The notes under the pieces: model-generated | The model's input: only the letters and a program-made list of their open reading frames with translations | What the model was told of the DNA's origin: nothing | Database searches by the model: none | Position numbers and translations under genes: made by a program | Part shown: piece after piece, positions 1-64,000 of the stretch | How positions within the stretch are numbered: the first letter of the stretch is position 1 | How the letters are laid out: every line of letters starts with the position of its first letter | NCBI GenBank assembly: GCA_017937305.1 | Contig: JAGBDV010000020.1 | Coordinates: 57,309-121,308 of the forward strand | Direction of reading: 5' to 3' | DNA length: 64,000 bases | Source: Bacilli bacterium | GTDB taxonomy: Bacteria; Bacillota_I; Bacilli_A; ML615J-28; CAG-313

Positions 1-3000
1 GCGTTACTGTATTATCAAGTGCATTACCTGAAATTGTCTTTACAGAATATAGCCCTAACATGTTAAAAGGTGCTAGTCAAACTATTGGTTATAAGTTTAA
101 TCCAATTTATACTGATGCACAAGTAAGATGGGAATCTGCTAACCCAGATGTTGCAGTAGTTGACGAAAATGGTAAAGTTACTGCTGTTGCTGTTGGTGAA
201 GCTACTATCATTGCTTATGCTACTGATGGTGTTGATGAAAAAGCATTCGTATTAAAATTAAGTGTTAGTGAAAGTGATTTTGCTATTGAATACGTATTAA
301 ATGGTGGTGTTAACTCTGAAGCTAACCCTGCTGGTTATAATACTTTAAATACTCCACTTGAACTTCAACCTGCTACAAAACTTGGTTACAACTTCCTTGG
401 CTGGTATGCTGATGAAGAATTAACTCAAGAAGCTGGTAAGATTGCTGAAGGTTCTACAGGTGATGTTAAAGTTTATGCTAAGTGGGAAATTGTTAACTAC
501 AACATCAATTATGATCTTGATGGTGGTGTTAATGCTGAAGGTAACCCTGCTACATATACTGTAGAAGATGAAATCGTTCTTGGTGAACCTACTAAAGAAA
601 ATCACTCATTCTTAGGATGGGTTGATGCTGAAGGTAACACTGTTACTAAGATTGCTAAAGGCAGTGTTGGTGATGTTGCTGTTAAAGCTACTTGGAAATT
701 AGATGTATTTAATATTTCTTATGATCTAAATGGTGGTTCATTTGTTACTGGATATCCTTATGCATCTCATGCAGAATTAGTTGCTGATTTCGTTGTTGAT
801 TTCAATAAACATTCAGGTAAAACTGTTGCTGCTGATGGTTCTGACTTCTTCGCAAGAAGCTGGATGGCTGATGGTTCAAGTGCTGGTTATAAGTTCTTAA
901 CAAGTGCTGAATATGGTGCTAAATGGAGTTGGTTAATAAAATTAATCAATGATGGACGTGTTGCTAGAGGTGCTGCTGAACTTCAATCTACTGATGGACA
1001 AGCTGAAGCTCGTGGTGAAGTTCATACATTCTTAAATTTAACTGGTACTGCTAATACAGCTGGTTATGGTACAGATCGTACTGGTTTAACATTTGAAGAA
1101 TATGCTCCTAAATATTTACCATGTGATCCAAGTATTCCTGCTGTTGTATATCAATATGCAGTAGGTGTTGAAACATTATTACCTCTTGCTCAAAAAGCTG
1201 ATCATGAATTTATCGGATGGAGTGTTGCTAAAGAAGAAACAATTACTACTTCTGCTAATAGCAACTTCTGGGGTAACTATGCTAACCATATCTTCCTATT
1301 TAAATCAGCTAATGATGCAAAAGCTAAATTCTCGTTCCGTGCTTATATTGCACGTCAAGAAGATGGCTCATACGTTGTAACTAAGATTCAACAATCTGGA
1401 GAAGTTTCAGCTGTTGAAGGAGATTATACTTTATGTATTTCTGATAGTTATGGTAAATATGCTGAAACTAAAGCATTTAGAGAAGCTATTCAAGTTGGTG
1501 ACATCGTTAGTTTCGATGGTGATCCTTCTACTGGTAATACAACAATTAGCTTAGTTAAAATCTATGATAAGATTTCTGCTGATCAAATTGGAGATCTTAA
1601 CTTCAAGGCTTTATTTGCTGAATTAAGAGATGATTATGAATTATCATATGAATTAGATGGTGGTAAACTTTCTGATGGTGCTCCTAAACAATATTTATGT
1701 TCAACAGGATTAAAATTAGAAATGACTGCTTCTAAACCTGGTTACAAATTCTTAGGTTGGAGCTTAAGTAAAGGTGGAGAAATTATTGAAGAAATCCCTG
1801 CTGGAACAAGAGATCCTCAAACATTATATGCTATTTATGAAGCTGAAACTTACAAGATTGAATATGATACTAATGGTGGTACATTCTCAGTTGATTCTGT
1901 AGCTTATATTTATGATAATTATGAAGCAATTGTTGCTGATTTCTTAGCTGATTACTCTGCTAAATATGGATTATCTGGCTTAACTGCTGCAAACTTCAAC
2001 TCTAAATCTGCTAACTATGGCCTAGCTGCATTCTGGAAAGATGCTACTTTAGCTTCTAAGTGGGCTTGGTTACAAGAATTTATGTTAACTTACAATCCAA
2101 ATTACTCTGGTTTATCATACATGAAGAATGCTTCAAGTGCTGCTAATTACAACAAGTATTGGCGTGCTAACTTAGCTGCATTCCTACAACAAGGTAAAGT
2201 TACTTCTCCACTTTCTATGGACTTTACAGGACTTGACACTGAAGCTTGGTGGGCTGCATCAGTTCCAACTAAGATTGTTACAGTTGCTGCAAATCCTAAG
2301 TATGAATATACAGTAGAAGAACTTCCATTTGTTATTGAAGTTCCTATGCGTGATGGTGTAGAATTTGTTGGTTGGTGTTTCAATAATAAATATCGTGATG
2401 AATTCTTATCATTACCTGCTGGTACAGTTGGTGATATTAAACTATATGCTAAATGGTCTGATACTGAAGAAGTATATGAAACATTTGCTATTAATTATGA
2501 ACTAGACTTTGGACGTATTGAAGGTGAATATGTAAATTCTTATGTAGAAACAATCGGTGTTGCATCTCTTCCTACTCCTGTTAAAGTTGGTTATACATTC
2601 TTAGGTTGGACACTTGCTGCTGATTCTAGTGAATATGTAACTTCAATTGGTACAGAAGTTGTTGGTGATGTTACTTTATATGCTCAATGGGCAGAAAAAG
2701 AATCTTCAATGCCTAAAGTAATTAAAGTTGGTGCTGAAGAAGAATATAAGACTTTAGCTGATGCTATTGCTGCTGCTTCTAAGGGTGATACAATCGTACT
2801 TGCTGCTGGTGAATATGCTGGTGCTACAATTGATAAAGCATTAACTATTAAAGGTCCTAATGCTGGTGTTAACCCTAACACTGCAACTCGTGGTGATGAA
2901 GCTATCCTTTCTGGTGTATTAAAGATTTCTGCTGATAATGTTACTATTGATGGTATTGCATTAACTGGTGCTGGTAAACTTAAAGCTGATACTACTCAAA

Positions 3001-6000
3001 ATATTTCTAATTTAACATTTGTTAATATTTATGTATATGATTCAACTGTTAACGTTGGTAATGTAAGTACAGTTGCTCCATTTGAATTAAATGTTGATGG
3101 TTCTAATTTTGTTTCTGATGTATTAATCGCTAATTCTAAGATTATTACAAGCAACATTTCAAATGACCGTCCAATGATCGTTTATGCAACTAATATTAAG
3201 AACTTAACTATGGATAATAACTCATTTGTTGGTAGAAGAGTTAACTACAATGATGCTGTTAAACTTGGTAATGGTGCTTCTGTTGGTGTTACTGGTAATT
3301 TAATCATTACTAACAACTATTTTGAAAACTATGCTCAATACTTAATTTGGTTACAAAAATTTGGTGCTGTTAATGTATTAGTTGAAAACAATACATTCTT
3401 AAATAATGGTCAAACTGCAGGTTCTCACTGTGCTATCAGATTCCAAGCATATACTGGTGCTGCTACTGATGAAGTTAACTGTGAAATGTACTACAATACA
3501 GTTGATAATTCATACTTGTTATTAAAAGTTGATGCTGCTCCTGATGGTGCTAAATTTGTATGTAATTATAATACTGTTCAAAATAGTAAAGATACTCTTA
3601 TTGTTAAGAATGCTACTAAAGCTACTGTAACTTGTGATAGCAACTACTGGGCATTTGATTCTGTAACTGATGCAATGTTCGTTAATGCTACTCATACTAA
3701 CGATTTAACTGATGCTGAATCAATTCCTTCAAAAGAAGAATCTTGGTTAGAAGGTAAATTAATCGTTGGTGCTGATGCTGCTTATAAGACTCTTGCTGAA
3801 GCTTTAGCTGCTGCTAAAGAAGGCGATGAAATTTATTTAACAGCTGGTACTTATGATGAAGCTGTAACAATCACTGTTGCTAACTTAACAATTTATGGTC
3901 CTAACCATGGTGTTGCTGGTACTGCTGAACGTGCTGCTGAAGCTGTTCTTGCTCAACCTTTAACAGTTGAAGCTGCAGGATTTACAGTTGATGGTGTTCA
4001 ATTTGGTGCTGGATGTAATGTAGTTGTTAAAGCTAATAATGCTACAATTACTAATGTTCATAGTGTATCTACTAAGTTTGCAAAAGCTGGTGGAACTAAC
4101 CGTACTGCTGTTGTAACAACATCTGGTAAAGTTTCTAACTTTGAATTATCTAACTCATTCTTCAATACAGGTGCATCTTCTTACTTAAAAGGTGTATTTG
4201 CTAATGATGAAGCTGTTACAAATGCATTATTCAAGAATAACTTCTTTACTCATGAAAATACTGATAACACTTCAATTTCAGACTGTATCGCAATGTATAA
4301 CTCTGCTGGTGTTATTGAATTTATCGGTAATACATTTGAATGGGTAACTGATGACTGGTGTATTATGTTAGGTTCTACTGGTTGTGCTGCTGATGTTATT
4401 AACGTAATTGATAATAACTTCATTGGTAAGACTGTTGATGGATCTGAACTTTATACTTGTGGTATTATGCTACGTTGTGCTCCTGCTGGTTCAAAAGTTA
4501 ATGTAATCCATAACTATTTTGGTACATTAGCTGGTACTATTATTTCTGGTAGAAATTCAAAAGCTGGTGCTGAATATAATATTAAATACAATGTATTTGA
4601 AAATATGACTTACCGTCAAGATTCATCTAATATTGGTTCTGCTGCATTCAATTATGAAGGTAACTATTATGGTAAACCTGTTCACTCAAGTGCTACATAT
4701 TGTACAGACTATGGTACAGTAACTGATAAAGCTGTTTGTGATGAATTATATGTTGCTTGGAAAGTTGTTCAAGAAATTGGTACTCCTGAAGTTTATTCTA
4801 ACTTAAGTTATGAATTAAATGGTGGTACAATTGCTGCTGGTTATGACGTTAAATACTTAGAAGGTCAAAAAGTTGCTCTTTATGGTGCTACTAAAGAAGG
4901 TTATAAATTCTTAGGTTGGTCATTAGATGCTGAAGGAACAAAAGTTTATAAAGAAATCCAAAAAGATTGGACTGGCGATATCAAACTTTATGCTCAATAT
5001 GCTGAAATCTTTGACGTTGAATACGATCTAGATGGTGGTGCTGCTGAAGGTTTAGTTACATCTGCTGTTGATGGTACTAAAGTTGAACTTCCTACTCCTG
5101 AAAAATACGGTCACATCTTCTTAGGATGGACTTTAGAAAAAGGAACTGAAGATTATATTAAGAGTGTTGTTGTTACTGCTGATACTAAACTTTATGCTAA
5201 TTGGTTAGAAGCTACATTCTTCTATGTAGATTATGAACTAAATGGTGGTAGTATCTTATATGCTTCAAGAGATGCATTAATCGCTGATTGGCTAGTAGAC
5301 TACAACCTAGTATTAGGTAAGAGCTATGCTTCTACTGCTGATATCGCTACAGGTAACTTTGCTGATATCGATTATCATACATTCTTAGATTCTAAGACTG
5401 TTCTTAACAATGGTCAAACTCCAAGAGAAAAATGGTTATGGTTAGCTGAATACTTATATGAATTATCTGTAAGAGATGTTGCTTCTAATAACTGTAACGT
5501 TCTTGGTTTAAGAGCTTTAATTAATCAAACTGGTTATAGTGGTGATGCTATTTATGGTGTATCTTATGCATTCCGTGCATTCTTATTAGGTAGAACAATT
5601 CGTCCTAATTCAAGTTATACTTCAGTTGACCATTCAGTTTATGAAAATGCTAATGGTTTCTGGGCTAAATTAAGTGCTTCTGAACCTAAGCATTATGGAT
5701 ACTATGAAGAAACAGTATTACCTGCTGCTAACTTAGAAAATTACAAGTTTGCTGGTTGGTATAAAGATGCTGAATTCACTGGTGAACCTGTTACTAAGGT
5801 TTCTCATGCTGATGATGGATTAAAACTTTATGCTAAATTCGTTGAAGCTACTCCTGTAACAAGTGTAACTATTGATAATAAATTTGCTGAAATGAAGAGA
5901 TTTGAAACTTACCAATTAACTTGGACAGTTAATCCTTCTGATGCAAGCATCCAACAAGTTGCATTCGCATCAAGCAATCCTGAAGTTGCTAGTGTTGATG

Positions 6001-7556
6001 ATAAAGGTTTAATCACAGCAGTTGCTGATGGTAAGACTACTATTACAATTACTTCTAAATCTGCATCTGGTGCAAAAGATTCATTCGAATTAGTTGTTTA
6101 CTCTCCAGATCATTTCGAAATTGCTTATGAAACAGAAAGTTATGTTGCAATTGATGGTACAGTTAACTTACTTGCTGAATACATCAAACGTGATGGTTCT
6201 AAAGAAGCTCTAACTTGGTCTTCTGTAACTCCTGAAATTGCTACAGTTGATGCTAATGGTAAAGTTACTGGTGTTAATGCTGGTGTTGCTACTATTCGTG
6301 TAGCTGTTACAAGCAATACTGAAATCTATCAAGATTTCGTTGTAACTGTTCTTGAAGCTGAAGTTTCTGAAGCAGTTCAACATGTTATTGATGCTCATGA
6401 AAGTAATGTATTTACTAGATACGATTTAGGTATTGGTGCTGGCTCTGCTCCTGCATACTATGCTGATATCTTTGGATCAATTAGTAAGATTCTTTACAAT
6501 CAACCATTAGTAATTGATGAACAATTCAAATCTGCTGGTGATGCTACTGGTAACTACTATGTAAATGAAGGTATCGAATTCGTTACTGTTCACTACACAG
6601 GTAATATGGCTCCTGGTTCAACAGCTAAAGCTAATGCTAATTACTTCGTTCAAGCTTCAAGTGGTGTATCTATCCACTATGTTACTGGTAATGATGGTGT
6701 TTATAGCTGCTTAAGCCACGATAAAGGTGCATGGCATGCTGGTGACTCTGGTGCTTACTCTACTGTTGGTGCATTCAAGTGGATGCCTACAGGTGTTATG
6801 TATGATGATTGTGATCTATTAAAAGTTAAATTCACTGCTTCTGATGACTTCTATTATGAAATCAATGGTAAGAAGACAACAATTCCACTACCTAAGACTT
6901 ATAATCATAAAGAAAGAAATACTGATCACATTTACAATGCTGATGGTACAATTTCTGCTCAACCTGATTATGATAACTGGGGTCAAACATTTGCTAATAG
7001 AACTCCTGAAAGCTTCTTCAATGATCAAGACTTCCCTATCACTGTTGTAGATGGTGAATACTACATGGGTACAACTTGGTGGAGTTATGGTCAAGTTTAC
7101 GAAGGACGTATCTGTGGTTCTGGTGGTAATAGAAACTCTATCGGTATCGAATCTGCAGTTAACCCTGAATCAGACTTATGGTTAACATGGCAAAAGACTG
7201 CACAATTAGTTGCTCAATTATGTGTTCAATATGACTTAGGTCTTGAAAGAATTAAAGGTCACCACTTCTTTGATGGTAAGGATTGTCCTCAACCATTATT
7301 AGAAAATGATCTTGAAATTTGGTGGGAATTCATCGAATTAGTAAGATATGAAATGGCTCTATTAACAACATTAAAAGATGCTGGATTCAAACTTACTGTT
7401 GATGAAAACTGTGCTTCATTCGTTGGTGAAAACGGACGTATTGAATCTCAACCTGAATTTGCTCAAGTTATCGAATATACAGTAGAAGTTACTGTTGGTG
7501 ATAAAGTTGAAACTATCACTCTTGCTTCATCTGTAAATGGTATTTACAGCAAATAA
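1..7556 (+). CDS. Giant surface protein, 5'-partial (open to window edge). Big_2 Ig-like domain at N-terminus; many Listeria-Bacteroides (Flg_new) repeats; two tandem right-handed parallel beta-helix (PbH1) modules (~2715-3680, ~3760-4790); two Big_2 domains (5860-6350); C-terminal Amidase_2 (MurNAc-L-Ala amidase/PGRP) domain (~6360-7310).
   Basis: The 60..7556 frame stays open upstream to position 3 (TVLSSALPEIVFTEYSPNM looks like Big_2). YxLNGG...GYxFxGW repeat units recur throughout. The YKTLA(D/E)A(I/L)AAAxxGDxIxLxAGxY beta-helix starts occur twice. The amidase region carries AWHAG, NSIGIE and HHF..GKDCP motifs. Confidence 0.8.
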   Translation, partial: VTVLSSALPEIVFTEYSPNMLKGASQTIGYKFNPIYTDAQVRWESANPDVAVVDENGKVTAVAVGEATIIAYATDGVDEKAFVLKLSVSESDFAIEYVLNGGVNSEANPAGYNTLNTPLELQPATKLGYNFLGWYADEELTQEAGKIAEGSTGDVKVYAKWEIVNYNINYDLDGGVNAEGNPATYTVEDEIVLGEPTKENHSFLGWVDAEGNTVTKIAKGSVGDVAVKATWKLDVFNISYDLNGGSFVTGYPYASHAELVADFVVDFNKHSGKTVAADGSDFFARSWMADGSSAGYKFLTSAEYGAKWSWLIKLINDGRVARGAAELQSTDGQAEARGEVHTFLNLTGTANTAGYGTDRTGLTFEEYAPKYLPCDPSIPAVVYQYAVGVETLLPLAQKADHEFIGWSVAKEETITTSANSNFWGNYANHIFLFKSANDAKAKFSFRAYIARQEDGSYVVTKIQQSGEVSAVEGDYTLCISDSYGKYAETKAFREAIQVGDIVSFDGDPSTGNTTISLVKIYDKISADQIGDLNFKALFAELRDDYELSYELDGGKLSDGAPKQYLCSTGLKLEMTASKPGYKFLGWSLSKGGEIIEEIPAGTRDPQTLYAIYEAETYKIEYDTNGGTFSVDSVAYIYDNYEAIVADFLADYSAKYGLSGLTAANFNSKSANYGLAAFWKDATLASKWAWLQEFMLTYNPNYSGLSYMKNASSAANYNKYWRANLAAFLQQGKVTSPLSMDFTGLDTEAWWAASVPTKIVTVAANPKYEYTVEELPFVIEVPMRDGVEFVGWCFNNKYRDEFLSLPAGTVGDIKLYAKWSDTEEVYETFAINYELDFGRIEGEYVNSYVETIGVASLPTPVKVGYTFLGWTLAADSSEYVTSIGTEVVGDVTLYAQWAEKESSMPKVIKVGAEEEYKTLADAIAAASKGDTIVLAAGEYAGATIDKALTIKGPNAGVNPNTATRGDEAILSGVLKISADNVTIDGIALTGAGKLKADTTQNISNLTFVNIYVYDSTVNVGNVSTVAPFELNVDGSNFVSDVLIANSKIITSNISNDRPMIVYATNIKNLTMDNNSFVGRRVNYNDAVKLGNGASVGVTGNLIITNNYFENYAQYLIWLQKFGAVNVLVENNTFLNNGQTAGSHCAIRFQAYTGAATDEVNCEMYYNTVDNSYLLLKVDAAPDGAKFVCNYNTVQNSKDTLIVKNATKATVTCDSNYWAFDSVTDAMFVNATHTNDLTDAESIPSKEESWLEGKLIVGADAAYKTLAEALAAAKEGDEIYLTAGTYDEAVTITVANLTIYGPNHGVAGTAERAAEAVLAQPLTVEAAGFTVDGVQFGAGCNVVVKANNATITNVHSVSTKFAKAGGTNRTAVVTTSGKVSNFELSNSFFNTGASSYLKGVFANDEAVTNALFKNNFFTHENTDNTSISDCIAMYNSAGVIEFIGNTFEWVTDDWCIMLGSTGCAADVINVIDNNFIGKTVDGSELYTCGIMLRCAPAGSKVNVIHNYFGTLAGTIISGRNSKAGAEYNIKYNVFENMTYRQDSSNIGSAAFNYEGNYYGKPVHSSATYCTDYGTVTDKAVCDELYVAWKVVQEIGTPEVYSNLSYELNGGTIAAGYDVKYLEGQKVALYGATKEGYKFLGWSLDAEGTKVYKEIQKDWTGDIKLYAQYAEIFDVEYDLDGGAAEGLVTSAVDGTKVELPTPEKYGHIFLGWTLEKGTEDYIKSVVVTADTKLYANWLEATFFYVDYELNGGSILYASRDALIADWLVDYNLVLGKSYASTADIATGNFADIDYHTFLDSKTVLNNGQTPREKWLWLAEYLYELSVRDVASNNCNVLGLRALINQTGYSGDAIYGVSYAFRAFLLGRTIRPNSSYTSVDHSVYENANGFWAKLSASEPKHYGYYEETVLPAANLENYKFAGWYKDAEFTGEPVTKVSHADDGLKLYAKFVEATPVTSVTIDNKFAEMKRFETYQLTWTVNPSDASIQQVAFASSNPEVASVDDKGLITAVADGKTTITITSKSASGAKDSFELVVYSPDHFEIAYETESYVAIDGTVNLLAEYIKRDGSKEALTWSSVTPEIATVDANGKVTGVNAGVATIRVAVTSNTEIYQDFVVTVLEAEVSEAVQHVIDAHESNVFTRYDLGIGAGSAPAYYADIFGSISKILYNQPLVIDEQFKSAGDATGNYYVNEGIEFVTVHYTGNMAPGSTAKANANYFVQASSGVSIHYVTGNDGVYSCLSHDKGAWHAGDSGAYSTVGAFKWMPTGVMYDDCDLLKVKFTASDDFYYEINGKKTTIPLPKTYNHKERNTDHIYNADGTISAQPDYDNWGQTFANRTPESFFNDQDFPITVVDGEYYMGTTWWSYGQVYEGRICGSGGNRNSIGIESAVNPESDLWLTWQKTAQLVAQLCVQYDLGLERIKGHHFFDGKDCPQPLLENDLEIWWEFIELVRYEMALLTTLKDAGFKLTVDENCASFVGENGRIESQPEFAQVIEYTVEVTVGDKVETITLASSVNGIYSK

Positions 7557-7568
7557 TTAAACAAATTA

Positions 7569-7609
7569 AAATGGTTAATGCGAAAGCATTAGCCATTTTC
7601 TTTTTTTTT
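7569..7609 (+). terminator. Rho-independent terminator: 12-bp stem with GAAA loop, then a T-run.
   Basis: aatggttaatgc-gaaa-gcattagccatt followed by ttcttttttttt, directly after the giant-gene stop. Confidence 0.8.
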
Positions 7610-7619
7610 AAATTATAAA

Positions 7620-7628
7620 GTGGTATAA
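7620..7628 (+). promoter_or_regulatory. Extended -10 (TGgTATAAT) promoter element upstream of map.
   Basis: tggtataat lies 27 bp before the map ATG. Similar TGaTATAAT boxes occur at 14240, 35206, 36624, 44092 and 46044. Confidence 0.45.
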
Positions 7629-7654
7629 TATATAAGATAAAAGAGGTGAATATA

Positions 7655-8479
7655 ATGAATGAAGCTTATGAAAAGATTAAAAATCGTTTATTAGAATATA
7701 AAAAGAAAAACTATATAGTTCCTACTGAAAAAATGATTAAAACAAAAGAACAAATTGAAGGAATTAAGGCTGCTGGTGTAATTAATACGGCAATTCTTGA
7801 TATGGTGGAAGAAAACATTAAAGCTGGAATGTCTACAGAAGATATTAATAAACTTGTTCATAATTTTACTATTTCTCATGGGGCTATTCCTGCTCCACTT
7901 AATTATGAAGGGTTTCCTAAAAGTGTGTGTGTATCTGTAAACGATTCAGTATGTCATGGAATTCCATCAAAAAAATTGATACTTAAAAATGGAGATATTG
8001 TAAATGTAGATGTTACTACAATTTATAAAGGTTATTATGCCGATGCATCAAGAATGTATATTATTGGTGAAGCAAAGGAAAATGCTAAAAAGTTAGTAAA
8101 AGTTACTAAAGAATGTTTAGAACTTGCTGTTAATGCAATAGTTCCATGGGAGACTAGACTTGGTGATCTAGGCGATATTATTCTTACCCATGCAAGAAAA
8201 AATGGATATAGTGTAGTTAGAGAAATTGGTGGTCATGGTGTAGGACTTGAAATGCATGAAGATCCATATGTTTCTCATGTAGGAAAAAAAGGGACTGGAA
8301 TGCTAATTGTACCGGGTATGGTATTTACTATTGAACCAATGGTAAATGAAGGAAGTAGATTAATTTATCAAGATAGTAGAAATGGTTGGACTATTTATAC
8401 TTATGATGGAAAGTTATCTGCACAGTGGGAGCATACTATTGTTGTAACAGAAGATGGTTGTGAAATTATAACTCATTAA
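7655..8479 (+). CDS. map: Methionine aminopeptidase type I.
   Basis: Full-length MetAP-I fold motifs are present (HGIP, DxVNVDV, EIGGHGVGLEMHEDP, FTIEPM). ATG 7655 has a GAGGTG RBS with 6-nt spacing; the tracked start at 7646 is a GTG inside the RBS. Confidence 0.9.
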   Translation: MNEAYEKIKNRLLEYKKKNYIVPTEKMIKTKEQIEGIKAAGVINTAILDMVEENIKAGMSTEDINKLVHNFTISHGAIPAPLNYEGFPKSVCVSVNDSVCHGIPSKKLILKNGDIVNVDVTTIYKGYYADASRMYIIGEAKENAKKLVKVTKECLELAVNAIVPWETRLGDLGDIILTHARKNGYSVVREIGGHGVGLEMHEDPYVSHVGKKGTGMLIVPGMVFTIEPMVNEGSRLIYQDSRNGWTIYTYDGKLSAQWEHTIVVTEDGCEIITH

Positions 8480-8498
8480 TTAAGAGGAGAATAGCTTT

Positions 8499-10253
8499 AT
8501 GAAAGAAATTTTACTAACATTTAAAAGACTAACATGGTTCTTTAAAGCAAATCTTAAAAATTATTTATTTTGTGCATTAGCACTATTATTTGTTTCTGTA
8601 ATGCCAGTAATCCCTACTAAGGTACTTGGTATTGCAATAGATGATATAGTTATGGGGAGTGTAACTATAGATAGAATAATTCTATACATTATGGGGTTAT
8701 TAGTAATTCCAGTATTTATATATTGTGTAAATATTTATTATCATTATACAATGAATAAACTAGGTCAAGATATTTCATATAAATTAAGAGAACAGTATCT
8801 TGAACATTTATTTGAACTGGACTCTTCAATTTATGAAAAATATACTAAAGGTGATTTAATAGCAAGAATATCAAATGATTTAACTACAGTAAGTGGCCTA
8901 GCAACATCTTTTTTGCAAAATGTTATTTATTATTTTGTCACTATTGTTGCTTCAATAACTATGATGGTAGTTATTAATCCTATTCTTTGTCTTGTATCCA
9001 TTGTATTTATGCCTTTTGCGATATTTATTTTAAATAATATCAGAAAGAGAAAAAGACAATATTATAAAAAACATCATGAAATTTATGGGGAAATGACAGA
9101 AAATGTTCTTGAATCCATCGAAAGTGCAAAAACAGTTAGAGCATATGGTATGGAAGAAGAAGACTATAAAAAGACTAAAACAGCAATTGATAATGATACT
9201 AACTCTTGGTGGTATATTCAAATGTTTGAGTCATTATTTGTACCAATGTTTGAACTTATTTATGCTGTAGCGTATTTTATTGCAATAGGATTAGGTACTT
9301 ACATGGTGATTAAATCTATCATATCTCCTGGTGATTTAGTTAGTTTCTTACTATATGTTGGAATGCTTTATGGTCCACTAATTGGTTTAAGTAATGTCTT
9401 AAACACAATTAGTAGCATTAATATTGCATCACAAAGATTCTTTGAAATTATGGATTTAGATACTGAAGTCCATGATGTTACAAATCCATTAAATATAATG
9501 AAATTTAATGAAATAAAATTTAAAGATGTAAACTTTAAATTTCCATTTGATGATTTTAACGTTTTATCCAATATTAATTTAACAATAAAAAGTGGTGAAA
9601 CAATAGGTATAGTTGGTCCTACTGGAAGTGGTAAATCTACTTTAATAAGACAATTATTAAGAGAATTTAATATTAGTAGTGGAACTATTTTGATTGATGA
9701 TATTCCAATTGAGAATTATAAGATAGATGACATTAGAATGATGGTAGGTTATGTTCCTCAAGAACATATTTTGTTTAGAAGAAGTGTTGATGATAATATT
9801 TTAATAGGTAATCCTAAAGCCTCACATGAAGAAATTGATAATGCAATGACAGTTGCAGATTTTAAAAAAGATTTAAATGAATTATCAAGTGGTGAACACA
9901 CTTTAGTAAGTGAACTAGGTGGATCTTTATCTGGTGGACAACGTCAAAGATTGTCAATAGCACGTGCTTTAGTAAAAGATCCTGAAATTTTAATTTTAGA
10001 TGATTCTTTAAGTGCTGTTGATGCATTAACTGAAACAAATATTATTAAACAATTAAAAGAAACAAGAGTAGGTAAGACTAATATTATTGTTGCACATTGT
10101 TTTAGTGCGATAGCTCTTGCAGATAAAATTATCGTTCTACAAGGTGGAAAAATAACCGATATAGGTACTCATCATGAATTATTAAAATATGATAACTGGT
10201 ATAAGATGCAATATCTTATTCAAATAAAAGGTGATAATCATGAAGAACTATAG
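8499..10253 (+). CDS. ABC transporter permease/ATP-binding protein (type I exporter, half-transporter).
   Basis: Six-TM N-terminal domain; Walker A GPTGSGKST; LSGGQRQR signature; Walker B ILILDD. Confidence 0.85.
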   Translation: MKEILLTFKRLTWFFKANLKNYLFCALALLFVSVMPVIPTKVLGIAIDDIVMGSVTIDRIILYIMGLLVIPVFIYCVNIYYHYTMNKLGQDISYKLREQYLEHLFELDSSIYEKYTKGDLIARISNDLTTVSGLATSFLQNVIYYFVTIVASITMMVVINPILCLVSIVFMPFAIFILNNIRKRKRQYYKKHHEIYGEMTENVLESIESAKTVRAYGMEEEDYKKTKTAIDNDTNSWWYIQMFESLFVPMFELIYAVAYFIAIGLGTYMVIKSIISPGDLVSFLLYVGMLYGPLIGLSNVLNTISSINIASQRFFEIMDLDTEVHDVTNPLNIMKFNEIKFKDVNFKFPFDDFNVLSNINLTIKSGETIGIVGPTGSGKSTLIRQLLREFNISSGTILIDDIPIENYKIDDIRMMVGYVPQEHILFRRSVDDNILIGNPKASHEEIDNAMTVADFKKDLNELSSGEHTLVSELGGSLSGGQRQRLSIARALVKDPEILILDDSLSAVDALTETNIIKQLKETRVGKTNIIVAHCFSAIALADKIIVLQGGKITDIGTHHELLKYDNWYKMQYLIQIKGDNHEEL

Positions 10254-12285
10254 AAGATTATTTAAATTTTTAAAGGGGAAAATGCATTGGTTTTTCATTA
10301 GCTTATTAATGATTATTATCATTCAGGCTCTAGCATTCGTTTCTCCACTTTTAGTTAAAACTGTTTTAGATGATTATATTTTGGGTATTGAATATGAATG
10401 GAAGCAAGTAGAGGAGAATGATGAATATACTGTTTCATATAATAATTTATTTTATAAACAAACTAGATTCATAGACGAAAATGACACTATAATTAAAGAT
10501 GTTAGTATTGTCCTTTATAAAAATGGTTTTTATTTTATTGATGATAAGGTAGTTGGTGGAAACAAAGAAATTAAAGAAGAAAATGACTTATTTATTTTAA
10601 ATACCTCATTTGATGGTAAGAATATTTCTTATGAAGCTATTAAATTAAACAAAGTTGAAGTGTTTGCATTTTATGAACCAGTAATACCTCACTTAGTGTT
10701 CTTTATAATAGTTATTTTTGTAAAAACTATTATTACAATAGTATGTGGCTTTATACAAGCATTCTCTATTAATAAGGTAGTTAACTATTTAGCTAACGAA
10801 GGAAGAACAAGAGCATTTAAAAATATTGAATTTTTACCAATTTCATATTTTGAAGAAGAACCTGCTGGGAAAATGGCAACAAGAATTACTAAAGATGTAG
10901 ATGGTATGATCATTATGTATCGTCAATTATTATTGCTATTTGCAACAGCTATCTTAAGTTTTATCCTTGCTTATGTAGGAATGTTTATTCTAAATTATAA
11001 ATTAGCTCTATTAACGTTTATAGCTTATCCAATAATATATTTATGGATTAGATTCTTCTTGAAGAAATTGAAGAATATCGCAGAAAGAGTAAATGAATCA
11101 AGAAGTTTACTTACTGCTAAAATAAACGAAATAATTAATGGTATTCAAATTTTACAAGTATTTAATTTTAAAAAGCAAACTGTTGATGAATTTAATCAAA
11201 TAAACGAAGACTACCGCAAAGAACAATTAAAAGAAGTAAAGCTTAGTACTACTCTTGGTTGGAATATGATTAATATTATGAGAGCATCTATAACAACATT
11301 AATTGTTGTGTATTTTGGAATTCAACATTTGAATGTTGCAGATGTGATTATTACGGCTGGATTAATATATGCCTATAATGATTATTTATCAAGAATTGTA
11401 GAACCAATTAATATTATTTTTACTCAAATTGGTGCATTTGAGCATTCACATGTTCAAGTAGATCGTATTCATAAAATTATTGAAGCTCCTATTGAAAATA
11501 AAGATAAAGAATTTATTGAAAGATATAAAGGAGATATAAAATTTGATAACGTATGGTTTAGTTATATTAAAGGCGAATATGTTTTAAAAGGTGTTACTAT
11601 TGATATTAAAGCAGGTCAAATGGTGGGTTTAGTTGGTCACACTGGTAGTGGAAAGAGCTCTATGATGAATTTATTACTAAGATTTTATGATATAACAGAT
11701 CCATTATCTGGAGCTATTTATGTAGATAATATGGATATTAGTAAGATTTCAAAAAGAACATATCGTTCTAATATTGGTATTGTTTTACAAGAACCTATTA
11801 TGTTAAAAGGTGATATTGCTTCAAATATTAGATTTGGCTTAGATAACATTAGTGATGAAGAGATAGTACGCGTCTTAACTGCTATGGGTGGGGACAAATT
11901 AATTAAAAAATTCCCTGATGGTATACATCAAGAACTTTCAAGAAAAGGTGTAAATATGAGTGCTGGAGAAAAACAAATTATTAGTTTAGCTCGCGCAATT
12001 ATTCGTAATCCATCTATTTTAATTATGGATGAAGCTACTTCACACATCGATACAGAGACGGAAAATATCATAAAGCAATCTTTGGAGTATGCGTGTAAAA
12101 ATAGAACTGTAATTGTAATTGCACATAGACTTTCTACCATTTATAATGCTGATAATATTATTGTTTTAGACCATGGAATTAAAGTAGAAGAAGGTAATCA
12201 TGACTCTTTAGTAAAACAAAATGGTGTTTACGCAAATATATATCGGTCTCAGGTTGCAAACATCAAAGATCTTAAGAATTTGTAA
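10240..12285 (+). CDS. ABC transporter permease/ATP-binding protein; heterodimer partner of the upstream exporter.
   Basis: GHTGSGKSS Walker A, MSAGEKQ signature, IMDEATS Walker B. Overlaps the upstream gene by 14 nt, implying translational coupling. ATG 10240 is preferred over GTG 10231. Confidence 0.85.
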   Translation: MKNYRRLFKFLKGKMHWFFISLLMIIIIQALAFVSPLLVKTVLDDYILGIEYEWKQVEENDEYTVSYNNLFYKQTRFIDENDTIIKDVSIVLYKNGFYFIDDKVVGGNKEIKEENDLFILNTSFDGKNISYEAIKLNKVEVFAFYEPVIPHLVFFIIVIFVKTIITIVCGFIQAFSINKVVNYLANEGRTRAFKNIEFLPISYFEEEPAGKMATRITKDVDGMIIMYRQLLLLFATAILSFILAYVGMFILNYKLALLTFIAYPIIYLWIRFFLKKLKNIAERVNESRSLLTAKINEIINGIQILQVFNFKKQTVDEFNQINEDYRKEQLKEVKLSTTLGWNMINIMRASITTLIVVYFGIQHLNVADVIITAGLIYAYNDYLSRIVEPINIIFTQIGAFEHSHVQVDRIHKIIEAPIENKDKEFIERYKGDIKFDNVWFSYIKGEYVLKGVTIDIKAGQMVGLVGHTGSGKSSMMNLLLRFYDITDPLSGAIYVDNMDISKISKRTYRSNIGIVLQEPIMLKGDIASNIRFGLDNISDEEIVRVLTAMGGDKLIKKFPDGIHQELSRKGVNMSAGEKQIISLARAIIRNPSILIMDEATSHIDTETENIIKQSLEYACKNRTVIVIAHRLSTIYNADNIIVLDHGIKVEEGNHDSLVKQNGVYANIYRSQVANIKDLKNL

Positions 12286-12357
12286 GACTTTAATGTTGAA
12301 AAAAAACACTTAATGGTGTAAAATATATTTAAATAAAAATTAAATTAGGAGGAAAAA

Positions 12358-13284
12358 ATGTTTAGATTTTTAAGTGCTGCAACTGATACTACAGTTCCAG
12401 AAACTGGTGAAGTCGTTGAAGAATTAAGTCTATTTGACAAAATTTTTAGTTTTGATTGGGGACTACCTGAACCTATTCAAAATTTTGTTAACAAATGTAT
12501 TGAAGTAGTAGTTGTTTTCATTGTTTTATTGATTTTATGTAAAATTGTTGATATGATTACTAAGAGAATGCGTAAACGCATGATTAAACGTAATGTTGAA
12601 AAGACAATTGTTCAAGTTGTTTATTATTTATCTAATAAAATTGTTAAATTATTACTTTTACTTATGGCAATTGGATTCTTAGGTGTTGATACATCAAGTG
12701 TTGCAGGATTAATTACTGCTGCTGGTTTAGGTGTAAGTTTAGCTGTTCAAGGAACATTATCTAACTTTGCAGGTGGTATTTTAATTCTATTCTTAAGACC
12801 ATTTAAAGTTGATGACTTTATTGAATGTCAAGGTACAAGCGGAACAGTTGAAGATATTAGAATTTTCTATACACATTTAAGAACACCTGATAACAAAGTT
12901 GTATTAATTCCAAATGGTGCTTTAATTGGTGGAAATGTAATTAATTACAGTACAAAAGCTACACGTAGAGTTGATTTAGTATTTGCAATTGATTATGAAG
13001 CTGATTATAAACAAGCTAAAGAGATTATTTTAGATGTATGTGCTAAGCATCAATTAATTTTAGAAGATCCTGCTCCTGCAGTTAGAATTGCTGAATGGGC
13101 TGCTTCATCAATTAATCTTTCTTGTAAAGTTTGGGTAAAGAATGAAAACTATTGGGATGTTACATTCGATTTATTAGAAACTGTGTACGATGAAATGAAT
13201 AAAGCTGGTATTAAAATTCCATATAACCAACTTGAAATTTCTTATCGTGATGCTTTAAAACAACAAGAAAAAGAAAACAAATAA
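12358..13284 (+). CDS. Small-conductance mechanosensitive channel (MscS family).
   Basis: Three-TM domain followed by an MscS beta-domain: PFKVDDFIE..GTSGTVEDIRIFYTHLRTPDNKVVLIPNG. Confidence 0.8.
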   Translation: MFRFLSAATDTTVPETGEVVEELSLFDKIFSFDWGLPEPIQNFVNKCIEVVVVFIVLLILCKIVDMITKRMRKRMIKRNVEKTIVQVVYYLSNKIVKLLLLLMAIGFLGVDTSSVAGLITAAGLGVSLAVQGTLSNFAGGILILFLRPFKVDDFIECQGTSGTVEDIRIFYTHLRTPDNKVVLIPNGALIGGNVINYSTKATRRVDLVFAIDYEADYKQAKEIILDVCAKHQLILEDPAPAVRIAEWAASSINLSCKVWVKNENYWDVTFDLLETVYDEMNKAGIKIPYNQLEISYRDALKQQEKENK

Positions 13285-13290
13285 AAAAAT

Positions 13291-13318
13291 AAAGCTCAAA
13301 GAAATTTGAGCTTTTTTT
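13291..13318 (+). terminator. Rho-independent terminator after the mscS-like gene.
   Basis: aaagctcaaa-gaa-atttgagcttt followed by tttt. Confidence 0.75.
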
Positions 13319-13334
13319 AAAATGAGGAATATTT

Positions 13335-14201
13335 ATGAAAGAAAATAAAATTGCTGTAATAGGATTAAGTGGAGAATCTATTTTTATGAAAATGGACCAT
13401 TTTAACCAAGAGGGTGAAACTGTAATAGCTAGTACATATCATGTTGAATATGGTGGTAAAGGATTTAATCAAGCCGTTGCTGCTAAAAGATTTGGTGCTA
13501 ATGTATCATTTCTTACATTGTGTGGTGATGATGAAATTGCAGAAAAAGTAGAAAAAACACTTAAAGATGAAAATATTAATTCTATAGTTATTAAAAGAAA
13601 AGCATCACGTAGTGCATCAGCTTGTATTATGATTGATAAGAATGGAAGAAATAGAGTTGTTTGTTATCCTGGTGTATCTAGCATGATGACTAAGGAAGAT
13701 GTAAGATTATTTGAAAATGAAATTAAAACAAGTAAATACTTATTATTACAACTTGAAATGAGTGATGAATCATTAGAAGAAGCAGTGAGACTTGCAAAAA
13801 AATATGATACTTTAGTTGTATTAAATCCTGCTCCAGCTAAAGAATTACCAATTGGATTATTAAAAGATGTTTATTTACTTACTCCTAATGAACAAGAAGC
13901 TAATGTTATCTTTAAAGATAAAAAATTAGATGAATTAGAATTTGAAAATGTTATTATTACGCTTGGAGAAAAAGGCTCTGTAGTAAAAGAAAAGAATGAA
14001 TTATCAGTAATTACTGCAAAGAAAGTGACGGCAATAAATACAACTGGTGCTGGAGATACATATAATGGTGTATTAGTTGCTGCCCTTTTAGAAGGGAATA
14101 ATTTATTAGAATCTGCTAAACTTGCAGGCATTGCATCTACAATTTCAGTGACTAAGGAGTTTGTAATTGATTCAATTCCTTATCGTAAGGATATTAAATA
14201 A
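13335..14201 (+). CDS. rbsK: Ribokinase (PfkB family).
   Basis: N-terminal GG dipeptide motif (YGGKGFNQA) and C-terminal NTTGAGDTYNG anion-hole motif. Confidence 0.8.
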   Translation: MKENKIAVIGLSGESIFMKMDHFNQEGETVIASTYHVEYGGKGFNQAVAAKRFGANVSFLTLCGDDEIAEKVEKTLKDENINSIVIKRKASRSASACIMIDKNGRNRVVCYPGVSSMMTKEDVRLFENEIKTSKYLLLQLEMSDESLEEAVRLAKKYDTLVVLNPAPAKELPIGLLKDVYLLTPNEQEANVIFKDKKLDELEFENVIITLGEKGSVVKEKNELSVITAKKVTAINTTGAGDTYNGVLVAALLEGNNLLESAKLAGIASTISVTKEFVIDSIPYRKDIK

Positions 14202-14287
14202 AAACTTATACTTTAAACTTGAATATAATATTAATTTATGGTATAATAAGTATGTTAAAAGTAAAATCAAAAGGAGAATAATTTTAT

Positions 14288-16084
14288 ATGATTTACAAGA
14301 CTATATTAACACCAGAAGAAGCATCAAAAGACTTCTTAGAAAATGAAAAACAATTCCACTTAGGTGTTATTCCAACAGAACAATCAAATCCTATTACTAA
14401 AAATTTAAGTGCAACAATTGCAAGAAGTACTGCTGAAGGTATTAAATTAATCTTAGCTGCAGACAAGTATATTCCTGCAAAAGCTAAAGAAGCTTTCCAT
14501 ACTCCTGAATTCGAAGCATTAGTAGATGCAATCGTTAGCGCTATGAATAATCATAAGACTGTTCTATTCTCTTCAGTAGGTGCATCTGGTCGTATGGCTA
14601 TCCAATTAGATGCTGCTTGGAGATATTTCTGGACATCTTTAACACAAATTTTACCTGCTAAAAAAGAAGAATTAATGAAGATTAGTGAAGTAACTAATTC
14701 TCATACTACAGGTGGTGACCGTGCTTTAGTTCACTCAGTTGAAAACTTCGAAGACTATTTAACATTTGGTCGTCAACAAGTTATTGAAGCAAATGTAGGT
14801 CCTGGTGACGTTGTAGTTGCTTTAGCTGAATGTGGTCTTTCTGCATCTGTTAATGGTGCTGCATTACAAGGTCAAGAAAATGGATGTAAAACATTCTATT
14901 TATACTGTAATCCAAAAGAAATTTTATATGCTCACTTAGATAGAGTTAAAGAATCATTTGATCGTCCTGACATTATCAAAATTCCTCTATTTGTTGGTAA
15001 CATGGCTGTTGCTGGTTCAACTCGTATGCAAGTTACTACAGTTGAATTATTAGTTGCTGGTGCTGCTTTAGAAGCTGCTGCTTATAAATGGATGCAACAA
15101 CATCTAACTGAAGATGAATTAAAAGTTGTTAATGTTGCTGGTAAAGGTGCATTAGACTTAGATGCATATGCAGATGCTCATCAAGATTTATTAGATCAAT
15201 TATCTCAAGGTGCTGCACTTGAAGGTTTAACAAAAGCTGTTGAACTTGAATATAATACTTATATGGAAAAAGGTTTAGTTACTTATCTTACTCATGATTA
15301 TTTACTAGATATCATGACAGATACTACAGAACGTCAACCTACATTTACGCTTCCTCCATTTAAGAAATTTGCTGACAAAGAAGCACAAGTTAGCTGGGCT
15401 TATGTAAAAGACCCACTATATCCTAATACAGTTGCATGGCAACATTTATTCCGTCGTCCTATTAAAGGTTTAGAATGGGGTAAAGAAGATTATATTAGAA
15501 TGAACGCTGATCAACAAATCATTAACAATCCTCCACATGTAAGTGGTGAAGAAGTATTAGATTACAACATTGGTAATGAAGTTGATGAATCTCGTTATTC
15601 ACGTAAACCAGCAAGACTTTTATGTATGGATATTAACAATTCTGCTAATAAAGATGTTCTTGCTTGGTTCAATAATGAAAAAGGTAAATTCTCTGAAGGT
15701 TATGTAATTCGTTTTGGTGAAATCACTGATGAAGTTAAGAATGATAAAGAAATTCATATTCCAGTTAAACTTCCTCGTACATGTACAGATTTAATGACTC
15801 ACTTATTAATTAAATTATCATTTAACTTAATGTCTACAGCTACAATGGCTAAGATGGGTAGAGTATTTGGAAACTGGATGGTTCAAGTTTTACCTACTAA
15901 TAAGAAGTTAATTGACCGTTCTACAAGAATTATTGCAAACCTTGCAAAGATTCCTTATGAACAAGCAAACCTTGAATTCTTCAAATCTTATTATAATCGT
16001 AAACCAGAAGATGAATACAAACAATCTTATGTTGTTGAAACATTATTAAGACTTGGTTTCGATCCAACTAAAGATATCGAATAA
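14288..16084 (+). CDS. SIS-domain protein of the MurQ/GckR family (N-acetylmuramic acid-6-phosphate etherase-like), double length (~600 aa).
   Basis: MurQ-like motifs in order: TEQSNPITKNLS, GASGRM, CNP, GSTRMQ, and LMSTATMAKMGRVFGNWMVQVLPTNKKL (MurQ has [27 protein letters not shown]). Confidence 0.55.
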   Translation: MIYKTILTPEEASKDFLENEKQFHLGVIPTEQSNPITKNLSATIARSTAEGIKLILAADKYIPAKAKEAFHTPEFEALVDAIVSAMNNHKTVLFSSVGASGRMAIQLDAAWRYFWTSLTQILPAKKEELMKISEVTNSHTTGGDRALVHSVENFEDYLTFGRQQVIEANVGPGDVVVALAECGLSASVNGAALQGQENGCKTFYLYCNPKEILYAHLDRVKESFDRPDIIKIPLFVGNMAVAGSTRMQVTTVELLVAGAALEAAAYKWMQQHLTEDELKVVNVAGKGALDLDAYADAHQDLLDQLSQGAALEGLTKAVELEYNTYMEKGLVTYLTHDYLLDIMTDTTERQPTFTLPPFKKFADKEAQVSWAYVKDPLYPNTVAWQHLFRRPIKGLEWGKEDYIRMNADQQIINNPPHVSGEEVLDYNIGNEVDESRYSRKPARLLCMDINNSANKDVLAWFNNEKGKFSEGYVIRFGEITDEVKNDKEIHIPVKLPRTCTDLMTHLLIKLSFNLMSTATMAKMGRVFGNWMVQVLPTNKKLIDRSTRIIANLAKIPYEQANLEFFKSYYNRKPEDEYKQSYVVETLLRLGFDPTKDIE

Positions 16085-16099
16085 TTTTAATAATTAAAT

Positions 16100-16126
16100 A
16101 ACTCCCTTTATGGGAGTTATTTTTAT
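16100..16126 (+). terminator. Rho-independent terminator.
   Basis: aactccc-tttat-gggagtt followed by atttttat. Confidence 0.7.
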
Positions 16127-16201
16127 GTTAATTCTTTTTTATAGAAAAATAATGAAAAATTTGTTATAATAATTAAAGTATTTTTTATTTAAGGAGTAAT
16201 T

Positions 16202-17746
16202 ATGAGTTTACTTAATGTTACTAATGTAAGCCATGGATTTGGTGAAAGAGTTATATTAAAAAATGCATCATTTAGATTATTAAAAGGTGAACATATAGGG
16301 CTAGTTGGTGCTAATGGTGAAGGTAAATCTACCTTTATAAACATTTTAATGGGAAAAGAACTTCCAGAAGAAGGTAAAATTGAGTGGGCTAAACATTTAA
16401 AAGTTGGATACTTAGATCAATTTTCTTCACTTATACCAGGTGTGACAATTAGAGAAACACTTAGAACTGCATTTAAAGACATGTTTTTATATGAAGAAGA
16501 AATTAATAATCTTTACATGCAAATGGGTGAAATGACTGAAGAAGAAATGAATGAAGCATTAGAAGAAATTGGTGAAATGCAAAGTTATTTAGAAAATTCA
16601 GGTTTTTATCTAATTGATAGTAAAATAGAAGAAGTTGCATTTGGACTTGGACTTAAAGAAATTGGTCTAGACTCACTAGTAGATGAGTTATCTGGTGGGC
16701 AACGTGCAAAAGTTCTTTTAACAAAATTATTATTAGAAAATCCACAAGTATTAATTCTAGATGAACCGACTAACTTTTTAGATGAAATTCACGTTACATG
16801 GCTTAAAAACTATTTACTTAATTTTGAAAATGCATTTATTGTAATTTCACATGATGAAATCTTTTTAAATGAAGTTGTTAATGTTATTTATCATATTGAT
16901 AATGGGGTACTTACAAGATATTCTGGAAATCTTGATTATTTTAAACAGGCATATGAGGTTAAAATGCGTCAACTAGATGCTGCATATGAGGCTCAACAAA
17001 AAGAAATTGCAAAAATGGAAGATTTTATTGCCCGCAATAAAGCTAGAGTTGCAACACGTAGTATGGCAAATAGTAGACAAAAGAAACTTGACAAGATGGA
17101 ATTAATTGATAAAGGGAAAGAAAAGATTAAACCTCACTTTGTTTTTAAATTTTCTAAAACTACTGGTAAAGTATTATTTAGATGTGAAGATTTAGTTATT
17201 GGTTATGATAAACCTCTTTCTAAACCTATTAATTTAGAAATCTTAAGAGGTGAAAGAGTTGTTATTAAAGGTAGTAATGGTATAGGAAAAACTACTTTAG
17301 TAAAATCCTTAATAGGAGATTTAAAACCTATCAGTGGAAATGTTATAAAAAGTCCAGCTGTTGATATAAATTATTTTGAACAAGAAGCCCCTGGTAATAG
17401 AAATACTCCATTTGAAGAAATTAGGGATTCATTTCCAACTTTAAATAATGGTGAAATTCATTATTTCTTATCAGCATCAGGACTTACAAATCAAAATATT
17501 GAATCTCAAATTATTACTTTATCTGGTGGTGAAGCTGCAAAGGTAAGACTTTGTAAGTTAACTATTCAAGATAGTAATTGTTTAATTCTGGATGAACCAA
17601 CTAACCATTTAGATGTTCTTGCAAAAGAAGCTTTAAAAGAAGCTATAGAAGAATATGAAGGAACAGTTATTTTAGTTTGTCATGAACCTGATTTTTATGA
17701 AGGCTTAAATTTTAGAGTAATTGATGCTGAAAAACATAGTATTTAG
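16202..17746 (+). CDS. ABC-F family ATPase: two ABC domains with an ~80-aa interdomain linker and no TM domain.
   Basis: Two Walker A motifs (GANGEGKST, GSNGIGKTT) and two signature motifs (LSGGQRAK, LSGGEAAK). Subfamily (translation factor versus ARE) cannot be decided from sequence. Confidence 0.85.
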   Translation: MSLLNVTNVSHGFGERVILKNASFRLLKGEHIGLVGANGEGKSTFINILMGKELPEEGKIEWAKHLKVGYLDQFSSLIPGVTIRETLRTAFKDMFLYEEEINNLYMQMGEMTEEEMNEALEEIGEMQSYLENSGFYLIDSKIEEVAFGLGLKEIGLDSLVDELSGGQRAKVLLTKLLLENPQVLILDEPTNFLDEIHVTWLKNYLLNFENAFIVISHDEIFLNEVVNVIYHIDNGVLTRYSGNLDYFKQAYEVKMRQLDAAYEAQQKEIAKMEDFIARNKARVATRSMANSRQKKLDKMELIDKGKEKIKPHFVFKFSKTTGKVLFRCEDLVIGYDKPLSKPINLEILRGERVVIKGSNGIGKTTLVKSLIGDLKPISGNVIKSPAVDINYFEQEAPGNRNTPFEEIRDSFPTLNNGEIHYFLSASGLTNQNIESQIITLSGGEAAKVRLCKLTIQDSNCLILDEPTNHLDVLAKEALKEAIEEYEGTVILVCHEPDFYEGLNFRVIDAEKHSI

Positions 17747-17908
17747 TTTTAAATTAAAAGTGTCAATAAAACAAAAAATAGCTTATTTTACTTATATTTT
17801 TTAGCTATAAGTTATAAAAAAATTTAAAAATAACCCATCTGTAAGAAGATGAGTAATAATTAAAATTAATAATTTATCATCAAATTATCGAAAGGAGAAA
17901 AAGAAAAA

Positions 17909-19285
17909 ATGTTAAAAAAATTTATAGGAAATAAACAATTTTATAAAACTTTATTAGTAGTTTGTATACCTATTGTTTTATCCCAATTAATAACGCAATT
18001 TGTTGGTCTTCTTGATAATTTAATGGTAGGACAACTTTCTCCAGCAGAATATAATGGTGTTGCAATAGCAAATCAATTTATGTTTATCTTTAATTTAGCA
18101 GTTTTTGGGGCTACTGCAGGACCTAGTATATTTGCAACACAATATCATGGAGCTAAAAATATTGAAGGTGTTAAAGAAACTATTAGGTATAAATGGATTA
18201 TTAGCATAGTAATCTTATTAATCGGTATATTGGTATTTACACTTTTTGATGATTCATTATTTAACTTATTTATTCATGAGGAAAATTTAGATAGTGTAAA
18301 TCCAGCTGATGTAATTAAATATGGCAAGGAATACCTTTCAGTGATGATTTTTGGATTATTACCATTTGTTATCACTGAAATTTATAGCACAAATTTAAGA
18401 GAAGCAAAACAAACATTTGTACCAATGCTTTCAAACATTATTGCAGTAGTGTTAAATTTAGTATTAAATTACATTTTAATTTTTGGAAACTTTGGTTTAC
18501 CTGCTCTTGGTGTTAAAGGTGCAGCCATAGCAACAGTAATTTCAAGAGTTATTGGTTGTGCAGTTGTTGTTGTTTTTGCTCACTGCAATAAAAAATATAA
18601 TTTTGTTAATTGTATTTTTAAAAGATTTTTACCATCTAAAAGTTCGTTTGTTAATATCTTTAAGGGATCATATTTATTGTTAATTAATGAATTTTTGTGG
18701 TCATTTGGAATGACGCTATTAAATTATTGCTTCTCATTTAAGGGATTAGAAGTTGTAGCTGCCATGAATATTGTATCTACTGTTAGTAACTTATTTGGTT
18801 TACTTGGAACATCAGTAGGTATTGGTATTTCAGTTATACTCGGACAACAACTTGGTTCTAATCAACTAATTGAAGCAAAAGAAGATAGTAATAAATATAT
18901 CTTCTTCGCAATTATATTAGGTATTTTTATTACTGTTTTAATGTTTTTCATTAAAGATCCAATTTTATCGCTTTATAAGTTTGATAGAAGTATTTTAGAT
19001 ATTGCAAGCACTTTAATAATTATTTCTAGTGCGATGGTAGTCGTAAGAACTTACAGTATCACATGTTATTTCATAATAAGAAGTGGTGGAAAGATATTTA
19101 TAACTTTCCTTTTTGATAGTGTATTTACGATTGTTATTAGATTTGGAGTAACGTTCTTATTTGTTAAACTTACTGATTTAAATATTTTCTATATTTATTT
19201 TATTTCAGAATCTTTAGAGATTATTAAAATTATTATTGGGACTATTTTAGTTAAAAAAGGTATTTGGGTAAATAAATTAGATTAA
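17909..19285 (+). CDS. MATE family efflux transporter.
   Basis: 12-TM protein with MATE-like N-terminus (QLITQFVGLLDNLMVGQL). Confidence 0.75.
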   Translation: MLKKFIGNKQFYKTLLVVCIPIVLSQLITQFVGLLDNLMVGQLSPAEYNGVAIANQFMFIFNLAVFGATAGPSIFATQYHGAKNIEGVKETIRYKWIISIVILLIGILVFTLFDDSLFNLFIHEENLDSVNPADVIKYGKEYLSVMIFGLLPFVITEIYSTNLREAKQTFVPMLSNIIAVVLNLVLNYILIFGNFGLPALGVKGAAIATVISRVIGCAVVVVFAHCNKKYNFVNCIFKRFLPSKSSFVNIFKGSYLLLINEFLWSFGMTLLNYCFSFKGLEVVAAMNIVSTVSNLFGLLGTSVGIGISVILGQQLGSNQLIEAKEDSNKYIFFAIILGIFITVLMFFIKDPILSLYKFDRSILDIASTLIIISSAMVVVRTYSITCYFIIRSGGKIFITFLFDSVFTIVIRFGVTFLFVKLTDLNIFYIYFISESLEIIKIIIGTILVKKGIWVNKLD

Positions 19286-19316
19286 AAAAAAGTCAATGAA
19301 TTCATTGACTTTTTAT
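19284..19316. terminator. Bidirectional terminator between convergent genes.
   Basis: A-run, then aagtcaatgaattcattgactt, then T-run. Confidence 0.75.
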
Positions 19317-20128
19317 TCTTTTGGTTCTTGATAACAAATACCAATATTTAAATCACCAAATTTTTTTGCGTATTGGTAAGTATTAGGACGCTCAAAGTTT
19401 TGGAAAGTAACAGGAATAGAATTTTCTGGTTTTGATTCCTCTGCAACTTCTAAATAATGATTGAATATTTCTTTTTCAAATACTGTCATTAGATGTCCTG
19501 TAATAAAATGTGTAAAATCAAGTTTCATTACGCGTTTTAACATGTTAATATAAGTTTTTTTATCAGTTGACTCTTCTAAGAACATCCATATCATAGAAAT
19601 AGCAGCATCTCCAGTAAATAAAAGTTTATGTTCATGTATTAAAAGGCCAATTGAACCTTTTGTATGCCCTTCCATACCAATTATTTCTACATGCATATTA
19701 CCTAAATCTAAAATAGTTCCATTATCTATTAATTTATAATTTGCTAGCTTTTTATTTATGTATTCAGTGCAATTATATGTTTCATCAATTAAACCTAATT
19801 TTTTTGCAGATTCAATATTTTTTGTTCGTTTTTCTATTCCATTATGTTTAATATATAATTGTTCATCAAGTCTAGGTATATAAACTTCATCAAATAAATA
19901 AGCACCTGATGAGTGGTCCATATGCCCATGTGTACATATAACAATGTATGGTGTATCAATATATGACTCTACTAATTCTCTAATATTAAATATACCGTAA
20001 CCACAGTCAACTACAATCGCTTTACTTTCTCCTTTTATAATAGAAAAGCAGACTCCTTGAGGGTCTCTAAAATGATATATAAATGGATATGGATTCATTA
20101 CATTAAAATTCATCATATAATACCTCAC
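19313..20128 (-). CDS. MBL-fold metallo-hydrolase.
   Basis: HGHMDHSSG motif and downstream His/Asp ligands (TGD, GH). Confidence 0.75.
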   Translation of the reverse strand: MRYYMMNFNVMNPYPFIYHFRDPQGVCFSIIKGESKAIVVDCGYGIFNIRELVESYIDTPYIVICTHGHMDHSSGAYLFDEVYIPRLDEQLYIKHNGIEKRTKNIESAKKLGLIDETYNCTEYINKKLANYKLIDNGTILDLGNMHVEIIGMEGHTKGSIGLLIHEHKLLFTGDAAISMIWMFLEESTDKKTYINMLKRVMKLDFTHFITGHLMTVFEKEIFNHYLEVAEESKPENSIPVTFQNFERPNTYQYAKKFGDLNIGICYQEPKE

Positions 20129-20245
20129 TTCGGTAATTATTATAGCATAAAACTACAAAAAAAGTTAAAAGTTTAATAATAATATGTCAAAAAAAACATC
20201 TTGATTACCTATTAATAATTTGATACAATAACATTAGGTGATGAT

Positions 20246-20812
20246 ATGTTTTATTTATTTTTAATGGGCTGTACTTATTATTCATATAATTTATATAAAA
20301 AATATTTTAAAATAGATTTTAAATGTATAGTTTGTTATTTAATTGTTAACTTAATAAGTATTATATATTATAAATTTAATAATAAGTTAGATTCAGTATT
20401 TTTTCATATAGTAATAATTCATTTATTATTATCGTTTATAATAGATATAAAAGAAATGTGGATAGCTGATTATACTATTATTAGTGTATTAATAATTAAT
20501 ATTATTAGAACTATTTTTAATTTTTATTATAATCATGTAACGATATATGAAGGAACTATTTTTATGTTTTTGTTTATTCTTATAGTCTTATTATCACAAT
20601 TAATATTAAAAAAAGAATTAATGGGTTTTGGGGATTTAAAACTATTTTTTGTATTGAGTTTTAATTATTCATTTGTCAATGCAATATGTTTATTAATGTG
20701 TTCGGCAGTAATAGGAATAATTTATTATTTTATATTTAATAAGAAAAATGAGTTTCCATTTGGACCAGCTATAATAATTGCTTATATAGCTATTGAAATA
20801 TTAAAAAGTTAG
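20246..20812 (+). CDS. A24-family prepilin peptidase-like membrane protein (peptidase domain only; TadV/ComC-like).
   Basis: Multi-TM protein with FIIDIKEMWI (first Asp), MGFGDLKLFFVL (the GGGDVKL-like second Asp) and C-terminal FPFGPAIIIAYIAI, as in PilD. Confidence 0.55.
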   Translation: MFYLFLMGCTYYSYNLYKKYFKIDFKCIVCYLIVNLISIIYYKFNNKLDSVFFHIVIIHLLLSFIIDIKEMWIADYTIISVLIINIIRTIFNFYYNHVTIYEGTIFMFLFILIVLLSQLILKKELMGFGDLKLFFVLSFNYSFVNAICLLMCSAVIGIIYYFIFNKKNEFPFGPAIIIAYIAIEILKS

Positions 20813-20836
20813 TAGTTAAGTACTACTAACTTTTTA
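20809..20836. terminator. Bidirectional terminator hairpin.
   Basis: ttagtagt-taag-tactactaa followed by cttttt. Confidence 0.6.
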
Positions 20837-20838
20837 TG

Positions 20839-21066
20839 TTATCTTGCTAAGAATAAATGTTTAAATACTAAACACCAAATAACGTCTAGCCAACCAAATA
20901 GAACACCACCAGGGATTGTTAAGATTGCAAGAATTAAAGATAATAAGCCTTTTCTTTCTGCAAAGTGTCCCCATCTTACACCAAGTTCGATAATCCAGTT
21001 ACAAACAGGGATTAATAGTAAGATAATTTGAACTAGTCTAGGTAATGAGTTAAACCATTTTTTCAT
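20839..21066 (-). CDS. Small two-TM membrane protein, function unknown.
   Basis: ORF with a good hydrophobicity pattern, flanked by a terminator. Confidence 0.4.
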   Translation of the reverse strand: MKKWFNSLPRLVQIILLLIPVCNWIIELGVRWGHFAERKGLLSLILAILTIPGGVLFGWLDVIWCLVFKHLFLAR

Positions 21067-21155
21067 TTTTAAATCCTCCTTGATTTATGGTATTATTATA
21101 ACATAAATTGATAAATTTTGTTGTATTTTTTATAAAAATATTGATTTAATAAGTA

Positions 21156-21908
21156 TTAAACTTTTTTCTTATAAGAATATTTACAAATTAATGTTTTGTT
21201 TGTATTTTTAGGGTTGCTAAAGATTAGTTCTTTAGAAAAATCAAAACTATTAAAAGTAAAGCATAAGTCTAAAAAGTATAAATAAATTCCCATATCAATT
21301 TGATTATAATATTTCATTATTTTAAGAGGAATAAATCCAAATTTTGCAGCTTTATTATTTCTATATACAAATAACTCATTATTTTGGTTTACTATATACC
21401 AAGGTTGTGAATTTACTGCACTTGGGGCAAGGATAACTGAGTTTGAAAATGGTAGTAAATCTCCTTCCCAAGTTTCTTTTAATGGTTTTCTTTTAAATGA
21501 ATTTAAATCGGTTCTAAAGTCGTTTTTTGATACTTTTGCAATACAAATCATTATTACATATTTTAGTCCATCTAAAGAATCAGTTTTAGTTTTACCAAGT
21601 CCGCACCAAAGCGTACCAATATTGTTGGATGTTAAGTAAAGGTCTATTTGCTCACCAATATATCCTATATTTTCTAGATAAAAATTTGTTTCTTCACTAT
21701 AAAATAAAAGACACAATTCAGCTCCAAGTTTACATGAGGTTTGGCTTTCTTTGACAATGTCAACCTTAATTTTAATGTTTTCATCAAGTGGTTTAGCGTT
21801 TTTTATTGCATCATTAACAATTTTTAAATCTTGATTTGTTAGTGGTATAGTATTTTTAAATTTATGAAATGATTTTCTTCTAAATATTTGATTATAAAGA
21901 TCAACCAT
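21156..21908 (-). CDS. Nitroreductase-family protein.
   Basis: IFRRKSFHKF near the N-terminus and APSAVNSQPW (the nitroreductase NxQPW motif). Confidence 0.65.
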   Translation of the reverse strand: MVDLYNQIFRRKSFHKFKNTIPLTNQDLKIVNDAIKNAKPLDENIKIKVDIVKESQTSCKLGAELCLLFYSEETNFYLENIGYIGEQIDLYLTSNNIGTLWCGLGKTKTDSLDGLKYVIMICIAKVSKNDFRTDLNSFKRKPLKETWEGDLLPFSNSVILAPSAVNSQPWYIVNQNNELFVYRNNKAAKFGFIPLKIMKYYNQIDMGIYLYFLDLCFTFNSFDFSKELIFSNPKNTNKTLICKYSYKKKV

Positions 21909-21913
21909 ATTAG

Positions 21914-22516
21914 TTATTCCTTATTAATAATTTTATCAATATTATGAGAAAAATGGATAACTTTAGGATTGTAAGCTAATATGTTATTCCAATCCTTTGT
22001 TAATGTTAAGTTATTTGGGTAAGCTTTAATATATTCATAAGGTTCTAGATCACCAACAAAGCAATTACCATCATCAAGTATTACTGCAATACTGTCTGTG
22101 CTGTGACTATTTGTTTTAATTATTTCTCCATTTATTCCAAGACTTTTTAAAAATGATCTACTCTTGATTGTTGTAATAATTAATGCGTTATTCTCATTTA
22201 TTGGTTTATATCTATTATTAGAATCTCTTTTAAATATTTCATCTGAAAAGTGAATGCTATTTAGCTGGTTGTCAACTAGAAGAAGCTTAATATTAAAATC
22301 CATTAATTCACTGATTAAACCGATATGATCTGGATGGTAATGTGTTGCGGTAACATAATTAATATCAGATACTTTGATATTTGCTTGTTTTATTGCTTTA
22401 AAAAATTCATTTAAAGTACCATAGATGTCTGTATCAATTAGTAAATTACTTTTTTCACCTTTTATTATATAAGTTTTTGTATTTCCATATTGTAGTAAAA
22501 TTATATTATTTTTCAT
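21914..22516 (-). CDS. MBL-fold metallo-hydrolase.
   Basis: TATHYHPDHIG motif. Confidence 0.7.
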   Translation of the reverse strand: MKNNIILLQYGNTKTYIIKGEKSNLLIDTDIYGTLNEFFKAIKQANIKVSDINYVTATHYHPDHIGLISELMDFNIKLLLVDNQLNSIHFSDEIFKRDSNNRYKPINENNALIITTIKSRSFLKSLGINGEIIKTNSHSTDSIAVILDDGNCFVGDLEPYEYIKAYPNNLTLTKDWNNILAYNPKVIHFSHNIDKIINKE

Positions 22517-22587
22517 AATTTCATTTTAACATAAAATAACTTGTTTTACATTTATAATGATTACTTTTTATTTTTTAATAAAAGAAA

Positions 22588-22614
22588 AAAATTGCATCAT
22601 TTAGATGCAAAATC
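22588..22614 (-). terminator. Minus-strand terminator (gcatctaaatgatgc hairpin plus T-run) at the end of the KilA-N remnant.
   Basis: On the minus strand: gcatctaaatgatgc followed by aattttttt. Confidence 0.55.
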
Positions 22615-22635
22615 TTATAAATTAGGCCTTAAAAT

Positions 22636-23026
22636 CTATAACTTAATTTCTGGAGAAGTCCATGAAGCAAATTCTAAAACTATATCCCTATGAGCATATG
22701 ACCCACCATTATATCTACCTGCTTTTACTTTTAGTCCTATAGCATTAGATAATTCAATTCATTTCTTTGGCGAAATTGTAAAAGCATTTTGGCAAGGTTT
22801 ACTTTTAAACCCCTCGAAATCGGTGGGTTTAAAAATTTTCATTATTAATTAATTCCCATAATTTTAAAAACCCAATTGTATCGACTCTTCTAATCCAACT
22901 AGCAATAACCATATTAGTGTCGTCATCATTCCTTATTTTTGCAATATCTGCTAAACTAATATAATCATCCTCATTGATTTGGACAATTGTTATTTCTTTA
23001 TCTTTAACAATTATTTTACTTATAAT
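22636..23026 (-). pseudogene. KilA-N domain protein pseudogene: three consecutive fragments in different frames, no ATG start, premature stops.
   Basis: Minus-strand translation gives ISKIIVKDKEITIVQINEDDYISLADIAKIRNDDDTNMVIASWIRRVDTIGFLKLWELINNENF*, then after a frameshift FKPTDFEGFKSKPCQNAFTISPKK*, then after another frameshift IELSNAIGLKVKAGRYNGGSYAHRDIVLEFASWTSPEIKL*. These are collinear with KilA-N N-terminal domain proteins. Confidence 0.75.
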
Positions 23027-23106
23027 TTATACCTCTTACCACCTATATTATGTAATAAAGTTGATTATTAATCAACTAATTTAACGAGAAAATAAGCCAT
23101 CAATGC

Positions 23107-23130
23107 TGACTTATAGACACATACTAATGC
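23107..23130. repeat. Direct repeat copy 1 (tgacttatagacacatActaatg); candidate distal att site of an integrated remnant.
   Basis: 22/23 nt identical to 24012-24034, which abuts and overlaps the tRNA-Leu 3' end. Confidence 0.6.
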
Positions 23131-23184
23131 CTAACTGCTACTATATCTATCTTTTTATGAGATGTGTGGGACTATAAGTCTTTT

Positions 23185-23448
23185 TTAAAATTTCTTTAAT
23201 ATGTCATGGTGACCGATATCAACTAAAATAATTAGTTCTTCATGTTCAAAATACCATATAATTCTTATATCCATATTAATGCTACTTTCATAAAGATCTT
23301 TTTGACCTTTTATCTTTTTTGTTCTTAATGATGGATGTAATACATTTTCCACAAACAACTTCATTTTATTTTGAAACTGAATTTGTTCATTATTAGTAAG
23401 ATTATTAAAAGCTTTTTTAAATCTTTCAGTATATGCTAATTTATACAT
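23185..23448 (-). CDS. Type II toxin, RelE/ParE superfamily.
   Basis: 87 aa with ...RIIWYFEHEELIILVDIGHHD, characteristic of RelE/YoeB-like mRNA interferases. Directly downstream of and 4 nt apart from the antitoxin gene. Confidence 0.65.
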   Translation of the reverse strand: MYKLAYTERFKKAFNNLTNNEQIQFQNKMKLFVENVLHPSLRTKKIKGQKDLYESSINMDIRIIWYFEHEELIILVDIGHHDILKKF

Positions 23449-23451
23449 AAG

Positions 23452-23718
23452 CTATTCCTTACTATCATCTTTAAGACTCTTTAATAAATCATCTACATTA
23501 TTAAATGTATTATATTCGAATTTTACATCCTCCCTCAATACTTGGATTTCTTCTGCTAATTTTAATATATATTCTTTAGGGTATACAGCGACAGGTTCAA
23601 GCTTAATACTACCATTTTCAATTGATGCTTCAAATTTATCTCCTTCTTGTAAATTTAAATTTTTTACAATTTCCTTTGGCAACGTGATTTGTGATTTCTT
23701 TCTTAATTCAATAATCAT
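23452..23718 (-). CDS. Type II antitoxin, AbrB/MazE/SpoVT-type looped-hinge helix DNA-binding domain.
   Basis: 88 aa beginning MIIELRKKSQITLPKEIVKNLNLQEGDKFE (swapped-hairpin AbrB fold motif) with an acidic C-terminal tail. Confidence 0.65.
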   Translation of the reverse strand: MIIELRKKSQITLPKEIVKNLNLQEGDKFEASIENGSIKLEPVAVYPKEYILKLAEEIQVLREDVKFEYNTFNNVDDLLKSLKDDSKE

Positions 23719-24011
23719 AATATCCTCCTTGTTGGAAATTCCTACTTTCCTACTATTATTATATCATACCTAAATAAAATTATCAACTATTTTAAATAAA
23801 AAAAGAATTCAAATCTTATTAACCGACTATTTTTCCAACATCTCTAAAATAACCTTTATTCAAATCCCTTTAATTGAACAAAAACTAACATATTCATAGA
23901 AAATAAAAAAATTGCTCCAAATACGGAACAAAATCTTTTAAATAGGTAAACCTAACAGGTTTTAACCTCTATATTTTCACTATAAACATTATGAATCAAA
24001 GATTCATATTA

Positions 24012-24035
24012 TGACTTATAGACACATTCTAATGG
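24012..24035. repeat. Direct repeat copy 2 (tgacttatagacacatTctaatgg), overlapping the 3' end of tRNA-Leu.
   Basis: See copy 1. An adjacent palindrome atgaatc-aaa-gattcat lies at 23988-24009. Confidence 0.6.
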
Positions 24036-24118
24036 TGCCAGTGGCGGGACTCGAACCCGCACGGTATTGCTACCAAAGGATTTTGAGTCCTTCGCGTCTA
24101 CCATTTCACCACACTGGC
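24033..24118 (-). tRNA. tRNA-Leu (anticodon CAA), 86 nt with encoded CCA.
   Basis: Reverse complement is GCCAGTG...; acceptor stem GCCAGTG/CACTGGC; anticodon loop CU-CAA-AA; long variable arm; T-arm GGTTCGAGTCC. Confidence 0.9.
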
Positions 24119-24240
24119 TTATATTATTATTATATCAAATATTTTAAGTTTTTGCAAGACAATTAAATAAGTAATTACTTTATATAATTATTTGATTGAA
24201 AAAAAAGTCTAAAAATGATAAAATAAGATGAGGTGATTAT

Positions 24241-24648
24241 ATGAATTGTAGTGATTTTCTTATTAGTTTAAAAAATGAATTTAATGTTCTTGGAGTAACT
24301 GATATAGTTATTAAAGATAAAACTTTAATCATTCCAATTGATGAAGAAGAAGGAATGCCAGCTTATAAGATTGCTGCTACAATGATTGAAGAAGGTTACT
24401 TATCAATTTATACTTCTTTTAAACACAACGCAGTGTTAAAAAAAGAACTAGTAGAGTTATTAAAAGTTATTAATACATTTAATGAGCAATCATTCTTAAA
24501 GTTTATTTTAATGAAAGAGTTTATTAAAGTTGAATATAACATTGCTGAATTAGATAAAGAAGATGTTTTGAAAGTTATTAGAATAATTTCAATAATACCT
24601 AATATTTTATTTGAATTTTATAAAGATTTAGTTAAGTATATAGCTTAA
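24241..24648 (+). CDS. Hypothetical cytoplasmic protein (135 aa).
   Basis: ORF with an RBS. No motif recognised. Confidence 0.4.
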   Translation: MNCSDFLISLKNEFNVLGVTDIVIKDKTLIIPIDEEEGMPAYKIAATMIEEGYLSIYTSFKHNAVLKKELVELLKVINTFNEQSFLKFILMKEFIKVEYNIAELDKEDVLKVIRIISIIPNILFEFYKDLVKYIA

Positions 24649-24663
24649 TAAATGGAGATAAAT

Positions 24664-25896
24664 ATGAAAAAAAAGAAAAAGGAAAATTTAAAACCTAATG
24701 GTTTTGCGTGGCTTGTTTATCGAACTTACTCAGCTATTGCAATGAAATTAAAGTTTAATGTGAAATATGATCGTAGTGAATTCAATAACCGAAATAAAAA
24801 AGAAGGTTGTGTAGTTTTATATAATCATGCATGTAACTATGATCATTTTATTTCAACTGCTTTTTTTAAAAGAACAAAAGTTAATTATGTTATTTCAAAT
24901 CGTTTTATGTTTAATCCTTTAATTAGGTTTGTTTTAGGACTTGTTAAAGCAATTCATCGTGATCAATTTAAAAATGATACAACTTCTATTCTTAAGATGA
25001 AAAGAGTAATTGAACGTGGTGGTATTATTGCAATAGCACCTGCTGGACAAGTATCTATTCATGGAAATATGCCATATATTAATCCTGTAATAGTGAAGCT
25101 ACTTAAAATGTGTAAAGCTGATGTTTATACTTTACAAACAACAGGGTCATATCTTGCTGCTCCAAAATGGTGTTTATCGAAGCGTAAGTATCCAATAAGT
25201 GTTAAATGTGTGAAAACTTTATCTAAGGAAGAAATTAAATCTTTTGATACAGACACATTATATTATAAGATTATAAACGATTTAAATATGTGTGATAGAG
25301 TTTATCAGCAAGTTGCAAAAATTGAAATTAAAGGTAAAAATTTGACAAATGGTTTAGAAAATATTTTGTTTATTTGTCCTAAATGTGAAAAAAAATATTC
25401 ATTTGAAAGTATTAATAATACTTTAAAATGTAATTGTTGTGGTAATACTGTAATTTATAATAAATATGGTTTCTTAGAAAAAGAGTCTGATTCTGATGTT
25501 ATTTTAAAAGATGAAGCATTGTGGTGTGAATATCAGAAACATCAAATTATGGGACTAATTAAAGCCAATAATTATCATTTTGAATCAAATGTATCTTTTT
25601 ATTCTAACCCCAATAAAGAGTTTAAATTAGAACTAGTAGGACGTGGAAAGTTAATTTTTGATAATGATTCTTTAAAATATATTGGTACATATTTAGATAA
25701 AAAGATAGTTAAAGAATTTAATTTAAAAATTTTATCACAATTTCCTTTTTCACCAAATGTAAGATTTAATATTCCAGATGATGAAGGAATGCTTGAATTT
25801 GTTCCTGATAATAAACAAGAAGTATTTGAATGGGCTACCTTAATTGATGCTTATCATACTTTAAAAGTAGAGGAAAAAGAAGATGCCGCAAGTTAA
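24664..25896 (+). CDS. Lysophospholipid/1-acyl-glycerol-3-phosphate acyltransferase (PlsC/LPLAT family) with C-terminal zinc-ribbon.
   Basis: HX4D motif (YNHACNYDH), PAGQ acyltransferase motif, CPKC...CNCC ribbon. ATG 24664 has GGAG at 6-nt spacing; the tracked 24652 ATG lies inside the RBS. Confidence 0.65.
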   Translation: MKKKKKENLKPNGFAWLVYRTYSAIAMKLKFNVKYDRSEFNNRNKKEGCVVLYNHACNYDHFISTAFFKRTKVNYVISNRFMFNPLIRFVLGLVKAIHRDQFKNDTTSILKMKRVIERGGIIAIAPAGQVSIHGNMPYINPVIVKLLKMCKADVYTLQTTGSYLAAPKWCLSKRKYPISVKCVKTLSKEEIKSFDTDTLYYKIINDLNMCDRVYQQVAKIEIKGKNLTNGLENILFICPKCEKKYSFESINNTLKCNCCGNTVIYNKYGFLEKESDSDVILKDEALWCEYQKHQIMGLIKANNYHFESNVSFYSNPNKEFKLELVGRGKLIFDNDSLKYIGTYLDKKIVKEFNLKILSQFPFSPNVRFNIPDDEGMLEFVPDNKQEVFEWATLIDAYHTLKVEEKEDAAS

Positions 25897-27223
25897 AACA
25901 AAAGTTGAAAAGTATAATAATGATTTAAAAGGGGTAATTTCTTATAATAATAAAGAATATGCCATTGATAATTTAATTGTTGGTGAAGAAGTAGAACTAG
26001 ACATTTCTAAAGATCAAAGTAGAGTTAACTTAAAAAAAGTATTAAAAGAATCTTCTAATAGGGTTAAACCTGAATGTGGAATATATAATAAGTGTGGTGG
26101 GTGTAGTTTACTTCATATTAAATATCAAGAACAATTAAACATAAAGACTGCTTTTGTAGAAAATTTATTTTTTGAAACATTTAATAAATATTATAAAGTT
26201 AATGACTGTCTTGGAATGAAAGAACCTTGGCATTACAGAAATAAAAATCAAATAGTATTTAAGAATGTTAAAGGTGGTAAATCACGTATTGCAAGTGGTT
26301 TTTATGAAGTTTCATCACATAATCTAGTTGAATTTGAAACATGTAAAGTTCAAGATGAATTGAGTGATAAAATCGTAGGTATCATTAAAGAATTAATGAT
26401 TAAAATGCGTTATAATGCATTTGATGAAGATAGGGGTACAGGACTTATTAGACATGTCTTAATTAAAAGAAGTGCATCAACTAAAGAAGTAATGGTTGTT
26501 ATTGTAACAGGTTCTGAAATTTTTCCTGGATGTCAAAATTTTGTAAAAGCACTTACTTCTAGATGTAAAGATATTACAACTATTATTCAAAATGTAAATA
26601 ATAGAAAAACAAGTGCTGTACTTGGTGATAAAGAAAAAGTATTGTATGGTAAAGGATTTATTACTGATATTTTACTTGGGAAAAAGTTTAAAATATCAGC
26701 TAAATCTTTTTATCAAATTAATTCTTCACAATGTGAAGTATTATATACTAAAGCTTTAGAACTTGCAAACTTATCAAAAACTGATATTTTATTTGATGCA
26801 TACTCAGGTGTTGGAACAATTGGTCTTATTGCAAGTGATAAAGTAAATAAAGTAATAAGTGTTGAACTTGTAAAAGATGCCGTTAGTGATGCTATTCAAA
26901 ATGCTAAAATGAATAATATCAAAAATGTTCATTTTTTCTGTGATGATGCATCTAACTTTATGAAAAATATGGCTGTTAAGAAAGAAAAAGTAGATGTTTT
27001 AATTATGGACCCTCCAAGAAAAGGTTCAGATGAACGTTTCTTAAATGCTGCAATTAAACTATCTCCAAAGAAAATAGTTTATATTTCATGTGACCCAAGA
27101 ACACAAGTAATTGATTTAAAACATTTATTATCTAATGGTTATCAAATAACAGCAATTCAACCAGTTGATATGTTTCCACACACAAGTCATATCGAAAATA
27201 TCGTGTGTTTGATTAGAAAGTAA
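25883..27223 (+). CDS. rlmD: 23S rRNA (uracil-C5)-methyltransferase RlmD/RumA family (TRAM + 4Fe-4S + SAM MTase).
   Basis: N-terminal TRAM domain; Cys cluster CGIYNKCGGC; SAM motif DAYSGVGTIG; MDPPRKG; C-terminal catalytic Cys (SCDP). Confidence 0.8.
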   Translation: MPQVKTKVEKYNNDLKGVISYNNKEYAIDNLIVGEEVELDISKDQSRVNLKKVLKESSNRVKPECGIYNKCGGCSLLHIKYQEQLNIKTAFVENLFFETFNKYYKVNDCLGMKEPWHYRNKNQIVFKNVKGGKSRIASGFYEVSSHNLVEFETCKVQDELSDKIVGIIKELMIKMRYNAFDEDRGTGLIRHVLIKRSASTKEVMVVIVTGSEIFPGCQNFVKALTSRCKDITTIIQNVNNRKTSAVLGDKEKVLYGKGFITDILLGKKFKISAKSFYQINSSQCEVLYTKALELANLSKTDILFDAYSGVGTIGLIASDKVNKVISVELVKDAVSDAIQNAKMNNIKNVHFFCDDASNFMKNMAVKKEKVDVLIMDPPRKGSDERFLNAAIKLSPKKIVYISCDPRTQVIDLKHLLSNGYQITAIQPVDMFPHTSHIENIVCLIRK

Positions 27224-27232
27224 GGTGAAGTT

Positions 27233-27871
27233 ATGAATAAATATGAAGGAATAAATTTTGAAAAAGAATTACCAGAGGGATATAAACAAGCATTATATAT
27301 TAATGCTAAAAGTGTTAAGATGGGGTTATTAATGAATTTTATTGCGTTAATAGTACTAATAATAGTTATGGTGCTAGCTTTTTTATCTTTAAAATTATAC
27401 GATCAACCATTAATGAAAAAACTTAATAATGATGATGTTGAATATCATATATCATTTATAAGTCCGTTTATATTTCTTTTTTCCATGATTGCGTATATTG
27501 TTTTACATGAATTAGTTCATGGTATTGCATACAAGAAATTAACAAATGAAAAATTAACATTTGGTCTTAGCTGGAGTTGTGCTTTTTGTGGTGTACCTAA
27601 TATTTACACCTACCGTAAAACTGCAATAATTTCAGTTCTTGCTCCATTCGTGTTTTTTTCCATTGTTTTCATAATTATACTTGTTATATTATATTTTGTT
27701 AATCCTATTTATTATTTAATGGCCGCATTTATATTTGGACTACATGTTGGTGGATGTAGTGGGGATTTATATGTTTATATTTTATTTAAAACAAAATTTA
27801 AAAATAAAAATACTCTTATGAGAGATACTGGTCCAGAACAATTTTTCTATATCAAAGAAGATAATAATTAA
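27233..27871 (+). CDS. DUF3267-family putative membrane zincin-like protein.
   Basis: HELVHG motif within a polytopic membrane protein. Confidence 0.5.
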   Translation: MNKYEGINFEKELPEGYKQALYINAKSVKMGLLMNFIALIVLIIVMVLAFLSLKLYDQPLMKKLNNDDVEYHISFISPFIFLFSMIAYIVLHELVHGIAYKKLTNEKLTFGLSWSCAFCGVPNIYTYRKTAIISVLAPFVFFSIVFIIILVILYFVNPIYYLMAAFIFGLHVGGCSGDLYVYILFKTKFKNKNTLMRDTGPEQFFYIKEDNN

Positions 27872-27911
27872 TTTTTAAATATATTGTAAAGTTGTTGGAA
27901 TTTGTTATTAC

Positions 27912-28616
27912 ATGGTGTTTAAAATTAGATTAATAGAAGAAAAAGATAATTTAGAAATAGAAAAAATTATTCGTGATTGTTTAATAGAATATGGAGTTAA
28001 TCATGAAGGTACCGCATGGCCCGATGAATTCTTATGTAGATTATCTTTTGTTTATAGTGAGCCTAAAACTGCTTATTATGTGGCAGTTGATGAAAATGAA
28101 AATATTGTTGGTGGATGTGGTGTTGGGAAAATTGAAGGAGTAGAAAACACTTGTGAACTACAAAAAATGTATTGTATAAAAAGTGTTAGAAATACCACTG
28201 TTTTAAAACAATTACTTGATGCATGCTTAAGTTTTGCGAAGAAATATTATAATTCTGTGTATTTAGAAATTCTTGAAAATAGGGATGATGAAAAGGAATT
28301 TTTTGAAAAAAATGGGTTTAAGAAAACTAATGAAAGACTTGGTGATACAGGAAATAATAATAATGCGTCTTATTTATTAAAATTTAAGACAGTAGGTTTT
28401 TTAGAAGAGTTTTTTGGAGAATTTTTTGTAGAATTAATTGGTATAATAATTTGTTTTGTTGCGGGGATTTTTATTTGTTCATTATTTCCTAAAAAATGTC
28501 AAGAAGAATTAGATATTGAAGGTATAATTGGAATAGGTGGCGGAGGCCTTTTAATTTTTGGATTATTATTAGGGGCAATTGTTTATTTATTTAAACGCAG
28601 AAAGGATAAAAAATAA
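27912..28616 (+). CDS. GNAT N-acetyltransferase with C-terminal TM anchor.
   Basis: GNAT motif A region (VGGCGVGK..). Two C-terminal TM helices. Confidence 0.55.
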   Translation: MVFKIRLIEEKDNLEIEKIIRDCLIEYGVNHEGTAWPDEFLCRLSFVYSEPKTAYYVAVDENENIVGGCGVGKIEGVENTCELQKMYCIKSVRNTTVLKQLLDACLSFAKKYYNSVYLEILENRDDEKEFFEKNGFKKTNERLGDTGNNNNASYLLKFKTVGFLEEFFGEFFVELIGIIICFVAGIFICSLFPKKCQEELDIEGIIGIGGGGLLIFGLLLGAIVYLFKRRKDKK

Positions 28617-30943
28617 TGAAAAAAATTATCGTTATGTTATTGATGATTTGTTCAGTATTTATGATTACAGGTTGTAAACCTAAAGAATATACTGTAACTT
28701 TAAAATTAGAAGATGGTACTGTATTTGAAGAACTAGTTGTTGAAGAAAAAGTAAGTGTTGATCTTAAAACTCCATCAAAAGAAGGTCATACATTTGCTGG
28801 ATGGTACGATGGTGATGTATTAGTAAATGGTAATGAAGGTTTTGAATCTGATACAGTTTTAACTGCTAAATTTAATATCAATTCATATACTTATAAGTTT
28901 ATTGTAGAAGGTACTATTGTAAAAGAAGAAACTCTTGAATATGGATCAACAATTCCATATCCAGAAGAACCTACAAAAGAGGCTACTGCGGAAAATTCTT
29001 ATGTATTTTCTAGATGGGATAATGATGCTACAACACTTTTAAAAGATGAAGTATTTAATGCAGTATTTGAAAGTAGTAAAAATTCTTATACTTATAAATT
29101 TGTAGATGATAATAATAAGGTTATTAAAGAAGAAACACTTGAATATGGTTCTAGTATTGTATATCCAGAAGATCCAGAAAAAGAAGCAACAGCTGAATAT
29201 ACGTATACATTTACTGGTTGGGATAATGATGCTACAGTATTAACTGAAAATATTGTTTTTAAAGCAACTTATTCTAAAGTAAAGAATCAATATACTTATA
29301 AATTCCTAGATGAAGATGGTTCATTATTAAAAGAAGAAACTGTTGATTATGGTACAATGCCTGTTGCACCAAGTGATCCTGTAAAAGAAGCAACTACTGA
29401 GTTTGAATATGAATTTATTGGATGGGATAAAACTATTTCTAAAGTTACAGGTAATGTAGAATATACTGCAGTGTATAAAGAAATCGAAATTAAGGAAGAA
29501 ATTACTTCACTTGATGGCCTTAAGATTTCTTTCTTAGGTGATAGTATTACTACATTCTATGCTGAAGGCTCAGAAATGAATAGCTATTATGGTGGTGAAA
29601 ACCAATTCTATTATCCTAGATATTCAACATCAATTAAAACTGTTGATTTAACTTGGTGGTATAAATTAATTAAAAATAACAATATGGTACTTGGCATTAA
29701 TAACTCATGGAGTGGTTCTCAAGCGTGTGGTACTGGTAATTCAGCTGGTCAATCTGATGCAAGAATTAATACTTTAAATGAAAATGGTAATCCTGATATC
29801 GTTATTGTATATCTTGGTACTAATGATATTGGAAGCAATAGAACAACAGCTGATTTAGATAAAGCTATTAATACAATTATTACTAAGATTAATGCTTTAT
29901 GCGATGCTCAAATTTTCTTAACTACACTTGGTTATACTACATATTCTGGTGGAAGTTATACTGAAGCTAAACGTATCGAATATAACGCTAAACTTCGAGA
30001 AATTGCAGCTGCAAAAGGCTGTGGAATTGTACCACTTGATGAATATGTTGTTGATGATAACTATATGATTTATTTAGGTGATGCACTTCACTACAATGCT
30101 AAAGGAGCAGAATTACTTTCTTTAATTGCTGAAAAGGCATTAAAAGAATATAATAATATTGAGTTTACTAAAGAAATTGTTGTAGAACATCAAGAACCAC
30201 TTCCTGAAGGTGTTGTTGGAATGATTACTGCAACAACTGATTCTAACTTCTGGGGAGTATATGCAACAGAAGTATTCTTAGCTCCTACTTCAATCACTAA
30301 TCCTACTTTTAGTTTACGTATTGAACTTACTAAGAATGCTGATAATGGTAAATATTATGTTATTAAAATCCAACAATCTGGCGAATCTACTCCTTATACT
30401 GGTGATTTAGTAATTATTATTTCTGATAGTCATAATGATGCAAAAGCTCTTAAGACACAAGTGCAAAATGTAACTGTGGGTTGTATTGCTGAATTTGATG
30501 AATCAATCGGTTTCCCTGTTGAAATTATTTTTAAAGAATGTGATGGTGATGCTCCTTCAGTGGAACCTGATGAACCAGAGGTTGAAGACAATCCTGCAGT
30601 TGAAGGTCAACTTCATGTAGGTGCATATAATAATGGTGTATGGGCAGAAAACATTTATACTAAAGCTGCTTTAATTTATTCAGATGATTATATAGATAAG
30701 AAGAGCACTTATATTAATTATTATATGATTAAATTAAATTATGATGATGCAACTTCTAAATATAAAATTGCTGAATTAAAAACTATTGATGTTGCGTGTG
30801 ACTTTACTGAAAGTTGTGATTTATATGTTTTAATTTATCGAGATTTTGATGGTAAAACATATTTTATTAACGCAAAAGTTGGTGGTTTAGTTACTATTAA
30901 TGGTGATTATACATCTGGTAGTTGTAATCTATTATTTGAATAA
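28616..30943 (+). CDS. Surface lipoprotein: 5 Flg_new repeats, an SGNH/GDSL hydrolase domain, and a C-terminal domain shared with the giant protein.
   Basis: Lipobox MITGC. YTYKF...F(S/T)GWD repeats. GDSITT (SGNH block I) and DALHYN (block V). C-terminal DSNFWGVYA...YYVIKIQQSGE is homologous to giant-protein residues encoded ~1270-1620. Confidence 0.75.
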   Translation: MKKIIVMLLMICSVFMITGCKPKEYTVTLKLEDGTVFEELVVEEKVSVDLKTPSKEGHTFAGWYDGDVLVNGNEGFESDTVLTAKFNINSYTYKFIVEGTIVKEETLEYGSTIPYPEEPTKEATAENSYVFSRWDNDATTLLKDEVFNAVFESSKNSYTYKFVDDNNKVIKEETLEYGSSIVYPEDPEKEATAEYTYTFTGWDNDATVLTENIVFKATYSKVKNQYTYKFLDEDGSLLKEETVDYGTMPVAPSDPVKEATTEFEYEFIGWDKTISKVTGNVEYTAVYKEIEIKEEITSLDGLKISFLGDSITTFYAEGSEMNSYYGGENQFYYPRYSTSIKTVDLTWWYKLIKNNNMVLGINNSWSGSQACGTGNSAGQSDARINTLNENGNPDIVIVYLGTNDIGSNRTTADLDKAINTIITKINALCDAQIFLTTLGYTTYSGGSYTEAKRIEYNAKLREIAAAKGCGIVPLDEYVVDDNYMIYLGDALHYNAKGAELLSLIAEKALKEYNNIEFTKEIVVEHQEPLPEGVVGMITATTDSNFWGVYATEVFLAPTSITNPTFSLRIELTKNADNGKYYVIKIQQSGESTPYTGDLVIIISDSHNDAKALKTQVQNVTVGCIAEFDESIGFPVEIIFKECDGDAPSVEPDEPEVEDNPAVEGQLHVGAYNNGVWAENIYTKAALIYSDDYIDKKSTYINYYMIKLNYDDATSKYKIAELKTIDVACDFTESCDLYVLIYRDFDGKTYFINAKVGGLVTINGDYTSGSCNLLFE

Positions 30944-30951
30944 AATAAATT

Positions 30952-30988
30952 GATGATTAAAGATTATCTTTAATCATCTTTTTTTTAT
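30952..30988 (+). terminator. Rho-independent terminator (11-bp stem).
   Basis: gatgattaaag-attat-ctttaatcatc followed by ttttttttt. Confidence 0.8.
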
Positions 30989-31072
30989 TTTTATAATTTT
31001 TATTTTTCTACAAATTATTAATAATAAATATAGTATAGTTTACTTGAGTATTTAAAGTTAAAGGTGCACATT

Positions 31073-31564
31073 ATGATTTATAAAAATAAAAATAATTATT
31101 ATAGTTTTATGCTATCTCTAATTATAATATTTTCTTTAGCAATTATTATTTTATTAATTAGTAATTTTAATAATTGTAAAAATAATAGAATAAGTTTTTA
31201 TGATGATAATGTAAAAATAATTAATTTTAAAGATTTAACACTTATACCAGGACATAAAACTGATTATACAGTATTAATAAATGGTAATTACAGTAAGAAT
31301 TATATACTTGAGTTATTTTTTTTAGAAAATAATAATAATCAAATTAATAATTATTTATATGTTGAATTATTAATTGATGATGAAGTTATTTATGAAAATA
31401 CGTTTAATGAAGCTAAAAGTGATACAATAAGGTTTTCAAAATTTATTAAAAGAAATGAACCATTAAAAATTAAAGTTGTTTATTATTTAGATAAAAATAC
31501 AGGAAATGAAATTCAAAATGAAGAAATTGATATTGAATTAAAAATTATAAAAAGGAGTAAATAA
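31073..31564 (+). CDS. Small N-terminally anchored protein, first gene of the sipW-tasA-like operon (TapA-like position; function unknown).
   Basis: N-terminal TM with no SipW-type AxF motif. Weak similarity to the TasA beta-strand region (LTLIPGHKTDYTVLINGNYS). Contains a T8 run at 31316-31323. Confidence 0.5.
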   Translation: MIYKNKNNYYSFMLSLIIIFSLAIIILLISNFNNCKNNRISFYDDNVKIINFKDLTLIPGHKTDYTVLINGNYSKNYILELFFLENNNNQINNYLYVELLIDDEVIYENTFNEAKSDTIRFSKFIKRNEPLKIKVVYYLDKNTGNEIQNEEIDIELKIIKRSK

Positions 31565-31566
31565 TC

Positions 31567-32271
31567 ATGATTAAAAAAATATTTAAAATTTTATCAGATA
31601 TATTATTATATTGTTTTATCTTTTTAGGACTTATTACAATTATTATTACTTTATCTTCTAAAAAAGATAGCGATGGAGCTACTAACATATTTAATTATCA
31701 ATTAAGATTAGTAATTACTGATTCTATGGATAAATGTAGTGAAACTAATGTGTCTAAATATAAAATAAAAAGTATTCCTAAAAATTCACTAGTATTAATT
31801 AAAAAAATTAAAGATAATGATTATAAAAAAATAAAAGAAGGAGATGTTTTAACTTTTAGATATTTATATACTGAACAAGTGACTATAACTCATCGTGTTA
31901 AATCAATTGTAGAAAAAGACACTGGTGGTTATATTATTGAACTTGTAGGTGATAATAAAACAGGTGAGTCAGAATTACTAGTGCAAACTATAGATACATC
32001 TATTGAAGAGAGTCCAAATTATATTATTGGAGAAGTTGTTTATACTTCAATAATTATTGGCTTTATTTTAAATATGTTAAAAAGTTCTTTAGGTATCGTT
32101 TTTATTATAATAATACCTTCATTTATAATAATATTACTTGAAGTAATTAAAATTATTAATATGACAATAATAGAAAAAAGAAAACTTGCAGAAAAAAAAG
32201 CAAATGAAAAAGAACAAGAAATACTAGAGTTAAAGAAAAAAATAAGAGAAATTGAAAGTAAAGGTATTTAA
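31567..32271 (+). CDS. sipW: Signal peptidase I, archaeal/ER (SipW) type, with C-terminal TM plus coiled-coil extension.
   Basis: VITDSMDK (Ser motif), GDVLTF, TITHRV (His motif), VGDNK. Sits between TasA-like genes. Confidence 0.75.
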   Translation: MIKKIFKILSDILLYCFIFLGLITIIITLSSKKDSDGATNIFNYQLRLVITDSMDKCSETNVSKYKIKSIPKNSLVLIKKIKDNDYKKIKEGDVLTFRYLYTEQVTITHRVKSIVEKDTGGYIIELVGDNKTGESELLVQTIDTSIEESPNYIIGEVVYTSIIIGFILNMLKSSLGIVFIIIIPSFIIILLEVIKIINMTIIEKRKLAEKKANEKEQEILELKKKIREIESKGI

Positions 32272-32332
32272 ATTGGTTGAAACATATAGTTTTATATGTA
32301 TCAATATAATATTTTAGAAAGGGGGATTTATT

Positions 32333-32968
32333 ATGAAAAATAAAATTAAAATATTATTTATTTCGTATGCAGTAATTTTACTTTGTACATGTTTTATTGT
32401 TACAGGGACTTATGCGCTATTTACAGATAGTGCTAAAGTTACTAACCATTTAAAAGCAGGTAATTTGGATATTAAATTAGAAAGAGTTAATTTAGAATAT
32501 CAAGTGTTAAATGAGGAAGGATATTTAGAAAAATATTCAAGTCAAGATAGGGTTAATTTTACTGGTATTGTTGGTAAAAATATTTTTGGCCTTGATTCAA
32601 AAGATATTTTAATAGTTCCAGGAAGTTATTTTGAAGCTACTTTAGAAATTAAAAATAATGGTAATGTAGCATTTGAATACTCTTGTGAAATTATTTTAAG
32701 TCAAGCGGTTAATGAACTTTCAAAACAAGTAGTTGTAACAATTACAGATTCTAATAATGCAGTATCTATTATGAATTTAAGTGATGTAAGTAATGGTTAT
32801 ACATTTAAACTTGGTGAAATGAATAATAATGTATTAACTGATTCATTTACTATTAGATTAGAATTTTTAGATGATGCAAAAAATAATTTAGAAGTAGATA
32901 ATAATTCAGCGAAAAATCAAGAATTATCATTTGATTTAGTAGTTGAAGCAGTTCAAAAAGAAAATTAA
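32333..32968 (+). CDS. TasA/camelysin (peptidase M73) family secreted protein with SipW-cognate signal peptide.
   Basis: Signal ...VTGTYALFTDSA; AGNLDI; PGSYFEATLEIKNNGN; C-terminal FDLVVEAVQ (TasA has SFEATQ). Confidence 0.75.
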   Translation: MKNKIKILFISYAVILLCTCFIVTGTYALFTDSAKVTNHLKAGNLDIKLERVNLEYQVLNEEGYLEKYSSQDRVNFTGIVGKNIFGLDSKDILIVPGSYFEATLEIKNNGNVAFEYSCEIILSQAVNELSKQVVVTITDSNNAVSIMNLSDVSNGYTFKLGEMNNNVLTDSFTIRLEFLDDAKNNLEVDNNSAKNQELSFDLVVEAVQKEN

Positions 32969-32999
32969 TTATTAATTAATAGTTAGGAAGGGAAAAGGT

Positions 33000-35129
33000 A
33001 TGAAAAAGAAAATCTTATTATCATCAATTCTTACTATTGCATTATGTTTAAGTTTAATTGCAGGAAGTACTTTTGCATTATTTACAAGTGAAAGTAAAGT
33101 AAATATTGCAGTTACTTCAGGTAAGGTTGAAATGCTTGCAAGTGTATCTGATTTAGAAACATGGTCACTTGAAGATGATAAGGCATTAGCTGGAAGAACG
33201 GATGGAACATTTACTCAAGGAGGAAATGTAACGTTTACTGATTCTGTTCTTTCAATTAATAAAATTATTCCAGGTGATAAGGTTAGTTTTTTAGTAACTG
33301 GTACAAATAATAGTAATGTAACTATAATGTATCGTACTGTTATTAAATGCTTATCTGGAGAAGTTTTAATGGATGGCATGAAAGTTACAATTGATGGAGA
33401 AACTTATTTTGGATTAAATAGTTATGTTACTAGTTGGGCTACTCTTACTGAAGGTAGTCATATGAAAGAATTAGAAGTTAGTGTTGAATTACCAGAAGAA
33501 GCAGGAAATATCTACCAAGATTTAAATGCAGAATTATTAGTTTTAGTTGAAGCTATTCAAGGTAATGCAACAGTTAAAGATGAAAAAGAAGTTGTTTTAG
33601 TAAACTTTTGGGATGGAACAAGTGATGAGGAAAGTTTACTTGAAAAAACTGATACAGTAAATAAAGAAGTAATAATTGAAACAGCTGAAGAATTAGCTGC
33701 ATTTAGAGATAATGTTAATAATGGAAATACATATAAAGATTATACTGTTAAATTAATTAGTGATATTGATTTAAATGGAGTAAACTGGACACCAATTGGC
33801 ACTAATGCTGATTCAAAAAATAAATTCCATGGTACATTTGATGGAAATAATAACACGATTTATAATTTAGTAGTTAATCAAAAAGAAGGTTATCATGCAG
33901 CAGGATTATTTGGTGCTTTAAATGGTACTGTTAAGAATTTAGTAATTGAAAATGCAGAAGTATCTAGTATTTCAACAGGATCTGCTACAGATAATGGTAC
34001 TGCAATTGTTGCAGGATCAATCTATATAAAAGGATCTATGGATAATGTAACTGTAAAAAATTCAAAAGTAAATGGTAACAGATATGTTGCAGCAATTAGT
34101 GGTTATGTATATGGTAATATTACAAATTGTACAGTAATTGGTTGTGATATTGTTGCTGAAATGGATAATTTAACAGGAAAATATGATAATGGTGATAAAG
34201 TAGGTGCTATTGCAGGTTATATGGCTGGTGAGGCTACTTATGTTTTAAATGGAAATAAAGTATTAAATTGTACATTATCAGCAGAAAGAGATGTAGCAGG
34301 TATTGTTGGTGTTGCATCAAATCTAAAAGAATTTGAAAATAATAGTGTTGATGATGTTACAATTAAATATCATTCAGTTAAGTCTTATAAAACAGCTTCT
34401 GAAATTGTATCAGAAAGAGTTGCAATTACCGTTCCATCATCAAATACATTTAATAATGTAGAAATTATTCTAGATGTAATGTCTATAAATAATGTAAAAG
34501 ACGCTTTAGATTCAGGCTTAGATGTAACTTTAATGCAAGATGTATCTGGTCAAGCTACTGATTCAAACGGGTATGGTGCAACAGGTGTTTACGTAAATGG
34601 TTCAACATTAGATGGTAATGGCAATACAATTAGTGTATCAAATGCTAATGGAACATGGGATTCTGCTGTTGGTACTAATGGTGGAACAATTAAAAATTTA
34701 AATATTGAAGGAGCATTTAGAGGGATCTTTACTGGTGGATTAAATAGTGATTTATATTTAGATAATGTATATGTAGATAAAGTATGTTATACATTTAATG
34801 CTGATGGTACTTATGCTGATACTTATTCATTAATTGTAACAAATTCAACATTTAATGGCTGGACAAGTTATAGTGATATTTTTAAAGAAGTATCATTTAC
34901 AAATTGTAATTTTGGTAAGGGTACTGGTGGATACACATATGCGTATATGAGACCATATAATGATTCAACATTTACAAGTTGTGTATTTGAAGAAAATTAT
35001 TTATTTGATTCAAGCAAAGCTACTAGTACTTTTGTTAATTGTTATGTAGGTAATACTTTAATTACTCAAGAAAATGTAACTGCTTTATTAGGTAGTAGTG
35101 CAAGTAATATTGTAGTGCTTAATAACTAA
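33000..35129 (+). CDS. Large secreted protein: SipW-cognate signal plus TasA-like N-terminal domain fused to GLUG-motif repeat (beta-helix-like) region.
   Basis: Signal ...AGSTFALFTSES. The first ~190 aa are TasA-like. Then HAAGLFGALNGTVKNLVIENAEV, VAAISGYVYGNITNCTV and VGAIAGYMAGEA (GLUG motifs). Confidence 0.7.
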   Translation: MKKKILLSSILTIALCLSLIAGSTFALFTSESKVNIAVTSGKVEMLASVSDLETWSLEDDKALAGRTDGTFTQGGNVTFTDSVLSINKIIPGDKVSFLVTGTNNSNVTIMYRTVIKCLSGEVLMDGMKVTIDGETYFGLNSYVTSWATLTEGSHMKELEVSVELPEEAGNIYQDLNAELLVLVEAIQGNATVKDEKEVVLVNFWDGTSDEESLLEKTDTVNKEVIIETAEELAAFRDNVNNGNTYKDYTVKLISDIDLNGVNWTPIGTNADSKNKFHGTFDGNNNTIYNLVVNQKEGYHAAGLFGALNGTVKNLVIENAEVSSISTGSATDNGTAIVAGSIYIKGSMDNVTVKNSKVNGNRYVAAISGYVYGNITNCTVIGCDIVAEMDNLTGKYDNGDKVGAIAGYMAGEATYVLNGNKVLNCTLSAERDVAGIVGVASNLKEFENNSVDDVTIKYHSVKSYKTASEIVSERVAITVPSSNTFNNVEIILDVMSINNVKDALDSGLDVTLMQDVSGQATDSNGYGATGVYVNGSTLDGNGNTISVSNANGTWDSAVGTNGGTIKNLNIEGAFRGIFTGGLNSDLYLDNVYVDKVCYTFNADGTYADTYSLIVTNSTFNGWTSYSDIFKEVSFTNCNFGKGTGGYTYAYMRPYNDSTFTSCVFEENYLFDSSKATSTFVNCYVGNTLITQENVTALLGSSASNIVVLNN

Positions 35130-35135
35130 TTTGCT

Positions 35136-35163
35136 GGAAGTTCTTTAAGAACTTCCTTTTTTA
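35136..35163 (+). terminator. Rho-independent terminator.
   Basis: ggaagttctt-taa-gaacttcc followed by tttttt. Confidence 0.8.
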
Positions 35164-35252
35164 TTTCAACATTTTTTATGAATTATGTTGTTTGATTGAT
35201 ATAAAAAATTTGATATAATATTAGTGTGAAATAAAAAGGAGGACATTAAAAT

Positions 35253-35609
35253 ATGAATACAGACAAAATTCTTGCAGAAAAGATTGCAAGTGAATATGTA
35301 AAAAAAGAAACTAGTAAAATTGTAGCATTAAAGAAATTAGATGCTAAAGCTAAACAAGGAGCGCAAATATTTGCTTATACATTTGGTATTGTTATGGCAC
35401 TATTATTTGGTACTGGCATGTGTCTTGCAATGGAAGAAATCAGTCTTTTTGCAGGATATGATATGTTAGTAGGTGTTATTTTTGGTTTAATTGGTATTGC
35501 TGGTATGGCAATTAATTATACTATTTATAAAAAAATCTTAAACTACGGAAAACAAAAATACGGAAACGATATAATTTTATTAGCTAAAGAAATAGCAGAG
35601 GAAAAATAA
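35253..35609 (+). CDS. Small two-TM membrane protein, unknown function.
   Basis: ORF with RBS AAGGAGG. Upstream of and co-oriented with the TetR gene. Confidence 0.4.
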   Translation: MNTDKILAEKIASEYVKKETSKIVALKKLDAKAKQGAQIFAYTFGIVMALLFGTGMCLAMEEISLFAGYDMLVGVIFGLIGIAGMAINYTIYKKILNYGKQKYGNDIILLAKEIAEEK

Positions 35610-35623
35610 ATTAAGGAGCGCTT

Positions 35624-36205
35624 ATGAATAAGAATGAGAGTAAGTATTTTAATACTGCATTGCTCATGGATGAAGCATTATTAATATTACTTGAAACTAA
35701 AGAGTTTGAATTCATAACAATTAAAGAAATTTGCTTAAAAGCTGGAGTAAATAGATCTACATTTTATCTACATTACCAAAATGTAAATGAACTATTAGTT
35801 GAAGCTATTGAAATGGTTAATAAAAGATTTTATGAATCTTTTAAAAATAAAAAATTTGATGTGTATAAAGCTTCAAAAGATGAATCATTCTTTATTACTT
35901 TAAATTATTTAATACCTTATTTAAATTTCGTAAAAGATAATAAGAGGATTTTTAAACTTATTCATGATAAACCAGAGATTTTTGGTAGTAAAAAACTTAC
36001 TGAGTATATGTATAAGAATCTTTTCAGTCCAATTCTTGATAAGTATAATGTTAAAGATGAAGATAAGGAATATGTATTTACATTTTTCACTCAAGGTACT
36101 CTTGCGATAGTACTTAGATGGGTAGGTAAAGGATGTATTGAAAATGTTGAAGATTTAGCTAATACAATCATTAGTTTAATTGGTTATGAAAATAAAAAGG
36201 ATTAA
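35624..36205 (+). CDS. TetR/AcrR family transcriptional regulator.
   Basis: N-terminal HTH TIKEICLKAGVNRSTFYLHYQN. Confidence 0.8.
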   Translation: MNKNESKYFNTALLMDEALLILLETKEFEFITIKEICLKAGVNRSTFYLHYQNVNELLVEAIEMVNKRFYESFKNKKFDVYKASKDESFFITLNYLIPYLNFVKDNKRIFKLIHDKPEIFGSKKLTEYMYKNLFSPILDKYNVKDEDKEYVFTFFTQGTLAIVLRWVGKGCIENVEDLANTIISLIGYENKKD

Positions 36206-36224
36206 CTTTCGTTAATCCTTTTGC
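36196..36224. terminator. Bidirectional hairpin between the TetR gene and the convergent small membrane-protein gene.
   Basis: aaaaggattaa-ctttcg-ttaatcctttt. Confidence 0.6.
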
Positions 36225-36447
36225 TTCATTTTAATATAGTATTTAATTAAATGGAATAAGTTAATAATTATTAAACAAAAATTCATTAATACAATAGGAT
36301 ATGCTCCAATAATTAATGAGTAAATTGCTGAAATCACTGAACCACATATGTTTACGATTCTTAATTTAATTAATGATGCCATCATCATTGAAATTATTAT
36401 TAGAATTGTACCAATATAACCAAATATTTCTAAATATATATATTCAT
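36212..36447 (-). pseudogene. Small 3-TM membrane protein gene (~77 aa) out of frame after its ATG because of an (AT)5 tract. Possible phase-variable or frameshifted gene.
   Basis: Minus strand: GGAGG at 36453-36457, ATG at 36447-36445, then (AT)5 at 36434-36443, then TAG. Removing one AT unit gives MNIYLEIFGYIGTILIIISMMMASLIKLRIVNICGSVISAIYSLIIGAYPIVLMNFCLIIINLFHLIKYYIKMKQKD*. Length 236 nt, which is 3n+2. Confidence 0.5.
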
Positions 36448-36664
36448 TTTAACCTCCTAAATAATTAATATATGGTAGTTAACCATTAGGTGGTTTGTAG
36501 AAACATTTGTCCATATCACAAATTTATACCATTCTAGATTAGTATTATATCAATTATTAATTAATTTTTCAAGTAAAATCATAAATAAATGATATTTGAT
36601 TAATTTGATTATTACATTATTATATGATATAATATGCTTATATAAATAAGAAAAGAGAGAAAAA

Positions 36665-38809
36665 ATGAAAAAAATTATTTGGTTAAGTATCATAGTATTT
36701 AGTTTACTCAGTTTTAGTTGTTCTAAAAAGCAATATGAAGTAAAATTTATAGGATTAAATGGTGAAATAATTGAGTCTTTTAAATTATTCAAAGATGATG
36801 AAGTTAATTATCCAGAGGCTCCTACTATTGAAGGCTATGATTTTATTAAATGGGATAAAGAAATTAAACATATAAGTGAAGATACAGTTATTACTGCTAT
36901 TTATGAAATTAAAACATATAATGTTAATTTCTATGATGAAAATGATGAGTTATTAGAAACTTTAAAAGTTTTATATAATTCTAGTGTTTCTTATAATCAT
37001 TTATTTAATGTTGAAGGTTATAGTTTTATTGGATGGGATAAGGATTTATCACATATTACGTGTGATTTAGATGTTAAACCTTTGTTTAGTAAGAAAACTT
37101 TTTCGGTTAAGTTTTTTGATGAAGCTGATATTTTAATTAAGGAAGAAATAGTTGAGTATGGTTCATCTGCAACACCTCCAAGTGATTTATCTAAAGAAGG
37201 ACACTCGTTTATTGGATGGGATACTGAGTTTACTAATGTACTTGCTAATCTTGTAGTGTATCCAGTGTTTGAACCACAAAAATTTACAGTTAATTTTTAT
37301 GATGAATCAGGAAAACTTTTAAAAGAAGAAATTGTTGATTATGGGACATCTGCAGAAGGAATATCTGCACCAAATAAAAATGGATATAAATTTGTTAGAT
37401 GGGATGAAGACATTAACAATATTACATCTAATTTAGATGTTTATCCAATTTATGAAGAACTAACTTTTACTGTTACTTTTGTTGATCAATATGGAGATGT
37501 TTTAAAAGTAGAAGAAGTTAAGTTTAAACAATCAGCTACTGCACCTGATGCTCCAGTGTTAGATTATTATAATTTTAATAAATGGGATTTAGATTTTAGT
37601 GAGGTTATGAATAATATGACAGTTAAAGCAATCTATACAAAAGAACAACAAACTTATAGTATTTCTAATGTTAATTACTGGTTGCAAATTTTATCATCTA
37701 AATATAATATAAATAAAACAATTTTAACTCCTAGTGAAATTAATAATTATAATGATAAAATTTTAAGTGATTATGCAAAAACTGAAGTTATGGATGTTTT
37801 AAGTATTACTGGTACTAAGACTCAAAGTTATGTTAAAAACTTAATTACTTCTTATGCAAATATTAATAAATATACAATATATAATGATTCTACAAAAGTA
37901 GCTTTAACAACTTCTGAAAAAGATACCATATTATCTAATCGTAATTTAACAAGCGTTCCTTCAACTGTTACTGTTAAATATGGTATAATATCTGATTTTG
38001 CGTGGCTAAGAAGTTATCCGACAAATCATTATTCTAATAATTATAGCATGGATAGATTCCAAGAAACATCTCTTAATGTTGGTGAAGGAGTTGCAATATA
38101 CCATGAAAGTTTAGATAAACAGTGGTATTTTGTACAAGCTGAAAACTATAATGGATGGATTGAAAAGAAGTATGTCGCAGAGTGTAGTTATGATGAATTA
38201 GAAGCGTTCTTAAAACCTCAAAATAGTTTGCTTGTCATTAGTGATTATGTAACATTAGAATCATCGCATGTTCGTATGGGACAAGTATTCCCGTTAGTAT
38301 CTAAAACTTTAGATTCATATACTATGAAGTTCCCTACAAGAAATAGTGATGGTAAACTTGTGTTAAAAGATTTAACTGTTGCAAAATCTAATGATTATCA
38401 TGAAGGGTATTTAGATTATACATATTACAATGTATTTAACCAAGCATTTAAACTACTTGGTATTGATTATAGCTGGGGTGATAAAGATAAACTTGGTCGT
38501 GACTGTTCATCAACAATGAATGCGATTTATAAGTGTTTTGGTTTTATGATGCCAAGAAATACTTCTAATCAAGTTGCTATTCCAACATATGGATCAAAGG
38601 TTAGTGGTTTAACTAATGCAACAGTTAGAAACTATAAACCAGGATCATTAATTTTTACATCTAGTCATGTAATGTTATATTTAGGTGAAAATGAAAGTGG
38701 TATAGCATATTTACTTCACAATACTACATCTGGAAATGGAGAATGTATTTTACAATCTTTAAATGACTACGGTGGAAGTAGAATTAATGGTGTATTAAAA
38801 CTTCAATAA
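36665..38809 (+). CDS. Surface lipoprotein: 7 Flg_new repeats, a middle domain, and C-terminal SH3b + NlpC/P60 peptidoglycan endopeptidase domain.
   Basis: Lipobox LSFSC. Repeats (F/V)xGWD. C-terminus carries GRDCSSTMN (catalytic Cys) and SHVMLYLG (His) of NlpC/P60, preceded by an SH3b-like YGIISDFAWLRSYP. Confidence 0.75.
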   Translation: MKKIIWLSIIVFSLLSFSCSKKQYEVKFIGLNGEIIESFKLFKDDEVNYPEAPTIEGYDFIKWDKEIKHISEDTVITAIYEIKTYNVNFYDENDELLETLKVLYNSSVSYNHLFNVEGYSFIGWDKDLSHITCDLDVKPLFSKKTFSVKFFDEADILIKEEIVEYGSSATPPSDLSKEGHSFIGWDTEFTNVLANLVVYPVFEPQKFTVNFYDESGKLLKEEIVDYGTSAEGISAPNKNGYKFVRWDEDINNITSNLDVYPIYEELTFTVTFVDQYGDVLKVEEVKFKQSATAPDAPVLDYYNFNKWDLDFSEVMNNMTVKAIYTKEQQTYSISNVNYWLQILSSKYNINKTILTPSEINNYNDKILSDYAKTEVMDVLSITGTKTQSYVKNLITSYANINKYTIYNDSTKVALTTSEKDTILSNRNLTSVPSTVTVKYGIISDFAWLRSYPTNHYSNNYSMDRFQETSLNVGEGVAIYHESLDKQWYFVQAENYNGWIEKKYVAECSYDELEAFLKPQNSLLVISDYVTLESSHVRMGQVFPLVSKTLDSYTMKFPTRNSDGKLVLKDLTVAKSNDYHEGYLDYTYYNVFNQAFKLLGIDYSWGDKDKLGRDCSSTMNAIYKCFGFMMPRNTSNQVAIPTYGSKVSGLTNATVRNYKPGSLIFTSSHVMLYLGENESGIAYLLHNTTSGNGECILQSLNDYGGSRINGVLKLQ

Positions 38810-38816
38810 AATATTT

Positions 38817-38848
38817 AAGCATTAAATAGAAATATTTAATGCTTTTTA
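38817..38848 (+). terminator. Rho-independent terminator.
   Basis: aagcattaaata-gaaa-tatttaatgctt followed by tttt. Confidence 0.8.
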
Positions 38849-38910
38849 CTTTACAAAAATAAAATTTTAGTGTATCATTGTATTAGTAAAGTAATACAGT
38901 GGAGGTAGTT

Positions 38911-39270
38911 ATGAATTATAATTTTGATACGGAGCGCCCGATTTATATTCAAATAATGGATGTCATTAAAAATAATATTATTAGAGGTGAATATCTTCCA
39001 GGAAGTAAGTTACCATCGGTTAGAGAACTTTCATCTCTTTTTAAAGTAAATCCTAATACAATTGTTAAGTCATTATATTTTCTTGAAAATGAAGGTTTAA
39101 TTTATACTGACAGAACTAATGGTAAGTTTATTACTAATGATATGAATTTAATTAGTAATAATAAAAAATTATATTTAGAATTAAAATTAAATAATTTCTT
39201 AAATGATTTAAAATCAATGGGATATAATAAAGAAGATGTTATAAAATTATTAATGGAGGTAAATCATTAA
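38911..39270 (+). CDS. GntR-family (YtrA-like) transcriptional regulator.
   Basis: Winged HTH GSKLPSVRELSSLFKVNPNTIVKSL. Followed by an ABC ATPase and permease, the typical YtrA-type operon. Confidence 0.75.
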   Translation: MNYNFDTERPIYIQIMDVIKNNIIRGEYLPGSKLPSVRELSSLFKVNPNTIVKSLYFLENEGLIYTDRTNGKFITNDMNLISNNKKLYLELKLNNFLNDLKSMGYNKEDVIKLLMEVNH

Positions 39271-39980
39271 TGGAAGAATATAAAAATGGTTTAGTAGAAT
39301 TTAAAAATGTTTATAAAGTATTTGATCAAAAAGAAATACTTCATGATATTTCCTTTAAAATAAATAAAGGAAAAATTATAGGATTGCTAGGAAAAAATGG
39401 AATGGGAAAATCTACAATTATTAAATTACTTAATGGTCTTCTTACTCCAACAAGCGGTGAAGTTTTAATAAATAATAATAAACCTGGAATTGAAAGTAAG
39501 AAAATAATTTCTTATTTACCAGAAAGATCTTATTTAGATAAGTCAATGAGTATAAATGAAATATTAACTTTTTTTAGTGAATTCTATAAAGATTTTAATA
39601 TAGCCACTGCAAGAAAACTTTTATATGATTTAAATCTTGATGAAACAACAAATTTAAATAAAATGTCTAAAGGCATGCTTGAAAAATTACAACTTATATT
39701 AGTAATGTCAAGAGAAGCAGACTTATACGTTCTTGATGAACCGTTAGGTGGAGTGGACCCTGCAACAAGAGATTATATTTTAGATACAATATTATCTAAT
39801 TTTAAAGAAGGTTCAAGTATTTTAATTTCAACACATCTTATTTCTGATATTGAAAGAATATTAGATGATGTTATTTTTGTTGATCATGGTAAAATTATTT
39901 TATCTAAAAGTGCTGATGAATTAAGAAGTGAGTATAATATGAGTATTGATGAGATATTTAGGAGGATGTTTAAATGCTAA
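39270..39980 (+). CDS. ABC transporter ATP-binding protein.
   Basis: Walker A GKNGMGKST, signature MSKGMLEK, Walker B LYVLDEP. Confidence 0.8.
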   Translation: MEEYKNGLVEFKNVYKVFDQKEILHDISFKINKGKIIGLLGKNGMGKSTIIKLLNGLLTPTSGEVLINNNKPGIESKKIISYLPERSYLDKSMSINEILTFFSEFYKDFNIATARKLLYDLNLDETTNLNKMSKGMLEKLQLILVMSREADLYVLDEPLGGVDPATRDYILDTILSNFKEGSSILISTHLISDIERILDDVIFVDHGKIILSKSADELRSEYNMSIDEIFRRMFKC

Positions 39981-40768
39981 AGAAGTTATTAAAATATGAT
40001 TTAAAATGGTGTTTAAAGGTAGTTACAATTTATTTAAGTATTTGTCTAGTCTTTTCCATAATTGGAAGATTAATTGATTTATGTCCAGATTCAATCTTTT
40101 TTAAAATATTAGGTGGGGTTTGTAAAGGTGCTGCACTTAGTTTTGGAATTACAGGGCTTGTAAATGCAATAATTAGATCTTGGGTTAGAATGACTAATAA
40201 TATGTATAAAGATGAATCATACCTTACACATACAATACCAGTTTCTATTAATAAAATATATTTATCAAAGATTATTTCTACATTCATGATTTTAATTATT
40301 TGTATCATTACAATAATTATGTCATTAGTTATTATGTATTTAAACGATTCGACTATAGAAATGTTAAAAACATCTTTAAATATTATATCTAATAATTTAA
40401 ATGTATCGATTGCTGGATTTGTTTGTTTTATAACATTACTTCTCATTGCAGAAATGATTTTTATTACATTTTGCGGATATTTTGGAATTATTTTTGGCTA
40501 TAGTTTTAATAATAAGAAAATAATGCTTACATTGTTATTTGGTTTTGGTTCATATATAGTATTTTCAATATTAAGTATTGTTTTAATGATGATTATTGCA
40601 ATATTTAATGAAGATTTAAACAATATTATGTTTAAAGGCTCAGAAGTGGTTAATTATAATTTATTTAAATCACTTATTTTAATAGTAACTATTCTATATA
40701 CATTATATAGTGGAATAGTTTATTACATATCTAATAAAAAATTATCTAAAGGTATTAATATTGATTAA
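39974..40768 (+). CDS. ABC-2-type permease / polytopic membrane protein partner.
   Basis: Six-TM hydrophobic protein overlapping the ATPase gene stop. Confidence 0.6.
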   Translation: MLKKLLKYDLKWCLKVVTIYLSICLVFSIIGRLIDLCPDSIFFKILGGVCKGAALSFGITGLVNAIIRSWVRMTNNMYKDESYLTHTIPVSINKIYLSKIISTFMILIICIITIIMSLVIMYLNDSTIEMLKTSLNIISNNLNVSIAGFVCFITLLLIAEMIFITFCGYFGIIFGYSFNNKKIMLTLLFGFGSYIVFSILSIVLMMIIAIFNEDLNNIMFKGSEVVNYNLFKSLILIVTILYTLYSGIVYYISNKKLSKGINID

Positions 40769-40893
40769 TAAATAGTTAATAAAAATATAGTAAAATATAT
40801 TAAATTTCAACATTACTTTAAAAAAAGTGTTGTTTAAATTATTTAATTAGTATGATAAAATACAATTATAATATTTAAAGAGGGATTTAGTAT

Positions 40894-41364
40894 ATGAAAT
40901 TTTTATATTGTTTTTTGTATCTTTTAATTGTATCTATTGTTATTTTTTTAATAGGTAGAATTATTCCAAGAAATTGGATTAACGAAAACAGCTTTTTGTT
41001 TAAGAGTTTTAAATGGGAAAAAGAAGGAAAAATTTATGAAAAGCTTAAAATAAAAAAATGGAAGACTAAACTTCCTGATGCAAGTATATTATTAAGCAGA
41101 ATTATTCCTAAAATTTATCCAACAAAAAGGATGAAAAATAACGATAAAGAAAAAGCTATGATTTTAGTAAAAGAATCATGTGTTGCAGAGGGAACACATA
41201 AGGCGGTAAGTGTTTTAGGGCTATTTTGTATTTATATTTGGAAATCGATGGGTGGAGTAACTATTGCAGTAGTATTTTATTTATTCAATGTTCCATTTAT
41301 TTTAATTCAGCGATATAATCGTCCAAGACTAAAAAAACTTGCAAATAAATTAAATAATTGTTAA
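40894..41364 (+). CDS. CrtO-like glycosyl-4,4'-diaponeurosporenoate acyltransferase-family membrane protein.
   Basis: FKSFKWEKEGKIYEKLKIKKWKTKL and C-terminal LIQRYNRPRLKKL match the conserved blocks of that family as I recall them. Confidence 0.45.
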   Translation: MKFLYCFLYLLIVSIVIFLIGRIIPRNWINENSFLFKSFKWEKEGKIYEKLKIKKWKTKLPDASILLSRIIPKIYPTKRMKNNDKEKAMILVKESCVAEGTHKAVSVLGLFCIYIWKSMGGVTIAVVFYLFNVPFILIQRYNRPRLKKLANKLNNC

Positions 41365-41452
41365 TAAGTAAAAAATAATATTTTGTGATATAATAAAAAT
41401 GTCACAAAATATTATTTTATTTTGTTTTATATGTGTAAGGAGGATTTATTTA

Positions 41453-42502
41453 ATGAATAAATCTATAAAAGCTTTATTTTTAATAATCATCTTAAATCTA
41501 TTTTTTATTACTGGGTGTGTAAACTCAAATAAAGATTATAATTTAGTTAAAATATTTGATAAGGTTGAACCAAATAATTTACTTGTTGATGAGTTTAAAG
41601 ACGATTTTATTAATAGTAATTTCTATAATGAATCATATAAAAATATGGAAGTTGAATGTGTTGTAAGTGAAGAATTATATTCTTTAACTGATATTGGACT
41701 ATTTAATGTAATAACTGATAGTTATAGTTTATTTATTTGGCATAATGGAGAAATTTATAATTTTAATTCATTTCCATATCATACAAATAATAGAGTAATT
41801 GAATTTAGTAATTTTGCAGTAGGTGATTTAAATAATGATAATTATGATGAATTTTATTTTGCATATTATTATGGGACACCAGAAGATGCGGAAGATAAAA
41901 TTTCATTTTCTTATGTATATTGTTATGATTTAAAGTCTAATAAATTTATTGAATCAACTACTAATTATGATAGTTATTTATTCTTTAAAGCAAATGCTAA
42001 GTCTTTATATGTGATAGAGTCAAGTACAAAAGAATTAACAGAAGATTATAAGTTATTTTTTGAAATTGCTCCAAACTTTAAGAAATTTGAAATATTAAAA
42101 AATGAGTTTAGTGTTAAAACAACACTATATTCTGCCAATGTATATATAGAAAATGATTATGTTGATTTTCCGGTATTCTTTGATAATTTTTGTGGTTTAT
42201 ATTTTAATGTAAGAGTTGAAATGACTTATTTAGGTGAAACTTTCTCATATGTTAATGGGGATACTTATCTTGCAGGAGCAACAGCTTCTTTTAGTAATGG
42301 TGATTTTACAATTGAACAAGAGCCAATTGCAGCGGGTGGTGCAATAACTGAATTTACTATATTTACTAATCAAGTGATTGACCGCACTTATTACTTTTAC
42401 GATAGCATATCTAATGAAATTAAACTTGGCTCTTATGATGTTACTATTAGTTATAAAGGAGTAAGCACTAAAGTAGAAGATGTTATTAGATTCTATTATT
42501 AA
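41453..42502 (+). CDS. Lipoprotein, unknown function.
   Basis: AAGGAGG RBS, then MNKSIKALFLIIILNLFFITGC lipobox. The tracked 41399 start lacks an RBS. Confidence 0.6.
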   Translation: MNKSIKALFLIIILNLFFITGCVNSNKDYNLVKIFDKVEPNNLLVDEFKDDFINSNFYNESYKNMEVECVVSEELYSLTDIGLFNVITDSYSLFIWHNGEIYNFNSFPYHTNNRVIEFSNFAVGDLNNDNYDEFYFAYYYGTPEDAEDKISFSYVYCYDLKSNKFIESTTNYDSYLFFKANAKSLYVIESSTKELTEDYKLFFEIAPNFKKFEILKNEFSVKTTLYSANVYIENDYVDFPVFFDNFCGLYFNVRVEMTYLGETFSYVNGDTYLAGATASFSNGDFTIEQEPIAAGGAITEFTIFTNQVIDRTYYFYDSISNEIKLGSYDVTISYKGVSTKVEDVIRFYY

Positions 42503-42504
42503 AA

Positions 42505-42538
42505 AACAGAGGAAATTATTTCCTCTGTTTATTTTTTA
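42505..42538 (+). terminator. Rho-independent terminator.
   Basis: aacagaggaaa-ttat-ttcctctgtt followed by tattttttatt. Confidence 0.8.
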
Positions 42539-42713
42539 TTTATTTTTTAAGTTTGTCACTTTGTTTAAGATTGCAATACCAATAATAATTAAGATTGCAC
42601 CAACAGCGAACATTACTAGTTGTTGTTATGTAATACTTGTAATACTTTGTTTCATTTATTTGAGAAATGGATGTTAATATGATATAATTTAAAAGATTAA
42701 AAAAGGTGTATTT

Positions 42714-44042
42714 ATGAAAAAAGAAACAAAAACACAAATTAAAAATGTTATTAATTTAAGTATCCCTGCTATTCTTACACAAATAGCAACAATTATAATG
42801 CAGTATATTGACTCTGCAATGGTTGGGCGTCTTGGAGAAAATGCATCTGCTGCAATCGGGCTTGTATCTACTTCAACATGGTTATTTGGGGGGATTTTAA
42901 GTGCTTTAGCAGTTGGGTTTAGTGTGCAAATTGCGCATTATTTTGGTGCTAAAGAATTTAAAGAAGGGCGTATTGTTTTAAGACATGGATTAATTTTTTC
43001 CATATGTTTTTCATTAATTTTACTACTTATTGGTGCTTCTATTGCAAAACCACTTCCTTTTTTACTTAGAGCGGATGAATCAATATGGAATGACTCAACA
43101 TTATATTTTTTAGTTTTTGTACTTAGTCTTCCATTTATGATGTTAAATAATTTATGCGCATCAAGTCTTCAGTGTAGTGGAAATATGATAGTACCAAGTA
43201 TATTAAATGCAGTGATGTGTTTTTTAGATGTAGTATTTAATATGATTTTTATCCCACTATATGGAGTATTAGGAGCATCTATTGGTACTGCTTTATCTGT
43301 AGTGGTAACATCAATTTTAATGTTTGTAATTTGTTGTTTTATTGATAAAAAACTAAAAATTACGATTAAAGATAATTCTAAATTCAATAAACGTATAATC
43401 AATAAAGCAATTAAAATTTGTATACCTATTGCGTTAGAACAAATTGCAAGAAGTGGAGCAATGATTGTATCTACTGGAATTATAGCACCCCTTGGTAATA
43501 CTGCTATTGCAGCAAATAGTTTTGCTGTTACAGTTGAAAGTGTATGCTATATGCCTGGATTTGGAGTACAGTCTGCTGCAACAACGCTTGTTGGACAAGA
43601 AATGGGTAAGGCAGATTATAAGAAAGCTAAAAGTTATGGAAATATTTCTATTTGGCTTGGATCTTTAATCATGACGTTTATGGCTGTTTTATTATTTGTT
43701 ATTTGTCCATATATCTTTAAAATTTTAACACCTGTAAAAGAAGTACAATCACTTGCTACACTAGTTCTTAGAATCGGTTGCTTTGCAGAACCATTATATG
43801 GTGTATCGATAGTTGCATCAGGTGCACTGCGTGGTGCTGAAGATACATTTATTCCTAGCATTTTAAATTTAATTTCAATTTGGGTGGTAAGAATAACTTT
43901 ATCAGTAATTTTAGTAATACCTTTTGGTTTAGTTGGCGTATGGATTGCAAATACGATTGAACTATGTGTAAGAGGGATTTTATTACTAATTAGACAAATT
44001 ACTACTAAATATTATAATCGTAAAGTTTTATTAATTAAATAA
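42714..44042 (+). CDS. MATE family efflux transporter.
   Basis: 12-TM protein with N-terminus ILTQIATIIMQYIDSAMVGRLG, typical of MATE. Confidence 0.75.
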   Translation: MKKETKTQIKNVINLSIPAILTQIATIIMQYIDSAMVGRLGENASAAIGLVSTSTWLFGGILSALAVGFSVQIAHYFGAKEFKEGRIVLRHGLIFSICFSLILLLIGASIAKPLPFLLRADESIWNDSTLYFLVFVLSLPFMMLNNLCASSLQCSGNMIVPSILNAVMCFLDVVFNMIFIPLYGVLGASIGTALSVVVTSILMFVICCFIDKKLKITIKDNSKFNKRIINKAIKICIPIALEQIARSGAMIVSTGIIAPLGNTAIAANSFAVTVESVCYMPGFGVQSAATTLVGQEMGKADYKKAKSYGNISIWLGSLIMTFMAVLLFVICPYIFKILTPVKEVQSLATLVLRIGCFAEPLYGVSIVASGALRGAEDTFIPSILNLISIWVVRITLSVILVIPFGLVGVWIANTIELCVRGILLLIRQITTKYYNRKVLLIK

Positions 44043-44131
44043 TATATTAATTTAATTTGTTGTTAGTAAATATATAGTAATATTTATTTGTTTATGATAT
44101 AATAAAGTAAATATTTGGAGGGAATTTTATT

Positions 44132-44428
44132 ATGGATTTAGCATTATTTGCAGAAATTTTAGAAACAATTATGATTGTTAGTTTTGGTGTTTCTTGGCCA
44201 ATTTCTATTGCAAAGTCATTAAAATCTAAGACATCAGCTGGTAAAAGCCCATTATTTATTAGCATGATTATTTTTGGATATATTTGTGGTATTATTAGTA
44301 AAATTATTGCTGGTAATTATAATTTAGCTTTTTATTTCTATTGGATTAACCTTGCTACTACATCTTTTGATTTAGCTTTAAATTTATATTATAGAAATAA
44401 AGAAAAGAAAGCCTTAGAAGCTAAATAA
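44132..44428 (+). CDS. Small 3-TM membrane protein, possibly PQ-loop/SemiSWEET- or LAB_N-like.
   Basis: 98 aa with three TM helices. SWPISIAKSLKSKTSAG resembles the PQ-loop position but lacks the PQ dipeptide. Confidence 0.35.
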   Translation: MDLALFAEILETIMIVSFGVSWPISIAKSLKSKTSAGKSPLFISMIIFGYICGIISKIIAGNYNLAFYFYWINLATTSFDLALNLYYRNKEKKALEAK

Positions 44429-44431
44429 TTT

Positions 44432-44458
44432 GTCGCTAATATATTAGCGACTTTTTTT
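44432..44458 (+). terminator. Rho-independent terminator.
   Basis: gtcgctaatatattagcgac followed by ttttttt. Confidence 0.8.
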
Positions 44459-44469
44459 AAAAAGATATT

Positions 44470-44979
44470 ATGAGAAAATTATTTACTATTGATTTAAAAG
44501 ATTATAGTGATACTGATGTTGTTTATAAAAGACCTTCATCTAGAGCTATAATTATTAAAGATGGAAAGATTGCATTAGTTTATAGTAATAAGTATAATTA
44601 TTATAAGTTTCCTGGTGGAGGAATTAATGAATTTGAAGATAAAATTGATGCATTAATTAGAGAAGTAAAAGAAGAAGTTGGACTTATTGTAATAAAAAAT
44701 TCTATCAAAGAATATGGTGAAGTTAAAAGAATTCAAAAATCTAATTTTAATCAAATATTTTATCAAGAAAACTATTATTATTTATGTGATGTAGAAGATA
44801 ATTTAATGAATCAAAACCTTGATGAATATGAACAAGATGAAGAATTTATATTAAAATTTGTAGAGCCTCAAACTGCAATTACTACAAACTTTAATCATCA
44901 AGATGATATTTTTAGAAAGACTATGATTGATAGAGATGCAAAAGTTTTAGAATTATTAGTTAAAGAAGGAATTATTTAA
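44470..44979 (+). CDS. NUDIX hydrolase.
   Basis: Nudix box GGGINEFEDKIDALIREVKEEVG. Confidence 0.8.
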   Translation: MRKLFTIDLKDYSDTDVVYKRPSSRAIIIKDGKIALVYSNKYNYYKFPGGGINEFEDKIDALIREVKEEVGLIVIKNSIKEYGEVKRIQKSNFNQIFYQENYYYLCDVEDNLMNQNLDEYEQDEEFILKFVEPQTAITTNFNHQDDIFRKTMIDRDAKVLELLVKEGII

Positions 44980-44980
44980 T

Positions 44981-45457
44981 ATGAAGCTACAACTTGCAGA
45001 AATTAATGATTTAAAATATGTGAATGATTTATATAATAGTGTTAAAAATACTCCATATTGTGTATGGGATGAATATTATCCAACTTTAATAGATATAGAA
45101 TGTGATTTTACTGCTAAAACTCTTTATTTAATTAAAGAAGATAAATTAATATTGGGTGCTGTTTCTATTAACCCTGAAAATGAAATGGATGATTTAAATT
45201 GTTTCACTAAAGTTCTAAAACCTTGTGAAATAGCTAGAGTAGTTGTTAATCCGTTATATCAAAATAAAAAAATAGGTCAGTTTATGATTAATGAATTAAT
45301 TAACGAAGTAAAAAAAATAGGATATAATTCAATTAGATTAGCGGTAGAAATTAATCATATTCCGGCTATAAAACTATATGAAAAATGTGGTTTTAAAAAA
45401 GTAGGTACCAATTTTATGTATGAACATCATTATTATCTATATGAATTTGTATTTTAG
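44981..45457 (+). CDS. GNAT family N-acetyltransferase.
   Basis: RVVVNPLYQNKKIGQFM (motif A) and KCGFKK. Confidence 0.7.
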   Translation: MKLQLAEINDLKYVNDLYNSVKNTPYCVWDEYYPTLIDIECDFTAKTLYLIKEDKLILGAVSINPENEMDDLNCFTKVLKPCEIARVVVNPLYQNKKIGQFMINELINEVKKIGYNSIRLAVEINHIPAIKLYEKCGFKKVGTNFMYEHHYYLYEFVF

Positions 45458-45465
45458 GAGTGTTT

Positions 45466-45957
45466 ATGAATAAAGATTATTGTATTTTAGCTGGTGGGTG
45501 TTTTTGGTGTATAGCATATCCTTTTTATGAATTAAAAGGAGTAATAAAAGTTATTTCTGGGTATAGTGGAGGAGTTACTAATAATCCAACATACGAAGAG
45601 GTAAAATCTCAAACAACAGGTCACTATGAAGTAATTAAAATAGAGTATGACTCATCTTTAATCACTTATGAAGAAATTCTAAAAGTGTATTTAGAAAATA
45701 TTGATCCTTTTGATGATGGGGGGCAATTTATTGATCGTGGACCTAGTTATACGCTTGCTGTATTTTATCGAGATTCTAATATGAAAGAAATAGCTAAAAA
45801 AGTAATTAATAATACTTTCAATAAGCCTACTGCAATAAAACTGATCCTCGAAAAAGAGTTTTATATTGCTGAAGAGTATCATCAAGAATATGCATTAAAA
45901 AATCCAAAAGAGATAGAAGAAGAATTTAAAATTTCTTTGAGAAATTATAAAAAATAG
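45466..45957 (+). CDS. msrA: Peptide-methionine (S)-S-oxide reductase.
   Basis: Active-site GGCFWC at the N-terminus, then the conserved EV and YHQ blocks. ATG 45466 with an AGGAG RBS. Confidence 0.85.
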   Translation: MNKDYCILAGGCFWCIAYPFYELKGVIKVISGYSGGVTNNPTYEEVKSQTTGHYEVIKIEYDSSLITYEEILKVYLENIDPFDDGGQFIDRGPSYTLAVFYRDSNMKEIAKKVINNTFNKPTAIKLILEKEFYIAEEYHQEYALKNPKEIEEEFKISLRNYKK

Positions 45958-46043
45958 TATTTCGATTATTTCCTATAATAAGAAAATATGTTATTATTTA
46001 ATAAAAAAATATGTGGTTATTTGTTGATTTTTAATTTAAGTTT

Positions 46044-46052
46044 TGATATAAT
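46044..46052 (+). promoter_or_regulatory. Extended -10 (TGATATAAT) of the pyr operon promoter.
   Basis: ttttgatataat lies ~105 bp upstream of the pyrB ATG. Confidence 0.45.
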
Positions 46053-46100
46053 GTTATGGAAAAAAATAAGACTTATCTAAAAAGGTCAATAATATATTTA

Positions 46101-46131
46101 GTTTTTTTAATGGCCTTTATAGGCCTTTTTT
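46101..46131 (+). terminator. Leader terminator/attenuator-like hairpin in the pyrB 5' leader.
   Basis: U-tract (gttttttt), then ggcct-ttat-aggcc, then ttttttt, ending 25 nt before the pyrB RBS. Confidence 0.45.
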
Positions 46132-46156
46132 TCTAAAAAAATATAAGGAGAATACT

Positions 46157-47020
46157 ATGAAGAACTTATTTACTTTAGATGAACTTACTAATCAAGAAAT
46201 TATGGATATTCTTAATGATGCTATTGCTTTTAGTAATGGTAAAGATTTTTCACTTTCTGGTAAAATTGTTGCTAATTTATTTTTTGAACCTTCAACAAGG
46301 ACGGAGTATTCCTTTGTTATGGCGGAACATCTTCTTAATATGAAGCCAATTTCGTTTAACAAAGCATCTTCGTCTTTTTCTAATAAAGGGGAGACTTTTG
46401 AAGATACAGTTAAATGTTTTGAAGCATTTGGAGTAGATGCATTTGTTATTAGACATTCAGAAAATGAATATTATAAAAATCTTAACTTAAGTGTTCCACT
46501 TCTTAATGCAGGAGATGGTACTCATGCACATCCTACACAATGTTTACTTGATTTACTTACTATTTATCAAGAATTTGGATCATTTGAAGGACTAAAGGTT
46601 TGTTTTGTAGGCGACATTAAGTTCTCAAGAGTTGCTCATGAAGGAATTAAAACAATGGAACGTCTTGGAATGGAATGTTTTGTAAGTGGACCTAACATTT
46701 ATATGGAAGATGATTATAAGTTTGTTGAACTTGATGATGCAGTAAAAATGATGGATGTAATAGTATTACTACGTGTTCAAAATGAACGTCATAGTGATAA
46801 AGATCATGTAGAAAAGTCTTCATATTTAAGTTTATATGGAATGACTAAAGAACGCGCTCTTTCAATGAAAGAAGGTGCAATCATTATGCACCCTGCTCCA
46901 TTTAATCGTGGTATTGAAATTGAAGATGCTGTTTTAGATCTTCCACAATGTCGTATTTTTAAACAAATGAAAAACGGGGTGTTTGTACGTCAAGCAGTCC
47001 TAAAAAGGAGTTTTGAATAA
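46157..47020 (+). CDS. pyrB: Aspartate carbamoyltransferase catalytic subunit.
   Basis: STRTE, HPTQ and HPAP motifs. Confidence 0.9.
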   Translation: MKNLFTLDELTNQEIMDILNDAIAFSNGKDFSLSGKIVANLFFEPSTRTEYSFVMAEHLLNMKPISFNKASSSFSNKGETFEDTVKCFEAFGVDAFVIRHSENEYYKNLNLSVPLLNAGDGTHAHPTQCLLDLLTIYQEFGSFEGLKVCFVGDIKFSRVAHEGIKTMERLGMECFVSGPNIYMEDDYKFVELDDAVKMMDVIVLLRVQNERHSDKDHVEKSSYLSLYGMTKERALSMKEGAIIMHPAPFNRGIEIEDAVLDLPQCRIFKQMKNGVFVRQAVLKRSFE

Positions 47021-48267
47021 TGCTTTATACTTTAAAGGGTGGTTATGTATACACTAATAAACAAATTGTAAAAACTAATGTTATTGTAAATGATGGTAAA
47101 ATTATTGAAATTAGTGATAATGTTTTAGGTAATGTAATTGATGTTACAGGTTTATACGTAGCACCTAGTTTCATAGATCCACATGTTCACATGCGTGAAC
47201 CAGGATTTTGTGAATCTGAAACTATTAAAACAGGATCACTTGCAGCAGCGCGTGGTGGGTATACTAAAGTATTTTTAATGCCTAATACTAATCCTGTTAT
47301 TTCAAGTATTGAAGCTTATCAAAATTTATTAGAAATTATTAAAAAAGATTCAATTATTGAATGTTTTCCACTTGTGTCAATTACTAAAGATGAACAAGGA
47401 GTTGAACTTGTTGATTTTGAAAAGTTTGATGCTGTTGGTTTTTCTGATGATGGAAAACCAGTTAGTAATTCATATCTTGTTTATCAAGCAATGCTGAAAC
47501 TTAAAAGTTTAAATAAACCAATGTTATGCCATTGTGAAGATTTAGACTTAGTACATAAGGGTACATTTAATAATTCAGTTAAACAAGAAAATAGTCTTGC
47601 TTTACCTAATCTTGATATTTCAGAAACTACTAATGTTGCAAGAGATTTAGTTATTGCAGCTAAAACAGGATGTCAGTATCATGTATGTCATTTAGCTACT
47701 AAAGAATCTCTTGACTTAATTAGATTCTATAAATCAATTGGTTGTAATTGTACATGTGAGGCTACACCTCATCATATAGTTTTGAATGATGAAATGATAG
47801 AAATTACACCAGATTTTAAAATGAATCCTCCAATTAGGGGTAAGAAAGATCAAGATGCATTAATTATGGGGATTATAAATGGTGATGTAGATATGATTTC
47901 TACAGATCATGCTCCTCATAGTATTGAAAAGAAGAATAAAGAAATTAATTCTTCAGCATATGGTATTGTTGGCCTTGAGACATCGTTTCCATTACTATAT
48001 ACTAAATTAGTAAGAAGTGGATTAATAAAAGTTGAAAAATTATTTGATTTAATGAGTTATAATGTTGCTGAAACATTTAATCTTGATAATCATGAAATAT
48101 GTGTTGGTAATCATTTATCAGCAGTTGTTCTAGATTTAGATTGCGAATTTACGATTGATAAAAATAGTTTTAAATCTAAATCTAATAATACTCCATTTGA
48201 TGGATGGAAGTGTTATGGAAAAGTATTAAAAACAATATGTAAAGGAGAAATAGTCTATGAAGCCTAA
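47020..48267 (+). CDS. pyrC: Dihydroorotase.
   Basis: PSFIDPHVHMREPG metal-binding motif. Position between pyrB and carA. Confidence 0.9.
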   Translation: MLYTLKGGYVYTNKQIVKTNVIVNDGKIIEISDNVLGNVIDVTGLYVAPSFIDPHVHMREPGFCESETIKTGSLAAARGGYTKVFLMPNTNPVISSIEAYQNLLEIIKKDSIIECFPLVSITKDEQGVELVDFEKFDAVGFSDDGKPVSNSYLVYQAMLKLKSLNKPMLCHCEDLDLVHKGTFNNSVKQENSLALPNLDISETTNVARDLVIAAKTGCQYHVCHLATKESLDLIRFYKSIGCNCTCEATPHHIVLNDEMIEITPDFKMNPPIRGKKDQDALIMGIINGDVDMISTDHAPHSIEKKNKEINSSAYGIVGLETSFPLLYTKLVRSGLIKVEKLFDLMSYNVAETFNLDNHEICVGNHLSAVVLDLDCEFTIDKNSFKSKSNNTPFDGWKCYGKVLKTICKGEIVYEA

Positions 48268-49348
48268 AAAGTTAGTATTACAAAATGGAAAAGAATTTAT
48301 AGGTTTAGGAAGTGGCGATGAAAAAGTAGCAGAAGTGGTATTCCATACTGGGATGATTGGTTATTTAGATATTGTTAGTAACCCATACTATGCTGGTAAG
48401 TTTGTATGTATGACATATCCTTTAATTGGTAATTATGGTGCAAGTGATGATGAATTTGGATCAAAAGATTATCATGTTGAAGGTTTTATTGTTAAAGATA
48501 CTGATTTTATCTCTTCTAATATGCGCTATTTAGATTCAATGGATGATTTCTCTATTGCAAATGATTTACCTATTTTATGTGGTATTGATACAAGAATGCT
48601 TGCTAAAGTTATTCGTGATGAAGGTAGTATGAAAGGTATTATTACTGATGTTGATACACCTATTGAAGAAGCATTATTAAAAATTAATGCATATACCCCT
48701 ATTAAAGGAATGGTAAAAAAATTAAGCACTAAACGTCCTAATATGGTTAAAGCAAATAAACCTAAATATACAGTTGTATGCTTAGATTTAGGATGTAAAA
48801 ATAATATTATTAGTGAACTTACTAATAGAAAATGTAATGTTGTAGTATTACCATATAATACTGATGCATCTAAGATTTTATCTTATCATCCTAATGCCAT
48901 TATTGTATCTAATGGTCCAGATGAACCTTCTGAATTAGAAGTTGTAGTTAACAATTTAAAACAACTTATTGGTCGTCTTCCTATTGCAGGGATTGGACTT
49001 GGTCATTTATTAGTTGCAAAAGCAAGTGGTGCTAAAATTAAGAAAATGAAATTTGGTCATCATGGTGCTAATCAATCTGTTAAAAATTTAGTTAATAAAA
49101 AGATAATTATTACTTTACAAGGTCATAATTATGAAGTAGATAGAGAATCACTTATTAATACTTCATTAAATGTTACACTTGAAAATTTAAGTGACTTATC
49201 AATTGAAGGTGTTTCAAGTAGTGAATTATTAGTTGTTACATCAGCATTTGATGCATTTGAAGCAAGTGCTGCGCCTATAGTTAAAACAATTTATGATGAA
49301 TTAATTGATTTAATTAAATCTTCAAAAGGAGGATCAAATAATGCCTAA
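48257..49348 (+). CDS. carA: Carbamoyl-phosphate synthase small subunit homolog with glutaminase catalytic Cys and His replaced (GIGLGH instead of GICLGHQ; DAFEAS instead of QGHPEAS).
   Basis: N-terminal CPSase small-chain domain is conserved. The GATase domain has [32 protein letters not shown], where E. coli has [32 protein letters not shown]. Confidence 0.85.
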   Translation: [363 protein letters not shown]

Positions 49349-52300
49349 ACGTACTGATATTCATAAAATATTAATTATTGGTTCTGGTCCGATTGTAATT
49401 GGTCAAGCAGCTGAATTTGACTATGCTGGTACTCAAGCTTGTCTTGCGTTAAAAGAAGAAGGTTATGAAGTTGTATTAATTAATTCAAATCCTGCAACTA
49501 TTATGACAGATAAACTAGTTGCTGATAAAGTTTATATGGAACCTCTTGATTTAGAGTTTACATCAAGAATTATTCGTTATGAAAGACCTGATGCAATTTT
49601 ATGTGCACTTGGTGGTCAAACTGGTCTTAATCTTTGTGTAAGTCTATCTAAAAAAGGCGTTTTAGAAGAATGCGGTGTAAAAGTATTAGGTACTTCTATT
49701 CAAGCTATTGAAGAAGCTGAAGATAGAGAAAAGTTTAAAAATCTTTGTCAAAGAATTGGTGAACCAATTATAGAATCAGATATTGCAAATACAGCAACAC
49801 AAGCTTTAGAAATTGCTGATAGAATTGGTTATCCAATTGTTGTTAGACCAGCATTTACACTTGGTGGTACTGGGGGAGGTTTTGCAAATAATGAAGCAGA
49901 ACTTACTGATTTAGCAGATTATGCATTAAGTTTATCTCCAGTTAATCAAATTTTAATTGAAAAAAGTGTTAAAGGATATAAAGAAATTGAATTTGAAGTT
50001 ATGCGTGATGGTAACGATACTGCAATTTGTATTTGTAGTATGGAAAACATTGACCCTGTAGGCGTTCATACAGGGGATTCAATGGTTGTTGCACCATGTC
50101 AAACTCTTACAACTAAAGAATTTAGTATGCTTAAGAATGCTTCTATTAAGATTATTAGAGCTCTTGGTATAAAAGGTGGTTGTAATGTTCAATTTGCATT
50201 AGATCCTGAATCATATGATTATTATGTTATTGAAGTAAATCCTCGTGTAAGTAGATCTAGTGCACTTGCATCAAAGGCAAGTGGATTCCCTATCGCTAGA
50301 GTTACTGCAAAAATTGCATGTGGACTTAACTTAGAAGAAATTGAAATTGCTTCAGGTCAAGCTGCATTTGAACCTACACTTGATTATGTAGTATGTAAAT
50401 TTGCAAGATTCCCATTTGATAAATTCAATGATGTTGCTAAAACATTATCAACACAAATGAAAGCAACAGGTGAAGTAATGAGTTTAGGTCGTACTTTTGA
50501 AGAAGCATTCTTAAAAGGTATTAGATCACTTGAAACTAAAGTTGATCATTTATATATGGAAAAGTTTAATAATGCAGAAACAAGTGATTTATTAAAACAA
50601 ATTGAAGTTCCAACTGATGAAAGAGTCTTCATGATTGCAGAACTATTAAGAAGAGATGTAACATGTGAAGAAATTTATGAAGCTACAAAGATTGATTTAT
50701 TCTTCTTAAGAAAAATAGAAAATATTATTTTATTTGAAAAAGAATTAAAAGAAGATCATGGTTTAGAAAACTTTATTAAAGCTAAAAAATTAGGTTTTTC
50801 AGATCAATATTTAGCTAAAATTATGAATATGTCTGAACTTGATGTTTATAAGTACCGAAAAGAAAATAATATCTATCCGGTATTTAAAATGATTGATACA
50901 TGTGCTGCTGAACTTGATACTTATACTCCTTACTTTTATTCAACATATGATACTGAAAATGAATCAGTAGTTTCTGATAAAGAAAAGATTATTGTTTTAG
51001 GATCAGGTCCAATTAGAATTGGTCAAGGTGTTGAATTTGACTATTCTACAGTTCACGCTATTTGGGCAATTAAAGAAAAAGGCTACGAAGCTATTGTTAT
51101 TAATAATAACCCTGAAACAGTTTCTACTGACTATTTAGTTACCGATAAATTATATTTTGAACCTTTAACAGTTGAAGATATAATGAATATCATCGATTTA
51201 GAAAAACCGAAAGGTGTTATCGTGTCTTTAGGTGGTCAAACTGCAATTAATCTTGCAGAAAGATTAGACACACTAGGTGTTCCAATTATTGGTACTGACT
51301 GCGAAGCTATTGCAAAAGCAGAAAATAGAAAATTATTTGAAGCATTAATGCATGAATTAGATATCCCTGAACCAGAAGGTAAAACTGTATTTAATCTTGA
51401 AGATGGTTTAGCTGCTGCTCATAAAATTACTTATCCTGTACTTGTTCGTCCTTCATATGTTCTTGGTGGACGTGCAATGGAAATTGTTTATGATGATGGT
51501 CATTTAGAAAAATATTTAAATAAAGCATTTGCACTAGACCCTAATCAACCTGTATTAATTGACAAATATGTAATTGGACGTGAAATTGAAGTTGATGCAA
51601 TTTGCGATGGTGAAGATGTATTTATGCCTGGTATCATGCAACATATTGAAGGAACTGGTATTCACTCAGGAGATTCAATTAGTGTATATCCTGCATATAG
51701 CTTATCTAAAAAAGTTGAAGAAACAATTAAAGATTATACTAGACGTTTAGGTCTTGCAATAGGTATTAAAGGTTTATTTAATATTCAATATATTGTTGAT
51801 TCAAATGATTTTGTTTATATTATTGAAGTAAATCCAAGATCAAGCCGTACAATTCCATATCTATCTAAATCTAGTAAGATTAATCTTGCAAAAATTGCAA
51901 CATTTGTAATGCTAGGTGAAAAACTAAAAGATATGAATTTAACTGAACCTACACCTAATATGTATTATGTTAAAGTCCCATGTTTCTCATTCTCTAAAAT
52001 TAGAGGATTAGATACAGTACTTTCTCCTGAAATGAAATCAACTGGTGAAGCTATTGGTTATGACCAATCGCTTAATCGTGCTTTATATAAAGCTTTAAAA
52101 GCTGCAAATATGAGAGTTATTAATTATGGTACTGTTTTTGTAACTTTATCTGATCAAACTAAAGAAGAAGCTCTTCCTTTAATTAGAAGATTCTACAATT
52201 TAGGATTTAATATTGAAGCTACTAAAGGAACTGGTAAGTTCTTAAAAGAACATGGAATTAAAACAAGAATTAAAAAGAAAATATCAGAAGGTAGTGAAGA

Positions 52301-52496
52301 AATCTTAGATTCATTAAGAAAAGGACATGTTTCTTATGTAATTAATACTGTTGGTCATGTTAGAACAAATAATGATGGTTTCTTAATTAGAAGAGTAGCT
52401 GCAGAAAATAATATTACATGTTTTACTAGTCTTGATACATTAAAAGCATTACTTGATGTTCTTGATGAAATCACAATTAAGGTAGGTACAATTTAA
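49341..52496 (+). CDS. carB: Carbamoyl-phosphate synthase large subunit.
   Basis: 1051 aa with two ATP-grasp halves (IIGSGPIVIGQAAEFDY... and IVLGSGPIRIGQGVEFDY...) and a C-terminal MGS-like domain. Confidence 0.95.
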   Translation: MPKRTDIHKILIIGSGPIVIGQAAEFDYAGTQACLALKEEGYEVVLINSNPATIMTDKLVADKVYMEPLDLEFTSRIIRYERPDAILCALGGQTGLNLCVSLSKKGVLEECGVKVLGTSIQAIEEAEDREKFKNLCQRIGEPIIESDIANTATQALEIADRIGYPIVVRPAFTLGGTGGGFANNEAELTDLADYALSLSPVNQILIEKSVKGYKEIEFEVMRDGNDTAICICSMENIDPVGVHTGDSMVVAPCQTLTTKEFSMLKNASIKIIRALGIKGGCNVQFALDPESYDYYVIEVNPRVSRSSALASKASGFPIARVTAKIACGLNLEEIEIASGQAAFEPTLDYVVCKFARFPFDKFNDVAKTLSTQMKATGEVMSLGRTFEEAFLKGIRSLETKVDHLYMEKFNNAETSDLLKQIEVPTDERVFMIAELLRRDVTCEEIYEATKIDLFFLRKIENIILFEKELKEDHGLENFIKAKKLGFSDQYLAKIMNMSELDVYKYRKENNIYPVFKMIDTCAAELDTYTPYFYSTYDTENESVVSDKEKIIVLGSGPIRIGQGVEFDYSTVHAIWAIKEKGYEAIVINNNPETVSTDYLVTDKLYFEPLTVEDIMNIIDLEKPKGVIVSLGGQTAINLAERLDTLGVPIIGTDCEAIAKAENRKLFEALMHELDIPEPEGKTVFNLEDGLAAAHKITYPVLVRPSYVLGGRAMEIVYDDGHLEKYLNKAFALDPNQPVLIDKYVIGREIEVDAICDGEDVFMPGIMQHIEGTGIHSGDSISVYPAYSLSKKVEETIKDYTRRLGLAIGIKGLFNIQYIVDSNDFVYIIEVNPRSSRTIPYLSKSSKINLAKIATFVMLGEKLKDMNLTEPTPNMYYVKVPCFSFSKIRGLDTVLSPEMKSTGEAIGYDQSLNRALYKALKAANMRVINYGTVFVTLSDQTKEEALPLIRRFYNLGFNIEATKGTGKFLKEHGIKTRIKKKISEGSEEILDSLRKGHVSYVINTVGHVRTNNDGFLIRRVAAENNITCFTSLDTLKALLDVLDEITIKVGTI

Positions 52497-53239
52497 TGGT
52501 AAAAGAGAATTTAAAAGTAATTTATAATAAACAAATTGCTCTTGATACATTTGAAATGAAATTAGAAACTCTTAATATGGCATCTTTTGCAAAACCAGGA
52601 ATGTTTATTAATATTTCATTAAATGATGCATCTAAATTATTAAAAAGACCTATTTCGATTTGTCAAATTGATAATAATCATTTAATCATTACTTATAAAA
52701 TTAATGGTGAAGGAACTAAAATTTTATCAACTTATCAAAGTGGAACATCTTTAGAAGCTATTGGACCACTTGGTAATGGATTTACTTTAGTTGAAAATAA
52801 AAAAACACTAGTAGTTGGTGGAGGAATTGGTGTTCCACCACTACTAGAGCTATCTAGAAATCTAAAGAAATTAGGTAATGAATTAGTAATTATTCTTGCA
52901 TTTAGAAATAAAGAAGCAATGATTTATTTAGATGAATTTAAAAAGCTAGGTGAAGTAGCAGTAACTACTGATGATGGATCATTTGGATTTAAAGGTAATG
53001 CACTTGATTATTTACATAATAATAATATTGAATTTGATACATTATATAGTTGTGGCCCTGAAATTCTTTTAAAGAAATTAGAAGAAAAATATCAAGGATT
53101 TGAAGGTTATCTATCTTATGAAGCAAGAATGGCATGTGGTGTGGGCCTTTGTCATGGGTGTGTAAAGGGTGAAAAACATTACTGTGTATGTACAGATGGA
53201 CCTGTATTTAAGTTAGGAGTTATCTATGGCGAATGTTAG
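52496..53239 (+). CDS. pyrK: Dihydroorotate dehydrogenase electron-transfer subunit (FAD/2Fe-2S).
   Basis: FNR-like fold and C-terminal [10 protein letters not shown]...C cluster. Confidence 0.85.
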
Positions 53240-54140
53240 AGTAAAATTACCAGGTCTTGATTTAAAAAATCCTATTATTCCAGCTAGTGGAACTGCAGGA
53301 TTTGGTGAAGAACTTGCTAGTATTTATGATTTAAGTGTTCTTGGTGGTATTATGATTAAAGCTACAAGTGTTAATCCAAAAAGAGGAAATAAAACACCAA
53401 GAGTTGCAGAAACATATGGTGGAATGCTTAATTCAATTGGTCTTGAAAATCCTGGCTTAGATGTTGTAATAAATGAAAAGTTACCATTTCTAGCTAAATA
53501 TGATACTTGTGTTATCGCAAATATTTGTGGTGATTCTATTGATGAATATGTAAAAGTAGCATATGAAATTAGTAGAGTAGATAATGTAGCTGCACTAGAA
53601 CTAAATATTAGTTGTCCTAATGTTCATGGTGGAGGGATTCCATTTGGAGCAGATGAAGAAACTGTTTATGAAATTACTAAAAGAGTAAAAGAAGCATCTA
53701 TTAAACCAGTTTATGTAAAACTTAGTCCAAATGTAACTGATATTGTTAAAATGGCAAAAGCAGCTGAACGTGGCGGTGCAGATGGTCTTTCTTTAATTAA
53801 TACACTTCTTGGTATGAGAATAGACTTAAAAACAGGACGTCCTATTTTATATAATAAAAAAGGTGGATTTTCTGGGCCTGCAATTAAACCTGTTGCAATA
53901 AGAATGATTTATGATGTTTATGAAGCAGTAAATATTCCTATTATAGGTATGGGTGGTATTGCAACTGTTGATGATTGTATTGAATTCTTAATGGCTGGTG
54001 CATCGGCACTTGGTGTTGGTACAATGAATTTAGTAAATCCATATATTTGTAAAGAATTAGTAGAAGAACTACCTCTTGCTCTTGCAAAGTATGGTTTTAA
54101 AGATATAAATGAGTGCATTGGTTATGCACATCGAAAATAG
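53226..54140 (+). CDS. pyrD: Dihydroorotate dehydrogenase catalytic subunit (class 1B).
   Basis: [18 protein letters not shown] (catalytic Cys) and GIATVDD blocks. Confidence 0.9.
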
Positions 54141-54154
54141 GAGGGAAGATTAAA

Positions 54155-54850
54155 ATGGTTATTATCGCATTAGATTTTAAAGATATGGAAACTTCATTAA
54201 ATTTCTTAGATAAATTTAATGAATCATTATATGTTAAAGTTGGTATGGAATTATTTTATGGTTCAGGACTTGAAATTGTAAAAGAAATAAAAAAACGTGG
54301 ACATAAAATCTTTTTAGATTTAAAACTTCATGATATTCCTAATACTGTTAAAAAAGCTATGACTAATCTTGCAAGACTTGGTGTAGATATTATTAACTTA
54401 CATGCTGCTGGTGGTTCAAAAATGATGGCTGCAGCACTTGAAGGTTTAACTGAAGGTTCAACTGGAAAACGTCCTATTTTAATAGCTGTAACTCAACTTA
54501 CTTCAACATCTAAAGAAATGATGAATACTGAACAACTAATTCCAGGTGAAGTGATTGATTCTGTAGTTAATTATGCAAAAGTTTCAAAAGAATCAGGACT
54601 TGATGGTATTGTATGTTCACCACTTGAAGTAGAAAAAGTAAAAGAAGCTTGTGGTAAAGAATTTGTAACTGTTACACCAGGAATTCGTCTTGCATCTAAT
54701 AATGCTGATGATCAAGTTAGAATTACAACACCAGCAAAAGCTAGAGAAATTGGCTCTGATTATATTGTTGTAGGTCGTCCTATTACACAAGCAGAAAATC
54801 CAGTTGAAGCATATCATTTAATTTTAAAGGAGTTTTTAGGAAATGAGTAG
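54155..54850 (+). CDS. pyrF: Orotidine-5'-phosphate decarboxylase.
   Basis: [18 protein letters not shown] and VVGRPI motifs. ATG 54155 with GGAGGGAAG RBS; the tracked 54113 start is a GTG inside pyrD. Confidence 0.9.
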
Positions 54851-55463
54851 TGTAGAAAAGAATTTACTTAAGATTAAAGCAGTATTTTTAAGTCCTAAAG
54901 CACCATTTACATGGGCTAGTGGAATTAAATCTCCAATTTACTGTGACAATAGATTAGTTTTATCATATCCAGAAGTAAGATGTGAAATTGAACATGCATT
55001 AGCAGATTTAGTAAAAGAAAAATTCCCAGAATGTGAAATTTTAATGGGTACTGCAACAGCAGGTATTCCTCATGCTGCATATGTTTCAGAATATTTAGGT
55101 CTTCCTATGGGGTATGTAAGAAGTGGAAATAAAGATCATGGTCGTCAAAATAAAATTGAAGGGCACTATGAAAAAGGTGATAAAGTAGTAGTAGTTGAAG
55201 ATTTAATCTCTACTGGTAAATCAAGTATTGAAGTAGTTAACTCTTTAATTGAAGCAGGTGTAGAAGTAATTGGTTGTGTTGCAATCTTCTCATATGGTTT
55301 TGATGAAGCACAAAGTGCATTTGACCAAGTAAATGTTCCATATTATTCACTTGCTAACTTTAATAATCTAGTTAAAGTAGCAGTAGAAGAAGGTTACATC
55401 GAACAAGAAGATCTAGAAGATGTATTAGAATGGAGAAAATCTCCACGTACTTGGAGAGCATAA
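54843..55463 (+). CDS. pyrE: Orotate phosphoribosyltransferase.
   Basis: PRPP-binding motif [13 protein letters not shown]. Confidence 0.9.
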
Positions 55464-55466
55464 TAA

Positions 55467-55509
55467 TAAAAAAAATTAAGTTCTAACTTACGTTAGAACT
55501 TATTTTTTT
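55467..55509. terminator. Bidirectional terminator between pyrE and the convergent DedA-like gene.
   Basis: A-run, then aagttctaac-ttac-gttagaactt, then T-run. Confidence 0.8.
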
Positions 55510-56257
55510 ATTTTAAATAGTTTTTTTAACCAATTACCAATTCTATTATATAAATTAACAAACCATTCTTGGATTTGATCTGCAAATTTATAAGAAATTA
55601 TAAATGCAATAATACCAAGTACTGATAATCCAGCAATTACTGCTATTCCCCATCCGTGTAGAGGAATTAGATTTCCACCATATACTAAAATTGTACAACC
55701 AATTGAAGTAATTCTAGTAAATATTTGAATAATACTAAATGTTTTAAATTTAATTTTAGAAATCCCTGCTACACTACAAAGTAAGTCATCTGGGAAAAAT
55801 GGGAATAAGAACATAAAGAATAATAGTACAGTTTCTCTACCTTTAATTTTTTCAAGGTATTCATCAACTTTTTCTTTATCTCCTGCAACCCAGTATACAA
55901 ACTTTTTACCAAGGATTCTACCTAGATAAAATCCAAGTGATCCTCCTAAGAACATTCCAATTAAAGAGTAGAAGAATGCTTCTAAGGGTTCAAATATTAG
56001 TGTGCCAGCAAGTATTGTAACCATTCCAGGAATTGGAATAAATGTTACTTGTAGGAATGATACTGCTATATACGCAAGAGGTGCCCAAATTCCTGCTTGA
56101 CTAACGATATCTCTAATTTCTTCTTTAGAAATATCTGTAAGGCCTAATGCTTTAAATAAAAAGTATAATCCGATAACTACTGCAATTAATATAATACCAG
56201 AAATTACAAGTTTTAGAATTGATTTTTTTGCTTCTTGACTAAGAGGTTTGATAATAT
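55500..56257 (-). CDS. TVP38/TMEM64 (DedA-like) family membrane protein; N-terminus extends upstream of the first ATG with no canonical start.
   Basis: The in-frame upstream translation (KPLSQEAKKSILKLVISGIILIAVVIGLYF...VTFIPIPG) is clearly family-like. Only ATT (56255) or ATC (56252) follow the AAAGGAG RBS (56266-56260). An A7 tract lies at 56223-56229. Confidence 0.6.
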
Positions 56258-56381
56258 CACTCCTTTAAAATTAACCATACATATTATATAATTTTTTTAT
56301 TAACTTTATGTTAATTTTGCACAACAAATTTAACTTTTTTTTAACATTTTATGATATAATATAATAAATGGAGGAAAAACA

Positions 56382-57149
56382 ATGATTGGTAAAAATTTTC
56401 CAAAAGAACATATAATTGGAACTAATAATTTTAGTCATTTATTTATCATTATATGTTTCTTTATTCTTTCAATAGTACTTTCATATAAACTTAGTAAAAA
56501 AGAAGAAAGAATAATAAATAGATATTTAATAATTAGCACAATATACTTAGTAATTACTGAAATTGTTAAAATGACTTATCGCTTTATTAAAGTAGGAACA
56601 TTTAGTCATGTCTTCCCAATGCCTTTTTGTTTCTTATGTATTCCTGCTTTAATAATGTATTTTATTAATAATGATAAAATAAAGTATATTGCACGTGTAT
56701 TTTTATGTAGTGGTAGTTTAATGGGAGGAAGCCTTTATATTTTTATTCCTAATGGATCTATTGATAAATATCCATTATATCATGTAAATGCTATCCATGG
56801 ATTATCATTTCATTTTATAATGGTTGTAATTGGTCTTACATTATTATTTAAAAGAATGTATGTTCCTAAATTAAAAGATTTTAAATACTATTTTATGTTT
56901 ATGGGAACTTTTAGTGTTATTGCGTTAATATGTAATTATTATTCAGGAGGTAACGCGCTTTTCTTTGGTAATGATAGTGGTATTCCTTTTTTAAAAAAAG
57001 TTATTGAAAAATCACATTTATTACATGTAATAATAGTATTTTTAGGTGAAAGTATTTTATTATTCTTTATATTTTATGCGATTTATTCATTAATTATGAA
57101 TATAAGATTAAAATATTTAATAAAAAAAGAAGAATTACAAAAGAGCTAG
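56382..57149 (+). CDS. Polytopic integral membrane protein (YwaF/TIGR02206-like), function unknown.
   Basis: Seven predicted TM helices. No catalytic motif recognised. Confidence 0.4.
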   Translation: MIGKNFPKEHIIGTNNFSHLFIIICFFILSIVLSYKLSKKEERIINRYLIISTIYLVITEIVKMTYRFIKVGTFSHVFPMPFCFLCIPALIMYFINNDKIKYIARVFLCSGSLMGGSLYIFIPNGSIDKYPLYHVNAIHGLSFHFIMVVIGLTLLFKRMYVPKLKDFKYYFMFMGTFSVIALICNYYSGGNALFFGNDSGIPFLKKVIEKSHLLHVIIVFLGESILLFFIFYAIYSLIMNIRLKYLIKKEELQKS

Positions 57150-57177
57150 AATTCAAATTTTTGAATTCTAGCTCTTA
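57141..57177. terminator. Bidirectional terminator (17-bp palindrome around an EcoRI-like core).
   Basis: aagagctagaattcaaa-ttt-ttgaattctagctctt. Confidence 0.8.
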
Positions 57178-58473
57178 TTCATTAAATAATAATGTAATTT
57201 CAAATGTAGTTTTTGTAACAGCATAGTCAAGTGTAATGTTATTTCTTTTTGCGAATAATTCAATAGATTTTGTACCAAAACCATGCTCTTCTTTATCATT
57301 TGTTGGTAAATTATTTGTATCAAAACTAATATTACCATCATATTTATTTTTAATTTGTAAAATTAAACGTCCATTATTGTTTAGGAAGATAAATGTAACA
57401 GCTCTATTGTTCTTAAGCTTAAGGGATGCATTAATTGCATTATCTAAACAGTTAGATATTACGACTACGATTTCATTAGATGGAATTGTAAGTAGTTCTT
57501 CGAAGTTATTAATTTTAGTCTTAAAATTAATATCATTATTAATACATTGTTGTTCATAGTATTCAAGTACTGAATTAATAAGTGGATCATTACAATATCT
57601 TTTTCGTTTTGTATTTTCAATAGAAACATTATATGAATTAATTAATTCTTGTGCTTGTTCTATTTCGCCATTATTAATAAGTGTTGAAATAGTAACTAAT
57701 ACATGTTTCATATCATGTCTTAAAATTCTAAGTTCATTATCACTTTGAGCTTTAAGTTCTGAAATTTCAATTATATTTTCTATTTGTTTATTTAAAATCT
57801 CTGTATCAAAATTATTAATTAATTCTTTTTGATAACTTTTTAAAAACATATAAAATCCAGTAATTGAAACTGTATATACGCTTAATAATGCAAGACTAAA
57901 GATATTAATTTTAAGTACATTTTGTGTTGTAGTACTTATAATATTTTGGTATAGGCCAATTTCAGCAAACATTGCAACACCATAAAGAAGAAGAAGCCAT
58001 AACATTTTAGGAAGTGATGATTCAACAATATTATGTAGTTTATTATAGAAGAAATTTAAATATATAGCTGCTAAAGGGAAACAAGTAACATAGATAATCC
58101 CTCTATATAATATAGCGTTATCAGCAAACTTTAGACCAACTGCTTCAATTAATACAACAAAATATGTAAGTAAAAAGGCATTAACTATTCCTGTAAATAA
58201 AGATAATCCTTTTCTTTTTCCAATTATAAATACTAATAGTGCTTCAGGTATAAAAATACCTAAAATATTCCAAATTAATACTTTTTCAAGTTTGAAAAAT
58301 TCAAATATGTATGAATTAATGATTAGTATTGCAAGAGTAATTGGAATAACAAGTAATAATGTTTTAATTTTAGAAAATCTACTACCTGATACAATTAGTA
58401 ATAATAACATACTAAATGCAGCAGTAATTAATGTTGGAATTAACTCAAATATCTGTGTCATATTATTCACCAA
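57175..58473 (-). CDS. Sensor histidine kinase, AgrC/HPK10-like (polytopic N-terminal sensor + GHKL ATPase).
   Basis: About six N-terminal TM helices. H-box LRHDMKHVL. N-box/G-box region NCLDNAINAS ... GFGTKS. Confidence 0.75.
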   Translation of the reverse strand: MVNNMTQIFELIPTLITAAFSMLLLLIVSGSRFSKIKTLLLVIPITLAILIINSYIFEFFKLEKVLIWNILGIFIPEALLVFIIGKRKGLSLFTGIVNAFLLTYFVVLIEAVGLKFADNAILYRGIIYVTCFPLAAIYLNFFYNKLHNIVESSLPKMLWLLLLYGVAMFAEIGLYQNIISTTTQNVLKINIFSLALLSVYTVSITGFYMFLKSYQKELINNFDTEILNKQIENIIEISELKAQSDNELRILRHDMKHVLVTISTLINNGEIEQAQELINSYNVSIENTKRKRYCNDPLINSVLEYYEQQCINNDINFKTKINNFEELLTIPSNEIVVVISNCLDNAINASLKLKNNRAVTFIFLNNNGRLILQIKNKYDGNISFDTNNLPTNDKEEHGFGTKSIELFAKRNNITLDYAVTKTTFEITLLFNE

Positions 58474-59194
58474 TTAAATACTTTATGTATTCTTTCTTAA
58501 TACTTGAAAAATTTCTTTTTGCAATAGGAACGACAAAACCATTTTTCATTATAAATGATCCATCTTCAATTGCTTTTACATGATTCATATTAACAATAAA
58601 TGAGGCATGACAACTAATAAAATTATAGTTTTCATAATTAAATGGAATAGAATCTAAAAACTTAGTTCTAAGTGCCGTAGATGTAATAGATTCACCAGTA
58701 ATTAAGTGAATTACAATACGACGATCTATTGATTCAATAAAACATACTTCATTTATTTCAATAGATAAAATATTAAGTGTTTGTGTCTTAAAATTAAATG
58801 TATTTTTAGTACGATAATTAAAATTAATTGATAAATCATCAAGTACTGCATTCATTTGTTCTTCTGCAATAGGTTTAATCAAATAATGGTACGCTTTAAC
58901 AGTAAAAGCATCTACTGCAAATTCAGAAGAAGTTGTTGTAAAAATTATTACAGCATCAGGAGACACTTCTCTTATTTTTCTAGCAGTTTCAATACCATTT
59001 ATTTGCATGATTACATCAAGAAAATAAATATCAAACCCTGTATTATTAGGAAGATTTATTAATCTAATTAAATTAGCAGGATTATCAAAACAACTAATAT
59101 CTACATTAACTTGTACTTTTTGATAGTATGAAGAAACTAACTTTTTAGTATTCTCAAGTTCTAATAAACTATCATCACATATAGCTATTCGCAT
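58463..59194 (-). CDS. Response regulator, LytTR DNA-binding family (AgrA/ComE-like).
   Basis: REC domain (IAICDDS..., DVIMQINGIE, IIFTT) plus C-terminal LytTR domain (FIESIDRRIVIHL...SCHASFIVNMNHV). Confidence 0.8.
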   Translation of the reverse strand: MRIAICDDSLLELENTKKLVSSYYQKVQVNVDISCFDNPANLIRLINLPNNTGFDIYFLDVIMQINGIETARKIREVSPDAVIIFTTTSSEFAVDAFTVKAYHYLIKPIAEEQMNAVLDDLSINFNYRTKNTFNFKTQTLNILSIEINEVCFIESIDRRIVIHLITGESITSTALRTKFLDSIPFNYENYNFISCHASFIVNMNHVKAIEDGSFIMKNGFVVPIAKRNFSSIKKEYIKYLIGE

Positions 59195-59341
59195 AAGTAT
59201 TACCTCTTTTTCTACTTATATTATACCACTATTTTTAATATTAGTCAAATTGTAAATAAATAATAAATTAAATCAAAAAAAGTAAAAAAAGATAACCTAA
59301 AAAGGAAAAAATTGTTAATTAATTTACAAAATAATTTTCAT

Positions 59342-59371
59342 ATTTTCACATTTAAATGTCGAATTTTCACA
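59342..59371 (+). promoter_or_regulatory. LytTR-type operator: two perfect 9-bp direct repeats ATTTTCACA separated by exactly 12 bp, plus a third imperfect copy (ATTTTCATA, 59334-59342).
   Basis: Repeat 1 at 59342-59350, repeat 2 at 59363-59371. Ends 5 bp before the -35 of the downstream promoter. Confidence 0.7.
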
Positions 59372-59376
59372 CCAAA

Positions 59377-59405
59377 TTGACTATTAAGTACTAATTTGTT
59401 ATAAT
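59377..59405 (+). promoter_or_regulatory. Near-consensus sigma-A promoter: TTGACT, 17 bp, TATAAT.
   Basis: -35 at 59377-59382 and -10 at 59400-59405. Drives the 59480.. operon. Divergent from the LytTR regulator gene. Confidence 0.65.
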
Positions 59406-59479
59406 ATGAAAGTAAAGTGAGAAGAGTATACACATCTATCACTTTTTAAAACTTAAACTAATATAAAGGAGAAATTATT

Positions 59480-60247
59480 ATGAAAAGAAAAAGTTTAACA
59501 ATGATTCTATGTTTATTAACTTGCTTATCATTAGTAGGCGTAGGGTTCGCGTCTTGGGTTATTAGCTCAGGCGATAAAGAAACTGTATCGGGAAATGTTG
59601 TTGTAGATACTGTTTCGGATGAACGTATTGTTCTTACAGTTACTGAACCAGGTGTTAAGGATATTAAATTTGTTGGTCCATCATCTACAACTACTGCAGA
59701 TGGTTGGTTAACTACTGATAATAAAGCAGCTAACTTAGAAGTTACTTATGCTTGTACAGTTTCTAAAAAGACTGGTTCGTTTACATCTACTAGCGAAATT
59801 GCAACACCTTTAGCCACTTTAGTAGAACCTACAGAGAGTACATATACTACTGCTAAAACAAAAGGTTGTTTTGAATTGTCAACAGATGTTGGTGTTACTG
59901 CAGCTACATTAGATAAATTCTATCAAGGTATTAAAATTTCTACACCTACTCTTGAAGATGGCAAAATCAAGTTTAACGTGACAGTTCAATATAAATGGGG
60001 TTCTGAATTCGGTGGAATTAATCCGTTTGATTATTACAATGAATTAAAAACTGGTGTAAATCCTACATTTGTTAGAGACGTTAATGCAACATGTGGAGAA
60101 GCTGTAGATACAATTTCAGCTGAAGACGCTACTTGGGGAGATCATGCTTATTATTATTTAGATTTATTATCAAAATTAGATAGTAATGGTGCTACAGAAG
60201 GTGGTTTATTAAGTTATAGTTTAACTATTCAAGTTGACTTTGCTTAA
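59480..60247 (+). CDS. Secreted TasA-sized protein (255 aa) with SipW-cognate-like signal peptide; paralog 1.
   Basis: MKRK-hydrophobic-GVGFASWVISSGD (the TasA family has GGTWAAFND). Ser/Thr/Val-rich beta-region. C-terminal KWGSEFGGINPFDYYNE is shared with the next gene. Confidence 0.6.
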   Translation: MKRKSLTMILCLLTCLSLVGVGFASWVISSGDKETVSGNVVVDTVSDERIVLTVTEPGVKDIKFVGPSSTTTADGWLTTDNKAANLEVTYACTVSKKTGSFTSTSEIATPLATLVEPTESTYTTAKTKGCFELSTDVGVTAATLDKFYQGIKISTPTLEDGKIKFNVTVQYKWGSEFGGINPFDYYNELKTGVNPTFVRDVNATCGEAVDTISAEDATWGDHAYYYLDLLSKLDSNGATEGGLLSYSLTIQVDFA

Positions 60248-60285
60248 TAGTTATTTATAAAAATAATTTAGGAGGCTAGAAAATT

Positions 60286-61062
60286 ATGGCTAGATTAACA
60301 AAGAATTCTTATAAGAGAAAGATTATATTATTTGGTTTATTAGTTTTCATGTCTATCGCATTAATTTCTACAGGTTTTGCTGCATGGGTTATGTCAACTA
60401 ATGCAACAAATGATGATGCTAATGGAAATGTTTCTGTTGGTGTTGTTAAAGATGCAAGTTTAACAATTTCTAATGTTGTTATTTCATCTACTGAAAAGAG
60501 CTTTAGATTTGAACCTTTAGCTTCAGATGAATCAGGTCGTGTAAGATATGATGATGAAGAAGGTTTATATGAAAACTTAAGCATTACTGTTACAGGTCAA
60601 GTTGCACCTATTGAATATTTAGGTGAATTAAAGTATGAACTTGTTATTCCTGAATCTGTTAAGAAAGCTGCTGATGCTGGTTACATTGTTTTACCAGATT
60701 CTGCTACTTATCAATATCAAGATGGTGAAGGAAACACTGTTAAAGTTGGCAGTGGTACAGTACTTGCTGTTAGCGGAACTGAAGGTACATTTAATTTCAC
60801 ATTTACAATTGATTTTAAATGGGGTGCTAAATTTGGCAATATGAACCCTGGTTTATACTATGATACTGATGCTGCTGGAATGTTGATTTCAGATGCAGAA
60901 TGTAAGAAAGAATTACAAGATTTTAGAGCATTATTATATGGTTATGATGCAGAAATGACTGCTGCTGGTAGTGATGAAGCAGCTAGAGATACTGTTGCAG
61001 AAAATCATAAGAATGATGCTGGTCCAGTATTTACAGTATTAATTACAGCTAAGAGTAACTAA
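60286..61062 (+). CDS. Secreted TasA-sized protein (258 aa) with SipW-cognate-like signal peptide; paralog 2.
   Basis: ...STGFAAWVMSTNA, GNVSVGVVKDASLTI (paralog 1 has GNVVVDTVSDERIVLTV) and KWGAKFGNMNPGLYYDTD. Confidence 0.6.
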   Translation: MARLTKNSYKRKIILFGLLVFMSIALISTGFAAWVMSTNATNDDANGNVSVGVVKDASLTISNVVISSTEKSFRFEPLASDESGRVRYDDEEGLYENLSITVTGQVAPIEYLGELKYELVIPESVKKAADAGYIVLPDSATYQYQDGEGNTVKVGSGTVLAVSGTEGTFNFTFTIDFKWGAKFGNMNPGLYYDTDAAGMLISDAECKKELQDFRALLYGYDAEMTAAGSDEAARDTVAENHKNDAGPVFTVLITAKSN

Positions 61063-61074
61063 TAACTTATAGTT

Positions 61075-62079
61075 ATGAAGTCTACAGAAATTATTTCGCT
61101 CATAGTTACTTTCATTGGGATATTTAGTTTTGCTACTATATTTACAATTTTATATGGTAATTATGCATCAATGTCAATTAAAGAATTAAAGTCTGGTAAA
61201 CGTGACATTGAATTGATTGATGAAGTAGTCTATGAAAGACAAGAAAAAGTTAAAAGACGTAATGAAATAGTTGTTACTATTAAAAATGTGTTCTTTTATT
61301 TAACTTTATTTATTGTTGTACCTGTTTTTATCTTTTCACTTATTAGTAGATTTACTAATAATGCAATAATGATAGGTGATAGAACAGTTATGGTTGTCGC
61401 ATCTGGTTCAATGAGTTATAAAGCTGAAACTAATGATTATTTAGTAACTAATAACTTAAACGATCAATTTTCAAAATATGATATTATTATTCTAGAAAAA
61501 GTTGACAGTGCGGCTGAACTTAAAGTTTATGACACTATTGCTTTTGTAAATGATAAAGGTACAAATATCATTCATAGAATTAAGTCAATTAAATATGATG
61601 GAAGTTATGAAACTAGAGGCGATGCTGTAGAAGTAAGTGATAGTTATAATCCTGTTTTTCCTGATGTTATCGGAAGATATACAGGAAAAAAGATTGGTGG
61701 TATAGGAATGTTTGTTTTATTCTTCCAATCTTATGCGGGGATTATTACAATTGTTTCACTTGTTTATTGTTTATTAATGATTGATCGAATGTCTGAGAAA
61801 ATAAACAAGGTACAATTAGAAAGAATTGAGTACTTAGAAAAAGCTTTAGGTTTACTTGATGAAACTGAAGCTAAAGCTATGCAAGCTGCTTATTCTGAAA
61901 CTATTTATTATAAAGGTTTTGCTTATCAATTTAAAGATGGTGAATTCATCTCTAAAGATGAAATTAAGGATAGCCTTTATTTAGAAAAGTCTTCAAATAC
62001 AATTATTAAAGAAGTTACAAGTGGTGACTCTTGTGTTATTGAAGAAGAAATAATCAAAAATGACGAACAGGGAGAATAG
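61075..62079 (+). CDS. Signal peptidase I, SipW (archaeal/ER) type, with two extra N-terminal TM helices and a C-terminal TM plus coiled-coil extension.
   Basis: VVASGSMS (Ser motif), IIILEK, NIIHRIKS (His motif), RGDAVE. Confidence 0.7.
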   Translation: MKSTEIISLIVTFIGIFSFATIFTILYGNYASMSIKELKSGKRDIELIDEVVYERQEKVKRRNEIVVTIKNVFFYLTLFIVVPVFIFSLISRFTNNAIMIGDRTVMVVASGSMSYKAETNDYLVTNNLNDQFSKYDIIILEKVDSAAELKVYDTIAFVNDKGTNIIHRIKSIKYDGSYETRGDAVEVSDSYNPVFPDVIGRYTGKKIGGIGMFVLFFQSYAGIITIVSLVYCLLMIDRMSEKINKVQLERIEYLEKALGLLDETEAKAMQAAYSETIYYKGFAYQFKDGEFISKDEIKDSLYLEKSSNTIIKEVTSGDSCVIEEEIIKNDEQGE

Positions 62080-62083
62080 TGTT

Positions 62084-63883
62084 ATGAAAAAACCCTATTA
62101 TACAAGAAAAGATTTGATTGTTATCTCTTTAGCTGTATTCTATGCATTTGTTTTAATCTTTGTTGGAATGTGTTTAGAAGGAACATATTCATTCGTTAGT
62201 AGTAAAAATCCAATTGCTGCAATGGGTAAAGGATTAAGTTTCAAAACAATAGAATGTGGATTATCTGGATTTATTTGCTTAGTACTTGTTGCATTATATG
62301 TTGCAGTATTTACAGCAGTATTCATGTATGAAAGAAGATATGCAATCGTAACTAACAAGAAAACTTATGGAATTAAGATGATTATTACTTACATCTTATC
62401 ATTCCTTGCATGTGGTGTTATTTCTTTAGGTGTTGGTATTTTAATTCAAAAACCACTTACATGGGATAATATCAGTCTTGTATTATTATATGTTGGTCAA
62501 TCTTTAATTCTAACTACAATTATTTATGTTGTATTATTTGCTTTATTTGGTGGTGTAATTATGTTTGTTGTCAATTTCTTATTAATTGATAAACCATTTA
62601 AAGCATTTGAAGATAATACAGAAATTAAAGTATTAGAAGAAGATGATCCTGAAGTTGATATTACAAGTAGTTTTGATGCAAATATTGATGGTGCTACTGC
62701 TACTGGTGGTGTTGCTGCTGCTGGGGCTCCTGGTGCTGCAGGTGCATCTGAAAGTATCGTTCGTTCTGCTGAAGAACTTGACGATCGTGAAAAAGTATTC
62801 CCAGCACTTTCTACAGTTGATGTAGATTATGATGGGTATGTAGTTGATCATATCGAAAGTGAACAATTCTCTTTAGAAGAAATTTGTGTTAAGTTTAGAA
62901 ATTATCTTGCTAAAGAAGAAAAATTATACTTTGATATTGATACAATTCGTTATTTTATCAGTGCTTTAGGTACTTCTCACTTTATGATTTTAGAAGGCTT
63001 ATCTGGTACTGGTAAATCAAGTTTACCACGTTATTTTGCTAAATTTATTAATGCTGAAGTATTATTTATTCCAGTTCAAGCAACTTGGCGTGATAAGACT
63101 AACCTTATTGGTTTCTTTAATGAATTCTCTAAGACTTATACTGAAAGTGAATTCTTAATTAAACTATATAAAGCTAATTACAACCCTGATGTTCCTCATT
63201 TCTTCGTACTAGATGAAATGAACATCTCGCGTGTTGAATATTACTTTGCAGATTTCCTATCAGTTCTTGAATATCCAGAAGAAGATTGGAAATTAAAGAT
63301 TATGCAATTACCATATAACTTTATTCCACCTGCAAAATTAGAAGAAGGTATTATTCAAATACCTAATAACTCATATTTTGTTGGTACAGCTAATAAGGAT
63401 GACTCAACATTCACTATTACTGATAAAGTATATGACCGTGCTATTTCAATCGATTTTGATAATCGTAATGATGCATTTACTGTAAATGAAGAAGTATCAA
63501 CAATTACTATTAGTAATTCACATCTTCAATCACTATATAATGCAGCTAAGAATGAAGATGCTAACCGTATGAATGATGCTGATTATGCTAAATTCACTAA
63601 GATTACTGATTATATTTATGATCAATTTGATCTTACATTCGGTAACCGTATCTTAACACAAATTGACAACCTAGTGCCTATTTTTGTGGCATGTGGTGGT
63701 ACAAAAGAAGATGCTTTAGACTTCTTATTATCACGTAAAGTTATTTATAAACTAGAAGGTCGTTTTGAAGAATATGTTAAAGGTGCTTTAAAAGAACTTC
63801 TTGCTTTAATTGAAAAGACTTACGGTGCATCTGTTTTAAAACGTAGTGAAAAGACTATTAAAAGTTTAATGAGAAGGTTGTAA
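62084..63883 (+). CDS. Membrane-anchored McrB-family (AAA_5) AAA+ NTPase: ~5 TM N-terminal domain, Gly/Ala-rich linker, C-terminal McrB-like domain.
   Basis: Walker A GLSGTGKSS. Walker B/McrB motif FFVLDEMNISRVEYYFADFLSVLE (E. coli McrB has IIDEINRANLSKVFGEVMMLME). YFVGTANKDDSTFTITDKVYDRAISIDF matches McrB YIIGLMNTADRS...RRRFSF. ATG 62084 with GGGAGAA RBS. Confidence 0.65.
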   Translation: MKKPYYTRKDLIVISLAVFYAFVLIFVGMCLEGTYSFVSSKNPIAAMGKGLSFKTIECGLSGFICLVLVALYVAVFTAVFMYERRYAIVTNKKTYGIKMIITYILSFLACGVISLGVGILIQKPLTWDNISLVLLYVGQSLILTTIIYVVLFALFGGVIMFVVNFLLIDKPFKAFEDNTEIKVLEEDDPEVDITSSFDANIDGATATGGVAAAGAPGAAGASESIVRSAEELDDREKVFPALSTVDVDYDGYVVDHIESEQFSLEEICVKFRNYLAKEEKLYFDIDTIRYFISALGTSHFMILEGLSGTGKSSLPRYFAKFINAEVLFIPVQATWRDKTNLIGFFNEFSKTYTESEFLIKLYKANYNPDVPHFFVLDEMNISRVEYYFADFLSVLEYPEEDWKLKIMQLPYNFIPPAKLEEGIIQIPNNSYFVGTANKDDSTFTITDKVYDRAISIDFDNRNDAFTVNEEVSTITISNSHLQSLYNAAKNEDANRMNDADYAKFTKITDYIYDQFDLTFGNRILTQIDNLVPIFVACGGTKEDALDFLLSRKVIYKLEGRFEEYVKGALKELLALIEKTYGASVLKRSEKTIKSLMRRL

Positions 63884-63887
63884 TAAT

Positions 63888-64000
63888 ATGAAAATCATCG
63901 AAGAAAACAAACTAAAAGAAATTATCCAAATTATTAATGATTATCATAATGATAATAAAAAGATAAAAAAATTCTTTAATAATTTAGATTCACTTACATT
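63888..64000 (+). CDS. 5' end of the next ORF (partial); possible partner of the McrB-like gene.
   Basis: ATG 5 nt after the preceding stop; MKIIEENKLKEIIQIINDYHNDN... runs to the window edge. Confidence 0.3.
   Translation, partial: MKIIEENKLKEIIQIINDYHNDNKKIKKFFNNLDSLT

Follow-up and report, generated by a model that had tools for sequence, protein, structure and literature searches.

The window, by which we mean the whole 64,000-nucleotide stretch of DNA analysed here, holds a pyr operon in which carA, the gene for the carbamoyl phosphate synthetase (CPSase) small subunit, lies between pyrC and carB. The operon and its flanking sites are laid out as follows.

46024..46052, + strand: promoter-like site of the pyr operon, TTGATT-17-TATAAT with a TG extension (consensus match only)
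46112..46135, + strand: terminator-like hairpin and T-run in the leader, just 5' of the pyrB ribosome-binding site
46157..47020, + strand: pyrB, aspartate carbamoyltransferase, which uses carbamoyl phosphate (Pfam OTCace_N and OTCace)
47020..48267, + strand: pyrC, dihydroorotase (Pfam Amidohydro_1 and DHOase; ORF list)
48257..49348, + strand: carA (pyrAa), CPSase small subunit of 363 aa with an apparently dead glutaminase site
49341..49348, + strand: 8-nt overlap of the carA stop and the carB start (ATGCCTAA), read from the sequence
49341..52496, + strand: carB (pyrAb), CPSase large subunit, intact, 1051 aa (NCBIfam NF003671, 1491.6 bits)
52496..55463, + strand: pyrK, pyrD, pyrF and pyrE, ORFs that complete the de novo UMP pathway within this transcription unit
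55477..55502, strand unassigned (.): bidirectional terminator-like hairpin closing the operon

A hairpin followed by a T-run occurs at one site in the leader, against 0.0 expected from shuffled sequences, and is a possible attenuator; a search of Rfam for a PyrR-binding RNA motif was negative both at the gathering threshold and at E<=1. The 3' end of pyrC overlaps the start of carA by 11 nt, and a GGAGG box at ~49328-49335 lies 5' of the carB ATG (49341). By its layout, carA is translationally coupled to carB through the 8-nt overlap, and the same carA-carB arrangement is repeated in four related GTDB genomes (L001-L004). In these, pyrB is 95-98% identical and the orthologs of pyrK, pyrD, pyrF and pyrE are 87-99% identical; Pfam families are on record for the counterparts of the latter genes in related loci. 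carA and carB are two ORFs in different frames (363 and 1051 aa) and not one fused chain of ~1500 residues, and carB, directly adjoined and overlapped by carA upstream, is no orphan. This carA is the pyrimidine-operon copy and plainly not an arginine-specific one.

The carA product matches E. coli CarA over its full length (HMMER, E=5e-60). It covers the full Pfam CPSase_sm_chain profile (PF00988, aa 6-129, E=3.7e-36) and carries a GATase domain (PF00117, aa 176-323, E=3.4e-28). An AF2 model reached a pLDDT of 87.7 overall, and of 92-98 through most of the GATase domain; in Foldseek the model aligned with E. coli CarA (PDB 1jdb chain B) at TM 0.81, and human CPS1 (PDB 5dou) ranked second among the structural matches, behind E. 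coli CarA. An earlier note on this DNA had held that the CPSase small-chain N-domain and overall GATase fold are conserved and that the gene is intact and translationally coupled to carB: the Pfam matches, model and structural alignment bear out the former, and the uninterrupted ORF with its 8-nt overlap agrees with the latter. The product scored 320.5 bits against TIGR01368, marginally above the cut-off of 307.35, and 332 bits against NF009475 (cut-off 221), so automatic annotation would label it glutamine-hydrolysing. Within carA, the segments that bear on this label are given below.

48272..48643, + strand: N-terminal CPSase_sm_chain domain (Pfam, aa 6-129), more conserved than the GATase half by omega, with canonical-invariant positions kept
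48386..48400, + strand: pocket segment Y-Y-A-G-K (aa 44-48), for E. coli S47-Y-S-R-Q51, with Tyr44 for Ser47 and Lys48 for Gln51
48782..49225, + strand: class I glutamine amidotransferase-like domain, aa 176-323 (Pfam)
48989..49012, + strand: nucleophile-elbow motif G-I-G-L-G-H-L-L, with Gly247 for Cys269 and Leu251 for Gln273
49115..49138, + strand: L-Q-G-H-N-Y-E-V, for canonical S/A-Q-N-H-S/G-Y/F-A-V, with Gly289 for Asn311
49247..49267, + strand: F-D-A-F-E-A-S (aa 331-337), remnant of the His/Glu segment, for canonical Q-F/Y-H-P-E-A/S-S, with no His

The window protein lacks the intact catalytic triad, Cys269-His353-Glu355 in E. coli CarA. In the HMMER alignment, E. coli G-I-C269-L-G-H-Q273-L pairs with G-I-G247-L-G-H-L251-L, Gly247 being encoded by GGA at 48995-48997, and E. 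coli Q-G-H353-P-E355-A-S pairs with F-D-A-F-E-A-S, which puts Ala333 at His353 and keeps a Glu at 355. MAFFT alignments are offset from this by one and give Asp332 and Phe334, so that the retention of Glu355 depends on the alignment; the loss of His353 does not, because the expected 14-aa segment contains no His at all. The earlier note had reported both Cys269 and His353 missing, and they are; its placing of the GIGLGH-L site also held, but the C-terminal F-D-A-F-E-A-S lies ~5 nt to the right of its estimate. The damage is broader than had been claimed there, with other glutamine-pocket residues replaced too.

Invariant or nearly invariant in canonical CarA, Ser47, Gly243, Gln273, Asn311, Gln351, Pro354 and Gly359 are all replaced in the window. 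Ser47, Gly243, Gln273 and Asn311, which we take to be the glutamine-pocket residues of E. coli CarA structures, read Tyr, Asp (Asp222), Leu and Gly. Across 140 canonical CarA, a set defined by the presence of Cys269, His353 and Glu355, the Ser47 and Asp45 positions are Ser and Asp in 140/140 and the Asn311 position is Asn in 138; the window has Asn42 at Asp45 (codon 48380-48382). In the window's own clade the replacements recur, with Tyr at the Ser47 position in 23/29, Lys at Gln51 in 28/29 and Asp at Gly243 in 23/29. Of the 39 positions with an invariance of 98% or more across 139 canonical CarA, the window protein kept 27 of 28 away from the active site and 0 of 11 around it, the latter being a subset that we chose from E. 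coli structural work and sequence neighbours. E. coli CarA cannot hydrolyse glutamine without Cys-269 and His-353 (PMC6245113); judged by its residues, the window CarA cannot be glutamine-hydrolysing by the known mechanism.

Several metagenome assemblies from ruminant guts contain the identical 363-aa protein, on 22 contigs; by habitat, the contigs belong to ruminant gut metagenomes and to a MAG from goat caecum. The 28 closest 90%-identity clusters, which span 96% to 56% identity, all have Gly fixed at position 269, and so do L001-L004. On these grounds we rejected a sequencing or assembly artefact, or a mutation private to a single strain, as the source of the Gly codon, and attach practically no probability to it. 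Loss of the site is graded among relatives: P0027 keeps 9 of the 11 active-site positions, having lost only Cys269 and Gln273, the P0023-28 group keeps 5-7, P0017-22 keep 2-3 and the closest relatives of the window keep 0-1. This order is as expected if loss of the Cys had inactivated the site and left its other residues free to drift. The nearest relative with Cys, His and Glu (P0029) is 48% identical and occupies the same slot in pyrB-pyrC-carA-carB-pyrK-pyrD-pyrF, so the window carA is the ortholog that has gone dead, not an old paralog, and the loss is lineage-specific. The window clade shows the furthest decay among the Cys-less CarA examined.

The clade-wide conservation of the pocket replacements (Tyr44, Lys48 and Asp222) also speaks for a different reading, in which these residues form a new site and CarA is still an amidohydrolase with another nucleophile or nitrogen donor. 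Yet the deep branches of the clade lack all three although they have already lost the Cys, and in independent Cys-less lineages the pocket positions are occupied by quite different residues. Bulky residues stand at Gly359 in some of them (Ile in L091, Gln in L092), and we know of no class I amidotransferase that works without the nucleophile-elbow Cys. In E. coli, according to Huang and Raushel 2000, engineered blockage of the ammonia tunnel prevents the use of glutamine but not of ammonia. A new amidohydrolase is highly improbable on this evidence.

Rates of substitution separate the two halves of the protein. For carA, omega has a median of ~0.19 (range 0.11-0.34) over pairs that are phylogenetically non-independent, and for carB it is 0.06-0.08; carB omega is itself higher in the window lineage (0.070 vs 0.028), which partly confounds the carA comparison. 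By domain, omega is 0.09-0.23 in the N-terminal half of CarA and 0.23-0.50 in the GATase half. In the window CarA the GATase domain evolves faster than the N-terminal domain, the opposite of canonical CarA: the median dN(GATase)/dN(N-domain) is 1.85 for Cys-less pairs against 0.66 for 285 canonical pairs, only 3 of which reach 1.7. At a CarB identity of 94-99%, median CarA identity is 83.5%, compared with 92.9% in canonical pairs. These data show purifying selection on carA, with relaxation concentrated in the GATase half.

No protein of the operon is less conserved than CarA (76-84% identity in L001-L004, against 94-96% for CarB), and the carA stop overlaps the carB start, both of which could fit a gene in decay, kept in frame only to deliver ribosomes to carB and encoding a functionless protein. 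Such a gene is hard to reconcile with omega values far from ~1, with constant length and the lack of frameshifts across 29 clusters down to 56% identity, or with the absence of any premature stop in the window copy. It also leaves the confidently predicted fold, the 27 of 28 invariant positions kept outside the active site and the clade-wide conservation of Tyr44, Lys48, Asp222 and Leu251 unaccounted for, and we consider it very unlikely. By contrast, retention of CarA as a structural partner, as the earlier note had predicted, fits the invariant positions kept, the omega of ~0.19 and the reversed conservation of the two domains. It is from this conservation that we infer a structural role for CarA.

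Among anaerobic Firmicutes, Cys-less CarA is common in sequence databases: it accounts for 65 to 70 clusters out of the 150 nearest at 50% identity. What had been called an unusual state for a pyrimidine operon therefore departs from the textbook but is frequent in databases. At eight further Cys-less loci that we examined, carA adjoins carB in every case and other pyr genes are present in seven; the Thermosyntropha CarA (P0137) had no contig on record. Cys-less and Cys-containing CarA interleave in more than 20 runs in an NJ tree (distance-based, without resampling support), which suggests that the Cys was lost in many independent events. We see about an even chance that many anaerobic Firmicutes have independently made the CPSase of the pyr operon obligately ammonia-dependent, with CarA kept as a pseudoenzyme that supports CarB and perhaps aids ammonia uptake. 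The lineages concerned include Erysipelotrichaceae-like gut Bacilli and Clostridia such as Evtepia and Defluviitaleaceae, with Desulfonispora thiosulfatigenes and Thermosyntropha lipolytica as cultured species. Annotation pipelines now in use label Cys-less CarA 'glutamine-hydrolyzing', WP_084053652.1 and WP_073092557.1 being examples. Full-text literature searches turned up no account of a bacterial CarA that naturally lacks the catalytic Cys, the closest item being a proposal for CarB2 of Bacteroides thetaiotaomicron (PMC8121099).

The large subunit is intact and strongly constrained. It aligns to residues 1-1045 of E. coli CarB, possesses the C-terminal MGS-like allosteric domain (Pfam) and keeps the ammonia tunnel gate residues C232/A251/A314 named in PMC8674909. 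Arg265 is Lys in the window's Cys-less clade only, the sole clade-specific change at an otherwise invariant position of interest. Because R265K was not present in five other Cys-less lineages examined, it offers no general CarB signature of Cys loss in CarA. In E. coli, the triple mutant alphaP360A/alphaH361A/betaR265A is said to perforate the tunnel wall.

We propose that carA encodes a folded pseudo-glutaminase partner of CarB, and that the CarA-CarB pair is most probably an ammonia-dependent CPSase. CarA would fold properly but no longer bind or hydrolyse glutamine; it would be made together with CarB and kept by selection as the partner of CarB. The pair would then make carbamoyl phosphate from bicarbonate, 2 ATP and free cellular ammonia, which would be its physiological nitrogen donor. 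What is left for CarA to do may be to keep CarB stable or in shape, and perhaps to contribute to the path by which ammonia enters. The ammonia-rich ruminant gut would have made the glutaminase dispensable.

In E. coli, the large subunit makes carbamoyl phosphate from ammonia (PMC6245113), and the isolated subunit is active on ammonia by itself (cited in PMC8121099), so the need to keep CarA is not obvious. The E. coli enzyme requires very high, probably unphysiological, ammonia concentrations (PMC6245113); the window enzyme would thus need a better affinity for ammonia, of which the sequence gives no proof.

Glutamine-dependent carbamoyl phosphate might instead be supplied by an intact carA or carAB elsewhere in the genome, which would leave the operon copy as a high-ammonia isozyme or as redundant. 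There is precedent in Firmicutes such as Bacillus, where one CPSase is specific to pyrimidines and another to arginine (Paulus and Switzer 1979, cited by PMC8121099), and in B. thetaiotaomicron, where the supply of ammonium decides between CarAB and CarB2 (PMC8121099). Within the 64-kb window, however, tblastn with two canonical CarA found the operon copy and no second carA; it is the dead copy that is coupled to carB in the one pyr operon seen, and the other eight Cys-less loci are alike. We regard a second source as unlikely, if well short of negligible. Even with such a paralog the CarA-CarB pair would be glutamine-blind, so that this alternative alters the physiology more than the mechanism.

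In textbooks and in recent papers, every bacterial CPSase studied is stated to use glutamine (PMC8121099), and all CPSase types except CPS1 are said to do so (PMC4655335); an ammonia-run CPSase with a dead small subunit appears not to have been documented before for the bacterial two-subunit enzyme. If the ammonia-dependent reading is true, pyrimidine nitrogen in these gut anaerobes would come directly from the ammonia pool, bypassing glutamine, which bears on models of nitrogen flow in the rumen and gut. The 'glutamine-hydrolyzing' annotation would be wrong, and the error inherited by metabolic reconstructions. The graded series from 9/11 to 0/11 is natural material in which to study the formation of a pseudoenzyme and the functions of the small subunit beyond catalysis. 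Bacteria would repeatedly have followed the route of animal CPS I, in which a dead glutaminase persists as a structural module; recurrent loss, if true, would be the bacterial parallel to CPS I and would overturn the idea of a general dependence of bacterial CPSases on glutamine.

Compared with known systems, the window CarA shares the two-domain architecture and fold of bacterial CarA/PyrAa (E. coli CarA, PDB 1jdb; TIGR01368; PF00988 and PF00117), and its gene lies directly 5' of carB, as in the canonical case, within the layout of the Firmicutes operon pyrB-pyrC-pyrAa-pyrAb-pyrK-pyrD-pyrF-pyrE. Unlike canonical CarA, it lacks the Cys-His residues of the triad and the glutamine-contact residues. 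It resembles animal mitochondrial CPS I, where an inactive glutaminase module was kept structurally after the catalytic Cys had been replaced; human CPS1 has Ser294 in place of the Cys and is unable to use glutamine (PMC4655335). The predicted nitrogen donor is also the same, free ammonia. CPS I is one fused chain of 1500 residues that needs N-acetylglutamate and serves the urea cycle, whereas the window encodes two separate bacterial proteins of the pyrimidine pathway, and its Cys has become Gly, with the His also lost, where that of CPS I has become Ser. The losses in the window CarA and in animal CPS I are independent, convergent events.

Among bacteria, the orphan CarB2 (BT3866) of the gut species B. 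thetaiotaomicron has been proposed to be ammonium-dependent when ammonium is plentiful (PMC8121099). Like the window, it involves a gut anaerobe that apparently makes carbamoyl phosphate from ammonium, against the view that all bacterial CPSases use glutamine. Unlike the window pair, CarB2 has no small subunit at all and coexists with a canonical CarAB, whereas here the small subunit is kept and conserved and appears catalytically dead. Laboratory versions of the same lesions exist in engineered E. coli CarA, and two of these small-subunit mutants, C269S (PDB 1c30) and the tunnel-blocking G359F (PDB 1m6v), were among our Foldseek matches. Rubino, Nyunoya and Lusty reportedly observed in 1986 that the C269G and C269S enzymes keep full NH3-dependent synthesis. 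Those mutants carry a single change in an otherwise intact glutaminase, whereas the natural lineage has fixed such a change and subsequently lost what remained of the site.

In the window, carA lies mid-operon among eight genes for de novo UMP synthesis, pyrB-pyrC-carA-carB-pyrK-pyrD-pyrF-pyrE. An Rfam search found no PyrR-binding RNA motif in the pyr leader, and no pyrR gene adjoins the operon; the leader (46024-46135) may be an attenuator of undescribed type. The window has a G+C content of 28%, and the genomes nearest to it are uncultured Bacilli/Erysipelotrichaceae MAGs of goat-gut origin (loci L001-L004).

Features of the pyr operon in the window
46024-46052, promoter-like site in the leader
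46112-46135, terminator-like hairpin, GC-rich with a T-run, immediately 5' of the pyrB ribosome-binding site
46157-55463, + strand, pyr operon (ORF list)
48257-49348, carA, 363 residues
48995-48997, Gly247 codon of carA (GGA)
55477-55502, bidirectional terminator 3' of pyrE

Elsewhere in the window, a purine riboswitch aptamer (RF00167; 36456-36551, - strand) scored 54 bits (gathering score, 37). The sole minus-strand ORF downstream of it encodes 58 aa (36212-36388), and the bigger genes nearby, for a TetR-like regulator and an NlpC/P60 surface protein, are both on the + strand. Positions 60-7556 encode a predicted surface protein of 2498 aa with Listeria-Bacteroides repeats, Big_2 domains and an N-acetylmuramoyl-L-alanine amidase domain; Flg_new repeats occur in two further window proteins (28616-30943 and 36665-38809).

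The carA product comprises a CPSase small-chain domain and a class I amidotransferase domain and matches E. coli CarA over its full length (HMMER, E=5e-60). carA overlaps pyrC by 11 nt at its start and the carB ATG by 8 nt at its stop, with a GGAGG box just 5' of that ATG. The gene is intact and coupled to carB, as the earlier note had described. In the HMMER alignment, GIG247LGHL251L stands opposite E. coli GIC269LGHQ273L, and FDAFEAS (49247-49267) opposite QGH353PE355AS. Both proposed catalytic losses hold: Gly247 occupies the place of Cys269, and although MAFFT displaces the second segment by one residue, the loss of His353 is independent of alignment because that segment contains no histidine at all. 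Of the coordinates first assigned to the two motifs, those of the first were correct and those of the second were out by about 5 nt. A sequence artefact is excluded, since 22 contigs, drawn from several ruminant gut assemblies, encode the identical protein, and Gly at 269 is fixed in every one of the 28 nearest clusters at the 90% level, which span 96% to 56% identity.

The loss extends well beyond the triad. Among 257 aligned homologs, the 139 that retain Cys, His and Glu of the triad (the canonical set) share 39 positions that are at least 98% invariant. Window CarA differs at 12 of these, 11 of which fall in four short stretches round the glutamine site; the twelfth, Glu41 to Asp, is conservative. 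It therefore keeps 0 of 11 active-site positions and 27 of 28 elsewhere. The 11 are positions that we take, from E. coli structures and sequence neighbours, to form the pocket and active site, and the clustering is plain in the alignment itself.

Active-site positions in canonical CarA (E. coli numbering) and their replacements in window CarA
Asp45 to Asn
Ser47 to Tyr
Gly243 to Asp
Cys269 to Gly
Gln273 to Leu
Asn311 to Gly
Gln351, His353, Pro354 and Glu355, all replaced
Gly359 to Ala

Across the Cys-less clade nearest the window (homolog clusters P0001-P0028), the number of active-site positions retained drops as relatedness to the window rises, and every member keeps 25-27 of the other 28 invariant positions. 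Such a gradient is what one would predict had the nucleophile been lost first, ending activity, with the remaining catalytic residues drifting afterwards under continued constraint on the rest of the protein.

Active-site positions retained, of 11
P0027: 9 (only Cys269 and Gln273 lost)
P0023-P0028, other than P0027: 5-7
P0017-P0022: 2-3
P0001-P0016 and window: 0-1

Compared with L001-L004, CarA shows the lowest conservation of all the operon's proteins (76-84% identity, versus 94-96% for CarB and 95-98% for PyrB). By NG86, omega against related genomes is 0.16-0.34 for carA and 0.06-0.08 for carB; within carA it is 0.09-0.23 for the N-terminal domain and 0.23-0.50 for the GATase domain. As a control we used canonical carA-carB pairs from other loci fetched, limited to CarB identities of 94-99%; the pairs compared here and in the domain ratio below are phylogenetically non-independent, and carB omega is also somewhat higher in the Cys-less lineage.

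Medians for canonical (n=54) and Cys-less (n=10) pairs
CarA identity: 92.9%; 83.5%
dN(carA)/dN(carB): 1.56; 3.28
omega carA: 0.046; 0.188
omega carB: 0.028; 0.070

The clearest signal was dN(GATase)/dN(N-domain), with a median of 0.66 in 285 canonical pairs (5th-95th percentile 0.42-1.24; at least 1.7 in only 3) versus 1.85 in Cys-less pairs. The GATase half, normally the more constrained, is now the less constrained. Farther relatives follow the same trend (L083, CarB 91% versus CarA 61%; L084, CarB 81% versus CarA 48%). The idea that carA is simply decaying, its reading frame held solely for translational coupling, conflicts with this purifying selection and with the 27 invariant positions kept outside the active site.

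Conservation of the fold, also claimed from the sequence, is upheld by the match to both domains and by an AlphaFold2 model built from a 45-sequence alignment (mean pLDDT 87.7, pTM 0.87, with blocks of 92-98 over most of the GATase domain), which among PDB structures matches E. coli CarA best (TM 0.81), followed by human CPS1. Window CarB is intact (1491.6 bits to NF003671, aligning with E. coli CarB residues 1-1045) and keeps C232/A251/A314, named as the ammonia-tunnel gate (PMC8674909). The position of E. coli CarB R265 is Arg in 61 of 61 canonical proteins and Lys in all seven members of the window's Cys-less clade (window, 49341-52496; L001-L004; L083; L088), and stays Arg in five other Cys-less lineages. 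We take R265 to be a tunnel-wall residue at the subunit interface, where the change to Lys may have evolved together with the degradation of CarA segment 358-361.

Of the homologs that still have the whole triad, the closest is P0029 (48% identity to window CarA); it occupies the equivalent place in the same operon, with flanking genes of equal lengths. Window carA is therefore orthologous to a working pyr-operon carA and had its site destroyed within this lineage; origin from an ancient divergent paralog is ruled out. Among representatives of the 150 nearest clusters at 50% identity, a sample biased towards the query, 65-70 lack Cys269, and most of these lack His353 too. Position 269 is mostly Gly, with Ala, Ser, Asp, Asn, Val or Phe in others; the rival idea of a new catalytic site in CarA is contradicted by the lack of replacement residues common to Cys-less lineages. 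Named sources include Erysipelotrichaceae, Clostridia bacterium, Evtepia sp., Defluviitaleaceae and the cultured Desulfonispora thiosulfatigenes DSM 11270 (L081, GCA_900176035.1, gene 7028-8107, in a pyr operon; Gly-His-Glu at the triad positions) and Thermosyntropha lipolytica DSM 11003 (P0137; Gly-Asp-Glu). Both cultured proteins are named 'glutamine-hydrolyzing carbamoyl-phosphate synthase small subunit' by NCBI, probably a systematic misannotation. In a neighbour-joining tree, which carries no support values, Cys-less and Cys-containing CarA interleave in many separate runs, suggesting that Cys269 was lost repeatedly. In all eight further Cys-less loci fetched, carA is directly upstream of carB, and other pyr genes are visible in seven; in L093, pyrC lies upstream of carA and the contig ends inside carB.

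Several of these loci have features of their own. Desulfonispora pyrB is two ORFs in the NCBI assembly (L081, 4821-5755) and an intact gene of 353 aa in an independent Logan assembly (L082, 4064-5125), so that the split is probably an assembly frameshift error. In L083, a glutamate dehydrogenase gene (ELFV_dehydrog, 17366-18709) lies directly 3' of pyrE; this enzyme assimilates ammonia, which is consistent with a high-ammonia lifestyle. The Gly359 equivalent is bulky in some Cys-less lineages (Ile and Gln in L091 and L092), at the position changed to Phe in an E. coli small-subunit mutant (PDB 1m6v), suggesting that ammonia in these enzymes bypasses the old glutaminase site.

In E. coli, glutamine hydrolysis needs Cys-269 and His-353, and the large subunit on its own makes carbamoyl phosphate from ammonia (PMC6245113); by its title, Huang and Raushel 2000 reports that a blocked ammonia tunnel abolishes glutamine use and leaves ammonia use intact. 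By analogy, window CarA-CarB should be blind to glutamine and take free ammonia instead. From the dead glutaminase we infer ammonia dependence in vivo, with CarA presumably kept for CarB's stability, conformation or ammonia access. The rumen and hindgut, its habitat, are ammonia-rich. A like ammonia argument has been made for the gut (PMC8121099). A second intact carA elsewhere in the genome, which we consider unlikely, would change the physiology yet leave this subunit dead.

Our full-text literature search turned up no account of a natural bacterial CarA that lacks the catalytic Cys. An orphan CarB2 has been proposed as a possible exception to glutamine-dependent bacterial CPS (PMC8121099), and window CarA-CarB, with its dead-glutaminase CarA, would reach the same end by a different route. 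It would be convergent with CPS I, of which human CPS1 is ammonia-specific because Ser stands in place of the Cys, and likewise keeps its dead domain (PMC4655335).

Follow-up and report, generated by a model that had tools for sequence, protein, structure and literature searches.

What would a signal peptidase of the SipW type, two small secreted paralogs and a membrane-anchored relative of the restriction GTPase McrB do in a single operon? The question is raised by a window of 64,000 nt, the whole stretch of DNA analysed here (positions 57,309 to 121,308 of contig JAGBDV010000020.1; assembly GCA_017937305.1, Bacilli bacterium, CAG-313). An earlier note had described four genes in it as a LytTR-controlled unit resembling tapA-sipW-tasA. 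Here a dedicated signal peptidase and its fast-evolving secreted proteins are combined with a membrane-bound motor whose relatives serve in DNA restriction.

Results

A conserved gene cassette

The genes for P1, P2, the SipW-type peptidase and the McrB-like GTPase were all verified at the places given earlier, in one direction and tightly spaced. The features of the region are as follows.

57175–58473, minus strand: polytopic sensor histidine kinase (AgrC/HPK10-like; HATPase_c_5 3.6e-14; GHKL; about six N-terminal hydrophobic segments)
58463–59194, minus strand: LytTR-family response regulator, divergent from the operon (Response_reg 2.3e-11, LytTR 7.8e-11)
59220–59248, minus strand: promoter-like site of the regulator/kinase operon (TTGACT-17-TATAAT, 11/12, upstream TG; consensus match only)
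59342–59371, plus strand: LytTR-type operator (9-mer ATTTTCACA twice, 21-bp period, with its end 6 bp 5' of the -35)
59377–59405, plus strand: sigma-A-type promoter of the cassette (TTGACT-17-TATAAT, 11/12, upstream TG)
59466–59472, plus strand: strong ribosome-binding site AAGGAGA, 7 nt 5' of the P1 start codon, read from the sequence
59480–60247, plus strand: P1, 255 aa, hypervariable secreted subunit (predicted Ig-like beta-sandwich plus helices; predicted SipW-type cleavage after GFA24)
60286–61062, plus strand: P2, 258 aa, conserved paralogous subunit with the same N-terminal signal (STGFAAWVMS)
61075–62079, plus strand: SipW/ER-archaeal-type signal peptidase I, 334 aa (SipW and sigpep_I_arch models)
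62084–63883, plus strand: membrane-anchored McrB-like GTPase of the NxD clade, 599 aa (longest open reading frame from 62060)
63888–64000, plus strand: 5' end of an McrC-like gene, truncated where the window stops (418 aa in the source contig)

No terminator-like site was found between 58400 and 64000. The four genes are real, but they do not make up the whole unit: they form the 5' portion of a conserved cassette that comprises about eleven genes, ten of which are on the window's own contig. The cassette crosses the window end, and 3' of the GTPase gene the source contig encodes a nuclease-less McrC-like protein, an ABC-2 exporter, a beta-helix protein of ~820 aa and a lipoprotein. Other carriers have an additional P1-like gene.

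Gene order was identical in the loci L001-L010 and in 80 GTDB species-level genomes, all of them gut MAGs. A SipW-like gene was upstream of the McrB-like gene in 73/74 loci and P1-like genes were upstream in 56/56, with similar constancy for McrC (77/78) and the 12TM component (71/72). The ABC-2 exporter (74/75), the signal-anchored beta-helix protein (62/63) and a Flg_new lipoprotein are regular 3' members. Recurrence of this order in each related locus that was examined puts the arrangement far beyond chance. The earlier note had allowed that the GTPase could be a canonical restriction McrB with McrC and no lasting link to sipW; an McrC-like gene is indeed co-located, but the conserved linkage to the peptidase and P1-like genes argues against that reading.

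The cassette is vertically conserved in uncultured gut Firmicutes. Related species carry it at one shared chromosomal site adjoining the pyr operon; in L006 the flanking genes differ and the cassette is intact. Median identity across species was lowest for P1 (29%), compared with 54% for the GTPase (80 species) and 72% for the ABC ATPase.

A SipW-type peptidase and its subunits

The peptidase had been read as an ER/archaeal-type signal peptidase I with SGSM and IIHRI motifs, and both motifs are present. It matches the SipW model at 1.7e-11 and the archaeal-type sigpep_I_arch model at 6.5e-11, both below the curated cut-offs, and 17/17 orthologs match both models (best 1.8e-20). Residues S112, H167, D183 and D189 are invariant; by its sequence the protein is a SipW-type enzyme with intact Ser/His/Asp catalytic residues. 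It has three hydrophobic or transmembrane segments (6–24, 72–90 and 212–230), a conserved loop between the first two and a C-terminal helical tail, both probably cytoplasmic.

P1 is a true paralog of P2 (25% identity, BLASTP E=1e-11), and their N-terminal segments end in GFASWVIS and GFAAWVMS, respectively, as had been reported for two secreted proteins of ~255 aa. A cognate class of secreted paralogs does adjoin a dedicated SipW-type peptidase. The N-terminus of the family, drawn as a logo from 125 unique N-termini, is near-invariant, consisting of a K/R-rich start, ~16 hydrophobic residues and [ST][TV]-G-F-[AS]-[AS]-W-[VIL]-[IM]-S. GVGFA.W.I is invariant in 62 sequences, and 179/209 P1-like open reading frames carry GFxxW, most others having variants, for example GFAAF or GLA.W. 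The family N-terminus conforms to the -3/-1 rule of signal peptidase I, with a predicted cut after G-F-A. One to six P1-like copies, usually two, are found 5' of the peptidase gene, often with one extra at the far end of the cassette. The same N-terminus occurs on proteins of 687-720 aa encoded directly downstream in two loci (L021 and L028).

The first subunit gene is hypervariable between alleles within species: P1 was 44% identical between strains L008 and L010, whereas all other cassette proteins were 99% or more. Orthologs of P2 occur in most loci, with a median identity of 35% (99% between L008 and L010).

P1 and P2 represent an unannotated family, defined by its near-invariant G-F-[AS]↓[AS]-W N-terminus and, in structural models, an Ig-like fold of the kind typical for adhesins and pilins. 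Residues 30–49 are conserved, yet are modelled outside the fold of the monomer, and the strand following the cleavage site is conserved as GN[VI]xVxTVxD. This N-terminal strand is unstructured and could be a mere linker.

The arrangement recalls B. subtilis tapA-sipW-tasA and C. perfringens sipW-bsaA, where an ER/archaeal-type peptidase is likewise encoded beside its own secreted substrates. Shared features are the cleavage context (small at -1/-3, aromatic at +2), several substrate paralogs, and a likely product that is an extracellular matrix or appendage. However, the substrates here are modelled as an Ig-like sandwich plus helices rather than the TasA jellyroll, and the peptidase has an extra N-terminal transmembrane segment and a long tail. 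Fold comparison, a PDB profile search and curated models revealed no similarity of the subunits to TasA, camelysin, sortase pilins or type IV pilins.

A GTPase related to McrB

The proposed fusion of a polytopic membrane domain to an McrB-family AAA+ domain was confirmed. The protein has four strong transmembrane segments, and a linker rich in Gly/Ala leads to its C-terminal AAA+ domain, which matches AAA_5 (E=0.0015), the solved McrB 6hz4 (E=0.0012) and the PADLOC candidate PDC-M26A (2.4e-43). Its closest curated match, PDC-M26A, is a phage-defence candidate, and the wider CoCoNuT clade is predicted to be defensive. Three motifs do not vary, namely Walker A (GLSGTGKS), Walker B (VLDEMN) and the signature N437-K-D-D, and relatives show N-x-D-[DE]-S; judged by these motifs, the GTPase has the N-x-D-[DE] signature of the CoCoNuT/CoCoPALM branch. 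The McrC-like partner keeps the GTPase-activating DUF2357 domain and lacks the conserved PD-(D/E)xK nuclease motif, ending instead in a zinc ribbon.

The type IV restriction systems of E. coli (6hz4) and T. gammatolerans (6ut5) share the AAA+ GTPase domain, the Walker motifs and the Nx(x)D signature. In contrast, here four transmembrane helices replace the DNA-binding domain, McrC has no nuclease, and the context is envelope and secretion rather than restriction-modification. CoCoPALM is closer: it too has a membrane-anchored GTPase with a shortened NxD signature followed by D/E, paired with a DUF2357 McrC homolog and tied in the genome to a signal-peptidase-family protein, and a relative with two transmembrane segments (L091) has exactly the CoCoPALM layout. 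The cassette differs in its polytopic domain (four transmembrane helices, compared with an FtsB-like single helix plus coiled coil), in an McrC whose AF2 model contains no long coiled coil, and in invariably including P1-like subunits, the ABC-2 exporter, the ~820-aa beta-helix protein and the lipoprotein.

The earlier note considered this combination undescribed. One paragraph in Bell et al. 2024 does, independently, link this McrBC GTPase branch with signal peptidases and 'pilus assembly', but that paragraph is the only hint of the system in the literature. CoCoPALM has never been described in detail or tested, and our literature search found no follow-up paper.

Regulation

The consensus sigma-A promoter and LytTR operator reported upstream of P1 hold up, as does the divergent AgrC/AgrA-like two-component system. 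Within the region, the cassette promoter ranks in the top two sites, and exact ATTTTCACA repeats at 59342 and 59363 are just 5' of its -35. The kinase start chosen by gene callers is 58461, giving 428 aa, and the best NCBIfam matches of the regulator are BtsR, LytR and AgrA, each scoring well under its cut-off. As in AgrCA, ComDE and PlnBCD, a polytopic HATPase_c_5 kinase and a LytTR regulator accompany a 9-bp direct-repeat pair with a 21-bp period abutting the target -35. A co-varying 9-mer pair with this period is found 5' of P1 in other loci that bear the two-component system (L004, L006, L008/L010, L017, L021, L023 and L066), adjoining any recognisable -35 of the TTGAC type, and AAGGAG is kept 5' of P1 in related loci.

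LytTR control is predicted at this locus but is not general: it was found in 4/45 species loci (those with enough upstream sequence), and, unlike in the Agr-type systems, the pair is a lineage-specific regulatory add-on to a minority of cassettes. A further difference is that no AgrB/AgrD-like or peptide-export genes adjoin the two-component system, and thus the suggested peptide quorum control is unsupported.

Discussion

We consider the chances about even that the cassette makes, processes and assembles variable cell-surface subunits through a GTPase-coupled, SipW-dependent machine, probably yielding a filament, by a mechanism that we infer as follows. Subunits would be inserted by Sec as signal-anchored precursors and cut by the SipW-like enzyme. 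A cytoplasmic engine of McrB hexamer and McrC, tethered at the membrane, would probably touch the conserved loop and tail of the peptidase and couple GTP hydrolysis to subunit release or polymerisation. The Ig-like model, with its conserved residues outside the monomer fold, suggests the post-cleavage strand as a candidate donor strand. P1 may be the major exposed subunit, because it combines allelic hypervariability and the lowest cross-species identity with a strong promoter and ribosome-binding site. The outcome would be a filament or polymer on the cell surface, with the large proteins as anchor, and in this lineage the LytTR two-component system would turn the operon on. Of the regulated secreted-fibre or appendage system envisaged earlier, the SipW-type peptidase, cognate paralogs and membrane McrB survive, and the TasA-like fold and peptide quorum do not. 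Since no NTPase is required for fibres of the TasA type, there is no precedent for what is proposed here for McrBC.

Type IV filaments (type IV pili, Com pseudopili and archaella) offer an analogy of logic only. They also have a dedicated peptidase, several subunit paralogs with a hyper-conserved hydrophobic N-terminus, a membrane-associated NTPase with polytopic membrane partners, and an allelically hypervariable major subunit beside conserved minor ones and large proteins with the same signal. However, no component is homologous: the peptidase is of the SPase I type rather than PilD, the cut falls after the hydrophobic segment and not before it, the NTPase is McrB-like rather than a PilB/secretion ATPase, and there is no GFxxxE motif.

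A second possibility, which we rate as distinctly less probable than assembly, is that no filament is formed and the cassette sorts or exports a non-polymeric, variable surface coat or adhesins. The SipW-like enzyme would recognise P1-like and larger same-signal proteins, which are individually released or kept in an S-layer-like or antigen-like manner, with the GTPase and ABC transporter acting in quality control or energising. The shared signal on 200-300-aa and ~700-aa proteins, the hypervariability of P1, as in a surface antigen, and the lack of detectable likeness to known fibre subunits are all consistent with this. But after the predicted cleavage the mature subunits have no membrane anchor, LPXTG motif or lipobox, and therefore something must hold them on the cell; moreover, several paralogs, one variable and the rest conserved, with a conserved extended N-terminal strand form the pattern of a filament system.

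It is improbable that the cassette serves phage defence or conflict in the manner of McrBC/CoCoNuT systems, with the membrane GTPase and McrC-like protein sensing infection and acting through membrane or secreted effectors (decoys, receptor masks or toxins). The PDC-M26A match, the NxD signature of a predicted defensive branch and a hypervariability also typical of conflict genes point that way. Yet the cassette contains no nuclease, HEPN or other effector domain, its McrC-like protein having lost PD-(D/E)xK; no other component has a specific PADLOC match, that of the ABC ATPase being generic; it was absent from 2.9 million viral contigs; and rigid synteny in 80 species, together with the shared site by the pyr operon in related species, is unlike patchy defence islands.

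Least probable is a true tapA-sipW-tasA homolog, in which P1 and P2 have a divergent TasA/camelysin fold and build fibres like those of TasA, the McrB-like gene being a mere neighbour. The peptidase type, a subunit size near that of TasA and the resemblance of G-F-A↓A-W to the TasA cleavage motif T-W-A↓A-F would suit it. None of 62 family members matched the TasA/Peptidase_M73 or SipW-cognate models, however, the PDB profile search gave no match, and the GTPase, McrC and ABC genes, which TasA systems lack, are obligatory neighbours of the peptidase across loci. The modelled fold, Ig-like and not TasA-like, largely refutes this reading.

Beyond the cassette, the surroundings of other membrane-anchored NxD GTPases are in keeping with the assembly reading, as is the paragraph of Bell et al.: their neighbours include a peptidase of the SipW type, a secreted Flg_new protein, an EAL (c-di-GMP) gene, a giant surface protein with LRRs, or glycosyltransferases.

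A conserved cassette around an McrB-like GTPase

The four co-oriented ORFs that an earlier note had reported at 59195-64000 were all recovered as described, in a window with a G+C content of ~29%. They encode two paralogous secreted proteins (P1 and P2), a SipW-like signal peptidase and an McrB-like GTPase. A hypothetical protein from a 'Bacilli bacterium' MAG has exactly the sequence of P1. The GTPase is on record in its 599-aa form, and an exact look-up of the 607-aa longest-ORF form gave no match. On a 227-kb scaffold (L001), this locus carries six further genes after these four, including the following.

Genes of the cassette in the window and on scaffold L001
59480-60247, ORF: P1
60286-61062, ORF: P2
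61075-62079, ORF: SipW-like peptidase, 334 aa
62084-63883, ORF: McrB-like GTPase, 599 aa
63888-63998 (first 37 codons; rest on L001): DUF2357 (McrC-like) protein, 418 aa
L001, beyond the window: ABC-2-type ATPase, DrrA/GldA-like
L001, beyond the window: 12-TM permease, 530 aa, weak match to 12TM_1
L001, beyond the window: signal-anchored large protein, 825 aa, beta-helix-like repeats
L001, beyond the window: Flg_new-repeat protein, a lipoprotein in other carriers

Other carriers, such as related locus L014, have an extra P1-like gene after the Flg_new gene, and with this terminal gene the full cassette comprises about eleven genes. The large protein (~820 aa) has no sequence relative in the PDB and no significant Pfam or NCBIfam family; repeat motifs read in its sequence, our sole guide to its fold, suggest a beta-helix. 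In L014 the ortholog of the gene that follows it (17898-18998) encodes a lipoprotein with lipobox LAGC, in which three repeats, each opening with a collagen-like G-x-x-G-x-x-G stretch (PKGDTGSTG, PKGEDGKDG, QQGEDGRG), precede the Flg_new repeat.

Scanning one genome per GTDB species with the GTPase profile identified a relative in at least 559 species. The best 80 of these are all gut MAGs, labelled Bacilli, Mollicutes/Acholeplasmatales/Anaeroplasma, Erysipelotrichaceae, Christensenellaceae, Clostridia and similar, with human, deer, goat, yak, rabbit, horse and rumen as hosts or sources, and the same cassette order was found in 80/80 of them. The order stays unchanged even among relatives with just 27-46% identity in P1. 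The single locus scored as lacking the SipW-like gene has a SipW-like match elsewhere in the same locus.

Cassette components: occurrence at loci with enough sequence, among the best 80 of at least 559 species, and median identity to the window protein across species
ABC ATPase: 74/75 loci; 72%
GTPase: 54%
Large protein: 62/63 loci; 47%
SipW-like peptidase, directly upstream of the GTPase: 73/74 loci; 46%
12-TM permease: 71/72 loci; 44%
McrC-like protein: 77/78 loci; 36%
P2: 35%
P1 (P1-like gene upstream): 56/56 loci; 29%

At the related locus L006 the flanking genes differ and the cassette order is the same, so the cassette is moved or retained as a unit. Immediately upstream in the window is an operon for pyrimidine biosynthesis (49341-55463, + strand), with genes for the CPSase large subunit, a PyrK-like protein, dihydroorotate dehydrogenase, OMP decarboxylase and a phosphoribosyltransferase. 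The junction between this operon and the cassette is kept in related species (L004, L008 and L010), an argument for vertical descent. No relative was found in a collection of 2.9 million viral contigs, and on this ground we rejected a mobile or phage-borne element.

Secreted subunits

P1 is paralogous to P2 (E=1e-11), and no relative of their family was found in Pfam, NCBIfam or PDB sequences. The N-terminus of P1-like proteins is much more conserved than the remainder: a set of 62 sequences shows no variation at G20, V21, G22, F23, A24, W26 and I28, and 125 unique N-termini share a K/R-rich start, ~16 hydrophobic residues and then [ST][TV]-G-F-[AS]-[AS]-W-[VIL]-[IM]-S. Cleavage by signal peptidase I is predicted after G-F-A from the -3/-1 rule, as G would then stand at -3 and A or S at -1; cleavage one residue further is disfavoured because Phe would occupy -3. 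The earlier note had read this region as a variant of the SipW-cognate signal class. The G-F-A/A-W motif resembles that class by eye only, and 0/62 family members match a TIGR04088-type signal at E<=0.1 in NCBIfam, in a release that may not include TIGR04088. The alternative that P1 and P2 are lipoproteins was rejected, as Cys in the hydrophobic region is not conserved and lies outside any lipobox.

After the signal come ~ten variable residues and then a conserved alternating strand, GN[VI]xVxTVxD. An AlphaFold model of P1 (pLDDT 86.7) consists of a beta-sandwich with helices, and residues 22-49 are unstructured. The conservation of residues 30-49, unstructured as they are in the monomer model, is suggestive at most and would be compatible with donor-strand complementation.

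Loci carry 1-6 upstream P1-like copies, typically 2, and frequently a further divergent copy after the lipoprotein gene. One species has a tandem array of six P1-like genes ahead of the peptidase gene instead of the usual two (L088, 309-4945), so the subunit array expands by tandem duplication. Directly downstream at two loci (L021, 13113-15173; L028, 14264-16426) are proteins of 687-720 aa with a GF[AS]xW[IV]I N-terminus and no Pfam domain, which are candidate tip or adhesin components.

P1 is also hypervariable. Between loci L008 and L010, P2 and the SipW, GTPase, McrC, ABC, 12TM and large proteins are 98.8-99.8% identical; P1 is 44% identical, and only 35% outside its first 50 residues. By analogy with major pilins, flagellins and S-layer proteins, which show the same pattern of variability, P1 would be a major subunit that is abundant and exposed, with its alleles replaced under diversifying selection. 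P1 behaves like a major variable surface antigen, which bears on phage host range, on IgA targeting and on colonisation at strain level.

Signal peptidase

The SipW-like orthologs match both the SipW and the archaeal-type signal peptidase I models in 17/17 cases (best 1.8e-20). The window peptidase is clearly homologous, but it has no Pfam match and scores below the curated cut-offs of the SipW model (1.7e-11, 44 bits; cut-off 190 bits) and of the archaeal-type model (6.5e-11, 42.3 bits; cut-off 51.85). ER/archaeal-type signal peptidases I have His in place of the bacterial Lys, and the catalytic Ser (GSM), His (IIHR) and Asp (TRGD, D189) of this SipW/ER-archaeal type (S26B) are all kept here, with S112, M113, H167, R168, G182, D183 and D189 invariant in the 17 orthologs. 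The enzyme has three TM segments. If the catalytic domain is extracellular, the conserved loop GKRDIELID and the helical tail at the C-terminus (motif YYKGYAYxF) would be cytoplasmic, in the compartment where the GTPase and the McrC-like protein are expected.

A GTPase-activator pair without nuclease

In the GTPase, four TM segments and a Gly/Ala-rich linker precede a C-terminal domain of McrB type that matches AAA_5 and aligns with McrB (6hz4) over 177 residues including the signature (E=0.0012). Walker A (GLSGTGKS), Walker B (VLDEMN) and N437-K-D-D are invariant. The cassette shares with type IV restriction McrBC an McrB-type AAA+ domain with Walker A, Walker B and Nx(x)D, and an McrC partner with the DUF2357 activating domain. 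It differs in lacking the N-terminal DNA-binding/specificity domain, in whose place the first 170 residues form the four TM segments and linker, and neither Pfam nor NCBIfam detected a DNA-binding domain in the GTPase.

The PD-(D/E)xK endonuclease of McrC was likewise not found in the McrC-like protein. C-terminal of residue 225, alignments of 17 and 50 sequences contain no invariant D...(D/E)xK, the only invariant residues in that part being the four Cys of a zinc ribbon and W412; Pfam yielded no nuclease family, and a PDB profile search matched only zinc ribbons. An AF2 model of the McrC-like protein, built from database homologs, has no helix longer than about 28 residues. The McrBC GTPase-activator pair is kept, and DNA binding and cleavage are gone. 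A canonical restriction McrBC was rejected on the absence of DNA-binding domain and nuclease, together with synteny with secretion genes.

Searching 1.84 billion representative proteins with the GTPase domain returned 8137 relatives (730 at E<=1e-30), which fall into three architecture classes: 4-TM, to which the cassette belongs, 1-2-TM, and TM-less with a long N-terminus. The signature N-x-D-[DE]-S is present in nearly all of the 150 best, and the NQDES and NRDES forms among them exclude an NxxD reading. A shortened NxD motif, usually followed by D or E, defines the CoCoNuT/CoCoPALM branch (Bell et al. 2024), whose authors named the CoCoPALM systems and deferred their description to a future paper. 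We found no CoCoPALM follow-up in the literature; searches for SipW with McrB and related terms returned only the paragraph in the CoCoNuT paper, and those for PDC-M26 returned nothing.

The cassette resembles CoCoPALM in its NxD signature (N437-K-D-D, invariant), its McrC homolog and its link to the signal peptidase family, with the SipW-like gene directly upstream in 73/74 loci. It differs in having a 4-TM anchor rather than an FtsB-like single TM plus coiled coil, with no long helical region ahead of the GTPase domain, and in its fixed set of extra genes. The cassette therefore extends a barely described kind of system that the literature has only hinted at.

Other relatives of the GTPase also lie in a cell-envelope context, at all three of the following loci. 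The 2-TM relative at L091 is part of the order secreted Flg_new protein, SipW-type peptidase, GTPase, EAL-domain protein, DUF2357 protein. The relative at L093 has a 2750-aa LRR surface protein on one side and a 790-aa coiled-coil McrC-like protein on the other, and the 1-TM relative at L095 has a zinc-ribbon McrC-like partner and lies among glycosyltransferases. The EAL-domain (c-di-GMP phosphodiesterase) gene of L091 (3396-4373), inserted between the McrB-like and DUF2357 genes, hints at a link of the GTPase clade to c-di-GMP/biofilm signalling.

Promoter and regulation

The two best promoter-like sites of the region mirror each other.

59377-59405, + strand: TTGACT-17-TATAAT, 11/12, extended -10 TG
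59248-59220, - strand: TTGACT-17-TATAAT, 11/12, extended -10 TG

No terminator-like site was found in 58400-64000. The 9-mer ATTTTCACA occurs twice, exactly, with a 21-bp period and ending 6 bp before the -35. We confirmed the divergent two-component system upstream, a LytTR response regulator with a GHKL/HATPase_c_5 polytopic kinase; the LytTR pair is present in only 4/45 species loci. Loci with this system have a 9-mer pair with a 21-bp period upstream of P1, beside a TTGAC-type -35 where recognisable.

Operator 9-mer types
Window, L004, L008: TTCACA
L006: TTACACA
L023: TTGTGCAAAA
L021: TATTGCA
L066: ACAC/GCAC
L017: ATAGGTAAA

As the 9-mer co-varies between lineages, this phylogenetic footprint supports a real LytTR operator. 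The LytTR regulator, HPK10-type polytopic kinase and direct-repeat operator are all features of Agr-type peptide quorum sensing, but the locus yielded no AgrB/AgrD-like genes, nor any others for a pheromone precursor or its processing. The peptide quorum control that had been proposed thus finds no backing, there being no pheromone or processing domains in any neighbourhood with the two-component system, a search that very small unannotated peptide genes could escape.

The kinase gene is directly followed by a convergent gene for a TMEM164-family putative acyltransferase (56382-57149, + strand), which, with a gene for a DedA/VTT-domain membrane protein (55500-56024, - strand), lies between the pyrimidine operon and the two-component system. 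Both genes travel with this system in close relatives.

Discussion

Gene content, synteny, signal class, intact catalytic residues, a nuclease-less GTPase-activator pair and P1 hypervariability were observed directly. The cassette represents a widespread uncharacterised system that links an McrBC-derived GTPase to SipW-dependent surface-protein biogenesis and extends well beyond the window. The earlier note's interpretation, secreted-fibre or appendage assembly on the pattern of tapA-sipW-tasA under peptide control, was borne out in part: its observation of the locus holds, and TasA kinship and peptide quorum sensing are not supported.

We give roughly even chances to a surface filament with GTPase-coupled, SipW-dependent subunit assembly. 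Sec would insert the subunit precursors, and SipW-type cleavage would follow after GFA. A membrane-tethered McrB hexamer and McrC could couple GTP hydrolysis to subunit release or polymerisation through the cytoplasmic parts of the peptidase, with the ABC-2 exporter, beta-helix protein and lipoprotein as a possible platform or anchor. The product would be a surface filament with P1 as major subunit and P2 and the terminal paralog as minor subunits. More tentatively, and with the odds somewhat against it, the cassette may represent machinery of a previously unrecognised class, for surface filaments or surface-protein assembly in Gram-positives, in which a membrane-anchored McrBC engine without DNA-binding or nuclease parts serves as a GTP-driven motor, alongside a SipW-type peptidase, an ABC-2 transporter and Ig-fold subunits of which the major one is allelically hypervariable. 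Such machinery would be a functional analogue of type IV pili with all of its parts unrelated to theirs, widespread in uncultured gut Bacilli/Clostridia.

A non-polymeric variable coat or a sorting pathway seems to us a rather unlikely reading, with perhaps half the standing of the filament. Membership of the GTPase clade and a match of the GTPase to PDC-M26A, a PADLOC candidate model, would suit a defence system, but no effector was found, synteny is rigidly vertical and the 2.9 million viral contigs searched hold no relative, so that defence appears improbable. Least credible of all is strict homology to TasA: P1 and P2 lack the TasA/Peptidase_M73 sequence family and the TasA/camelysin fold, and resemble the SipW-cognate signal class by eye only.

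If the assembly of a surface filament is correct, a motor of restriction-enzyme origin has been exapted to build the envelope, and a new entry would join the sortase, chaperone-usher, type IV, type V, curli and TasA appendage routes. Carriers among the best 80 of at least 559 species are uncultured animal- and human-gut Firmicutes, including Mollicutes-like lineages whose surfaces are almost uncharted. Additionally, the cassette offers a concrete, testable handle on the CoCoPALM systems, named in 2024 and never characterised, and shows that not all of the NxD McrB branch is devoted to defence.

Other features of the window

A 2498-aa ORF (60-7556, + strand) carries five Flg_new (Listeria-Bacteroides) repeats, three Big_2 domains, a Big-like domain and an N-acetylmuramoyl-L-alanine amidase domain; its product is a very large surface protein with a peptidoglycan hydrolase. 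Two further Flg_new-bearing secreted enzymes are encoded at 28616-30943 (+ strand) and 36665-38809 (+ strand), one with a GDSL lipase/acylhydrolase and the other with SH3b and an NlpC/P60 peptidoglycan endopeptidase. Flg_new, found too in the cassette lipoprotein, appears to be the common surface module of this genome. The sole tRNA in the 64-kb window is tRNA-Leu (CAA), at 24033-24118 (- strand).

Follow-up and report, generated by a model that had tools for sequence, protein, structure and literature searches.

A conserved tandem operator, probably that of a divergent LytTR response regulator, upstream of a secreted-protein operon in an uncultured Bacilli lineage

The window analysed here, a 64-kb stretch of DNA with 28% GC, contains an intergenic region of 285 bp and 18.6% GC from which a two-component gene pair and an operon for secreted proteins diverge (Table 1). 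The gene of the pair nearest to this region encodes a response regulator that exceeds the Pfam cut-offs for both of its domains (Response_reg, 44.3 bits against 30.2; LytTR, 42.5 against 22.6), matches ComE and LytTR-domain structures, and carries receiver residues D7, D8, D60 and K107 that are invariant across 25 orthologs. A preliminary description of this DNA had placed a divergent LytTR response regulator some 150 bp from a pair of direct repeats, and its start codon indeed lies 147 bp from the first of them. The adjoining kinase likely starts at the ATG at 58461; inspection by eye suggests about seven transmembrane segments, and behind them comes a GHKL domain like those of AgrC/VirS kinases. 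The neighbours of the locus are TMEM164- and VTT-family membrane proteins and, upstream at 53226-55463, pyrimidine biosynthesis genes (pyrD-, pyrF- and pyrE-like); these pyrimidine genes are neighbours also in two related MAGs, L081 and L088, where synteny thus extends over the whole region.

Table 1. Features of the locus in window coordinates, with box sequences from four distant lineages
Feature	Position	Strand	Basis or remark
Cognate histidine kinase	57175..58473	-	HATPase_c_5 E = 3.6e-14; synteny in orthologs
LytTR-type response regulator, presumed box binder	58463..59194	-	Pfam, orthologs
Promoter of regulator-kinase operon, TTGACT-17-TGGTATAAT	59220..59248	-	conserved in orthologs
Conserved block AAAGGAAAAAATTG (consensus AGGAAAnnATnG)	59301..59314	.	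between the two promoters; close clade only
ATTTTCATA, proposed earlier as a third copy	59334..59342	+	5' flank and 5' part of box 1
Box 1, promoter-distal, CATATTTTCACA	59339..59350	+	encloses repeat 1
Repeat 1, ATTTTCACA	59342-59350	+	direct reading of sequence
Box 2, promoter-proximal, CGAATTTTCACA	59360..59371	+	encloses repeat 2
Repeat 2, ATTTTCACA	59363-59371	+	direct reading of sequence
-35 hexamer TTGACT	59377..59382	+	5 bp after repeat 2
Extended -10, TGTTATAAT	59397..59405	+	TATAAT 59400-59405, preceded by TGT; 17-bp spacer from -35
Predicted 5' untranslated leader	59412..59479	+	ribosome-binding site GGAG 59468-71; start near 59412 inferred from -10
Target gene 1, secreted/membrane-anchored protein	59480..60247	+	invariant N-terminal GFA-W; without known family
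Target gene 2, paralogue of gene 1	60286..61062	+	25% identity, E = 1e-11
Target gene 3, divergent SipW/archaeal-type signal peptidase I	61075..62079	+	below-cut-off model matches
Target gene 4, multi-pass membrane protein with C-terminal AAA+ domain, weakly McrB-like	62060..63883	+	
Boxes in lineage L001, AAAATACAC / AAAATGCAC			period 21
Boxes in lineage L027, ATTTTGTGCAAAA twice	5784-5820 (of L027)		period 21
Boxes in lineage L090, TTCTACACA / TTTTCACA			period 21
Boxes in lineage L218, ATTACACA / TTTTACACA			period 21

The operon on the other side comprises four closely spaced or overlapping genes (59480-63883), and its counterparts beside orthologous regulators encode one or two secreted paralogues, then a SipW-like peptidase and a membrane AAA+ protein, and continue with a fifth gene, which corresponds to sequence beyond the end of the window. 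A hypothetical protein from a 'Bacilli bacterium' MAG has the same sequence (100% identity) as the product of gene 1, whose AlphaFold2 (AF2) model is confident (pLDDT 87.8) and beta-rich, and gave neither a fold match nor a sequence match in the PDB. In both secreted paralogues the GFA-W motif follows a hydrophobic N-terminal segment, a placement that presumably recalls SipW-type signal peptides such as those of TasA and CalY. Searches of Pfam and NCBIfam assigned the paralogues to no family, and no TasA/camelysin (Peptidase_M73) substrate was found in the operon by Pfam, NCBIfam or PDB matching. The small family they form has about 60 clusters, all from uncultured gut-type Bacilli. Gene 3 matches NF046067 SipW (E = 1.7e-11, 44 bits against a cut-off of 190) and TIGR02228 (E = 6.5e-11, 42.3 bits against 51.85), with an SGSM Ser motif visible in its sequence. 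Gene 4 encodes 607 residues with N-terminal membrane segments and a below-cut-off match to AAA_5 (E = 0.0015), the closest solved relatives of its AAA+ domain being McrB chains (E = 1e-3).

Upstream of this operon the 9-mer ATTTTCACA occurs twice with 12 nt (tttaaatgtcga) in between. On re-reading, the repeats and the gap reported in the preliminary description proved exact to the base, as did its placing of the downstream repeat 5 bp before a -35 hexamer that is followed by a 17-bp spacer and TATAAT. Alignment of seven orthologous intergenic regions shows that the invariant bases are C59339, A59340, T59345 and CACA 59347-50 in box 1 and C59360, G59361, T59366 and CACA 59368-71 in box 2, each of the latter exactly 21 bp from its counterpart. 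Because an identical invariant pattern (C-R-N4-T-N-CACA) thus recurs in both boxes with a 21-bp shift, the conserved operator unit, judged from this alignment, is a bipartite box of about 12 bp, C-R-W-W-W-W-T-N-C-A-C-A, rather than the 9-mer.

The third degenerate copy that had been proposed immediately upstream does lie where it was said to lie, and as an independent site it is ruled out. ATTTTCATA overlaps repeat 1 by a single base. Only L086 retains it, L081 does so in part, and L083, L087, L088 and L089 lack it; within it only C-A (59339-40), the counterpart of C-G in box 2, is conserved, and its 8-bp offset does not suit 21-bp two-turn phasing. A candidate third box in phase, 21 bp upstream (59317-29), scored -16 bits and is not conserved.

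In published LytTR sites the repeats measure 8-13 bp, are separated by about 12 bp (PMC4064291) and lie 4-11 bp upstream of the -35, often combined with an extended -10 (PMC6193735). The arrangement here shows the same geometry: two direct repeats, whether counted as the 9-mer or as the conserved 12-bp box, a 12-bp spacer whose 21-bp period is kept in 11 of 12 lineages, a proximal repeat 5 bp upstream of the -35, and a LytTR-domain regulator at the locus. The classical LytTR consensus of Nikolskaya and Galperin (from 2002) is said to be [TA][AC][CA]GTTN[AG][TG], with a GTT core, and this core is absent both from ATTTTCACA and from the 12-bp box. The label of a textbook LytTR operator given to the site earlier is hence apt for its spacing, which fits the published one, and not for its sequence, which lacks the GTT of the AgrA/ComE/PlnC consensus. 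LytTR repeats are known to be poorly conserved in sequence between orthologs, and functional sites can diverge from the consensus (PMC6193735). The LytTR domain of AgrA touches two consecutive major grooves (PMC8481266), which fits a bipartite box spanning about one helical turn.

How much of this could arise by chance depends on the scale considered. Exact ATTTTCACA is found in the 64 kb only at these two places, and a pair position-weight matrix built from the 14 half-sites of the seven close intergenic regions scores 41 bits at the operator; elsewhere in the window it stays below 4 bits, apart from one pair (16 bits at 59357) that reuses box 2. If any 9-mer is allowed, three distinct places in the window show an exact repeat with a 12-bp spacer, and shuffles yield 1.57 on average, so that the exact repeat is not significant window-wide; repeats are cheap at so low a GC content. 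The other exact 9/10-mer direct repeats with this spacer, whose number is at chance level, lie at 16540-16569 and 38809-38839 and consist of AGAAGAAAT, and of AAATATTTAA around GCATTAAATAG. The full pair with up to three mismatches was found once against 0.87 expected in the window, which makes that test uninformative. The concern, raised in the preliminary description, that such a repeat pair might be frequent by chance is reasonable where the bare pattern is concerned. Shuffles of the 285-bp intergenic region give P = 0.013 for an exact repeat of at least 9 nt at period 21 and P = 0.0011 when the repeat must hold at least two G/C, and the degenerate core WTNCACA-N14-WTNCACA occurs once in the window against 0.10 expected. 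A general repeat search of the region did not report the direct repeat. In metagenomes, TTTCACA-N14-TTTCACA gave more than 120 matches, only two of which adjoin a LytTR gene, so the bare 14-base pattern is not diagnostic; the scan returned mostly unrelated matches, recovering only the Agathobaculum case described below and no further regulon members. The exact repeat by itself is suggestive rather than decisive, becomes significant given its location, and is made convincing as an operator by the comparative data.

These comparative data come from a compact set of regulator orthologs (43-98% identity) in uncultured Acholeplasmatales, Anaeroplasma and 'Bacilli bacterium' MAGs. The genomic context of the orthologs places the regulator-kinase pair divergent from the same operon in 12 lineages, and 11 of the 12 carry two boxes 21 bp apart that end 26-29 nt before the -10; the sole exception, L003, has the same synteny and no clear boxes. 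The close alignment combines seven intergenic regions whose regulators are 55-83% identical to that of the window. With a mean column identity of 58% and many gaps, its conservation is confined to a few islands, namely the regulator's promoter, the block at 59301-59314, box 1, box 2, TTGAC, TATAAT and GTAAAnTG at the presumed transcription start. The main reading of the preliminary description, that the repeats are the operator of the adjacent regulator, gains support from this footprint in 11 of 12 orthologous lineages together with the published geometry. Orthologous regulators with other neighbours (L002, L004, L005, L094, L096 and L219) showed no convincing boxes.

Where the regulators are 45-50% identical, the sequence of the boxes drifts, and the 21-bp period and the distance of 26-29 nt to a TGn-extended -10 persist. 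In L027 the boxes are nearly palindromic and of ambiguous orientation, the opposite strand giving the better fit to the CACA-type core. An orthologous regulator-kinase pair (48% identity) in L092 (5785-6000) lies beside an operon in which genes for an ABC transporter, a 12-TM protein, a large protein and a prepilin-type (N_methyl) protein replace the secreted-protein operon; its boxes, CTATTTTTGCAA / CCATTTTTTCAC, again have period 21 and lie 26 nt before TGATATAAT. Agathobaculum (L063 1300-1327, L071 1928-1955, L099 and L137) carries CCGATTTCACA / CCAATTTCACA with period 21 and N9/10 between them, ending 29 nt before the -10. These boxes are flanked on one side by a LytTR regulator only 32% identical to that of the window and on the other by a short divergent gene (about 75-93 codons, containing SPETGAY), which places the same box class in a distant lineage. 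Judged from such gene orders, it is the regulator that the boxes accompany, rather than the target operon.

Further elements lie near the boxes. The block between the two promoters has invariant alignment positions A107, G110, A112-114, A117 and G120 in the seven intergenic regions, and in six of these its distance to box 1 is constant; it could serve as a second promoter, bind some other factor or be a weak inverted half-box. L081 and L083 have a TATAAT-like hexamer before the corresponding block. A 22-codon ORF (59312-59380, TTG start) covers the two boxes and terminates in the -35. L081 retains it, in L083 and L086 its start reads TCG, and it is probably not a gene. An inverted repeat pairs box 1 (59336-59350) with the -10 region (59397-59411) at 13 of 15 positions and is not conserved in orthologs, probably a chance by-product of AT-rich sequence.

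The core of the operon's promoter is itself strong in appearance. TTGAC and TATAAT are invariant in the seven close orthologs. Counting both strands, the window holds five sites with TG, a 17-bp spacer and 11 of 12 matches; TTGACT-17-TGTTATAAT is one of them, which puts it among the best sigma-70 matches there, and the promoter of the regulator is another. AgrA-dependent promoters owe their dependence to spacers of 18 and 20 bp and become AgrA-independent at 17 bp (PMC4227749). A suboptimal core of this kind was found only in distant orthologs; the near-consensus core and 17-bp spacer weaken the regulator-dependent activation predicted in the preliminary description and make strict dependence on the regulator uncertain in the window's clade, and basal transcription may be high with a modest effect of the regulator. 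All distant lineages have the TGn-extended -10 and lack the -35, and in five of them the boxes precede promoters with the extended -10 only, a classic activator-dependent layout owing to which activation is still favoured. Activation by the phosphorylated regulator is thus the best reading and likely. The leader RNA region had no match in Rfam, and its hairpin is no better than in shuffles (z = -0.43).

We consider it probable that the boxes at 59339-50 and 59360-71 form the tandem operator of the divergent LytTR regulator. From sequence, conservation, domains and synteny we infer binding, phosphorylation and direction of regulation in the following scheme. The membrane kinase would sense a signal and phosphorylate the regulator on Asp60. 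Two regulator molecules would then occupy the boxes head-to-tail on the same face of the DNA, the 21-bp period corresponding to two helical turns, with each LytTR domain predicted, by analogy with AgrA, to read C-R and then T-N-CACA about 8 bp further on in two successive major grooves. The bound dimer, spanning about -75 to -41 and ending 5 bp before the -35, would stimulate RNA polymerase at 59377-59405, so that the promoter drives expression of the two paralogous secreted proteins, the SipW-like peptidase and the membrane AAA+ protein, together with at least one more gene.

The regulator's own promoter differs from that of its presumed target. A position-weight-matrix scan found no boxes near 59220-59248 and no other box in the region, and the operator lies about 95 bp from the -35 hexamer of this promoter and faces away from it. 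A conserved promoter free of boxes suggests constitutive expression with no positive feedback. In the neighbourhood of the kinase-regulator pair there are no agrB/agrD-, comC- or ABC-exporter-like genes, and no conservation is seen for the small ORFs of the flanking gaps. Neither hallmark of an Agr-type module, linked pheromone genes or an operator at the regulator's promoter, is thus present at this locus. With a promoter that lacks boxes and no pheromone gene nearby, the circuit looks like a one-target sensor of the kind of VirSR or LytSR/BtsSR and not like a self-amplifying, autoinducing quorum-sensing loop.

Other explanations share parts of this evidence. The adjacent regulator might bind the boxes only to modulate or repress a consensus promoter that fires constitutively, for example with its unphosphorylated form damping transcription by occupying the UP-element/alpha-CTD region, or might merely fine-tune it. 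We hold this to be unlikely, since the boxes stay clear of the -35, the -10 and the start site, and the five distant lineages with an extended -10 only have the layout typical of activator dependence. A negative role would nevertheless suit the near-perfect core promoter with its TTGAC-17-TATAAT in seven close orthologs, and there are precedents, PlnD and unphosphorylated ComE acting negatively. AgrA, too, can repress, as at bsaA, and its promoters are activator-independent at a 17-bp spacer (PMC4227749); against this, 5 bp upstream of the -35 is a position described for LytTR activators (PMC6193735).

The element might also be real and conserved yet recognised by a different DNA-binding protein encoded elsewhere, with the LytTR neighbour coincidental. 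Such a protein would account for a box without the classical GTT core, and the conserved block at 59301-59314 shows that other factors may act in the region; even so, a 21-bp direct-repeat architecture is a LytTR hallmark, the boxes follow the regulator gene in L092 where the operon differs, and the same box type stands beside an unrelated LytTR regulator in Agathobaculum, which leaves this explanation quite improbable. That the repeat is a functionless chance feature of very AT-rich intergenic DNA seems hardly credible to us. It is true that the window has three places with exact 9-mer pairs at a 12-bp spacing where 1.6 are expected, that allowing up to three mismatches in the full pattern reveals no enrichment, and that the bare pattern is common in metagenomes; yet P is about 0.001-0.013 for this intergenic region, the same base pattern is found in both boxes across seven diverged regions, and the period and the -10 distance are kept in 11 of 12 lineages. 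The regulators concerned are 45-83% identical, so the regions are not recent copies of one sequence, and chance is effectively refuted by the comparative data. The reading that we prefer remains an operator of the adjacent regulator, most likely an activating one.

A wider interpretation, which we put forward as speculation and think doubtful, is that the box C-R-W4-T-N-CACA marks an undescribed LytTR specificity class common to Acholeplasmatales-like gut Bacilli and Agathobaculum. In the window's clade, that class would control, via an orphan AgrC/VirS-type kinase and no linked pheromone, an unrecognised extracellular system of two novel-fold secreted proteins with SipW-like processing and handling by the membrane McrB-like AAA+ protein. 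Were this so, the consensus core would imply that the regulator acts beyond simple recruitment, for instance by relieving silencing of AT-rich DNA. More soberly, the operator is, to judge by its conservation, real and maintained in evolution, and it adds an example of LytTR control rather than a new principle. Its value lies in a concrete assignment of regulator, operator and target in an uncultured, very AT-rich gut Bacilli lineage in which gene regulation is almost unstudied; it marks a conserved five-gene operon as the presumed output of a signal-transduction pathway, and the 12-bp box definition with its variants from about a dozen lineages is a possible seed for regulon searches. The interest stems mainly from the uncharacterised operon under the operator's presumed control.

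Among known systems, the tapA-sipW-tasA operon of Bacillus subtilis couples a SipW-type peptidase with its secreted substrates and is activated by RemA, a protein with a LytTR-related DNA-binding fold (PMC8481266); the present operon, whose peptidase stays below the SipW model cut-off, may be comparable. RemA, in contrast, is an octameric ring and not a response regulator, and the secreted proteins here lack a TasA/camelysin domain, so we draw this parallel as an analogy only. The LytTR Regulatory Systems of the HdrR-BrsR type (Streptococcus mutans and others) share the 12-bp spacing, the distance of 4-11 bp to the -35 and the variation of the repeats between orthologs (PMC6193735). Their regulators, however, lack a receiver, are partnered with a membrane inhibitor and autoactivate, whereas here a classical kinase/regulator pair is without autoregulatory boxes.

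The AgrA repeat is ACAGTTAAG-like and is not matched by the boxes here. In other respects AgrA at agr P2/P3 of Staphylococcus aureus is similar: a receiver-LytTR dimer binds two direct repeats, 12 bp apart in a divergent intergenic region, and activates from a position upstream of the -35 (PMC4227749; PMC4064291). The agr promoters P2 and P3 have suboptimal spacers of 18 and 20 bp, in contrast to the 17 bp and consensus hexamers at this locus, and agr is autoregulated and linked to agrBD, unlike the regulator here, which has a promoter without boxes and no agrB/agrD-like neighbour.

More closely related in form are the VirR boxes of the Clostridium perfringens VirS/VirR system (pfoA, vrr, ccp and netB), which are likewise two imperfect 12-bp direct repeats with a 21-bp period upstream of the promoter (PMC2688746). 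The motif is CCAnTT-N15-CCAGTT-N3-CAc, with the same 21-bp period and boxes that end in CAC (PMC4963840; PMC4747519). The VirR box, too, has two parts: its 5' element carries C at position 2 and T at position 6, and three variable bases and CA(C) follow, so that TCGAAT-ttt-CAC here can be set against CCAGTT-nnn-CAC there. The CCAGTT (proximal) and CCAnTT (distal) cores of VirR are absent from our locus, which has TCGAAT and TCATAT. The regulator is not a VirR orthologue, the Arg position of the VirR FxRxHrS motif being a Ser here (FISCHAS, as read from the sequence), and the VirR targets are unrelated to the present operon. Like VirS/VirR, the locus pairs a LytTR regulator with an AgrC/VirS-class kinase of about seven transmembrane segments, with no pheromone gene beside the two-component genes. 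Taken as sequence motifs, the boxes do not match the AgrA/ComE consensus, and their architecture is closest to that of the VirR motif.

What the first reader, a model, noticed from the sequence alone, without database searches (positions are those of the whole stretch)
62084..63883. McrB-family AAA+ domain fused to an N-terminal polytopic membrane domain
The C-terminal ~350 aa carry the McrB/AAA_5 hallmarks: Walker A GLSGTGKSS, the hhhDEMN-type Walker B followed by the ISRVEYYFADFLSVLE helix, and VGTANKDDS...DRAISIDF. The N-terminal 190 aa form ~5 TM helices. The two parts are joined by a Gly/Ala-rich low-complexity linker (TATGGVAAAGAPGAAGASE). McrB-like motors are normally soluble partners of McrC nucleases in restriction or defence. 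A membrane-embedded version encoded next to a signal peptidase and secreted proteins suggests a different role, such as energising export or assembly, or a membrane-associated defence sensor.
Basis: partly seen in the sequence, partly recalled or inferred. Interest (0 to 1): 0.7.

Follow-up and report, generated by a model that had tools for sequence, protein, structure and literature searches.

The report
Membrane-anchored McrB-like GTPase in pilus-type operon
A motor protein of the kind that normally drives DNA restriction (McrB) is here anchored in the membrane, paired with a nuclease-less McrC partner, and locked into a 9-10 gene operon with a dedicated signal peptidase, its secreted substrates and an ABC transporter in many gut Firmicutes, which suggests it was recruited to build or export a cell-surface structure.

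Summary
Window 62084..63883 (+) encodes a 599-aa protein with a polytopic membrane domain, a disordered Gly/Ala linker and a McrB-type AAA+ module (Walker A, Walker B, GTAN-K-D-DS). The model and hydropathy give four TM helices, not five, which puts both termini in the cytoplasm.

In 80 species-level genomes (45-72% identity) the gene sits in a near-invariant operon: secreted GFA|SW proteins, SipW-like peptidase, TM-McrB, McrC-like, ABC ATPase, 10-12-TM permease, ~820-aa signal-anchored protein, Flg_new lipoprotein.

The GTPase belongs to the NxD clade of Bell et al. 2024. They briefly named SipW-linked relatives with an FtsB-like anchor "CoCoPALM". Our 4-TM form is a separate clade without coiled coils. 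In one CoCoPALM-type locus the McrC partner is fused to a SipW peptidase. Soluble coiled-coil relatives lack SipW and sit in defence-like contexts.

Best reading: a GTP-driven membrane module coupled to SipW-dependent maturation or assembly of surface proteins. The function is inferred, not shown. It is a new variant of a computationally known, uncharacterised kind.

The parts
59377..59405 (+). Promoter-like site (TTGACT-17-TATAAT with TG) about 75 nt upstream of the first secreted-protein gene. It is the likely operon promoter.
   Evidence: 11 of 12 consensus match. No terminator-like site was found in 59000-64000. This is a consensus match only.
59480..60247 (+). Secreted protein 'secA' (255 aa). 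It has an N-terminal hydrophobic helix ending in the GFA|SW motif and is the presumed SipW substrate and filament subunit. Its fold is unknown.
   Evidence: G22-F23-x-x-W26 is nearly invariant in 64 paralogs/orthologs. The motif occurs only twice in the 64-kb window. No Pfam or PDB sequence match.
60286..61062 (+). Secreted protein 'secB' (258 aa), a paralog with a GFA|AW motif.
   Evidence: present upstream of sipW in 70 of 71 loci.
61075..62079 (+). SipW-like (ER/archaeal-type) signal peptidase I, 334 aa. It has an extra N-terminal TM helix, a cytoplasmic loop (30-63) and a 95-aa cytoplasmic C-terminal tail.
   Evidence: NF046067 SipW E 1.7e-11; TIGR02228 42.3 bits, below its cutoff of 51.85. 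S112-M-S114, H167-R168, D183 and D189 conserved in 79 species. TM segments 3-29, 64-95, 209-240.
62084..63883 (+). The finding: a 599-aa membrane-anchored McrB-like (NxD-clade) GTPase/AAA+ protein.
62105..62584 (+). Four-helix transmembrane domain (residues 8-167).
   Evidence: Conserved polar residues T7, R8, N42, Y103, N164 and P171 (numbering shifted by 8 in that output).
62585..62797 (+). Disordered acidic and Gly/Ala-rich linker (residues 168-238).
   Evidence: pLDDT about 27-46. Sequence read.
62873..63877 (+). AAA+ core (residues 264-460) plus C-terminal helical lid (478-598). Walker A is at 62996-63022, Walker B at 63200-63217 and the NxD motif at 63392-63400.
63889..64000 (+). First 37 codons of the McrC-like partner. 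It is cut by the window end; the full 418 aa are at L001:11805-13061. It comprises DUF2357, a variable beta domain and a CxxC...CxxC zinc ribbon, with no nuclease triad.

Best explanation
The gene encodes the membrane-anchored NTPase subunit of a McrBC-derived two-protein module. That module has lost its DNA-cleaving function. It has become a fixed component of a SipW-dependent cell-surface protein (probably filament/pilus-like) biogenesis operon.

Proposed mechanism:
1. Four or more operon-encoded proteins (secA, secB, secC and a protein of over 1189 aa) are inserted by Sec with an N-terminal hydrophobic helix ending in GF(A/S)|(S/A)W.
2. The dedicated SipW-like peptidase cleaves them. It carries about 130 extra cytoplasmic residues.
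3. The McrB-like protein forms a ring, by analogy with McrB hexamers. The ring is tethered under the membrane by its 4-TM domains through about 70-residue flexible linkers.
4. The nuclease-less McrC-like partner plugs into the ring and stimulates GTP hydrolysis. Its invariant R82 lies in a loop and would act like the McrC Arg/Lys that contacts the Nx(x)D aspartate.
5. The nucleotide cycle is transmitted through the TM domain and/or the SipW tail. It gates or powers processing, extraction and polymerisation or export of the substrates. This works together with the co-encoded ABC transporter, a signal-anchored ~820-aa protein with beta-helix-like sequence repeats, and a lipoprotein.

Shown: domain composition, motifs, 4-TM topology model, absence of conserved nuclease residues, operon invariance, and the McrC-SipW fusion in the sister clade.

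Inferred: oligomeric state, GTP use, physical contacts, cleavage site, and the filament nature of the substrates.
For: Identity:
- NxD-type motif GTAN-x-D-(D/E)-S in essentially all of the 150 closest representatives.
- McrB is the best PDB sequence hit.

Loss of restriction function:
- No DNA-binding N-domain; a TM domain stands in its place.
- The partner has no conserved residue between 226 and 374 in 81 species.
- The partner has no nuclease fold match and no PADLOC hit.

Operon coupling in 80 species genomes:
- sipW upstream in 72 of 74 loci.
- McrC-like downstream in 77 of 78.
- ABC ATPase 76 of 77, permease 72 of 73, ~820-aa protein 65 of 66, Flg_new lipoprotein 62 of 63.
- The flanks differ between lineages.
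- Gaps between genes are 3-40 nt and no terminator was found.

Substrates:
- The GF(A/S)(S/A)W motif is nearly invariant.
- It also starts the downstream giant protein.
- The aromatic P2' residue is the hallmark of the TasA/SipW cleavage site (PMC10269814).

Sister clade with an FtsB-like anchor (= CoCoPALM):
- SipW lies directly upstream, and there are secreted TFAWF proteins and an EAL protein.
- In L089 the DUF2357 partner is fused to a complete SipW domain: TIGR02228 87.1 bits against a cutoff of 51.85.

Soluble relatives:
- Coiled-coil relatives without a TM domain have no SipW in 0 of 8 loci and sit with vWA/kinase/PP2C genes.

Mobile elements:
- The full-length architecture is absent from 72,556 plasmids and 50,697 phages.
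- Only one distant hit was found in 2.9 million viral contigs.
Against: - There is no experimental datum for any member.
- The secreted proteins show no detectable sequence similarity to TasA/camelysin: 0 of 64 match Peptidase_M73, and no PDB hit is credible. Their fold was not predicted, so 'filament subunit' is an assumption.
- TasA-type fibres assemble without an NTPase, so a motor is not obviously required.
- A sub-clade of 4-TM McrB-like proteins occurs as a two-gene module with a GNAT-fused partner and no SipW. The module's core activity may therefore be more general than pilus assembly.
- The McrB assignment of the AAA+ fold is not specific at structure level. Foldseek gives dynein, MCM, RavA and NorQ first.
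- The closest PADLOC model is a (untested) defence candidate.
Confidence: 0.5

Rival explanations
1. The McrBC-like pair serves envelope or glycan/lipid export rather than protein-filament assembly. It would act as a GTP-dependent regulator or chaperone, in the manner of a MoxR protein, for the adjacent ABC transporter or another envelope-modifying enzyme. The SipW substrates would be cargo or accessory proteins.
For: - An ABC ATPase and a 10-12-TM permease follow the pair in 76 of 77 and 72 of 73 loci.
- In sub-clade a2 the partner is fused to a GNAT acetyltransferase and sits beside galE and a Wzy_C-like protein, without SipW.
- The closest structural neighbours of the AAA+ model include the MoxR-type chaperones RavA, NorQ and CbbQ.
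Against: - SipW is the immediate upstream neighbour in both membrane-anchored clades and is even fused to the partner in L089.
- The FtsB-like sister clade has no ABC transporter in the loci examined.
- The partner is DUF2357 (McrC-type), not a vWA/MoxR-type adaptor.
Confidence: 0.2
2. It is a membrane-associated anti-phage or abortive-infection system derived from type IV restriction. The TM domain would sense envelope perturbation or pilus-dependent phage entry, and the GTPase would trigger a toxic response.
For: - The family descends from McrBC.
- There is a strong match to PADLOC PDC-M26A (E 2.4e-43).
- Soluble relatives lie in defence-like contexts and on 287 plasmids.
- The ABC ATPase resembles defence ABC ATPases in PADLOC, e.g. 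mad3 at E 2.8e-24. This similarity is generic to the ABC fold.
Against: - No effector was found: no nuclease, and the partner has no PADLOC hit.
- The invariant 9-gene operon across 80 species is unlike shuffling defence islands.
- No R-M or other defence genes are adjacent.
- The full-length form is absent from plasmids and phages.
- PDC systems are untested candidates.
Confidence: 0.12
3. It has a cell-division or cell-shape role. The GTPase would be a membrane scaffold related to the FtsB-fused relatives and would act at the septum.
For: Bell et al. 2024 describe the sister clade's anchor as FtsB-like. Many carriers are labelled Acholeplasmatales/Anaeroplasmataceae or Mollicutes. From general knowledge such lineages can be wall-less; this was not tested here.
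Against: - Our protein has no FtsB-like single TM plus coiled coil.
- No division genes are in the operon.
- The operon is dominated by secreted or surface proteins.
Confidence: 0.05

Closest known systems
[quoted passage not shown] They are known only from a one-paragraph computational mention.
   Same: - NxD-variant McrB-like GTPase: N-K-D followed by a second D, as the paper describes for the clade.
- A DUF2357 McrC-like partner.
- Membrane anchoring.
- Tight association with SipW-type signal peptidases and proteins carrying SipW-type signal peptides.
   Different: - The anchor is a 4-helix polytopic domain joined by a disordered linker, not an FtsB-like single TM plus coiled coil.
- No long coiled coil appears in either protein.
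- The AAA+ domains form a separate clade.
- The operon additionally fixes an ABC transporter, a ~820-aa signal-anchored protein and a Flg_new lipoprotein.
- The partner is short (418 aa) and ends in a zinc ribbon.
Canonical McrBC type IV restriction enzyme (E. coli McrB/McrC; PDB 6hz4, 6ut6)
   Same: - AAA+ core with Walker A/B and the Nx(x)D signature. It is the best PDB sequence hit.
- A two-gene arrangement with a DUF2357 partner immediately downstream.
- The partner fold is closest to McrC.
   Different: - No N-terminal DNA-binding domain.
- No PD-(D/E)xK nuclease.
- NxD instead of NxxD.
- Membrane-embedded.
- Not next to R-M genes.
CoCoNuT / PADLOC PDC-M26-type soluble coiled-coil McrB-like GTPases
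   Same: The GTPase module is shared at about 40% identity (PADLOC E 2.4e-43). The NxD motif is shared.
   Different: These proteins have a 400-470-aa coiled-coil N-terminus and no TM domain. They have larger McrC homologs, neighbours of vWA/Ser-Thr kinase/PP2C type, and no SipW.
tapA-sipW-tasA (B. subtilis) and sipW-bsaA-bsaB-bsaC (C. perfringens) matrix-fibre operons
   Same: - A dedicated ER/archaeal-type SipW peptidase is encoded with several paralogous secreted substrates.
- The cleavage sites have an aromatic P2' residue.
   Different: - Those operons contain no NTPase, no McrC-like protein and no ABC transporter.
- Our substrates have no detectable Peptidase_M73/TasA sequence similarity.
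- Our SipW carries an extra TM helix and long cytoplasmic segments.
Type IV pilus / type II secretion assembly core (prepilin peptidase PilD, hexameric ATPase PilB, platform PilC). This is a functional analogy only.
   Same: The logic is the same. A dedicated peptidase cleaves a conserved motif at the end of an N-terminal hydrophobic helix shared by major and minor subunits. A ring NTPase is coupled to a polytopic membrane platform.
   Different: There is no homology. The NTPase is AAA+/McrB-type rather than PilB/GspE-type. The peptidase is a Ser/His signal peptidase I rather than an aspartic prepilin peptidase. The analogy is untested.

Membership tests
McrB-family (GTPase-type) AAA+ | Walker A GxxGxGK[ST] and Walker B hhhhDE | tested here: met
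   GLSGTGKSS (305-313) and FFVLDE (373-378) are read from the sequence. They are conserved in at least 97% of sequences from 80 species.
McrB-family (GTPase-type) AAA+ | Nx(x)D signature at the sensor-1 position | tested here: met
   N437-K-D439-D440 aligns with the NTAD of E. coli McrB. GTAN-x-D-(D/E)-S is present in essentially all of the 150 closest representatives.
McrB-family (GTPase-type) AAA+ | Significant sequence or profile match to McrB/AAA_5 | tested here: inconclusive
   Pfam AAA_5 scores 19.0 bits, below the gathering score of 22. PDB McrB is hit at E 1.2e-3. Foldseek ranks other AAA+ proteins (dynein, MCM, RavA) first. The strong hit is only to PADLOC PDC-M26A.
McrB-family (GTPase-type) AAA+ | Cognate McrC partner with a DUF2357 N-terminal domain encoded adjacently | tested here: met
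McrB-family (GTPase-type) AAA+ | GTP binding/hydrolysis and hexamer formation | not testable with these tools
   This needs biochemistry or multimer modelling.
McrBC type IV restriction system | N-terminal DNA (modified-base) binding domain on McrB | tested here: not met
   The N-terminus is a 4-TM domain plus a disordered linker.
McrBC type IV restriction system | PD-(D/E)xK nuclease domain with a catalytic triad in McrC | tested here: not met
   No column in residues 226-374 is at least 90% conserved in 81 species. There is no Pfam nuclease hit. No Foldseek hit reaches E<0.29.
CoCoPALM (Bell et al. 2024) | NxD (shortened) GTPase motif, usually followed by D/E | tested here: met
   The motif is N437-K-D439-D440.
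CoCoPALM (Bell et al. 2024) | Association with signal-peptidase-family proteins | tested here: met
   sipW-like lies upstream in 72 of 74 genome loci and in 16 of 22 metagenome class-a loci.
CoCoPALM (Bell et al. 2024) | GTPase fused to an FtsB-like domain (single TM plus coiled coil) | tested here: not met
   There are four TM helices and then a disordered linker; no coiled coil follows the membrane domain. FtsB-like relatives form a different clade.
CoCoPALM (Bell et al. 2024) | [quoted passage not shown] | tested here: not met
   The AF2 models show no long coiled coil. The longest soluble helix has 26 residues in the partner and about 20 in the GTPase. No dedicated coiled-coil predictor was run.
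SipW/TasA-type fibre operon | ER/archaeal-type signal peptidase I (Ser/His) encoded in the operon | tested here: met
   NF046067 SipW E 1.7e-11; TIGR02228 E 6.5e-11, though its 42.3 bits are below the cutoff of 51.85. The SMS, HR and D residues are conserved.
SipW/TasA-type fibre operon | Substrates of the TasA/camelysin (Peptidase_M73) jelly-roll family | tested here: not met
   By sequence, 0 of 64 members match PF12389. The profile finds no TasA in PDB. Only the signal-peptide region aligns with the sister-clade substrates.

The most novel reading that the evidence does not exclude
The McrB-like ring with its central nuclease-less McrC 'shaft', anchored by 24 TM helices and docked to a SipW peptidase, is the motor of a previously unrecognised class of nucleotide-driven surface-filament assembly machinery. 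It would be unrelated to type IV pilus, chaperone-usher or sortase systems. It operates in many uncultured gut Firmicutes (MAGs labelled Bacilli, Acholeplasmatales/Anaeroplasmataceae, Christensenellaceae and Clostridia). It would be a clear case of a restriction-enzyme translocase being exapted for protein or envelope biogenesis.
Probability: 0.3. Interest if true: 0.85.

Novelty: new variant of a known kind. Interest (0 to 1): 0.62.

Why it matters
McrBC is a textbook DNA-restriction motor. Here the same two-protein module has lost DNA binding and nuclease activity. It is embedded in the membrane and fixed in a large, strongly conserved surface-protein operon.

At least 578 stretches in the species-genome collection encode a relative of the GTPase (any of the three architectures). 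All 80 best loci carry this operon, and they come mostly from uncultured human and animal gut bacteria.

If the module powers or gates SipW-dependent assembly, two things would follow:
- It would add a new energy-coupled route for building Gram-positive or wall-less cell appendages.
- It would give function to about ten 'hypothetical' genes common in gut MAGs.

It also gives a concrete, testable example for the 'CoCoPALM' idea, which the literature only mentions in passing. The Rosetta-stone fusion of McrC and SipW and the GNAT-fused sub-clade show where to look.

Full report
1. THE OBSERVATION

Window 62084..63883 (+) is an intact ORF of 599 codons. Its ATG lies 5 nt after the stop of the preceding gene and is preceded by GGGAGA. 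The identical protein (P0001, 'Bacilli bacterium' MAG) is called on 14 public contigs.

- Walker A GLSGTGKSS (residues 305-313).
- Walker B FFVLDE (373-378), followed by MNISRVEYYFADFLSVLE.
- VGTANKDDS (433-441).
- DRAISIDF (451-458).
- The linker TATGGVAAAGAPGAAGASE (203-221).

Single-sequence family evidence is weak. Pfam AAA_5 gives E 1.4e-3, below threshold. The best PDB sequence match is E. coli McrB at E 1.2e-3 over residues 281-457. The PADLOC model PDC-M26A matches at E 2.4e-43. PDC models are untested candidates predicted by 'guilt by embedding'.

Hydropathy and an AlphaFold2 model (pLDDT about 80-88 in this region) show four TM helices, not five: 8-31, 59-89, 97-120 and a long helix 127-167. 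The K/R-rich N-terminus and loop 80-96 would be cytoplasmic, so the AAA+ module is also cytoplasmic. Residues 164-238 are disordered (pLDDT about 30). The AAA+ core is 264-460 and a helical lid is 478-598.

2. THE NEXT GENE

The window ends 37 codons into the next ORF (63889..). On the 227-kb contig that carries the identical gene (L001) it encodes 418 aa.

Evidence that it is McrC-like:
- It passes the Pfam threshold for DUF2357, the McrC N-terminal domain (28.7 bits against 23.3).
- An AlphaFold2 model from 41 homologs has pLDDT 82.

Evidence that it is not a nuclease:
- Across 81 species the conserved positions are in the helical domain (R82 in a low-confidence loop, W104, P113-E114, D123, Y128-E129-N130, T209-N-I-L212) and in a C-terminal CxxC...CxxC zinc ribbon.
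- Nothing is conserved between residues 226 and 374.
- Foldseek finds no nuclease-like fold.
- PADLOC has no hit.

So the partner is McrC-like but nuclease-less.

3. THE OPERON

Three lineages at 100%, 72% and 66% identity share a gene string but have different flanks.

A scan of one genome per species found at least 578 matched stretches encoding a relative. The best 80 loci are all full-length at 45-72% identity. They come from gut and rumen MAGs labelled Bacilli, Acholeplasmatales/Anaeroplasmataceae, 'Staphylococcus sp. CAG:324', Coprobacillus, Ca. Scatosoma, Ca. Enteromonas, Christensenellaceae, Clostridia and Oscillospiraceae.

I searched these loci with HMMs built from the three reference loci and counted only where the contig leaves room:

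| Gene | Position relative to the GTPase | Loci with it |
|---|---|---|
| secB-type secreted protein | upstream | 70 of 71 |
| SipW-like peptidase | upstream | 72 of 74 |
| McrC-like partner | immediately downstream | 77 of 78 |
| ABC ATPase | downstream | 76 of 77 |
| 10-12-TM permease | downstream | 72 of 73 |
| ~820-aa signal-anchored protein | downstream | 65 of 66 |
| Flg_new lipoprotein | downstream | 62 of 63 |
| All nine genes | | 46 of 53 |

In the two sipW exceptions, sipW is displaced within the same locus.

In the window, a strong promoter-like site precedes the first gene and no terminator-like site occurs up to the window end.

Secreted proteins:
- They share a nearly invariant G-F-(A/S)-(S/A)-W at the end of the N-terminal hydrophobic helix.
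- The same motif opens a third paralog and the protein of over 1189 aa at the operon end.
- In the 64-kb window the motif occurs only in these two genes.
- Small residues at -3 and -1 and an aromatic residue at P2' are what distinguishes the TasA site cleaved by SipW (PMC10269814, seen).

The peptidase:
- It matches SipW/archaeal-type models: E 1.7e-11 and 6.5e-11, though below the curated cutoffs.
- It keeps the Ser/His/Asp residues.
- It is unusual in having a third TM helix and about 130 cytoplasmic residues.

4. PLACE IN THE FAMILY

An exhaustive search of one representative per 50%-identity cluster gives 8131 relatives at E<=1e-3 and 727 at E<=1e-30. Essentially all of the 150 closest carry GTAN-x-D-(D/E)-S. 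This is the NxD variant that Bell et al. 2024 use to define a major branch of McrB GTPases.

Three N-terminal architectures appear, and on an NJ tree of the AAA+ domain they form three nearly pure clades.

(a) Four TM helices (46 representatives, including ours).

(b) One or two TM helices plus a short coiled coil (FtsB-like).
- In three class-b loci SipW lies immediately upstream (TIGR02228 54.9 and 70.6 bits in L088 and L090; 88.5 bits in L089; all above the cutoff of 51.85).
- The partner has DUF2357 in two of the three loci (L088, L089); the L090 partner has no Pfam hit.
- Several secreted proteins have a TFAWF motif. EAL-domain genes and giant Flg_new proteins are nearby.
- This matches the CoCoPALM description.
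- In one locus (L089) the 977-aa DUF2357 partner carries a complete SipW peptidase at residues 763-948 (TIGR02228 87.1 bits). In L090 the same peptidase is a separate gene directly after the partner.
- This fusion is the strongest indication that the McrC-like protein and SipW act together.

(c) No TM helix, with a 400-470-residue coiled coil.
- The neighbours are vWA, Ser/Thr kinase, PP2C and two large proteins. No SipW is present (0 of 8 loci).
- AAA+-only relatives, never the full-length form, occur on 287 plasmids.

Within class (a) there is also a sub-clade without SipW. It is a two-gene module whose partner is DUF2357 plus a GNAT acetyltransferase, next to galE and a Wzy_C-like membrane protein.

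The full-length membrane form was not found on plasmids or phages. It is nearly absent from 2.9 million viral contigs.

5. MECHANISM

Shown:
- A McrB-type NTPase with intact catalytic motifs, tethered to the membrane.
- A McrC-type partner with an invariant arginine in a flexible loop, but no nuclease.
- Obligate co-occurrence with a SipW peptidase and its presumptive substrates.
- A domain fusion of partner and peptidase in the sister clade.

Inferred, from the established McrBC structures (Niu et al. 2020 and Nirwan et al. 2019, as summarised):
- The NTPase forms a hexamer.
- The partner's N-terminal domain inserts into the ring and stimulates GTP hydrolysis through the Nx(x)D aspartate.

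My best explanation (confidence about 0.5) is that this cycle is coupled, through the 4-TM domain and/or the cytoplasmic parts of SipW, to processing, membrane extraction and polymerisation or export of the GFA|SW proteins. In logic this resembles the peptidase/ATPase/platform core of type IV pili.

Main weaknesses:
- The fold of the substrates is unknown. No TasA similarity is detectable by sequence.
- TasA fibres need no motor.
- The GNAT sub-clade suggests a more general envelope role.

Rivals:
- A regulator or chaperone of the ABC transporter or of envelope modification (0.2).
- A membrane defence sensor (0.12).
- A division role (0.05).

6. COMPARISON AND NOVELTY

It works like, and descends from, McrBC. 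It fails two defining features of a restriction system: DNA-binding domain and nuclease.

It shares the NxD motif and the signal-peptidase link with CoCoPALM. It fails the FtsB-like anchor and coiled-coil features and forms its own clade.

No paper in the searchable library other than Bell et al. links McrB to signal peptidases. That paper defers CoCoPALM to a 'forthcoming publication'.

I therefore rate it a new variant of a computationally known, experimentally uncharacterised kind. Interest is 0.62. A specialist would be intrigued but not astonished, and the system is now well enough delimited to be tested directly.

A loose lead, not tested here: the Pyrobaculum TasA-like pilus operon also encodes a predicted GTPase and three 4-TM proteins (PMC9245690).

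Noticed in passing
L089:12181-15114: In a class-b (FtsB-like anchor) locus from a Ruminococcus sp. MAG, the 977-aa DUF2357 (McrC-like) protein is fused to a complete SipW-type signal peptidase I (residues 763-948, TIGR02228 87.1 bits). In L090 the same peptidase is a separate gene right after the partner.
   Followed up: yes
L109:6444-12389 and L164:6603-12181 (also L103:7350-10419): A sub-clade of 4-TM McrB-like proteins (548-852 aa) forms a two-gene module without SipW. In L109 and L164 the partner (1047-1123 aa) combines DUF2357 with a GNAT acetyltransferase domain. These two loci lie next to galE-like genes, and a Wzy_C-like membrane protein was found in L109.
   Followed up: partly
L091-L094, L101, L102 (about 300-12000 in each): Soluble coiled-coil relatives (720-790 aa) sit in a conserved string: vWA protein, Ser/Thr-kinase-like protein, PP2C-like phosphatase, a ~1060-aa protein, a ~500-aa protein, McrB-like, then McrC-like (590-790 aa). 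The context looks defence-like and may correspond to PADLOC PDC-M26. The neighbour assignments (vWA, kinase, PP2C) were read from N-terminal sequence only; no family search was run on them.
   Followed up: partly
L001:19721-21800 (downstream of the window): The giant protein (over 1189 aa) at the end of the operon starts with the same signal motif (…TIGFSSWII) as the small secreted proteins. It could be a tip adhesin or minor subunit processed by the same peptidase.
   Followed up: partly
window 57175-59194 (-): A LytTR-type two-component system (HATPase_c_5 histidine kinase of 428-432 aa plus a Response_reg/LytTR regulator of 243 aa) is transcribed divergently from the operon. It has its own strong promoter-like site at 59248-59220. 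It is not conserved next to the operon in other lineages, so it may be a lineage-specific regulator.
   Followed up: partly
window 60-7556 (+): A very large ORF (2498 aa) at the start of the window. Its N-terminal sequence shows Ig-like (Big_2-type) repeats, so it is probably another surface protein. It has no GFA|SW motif at its start.
   Followed up: no
window 55500-57149: Two small polytopic membrane proteins lie between the pyrimidine operon and the two-component system. One is VTT/DedA-like (174 aa, minus strand) and one is TMEM164-like (255 aa). The Pfam assignments come from the identical contig L001.
   Followed up: no
window 61075-62079 (+): The SipW-like peptidase is about 145 aa longer than B. 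subtilis SipW (about 190 aa). It has an extra N-terminal TM helix, a charged cytoplasmic loop (30-63) and a conserved 95-aa cytoplasmic tail (R250, L254, Y284). This is unusual for a signal peptidase and suggests a docking surface.
   Followed up: partly
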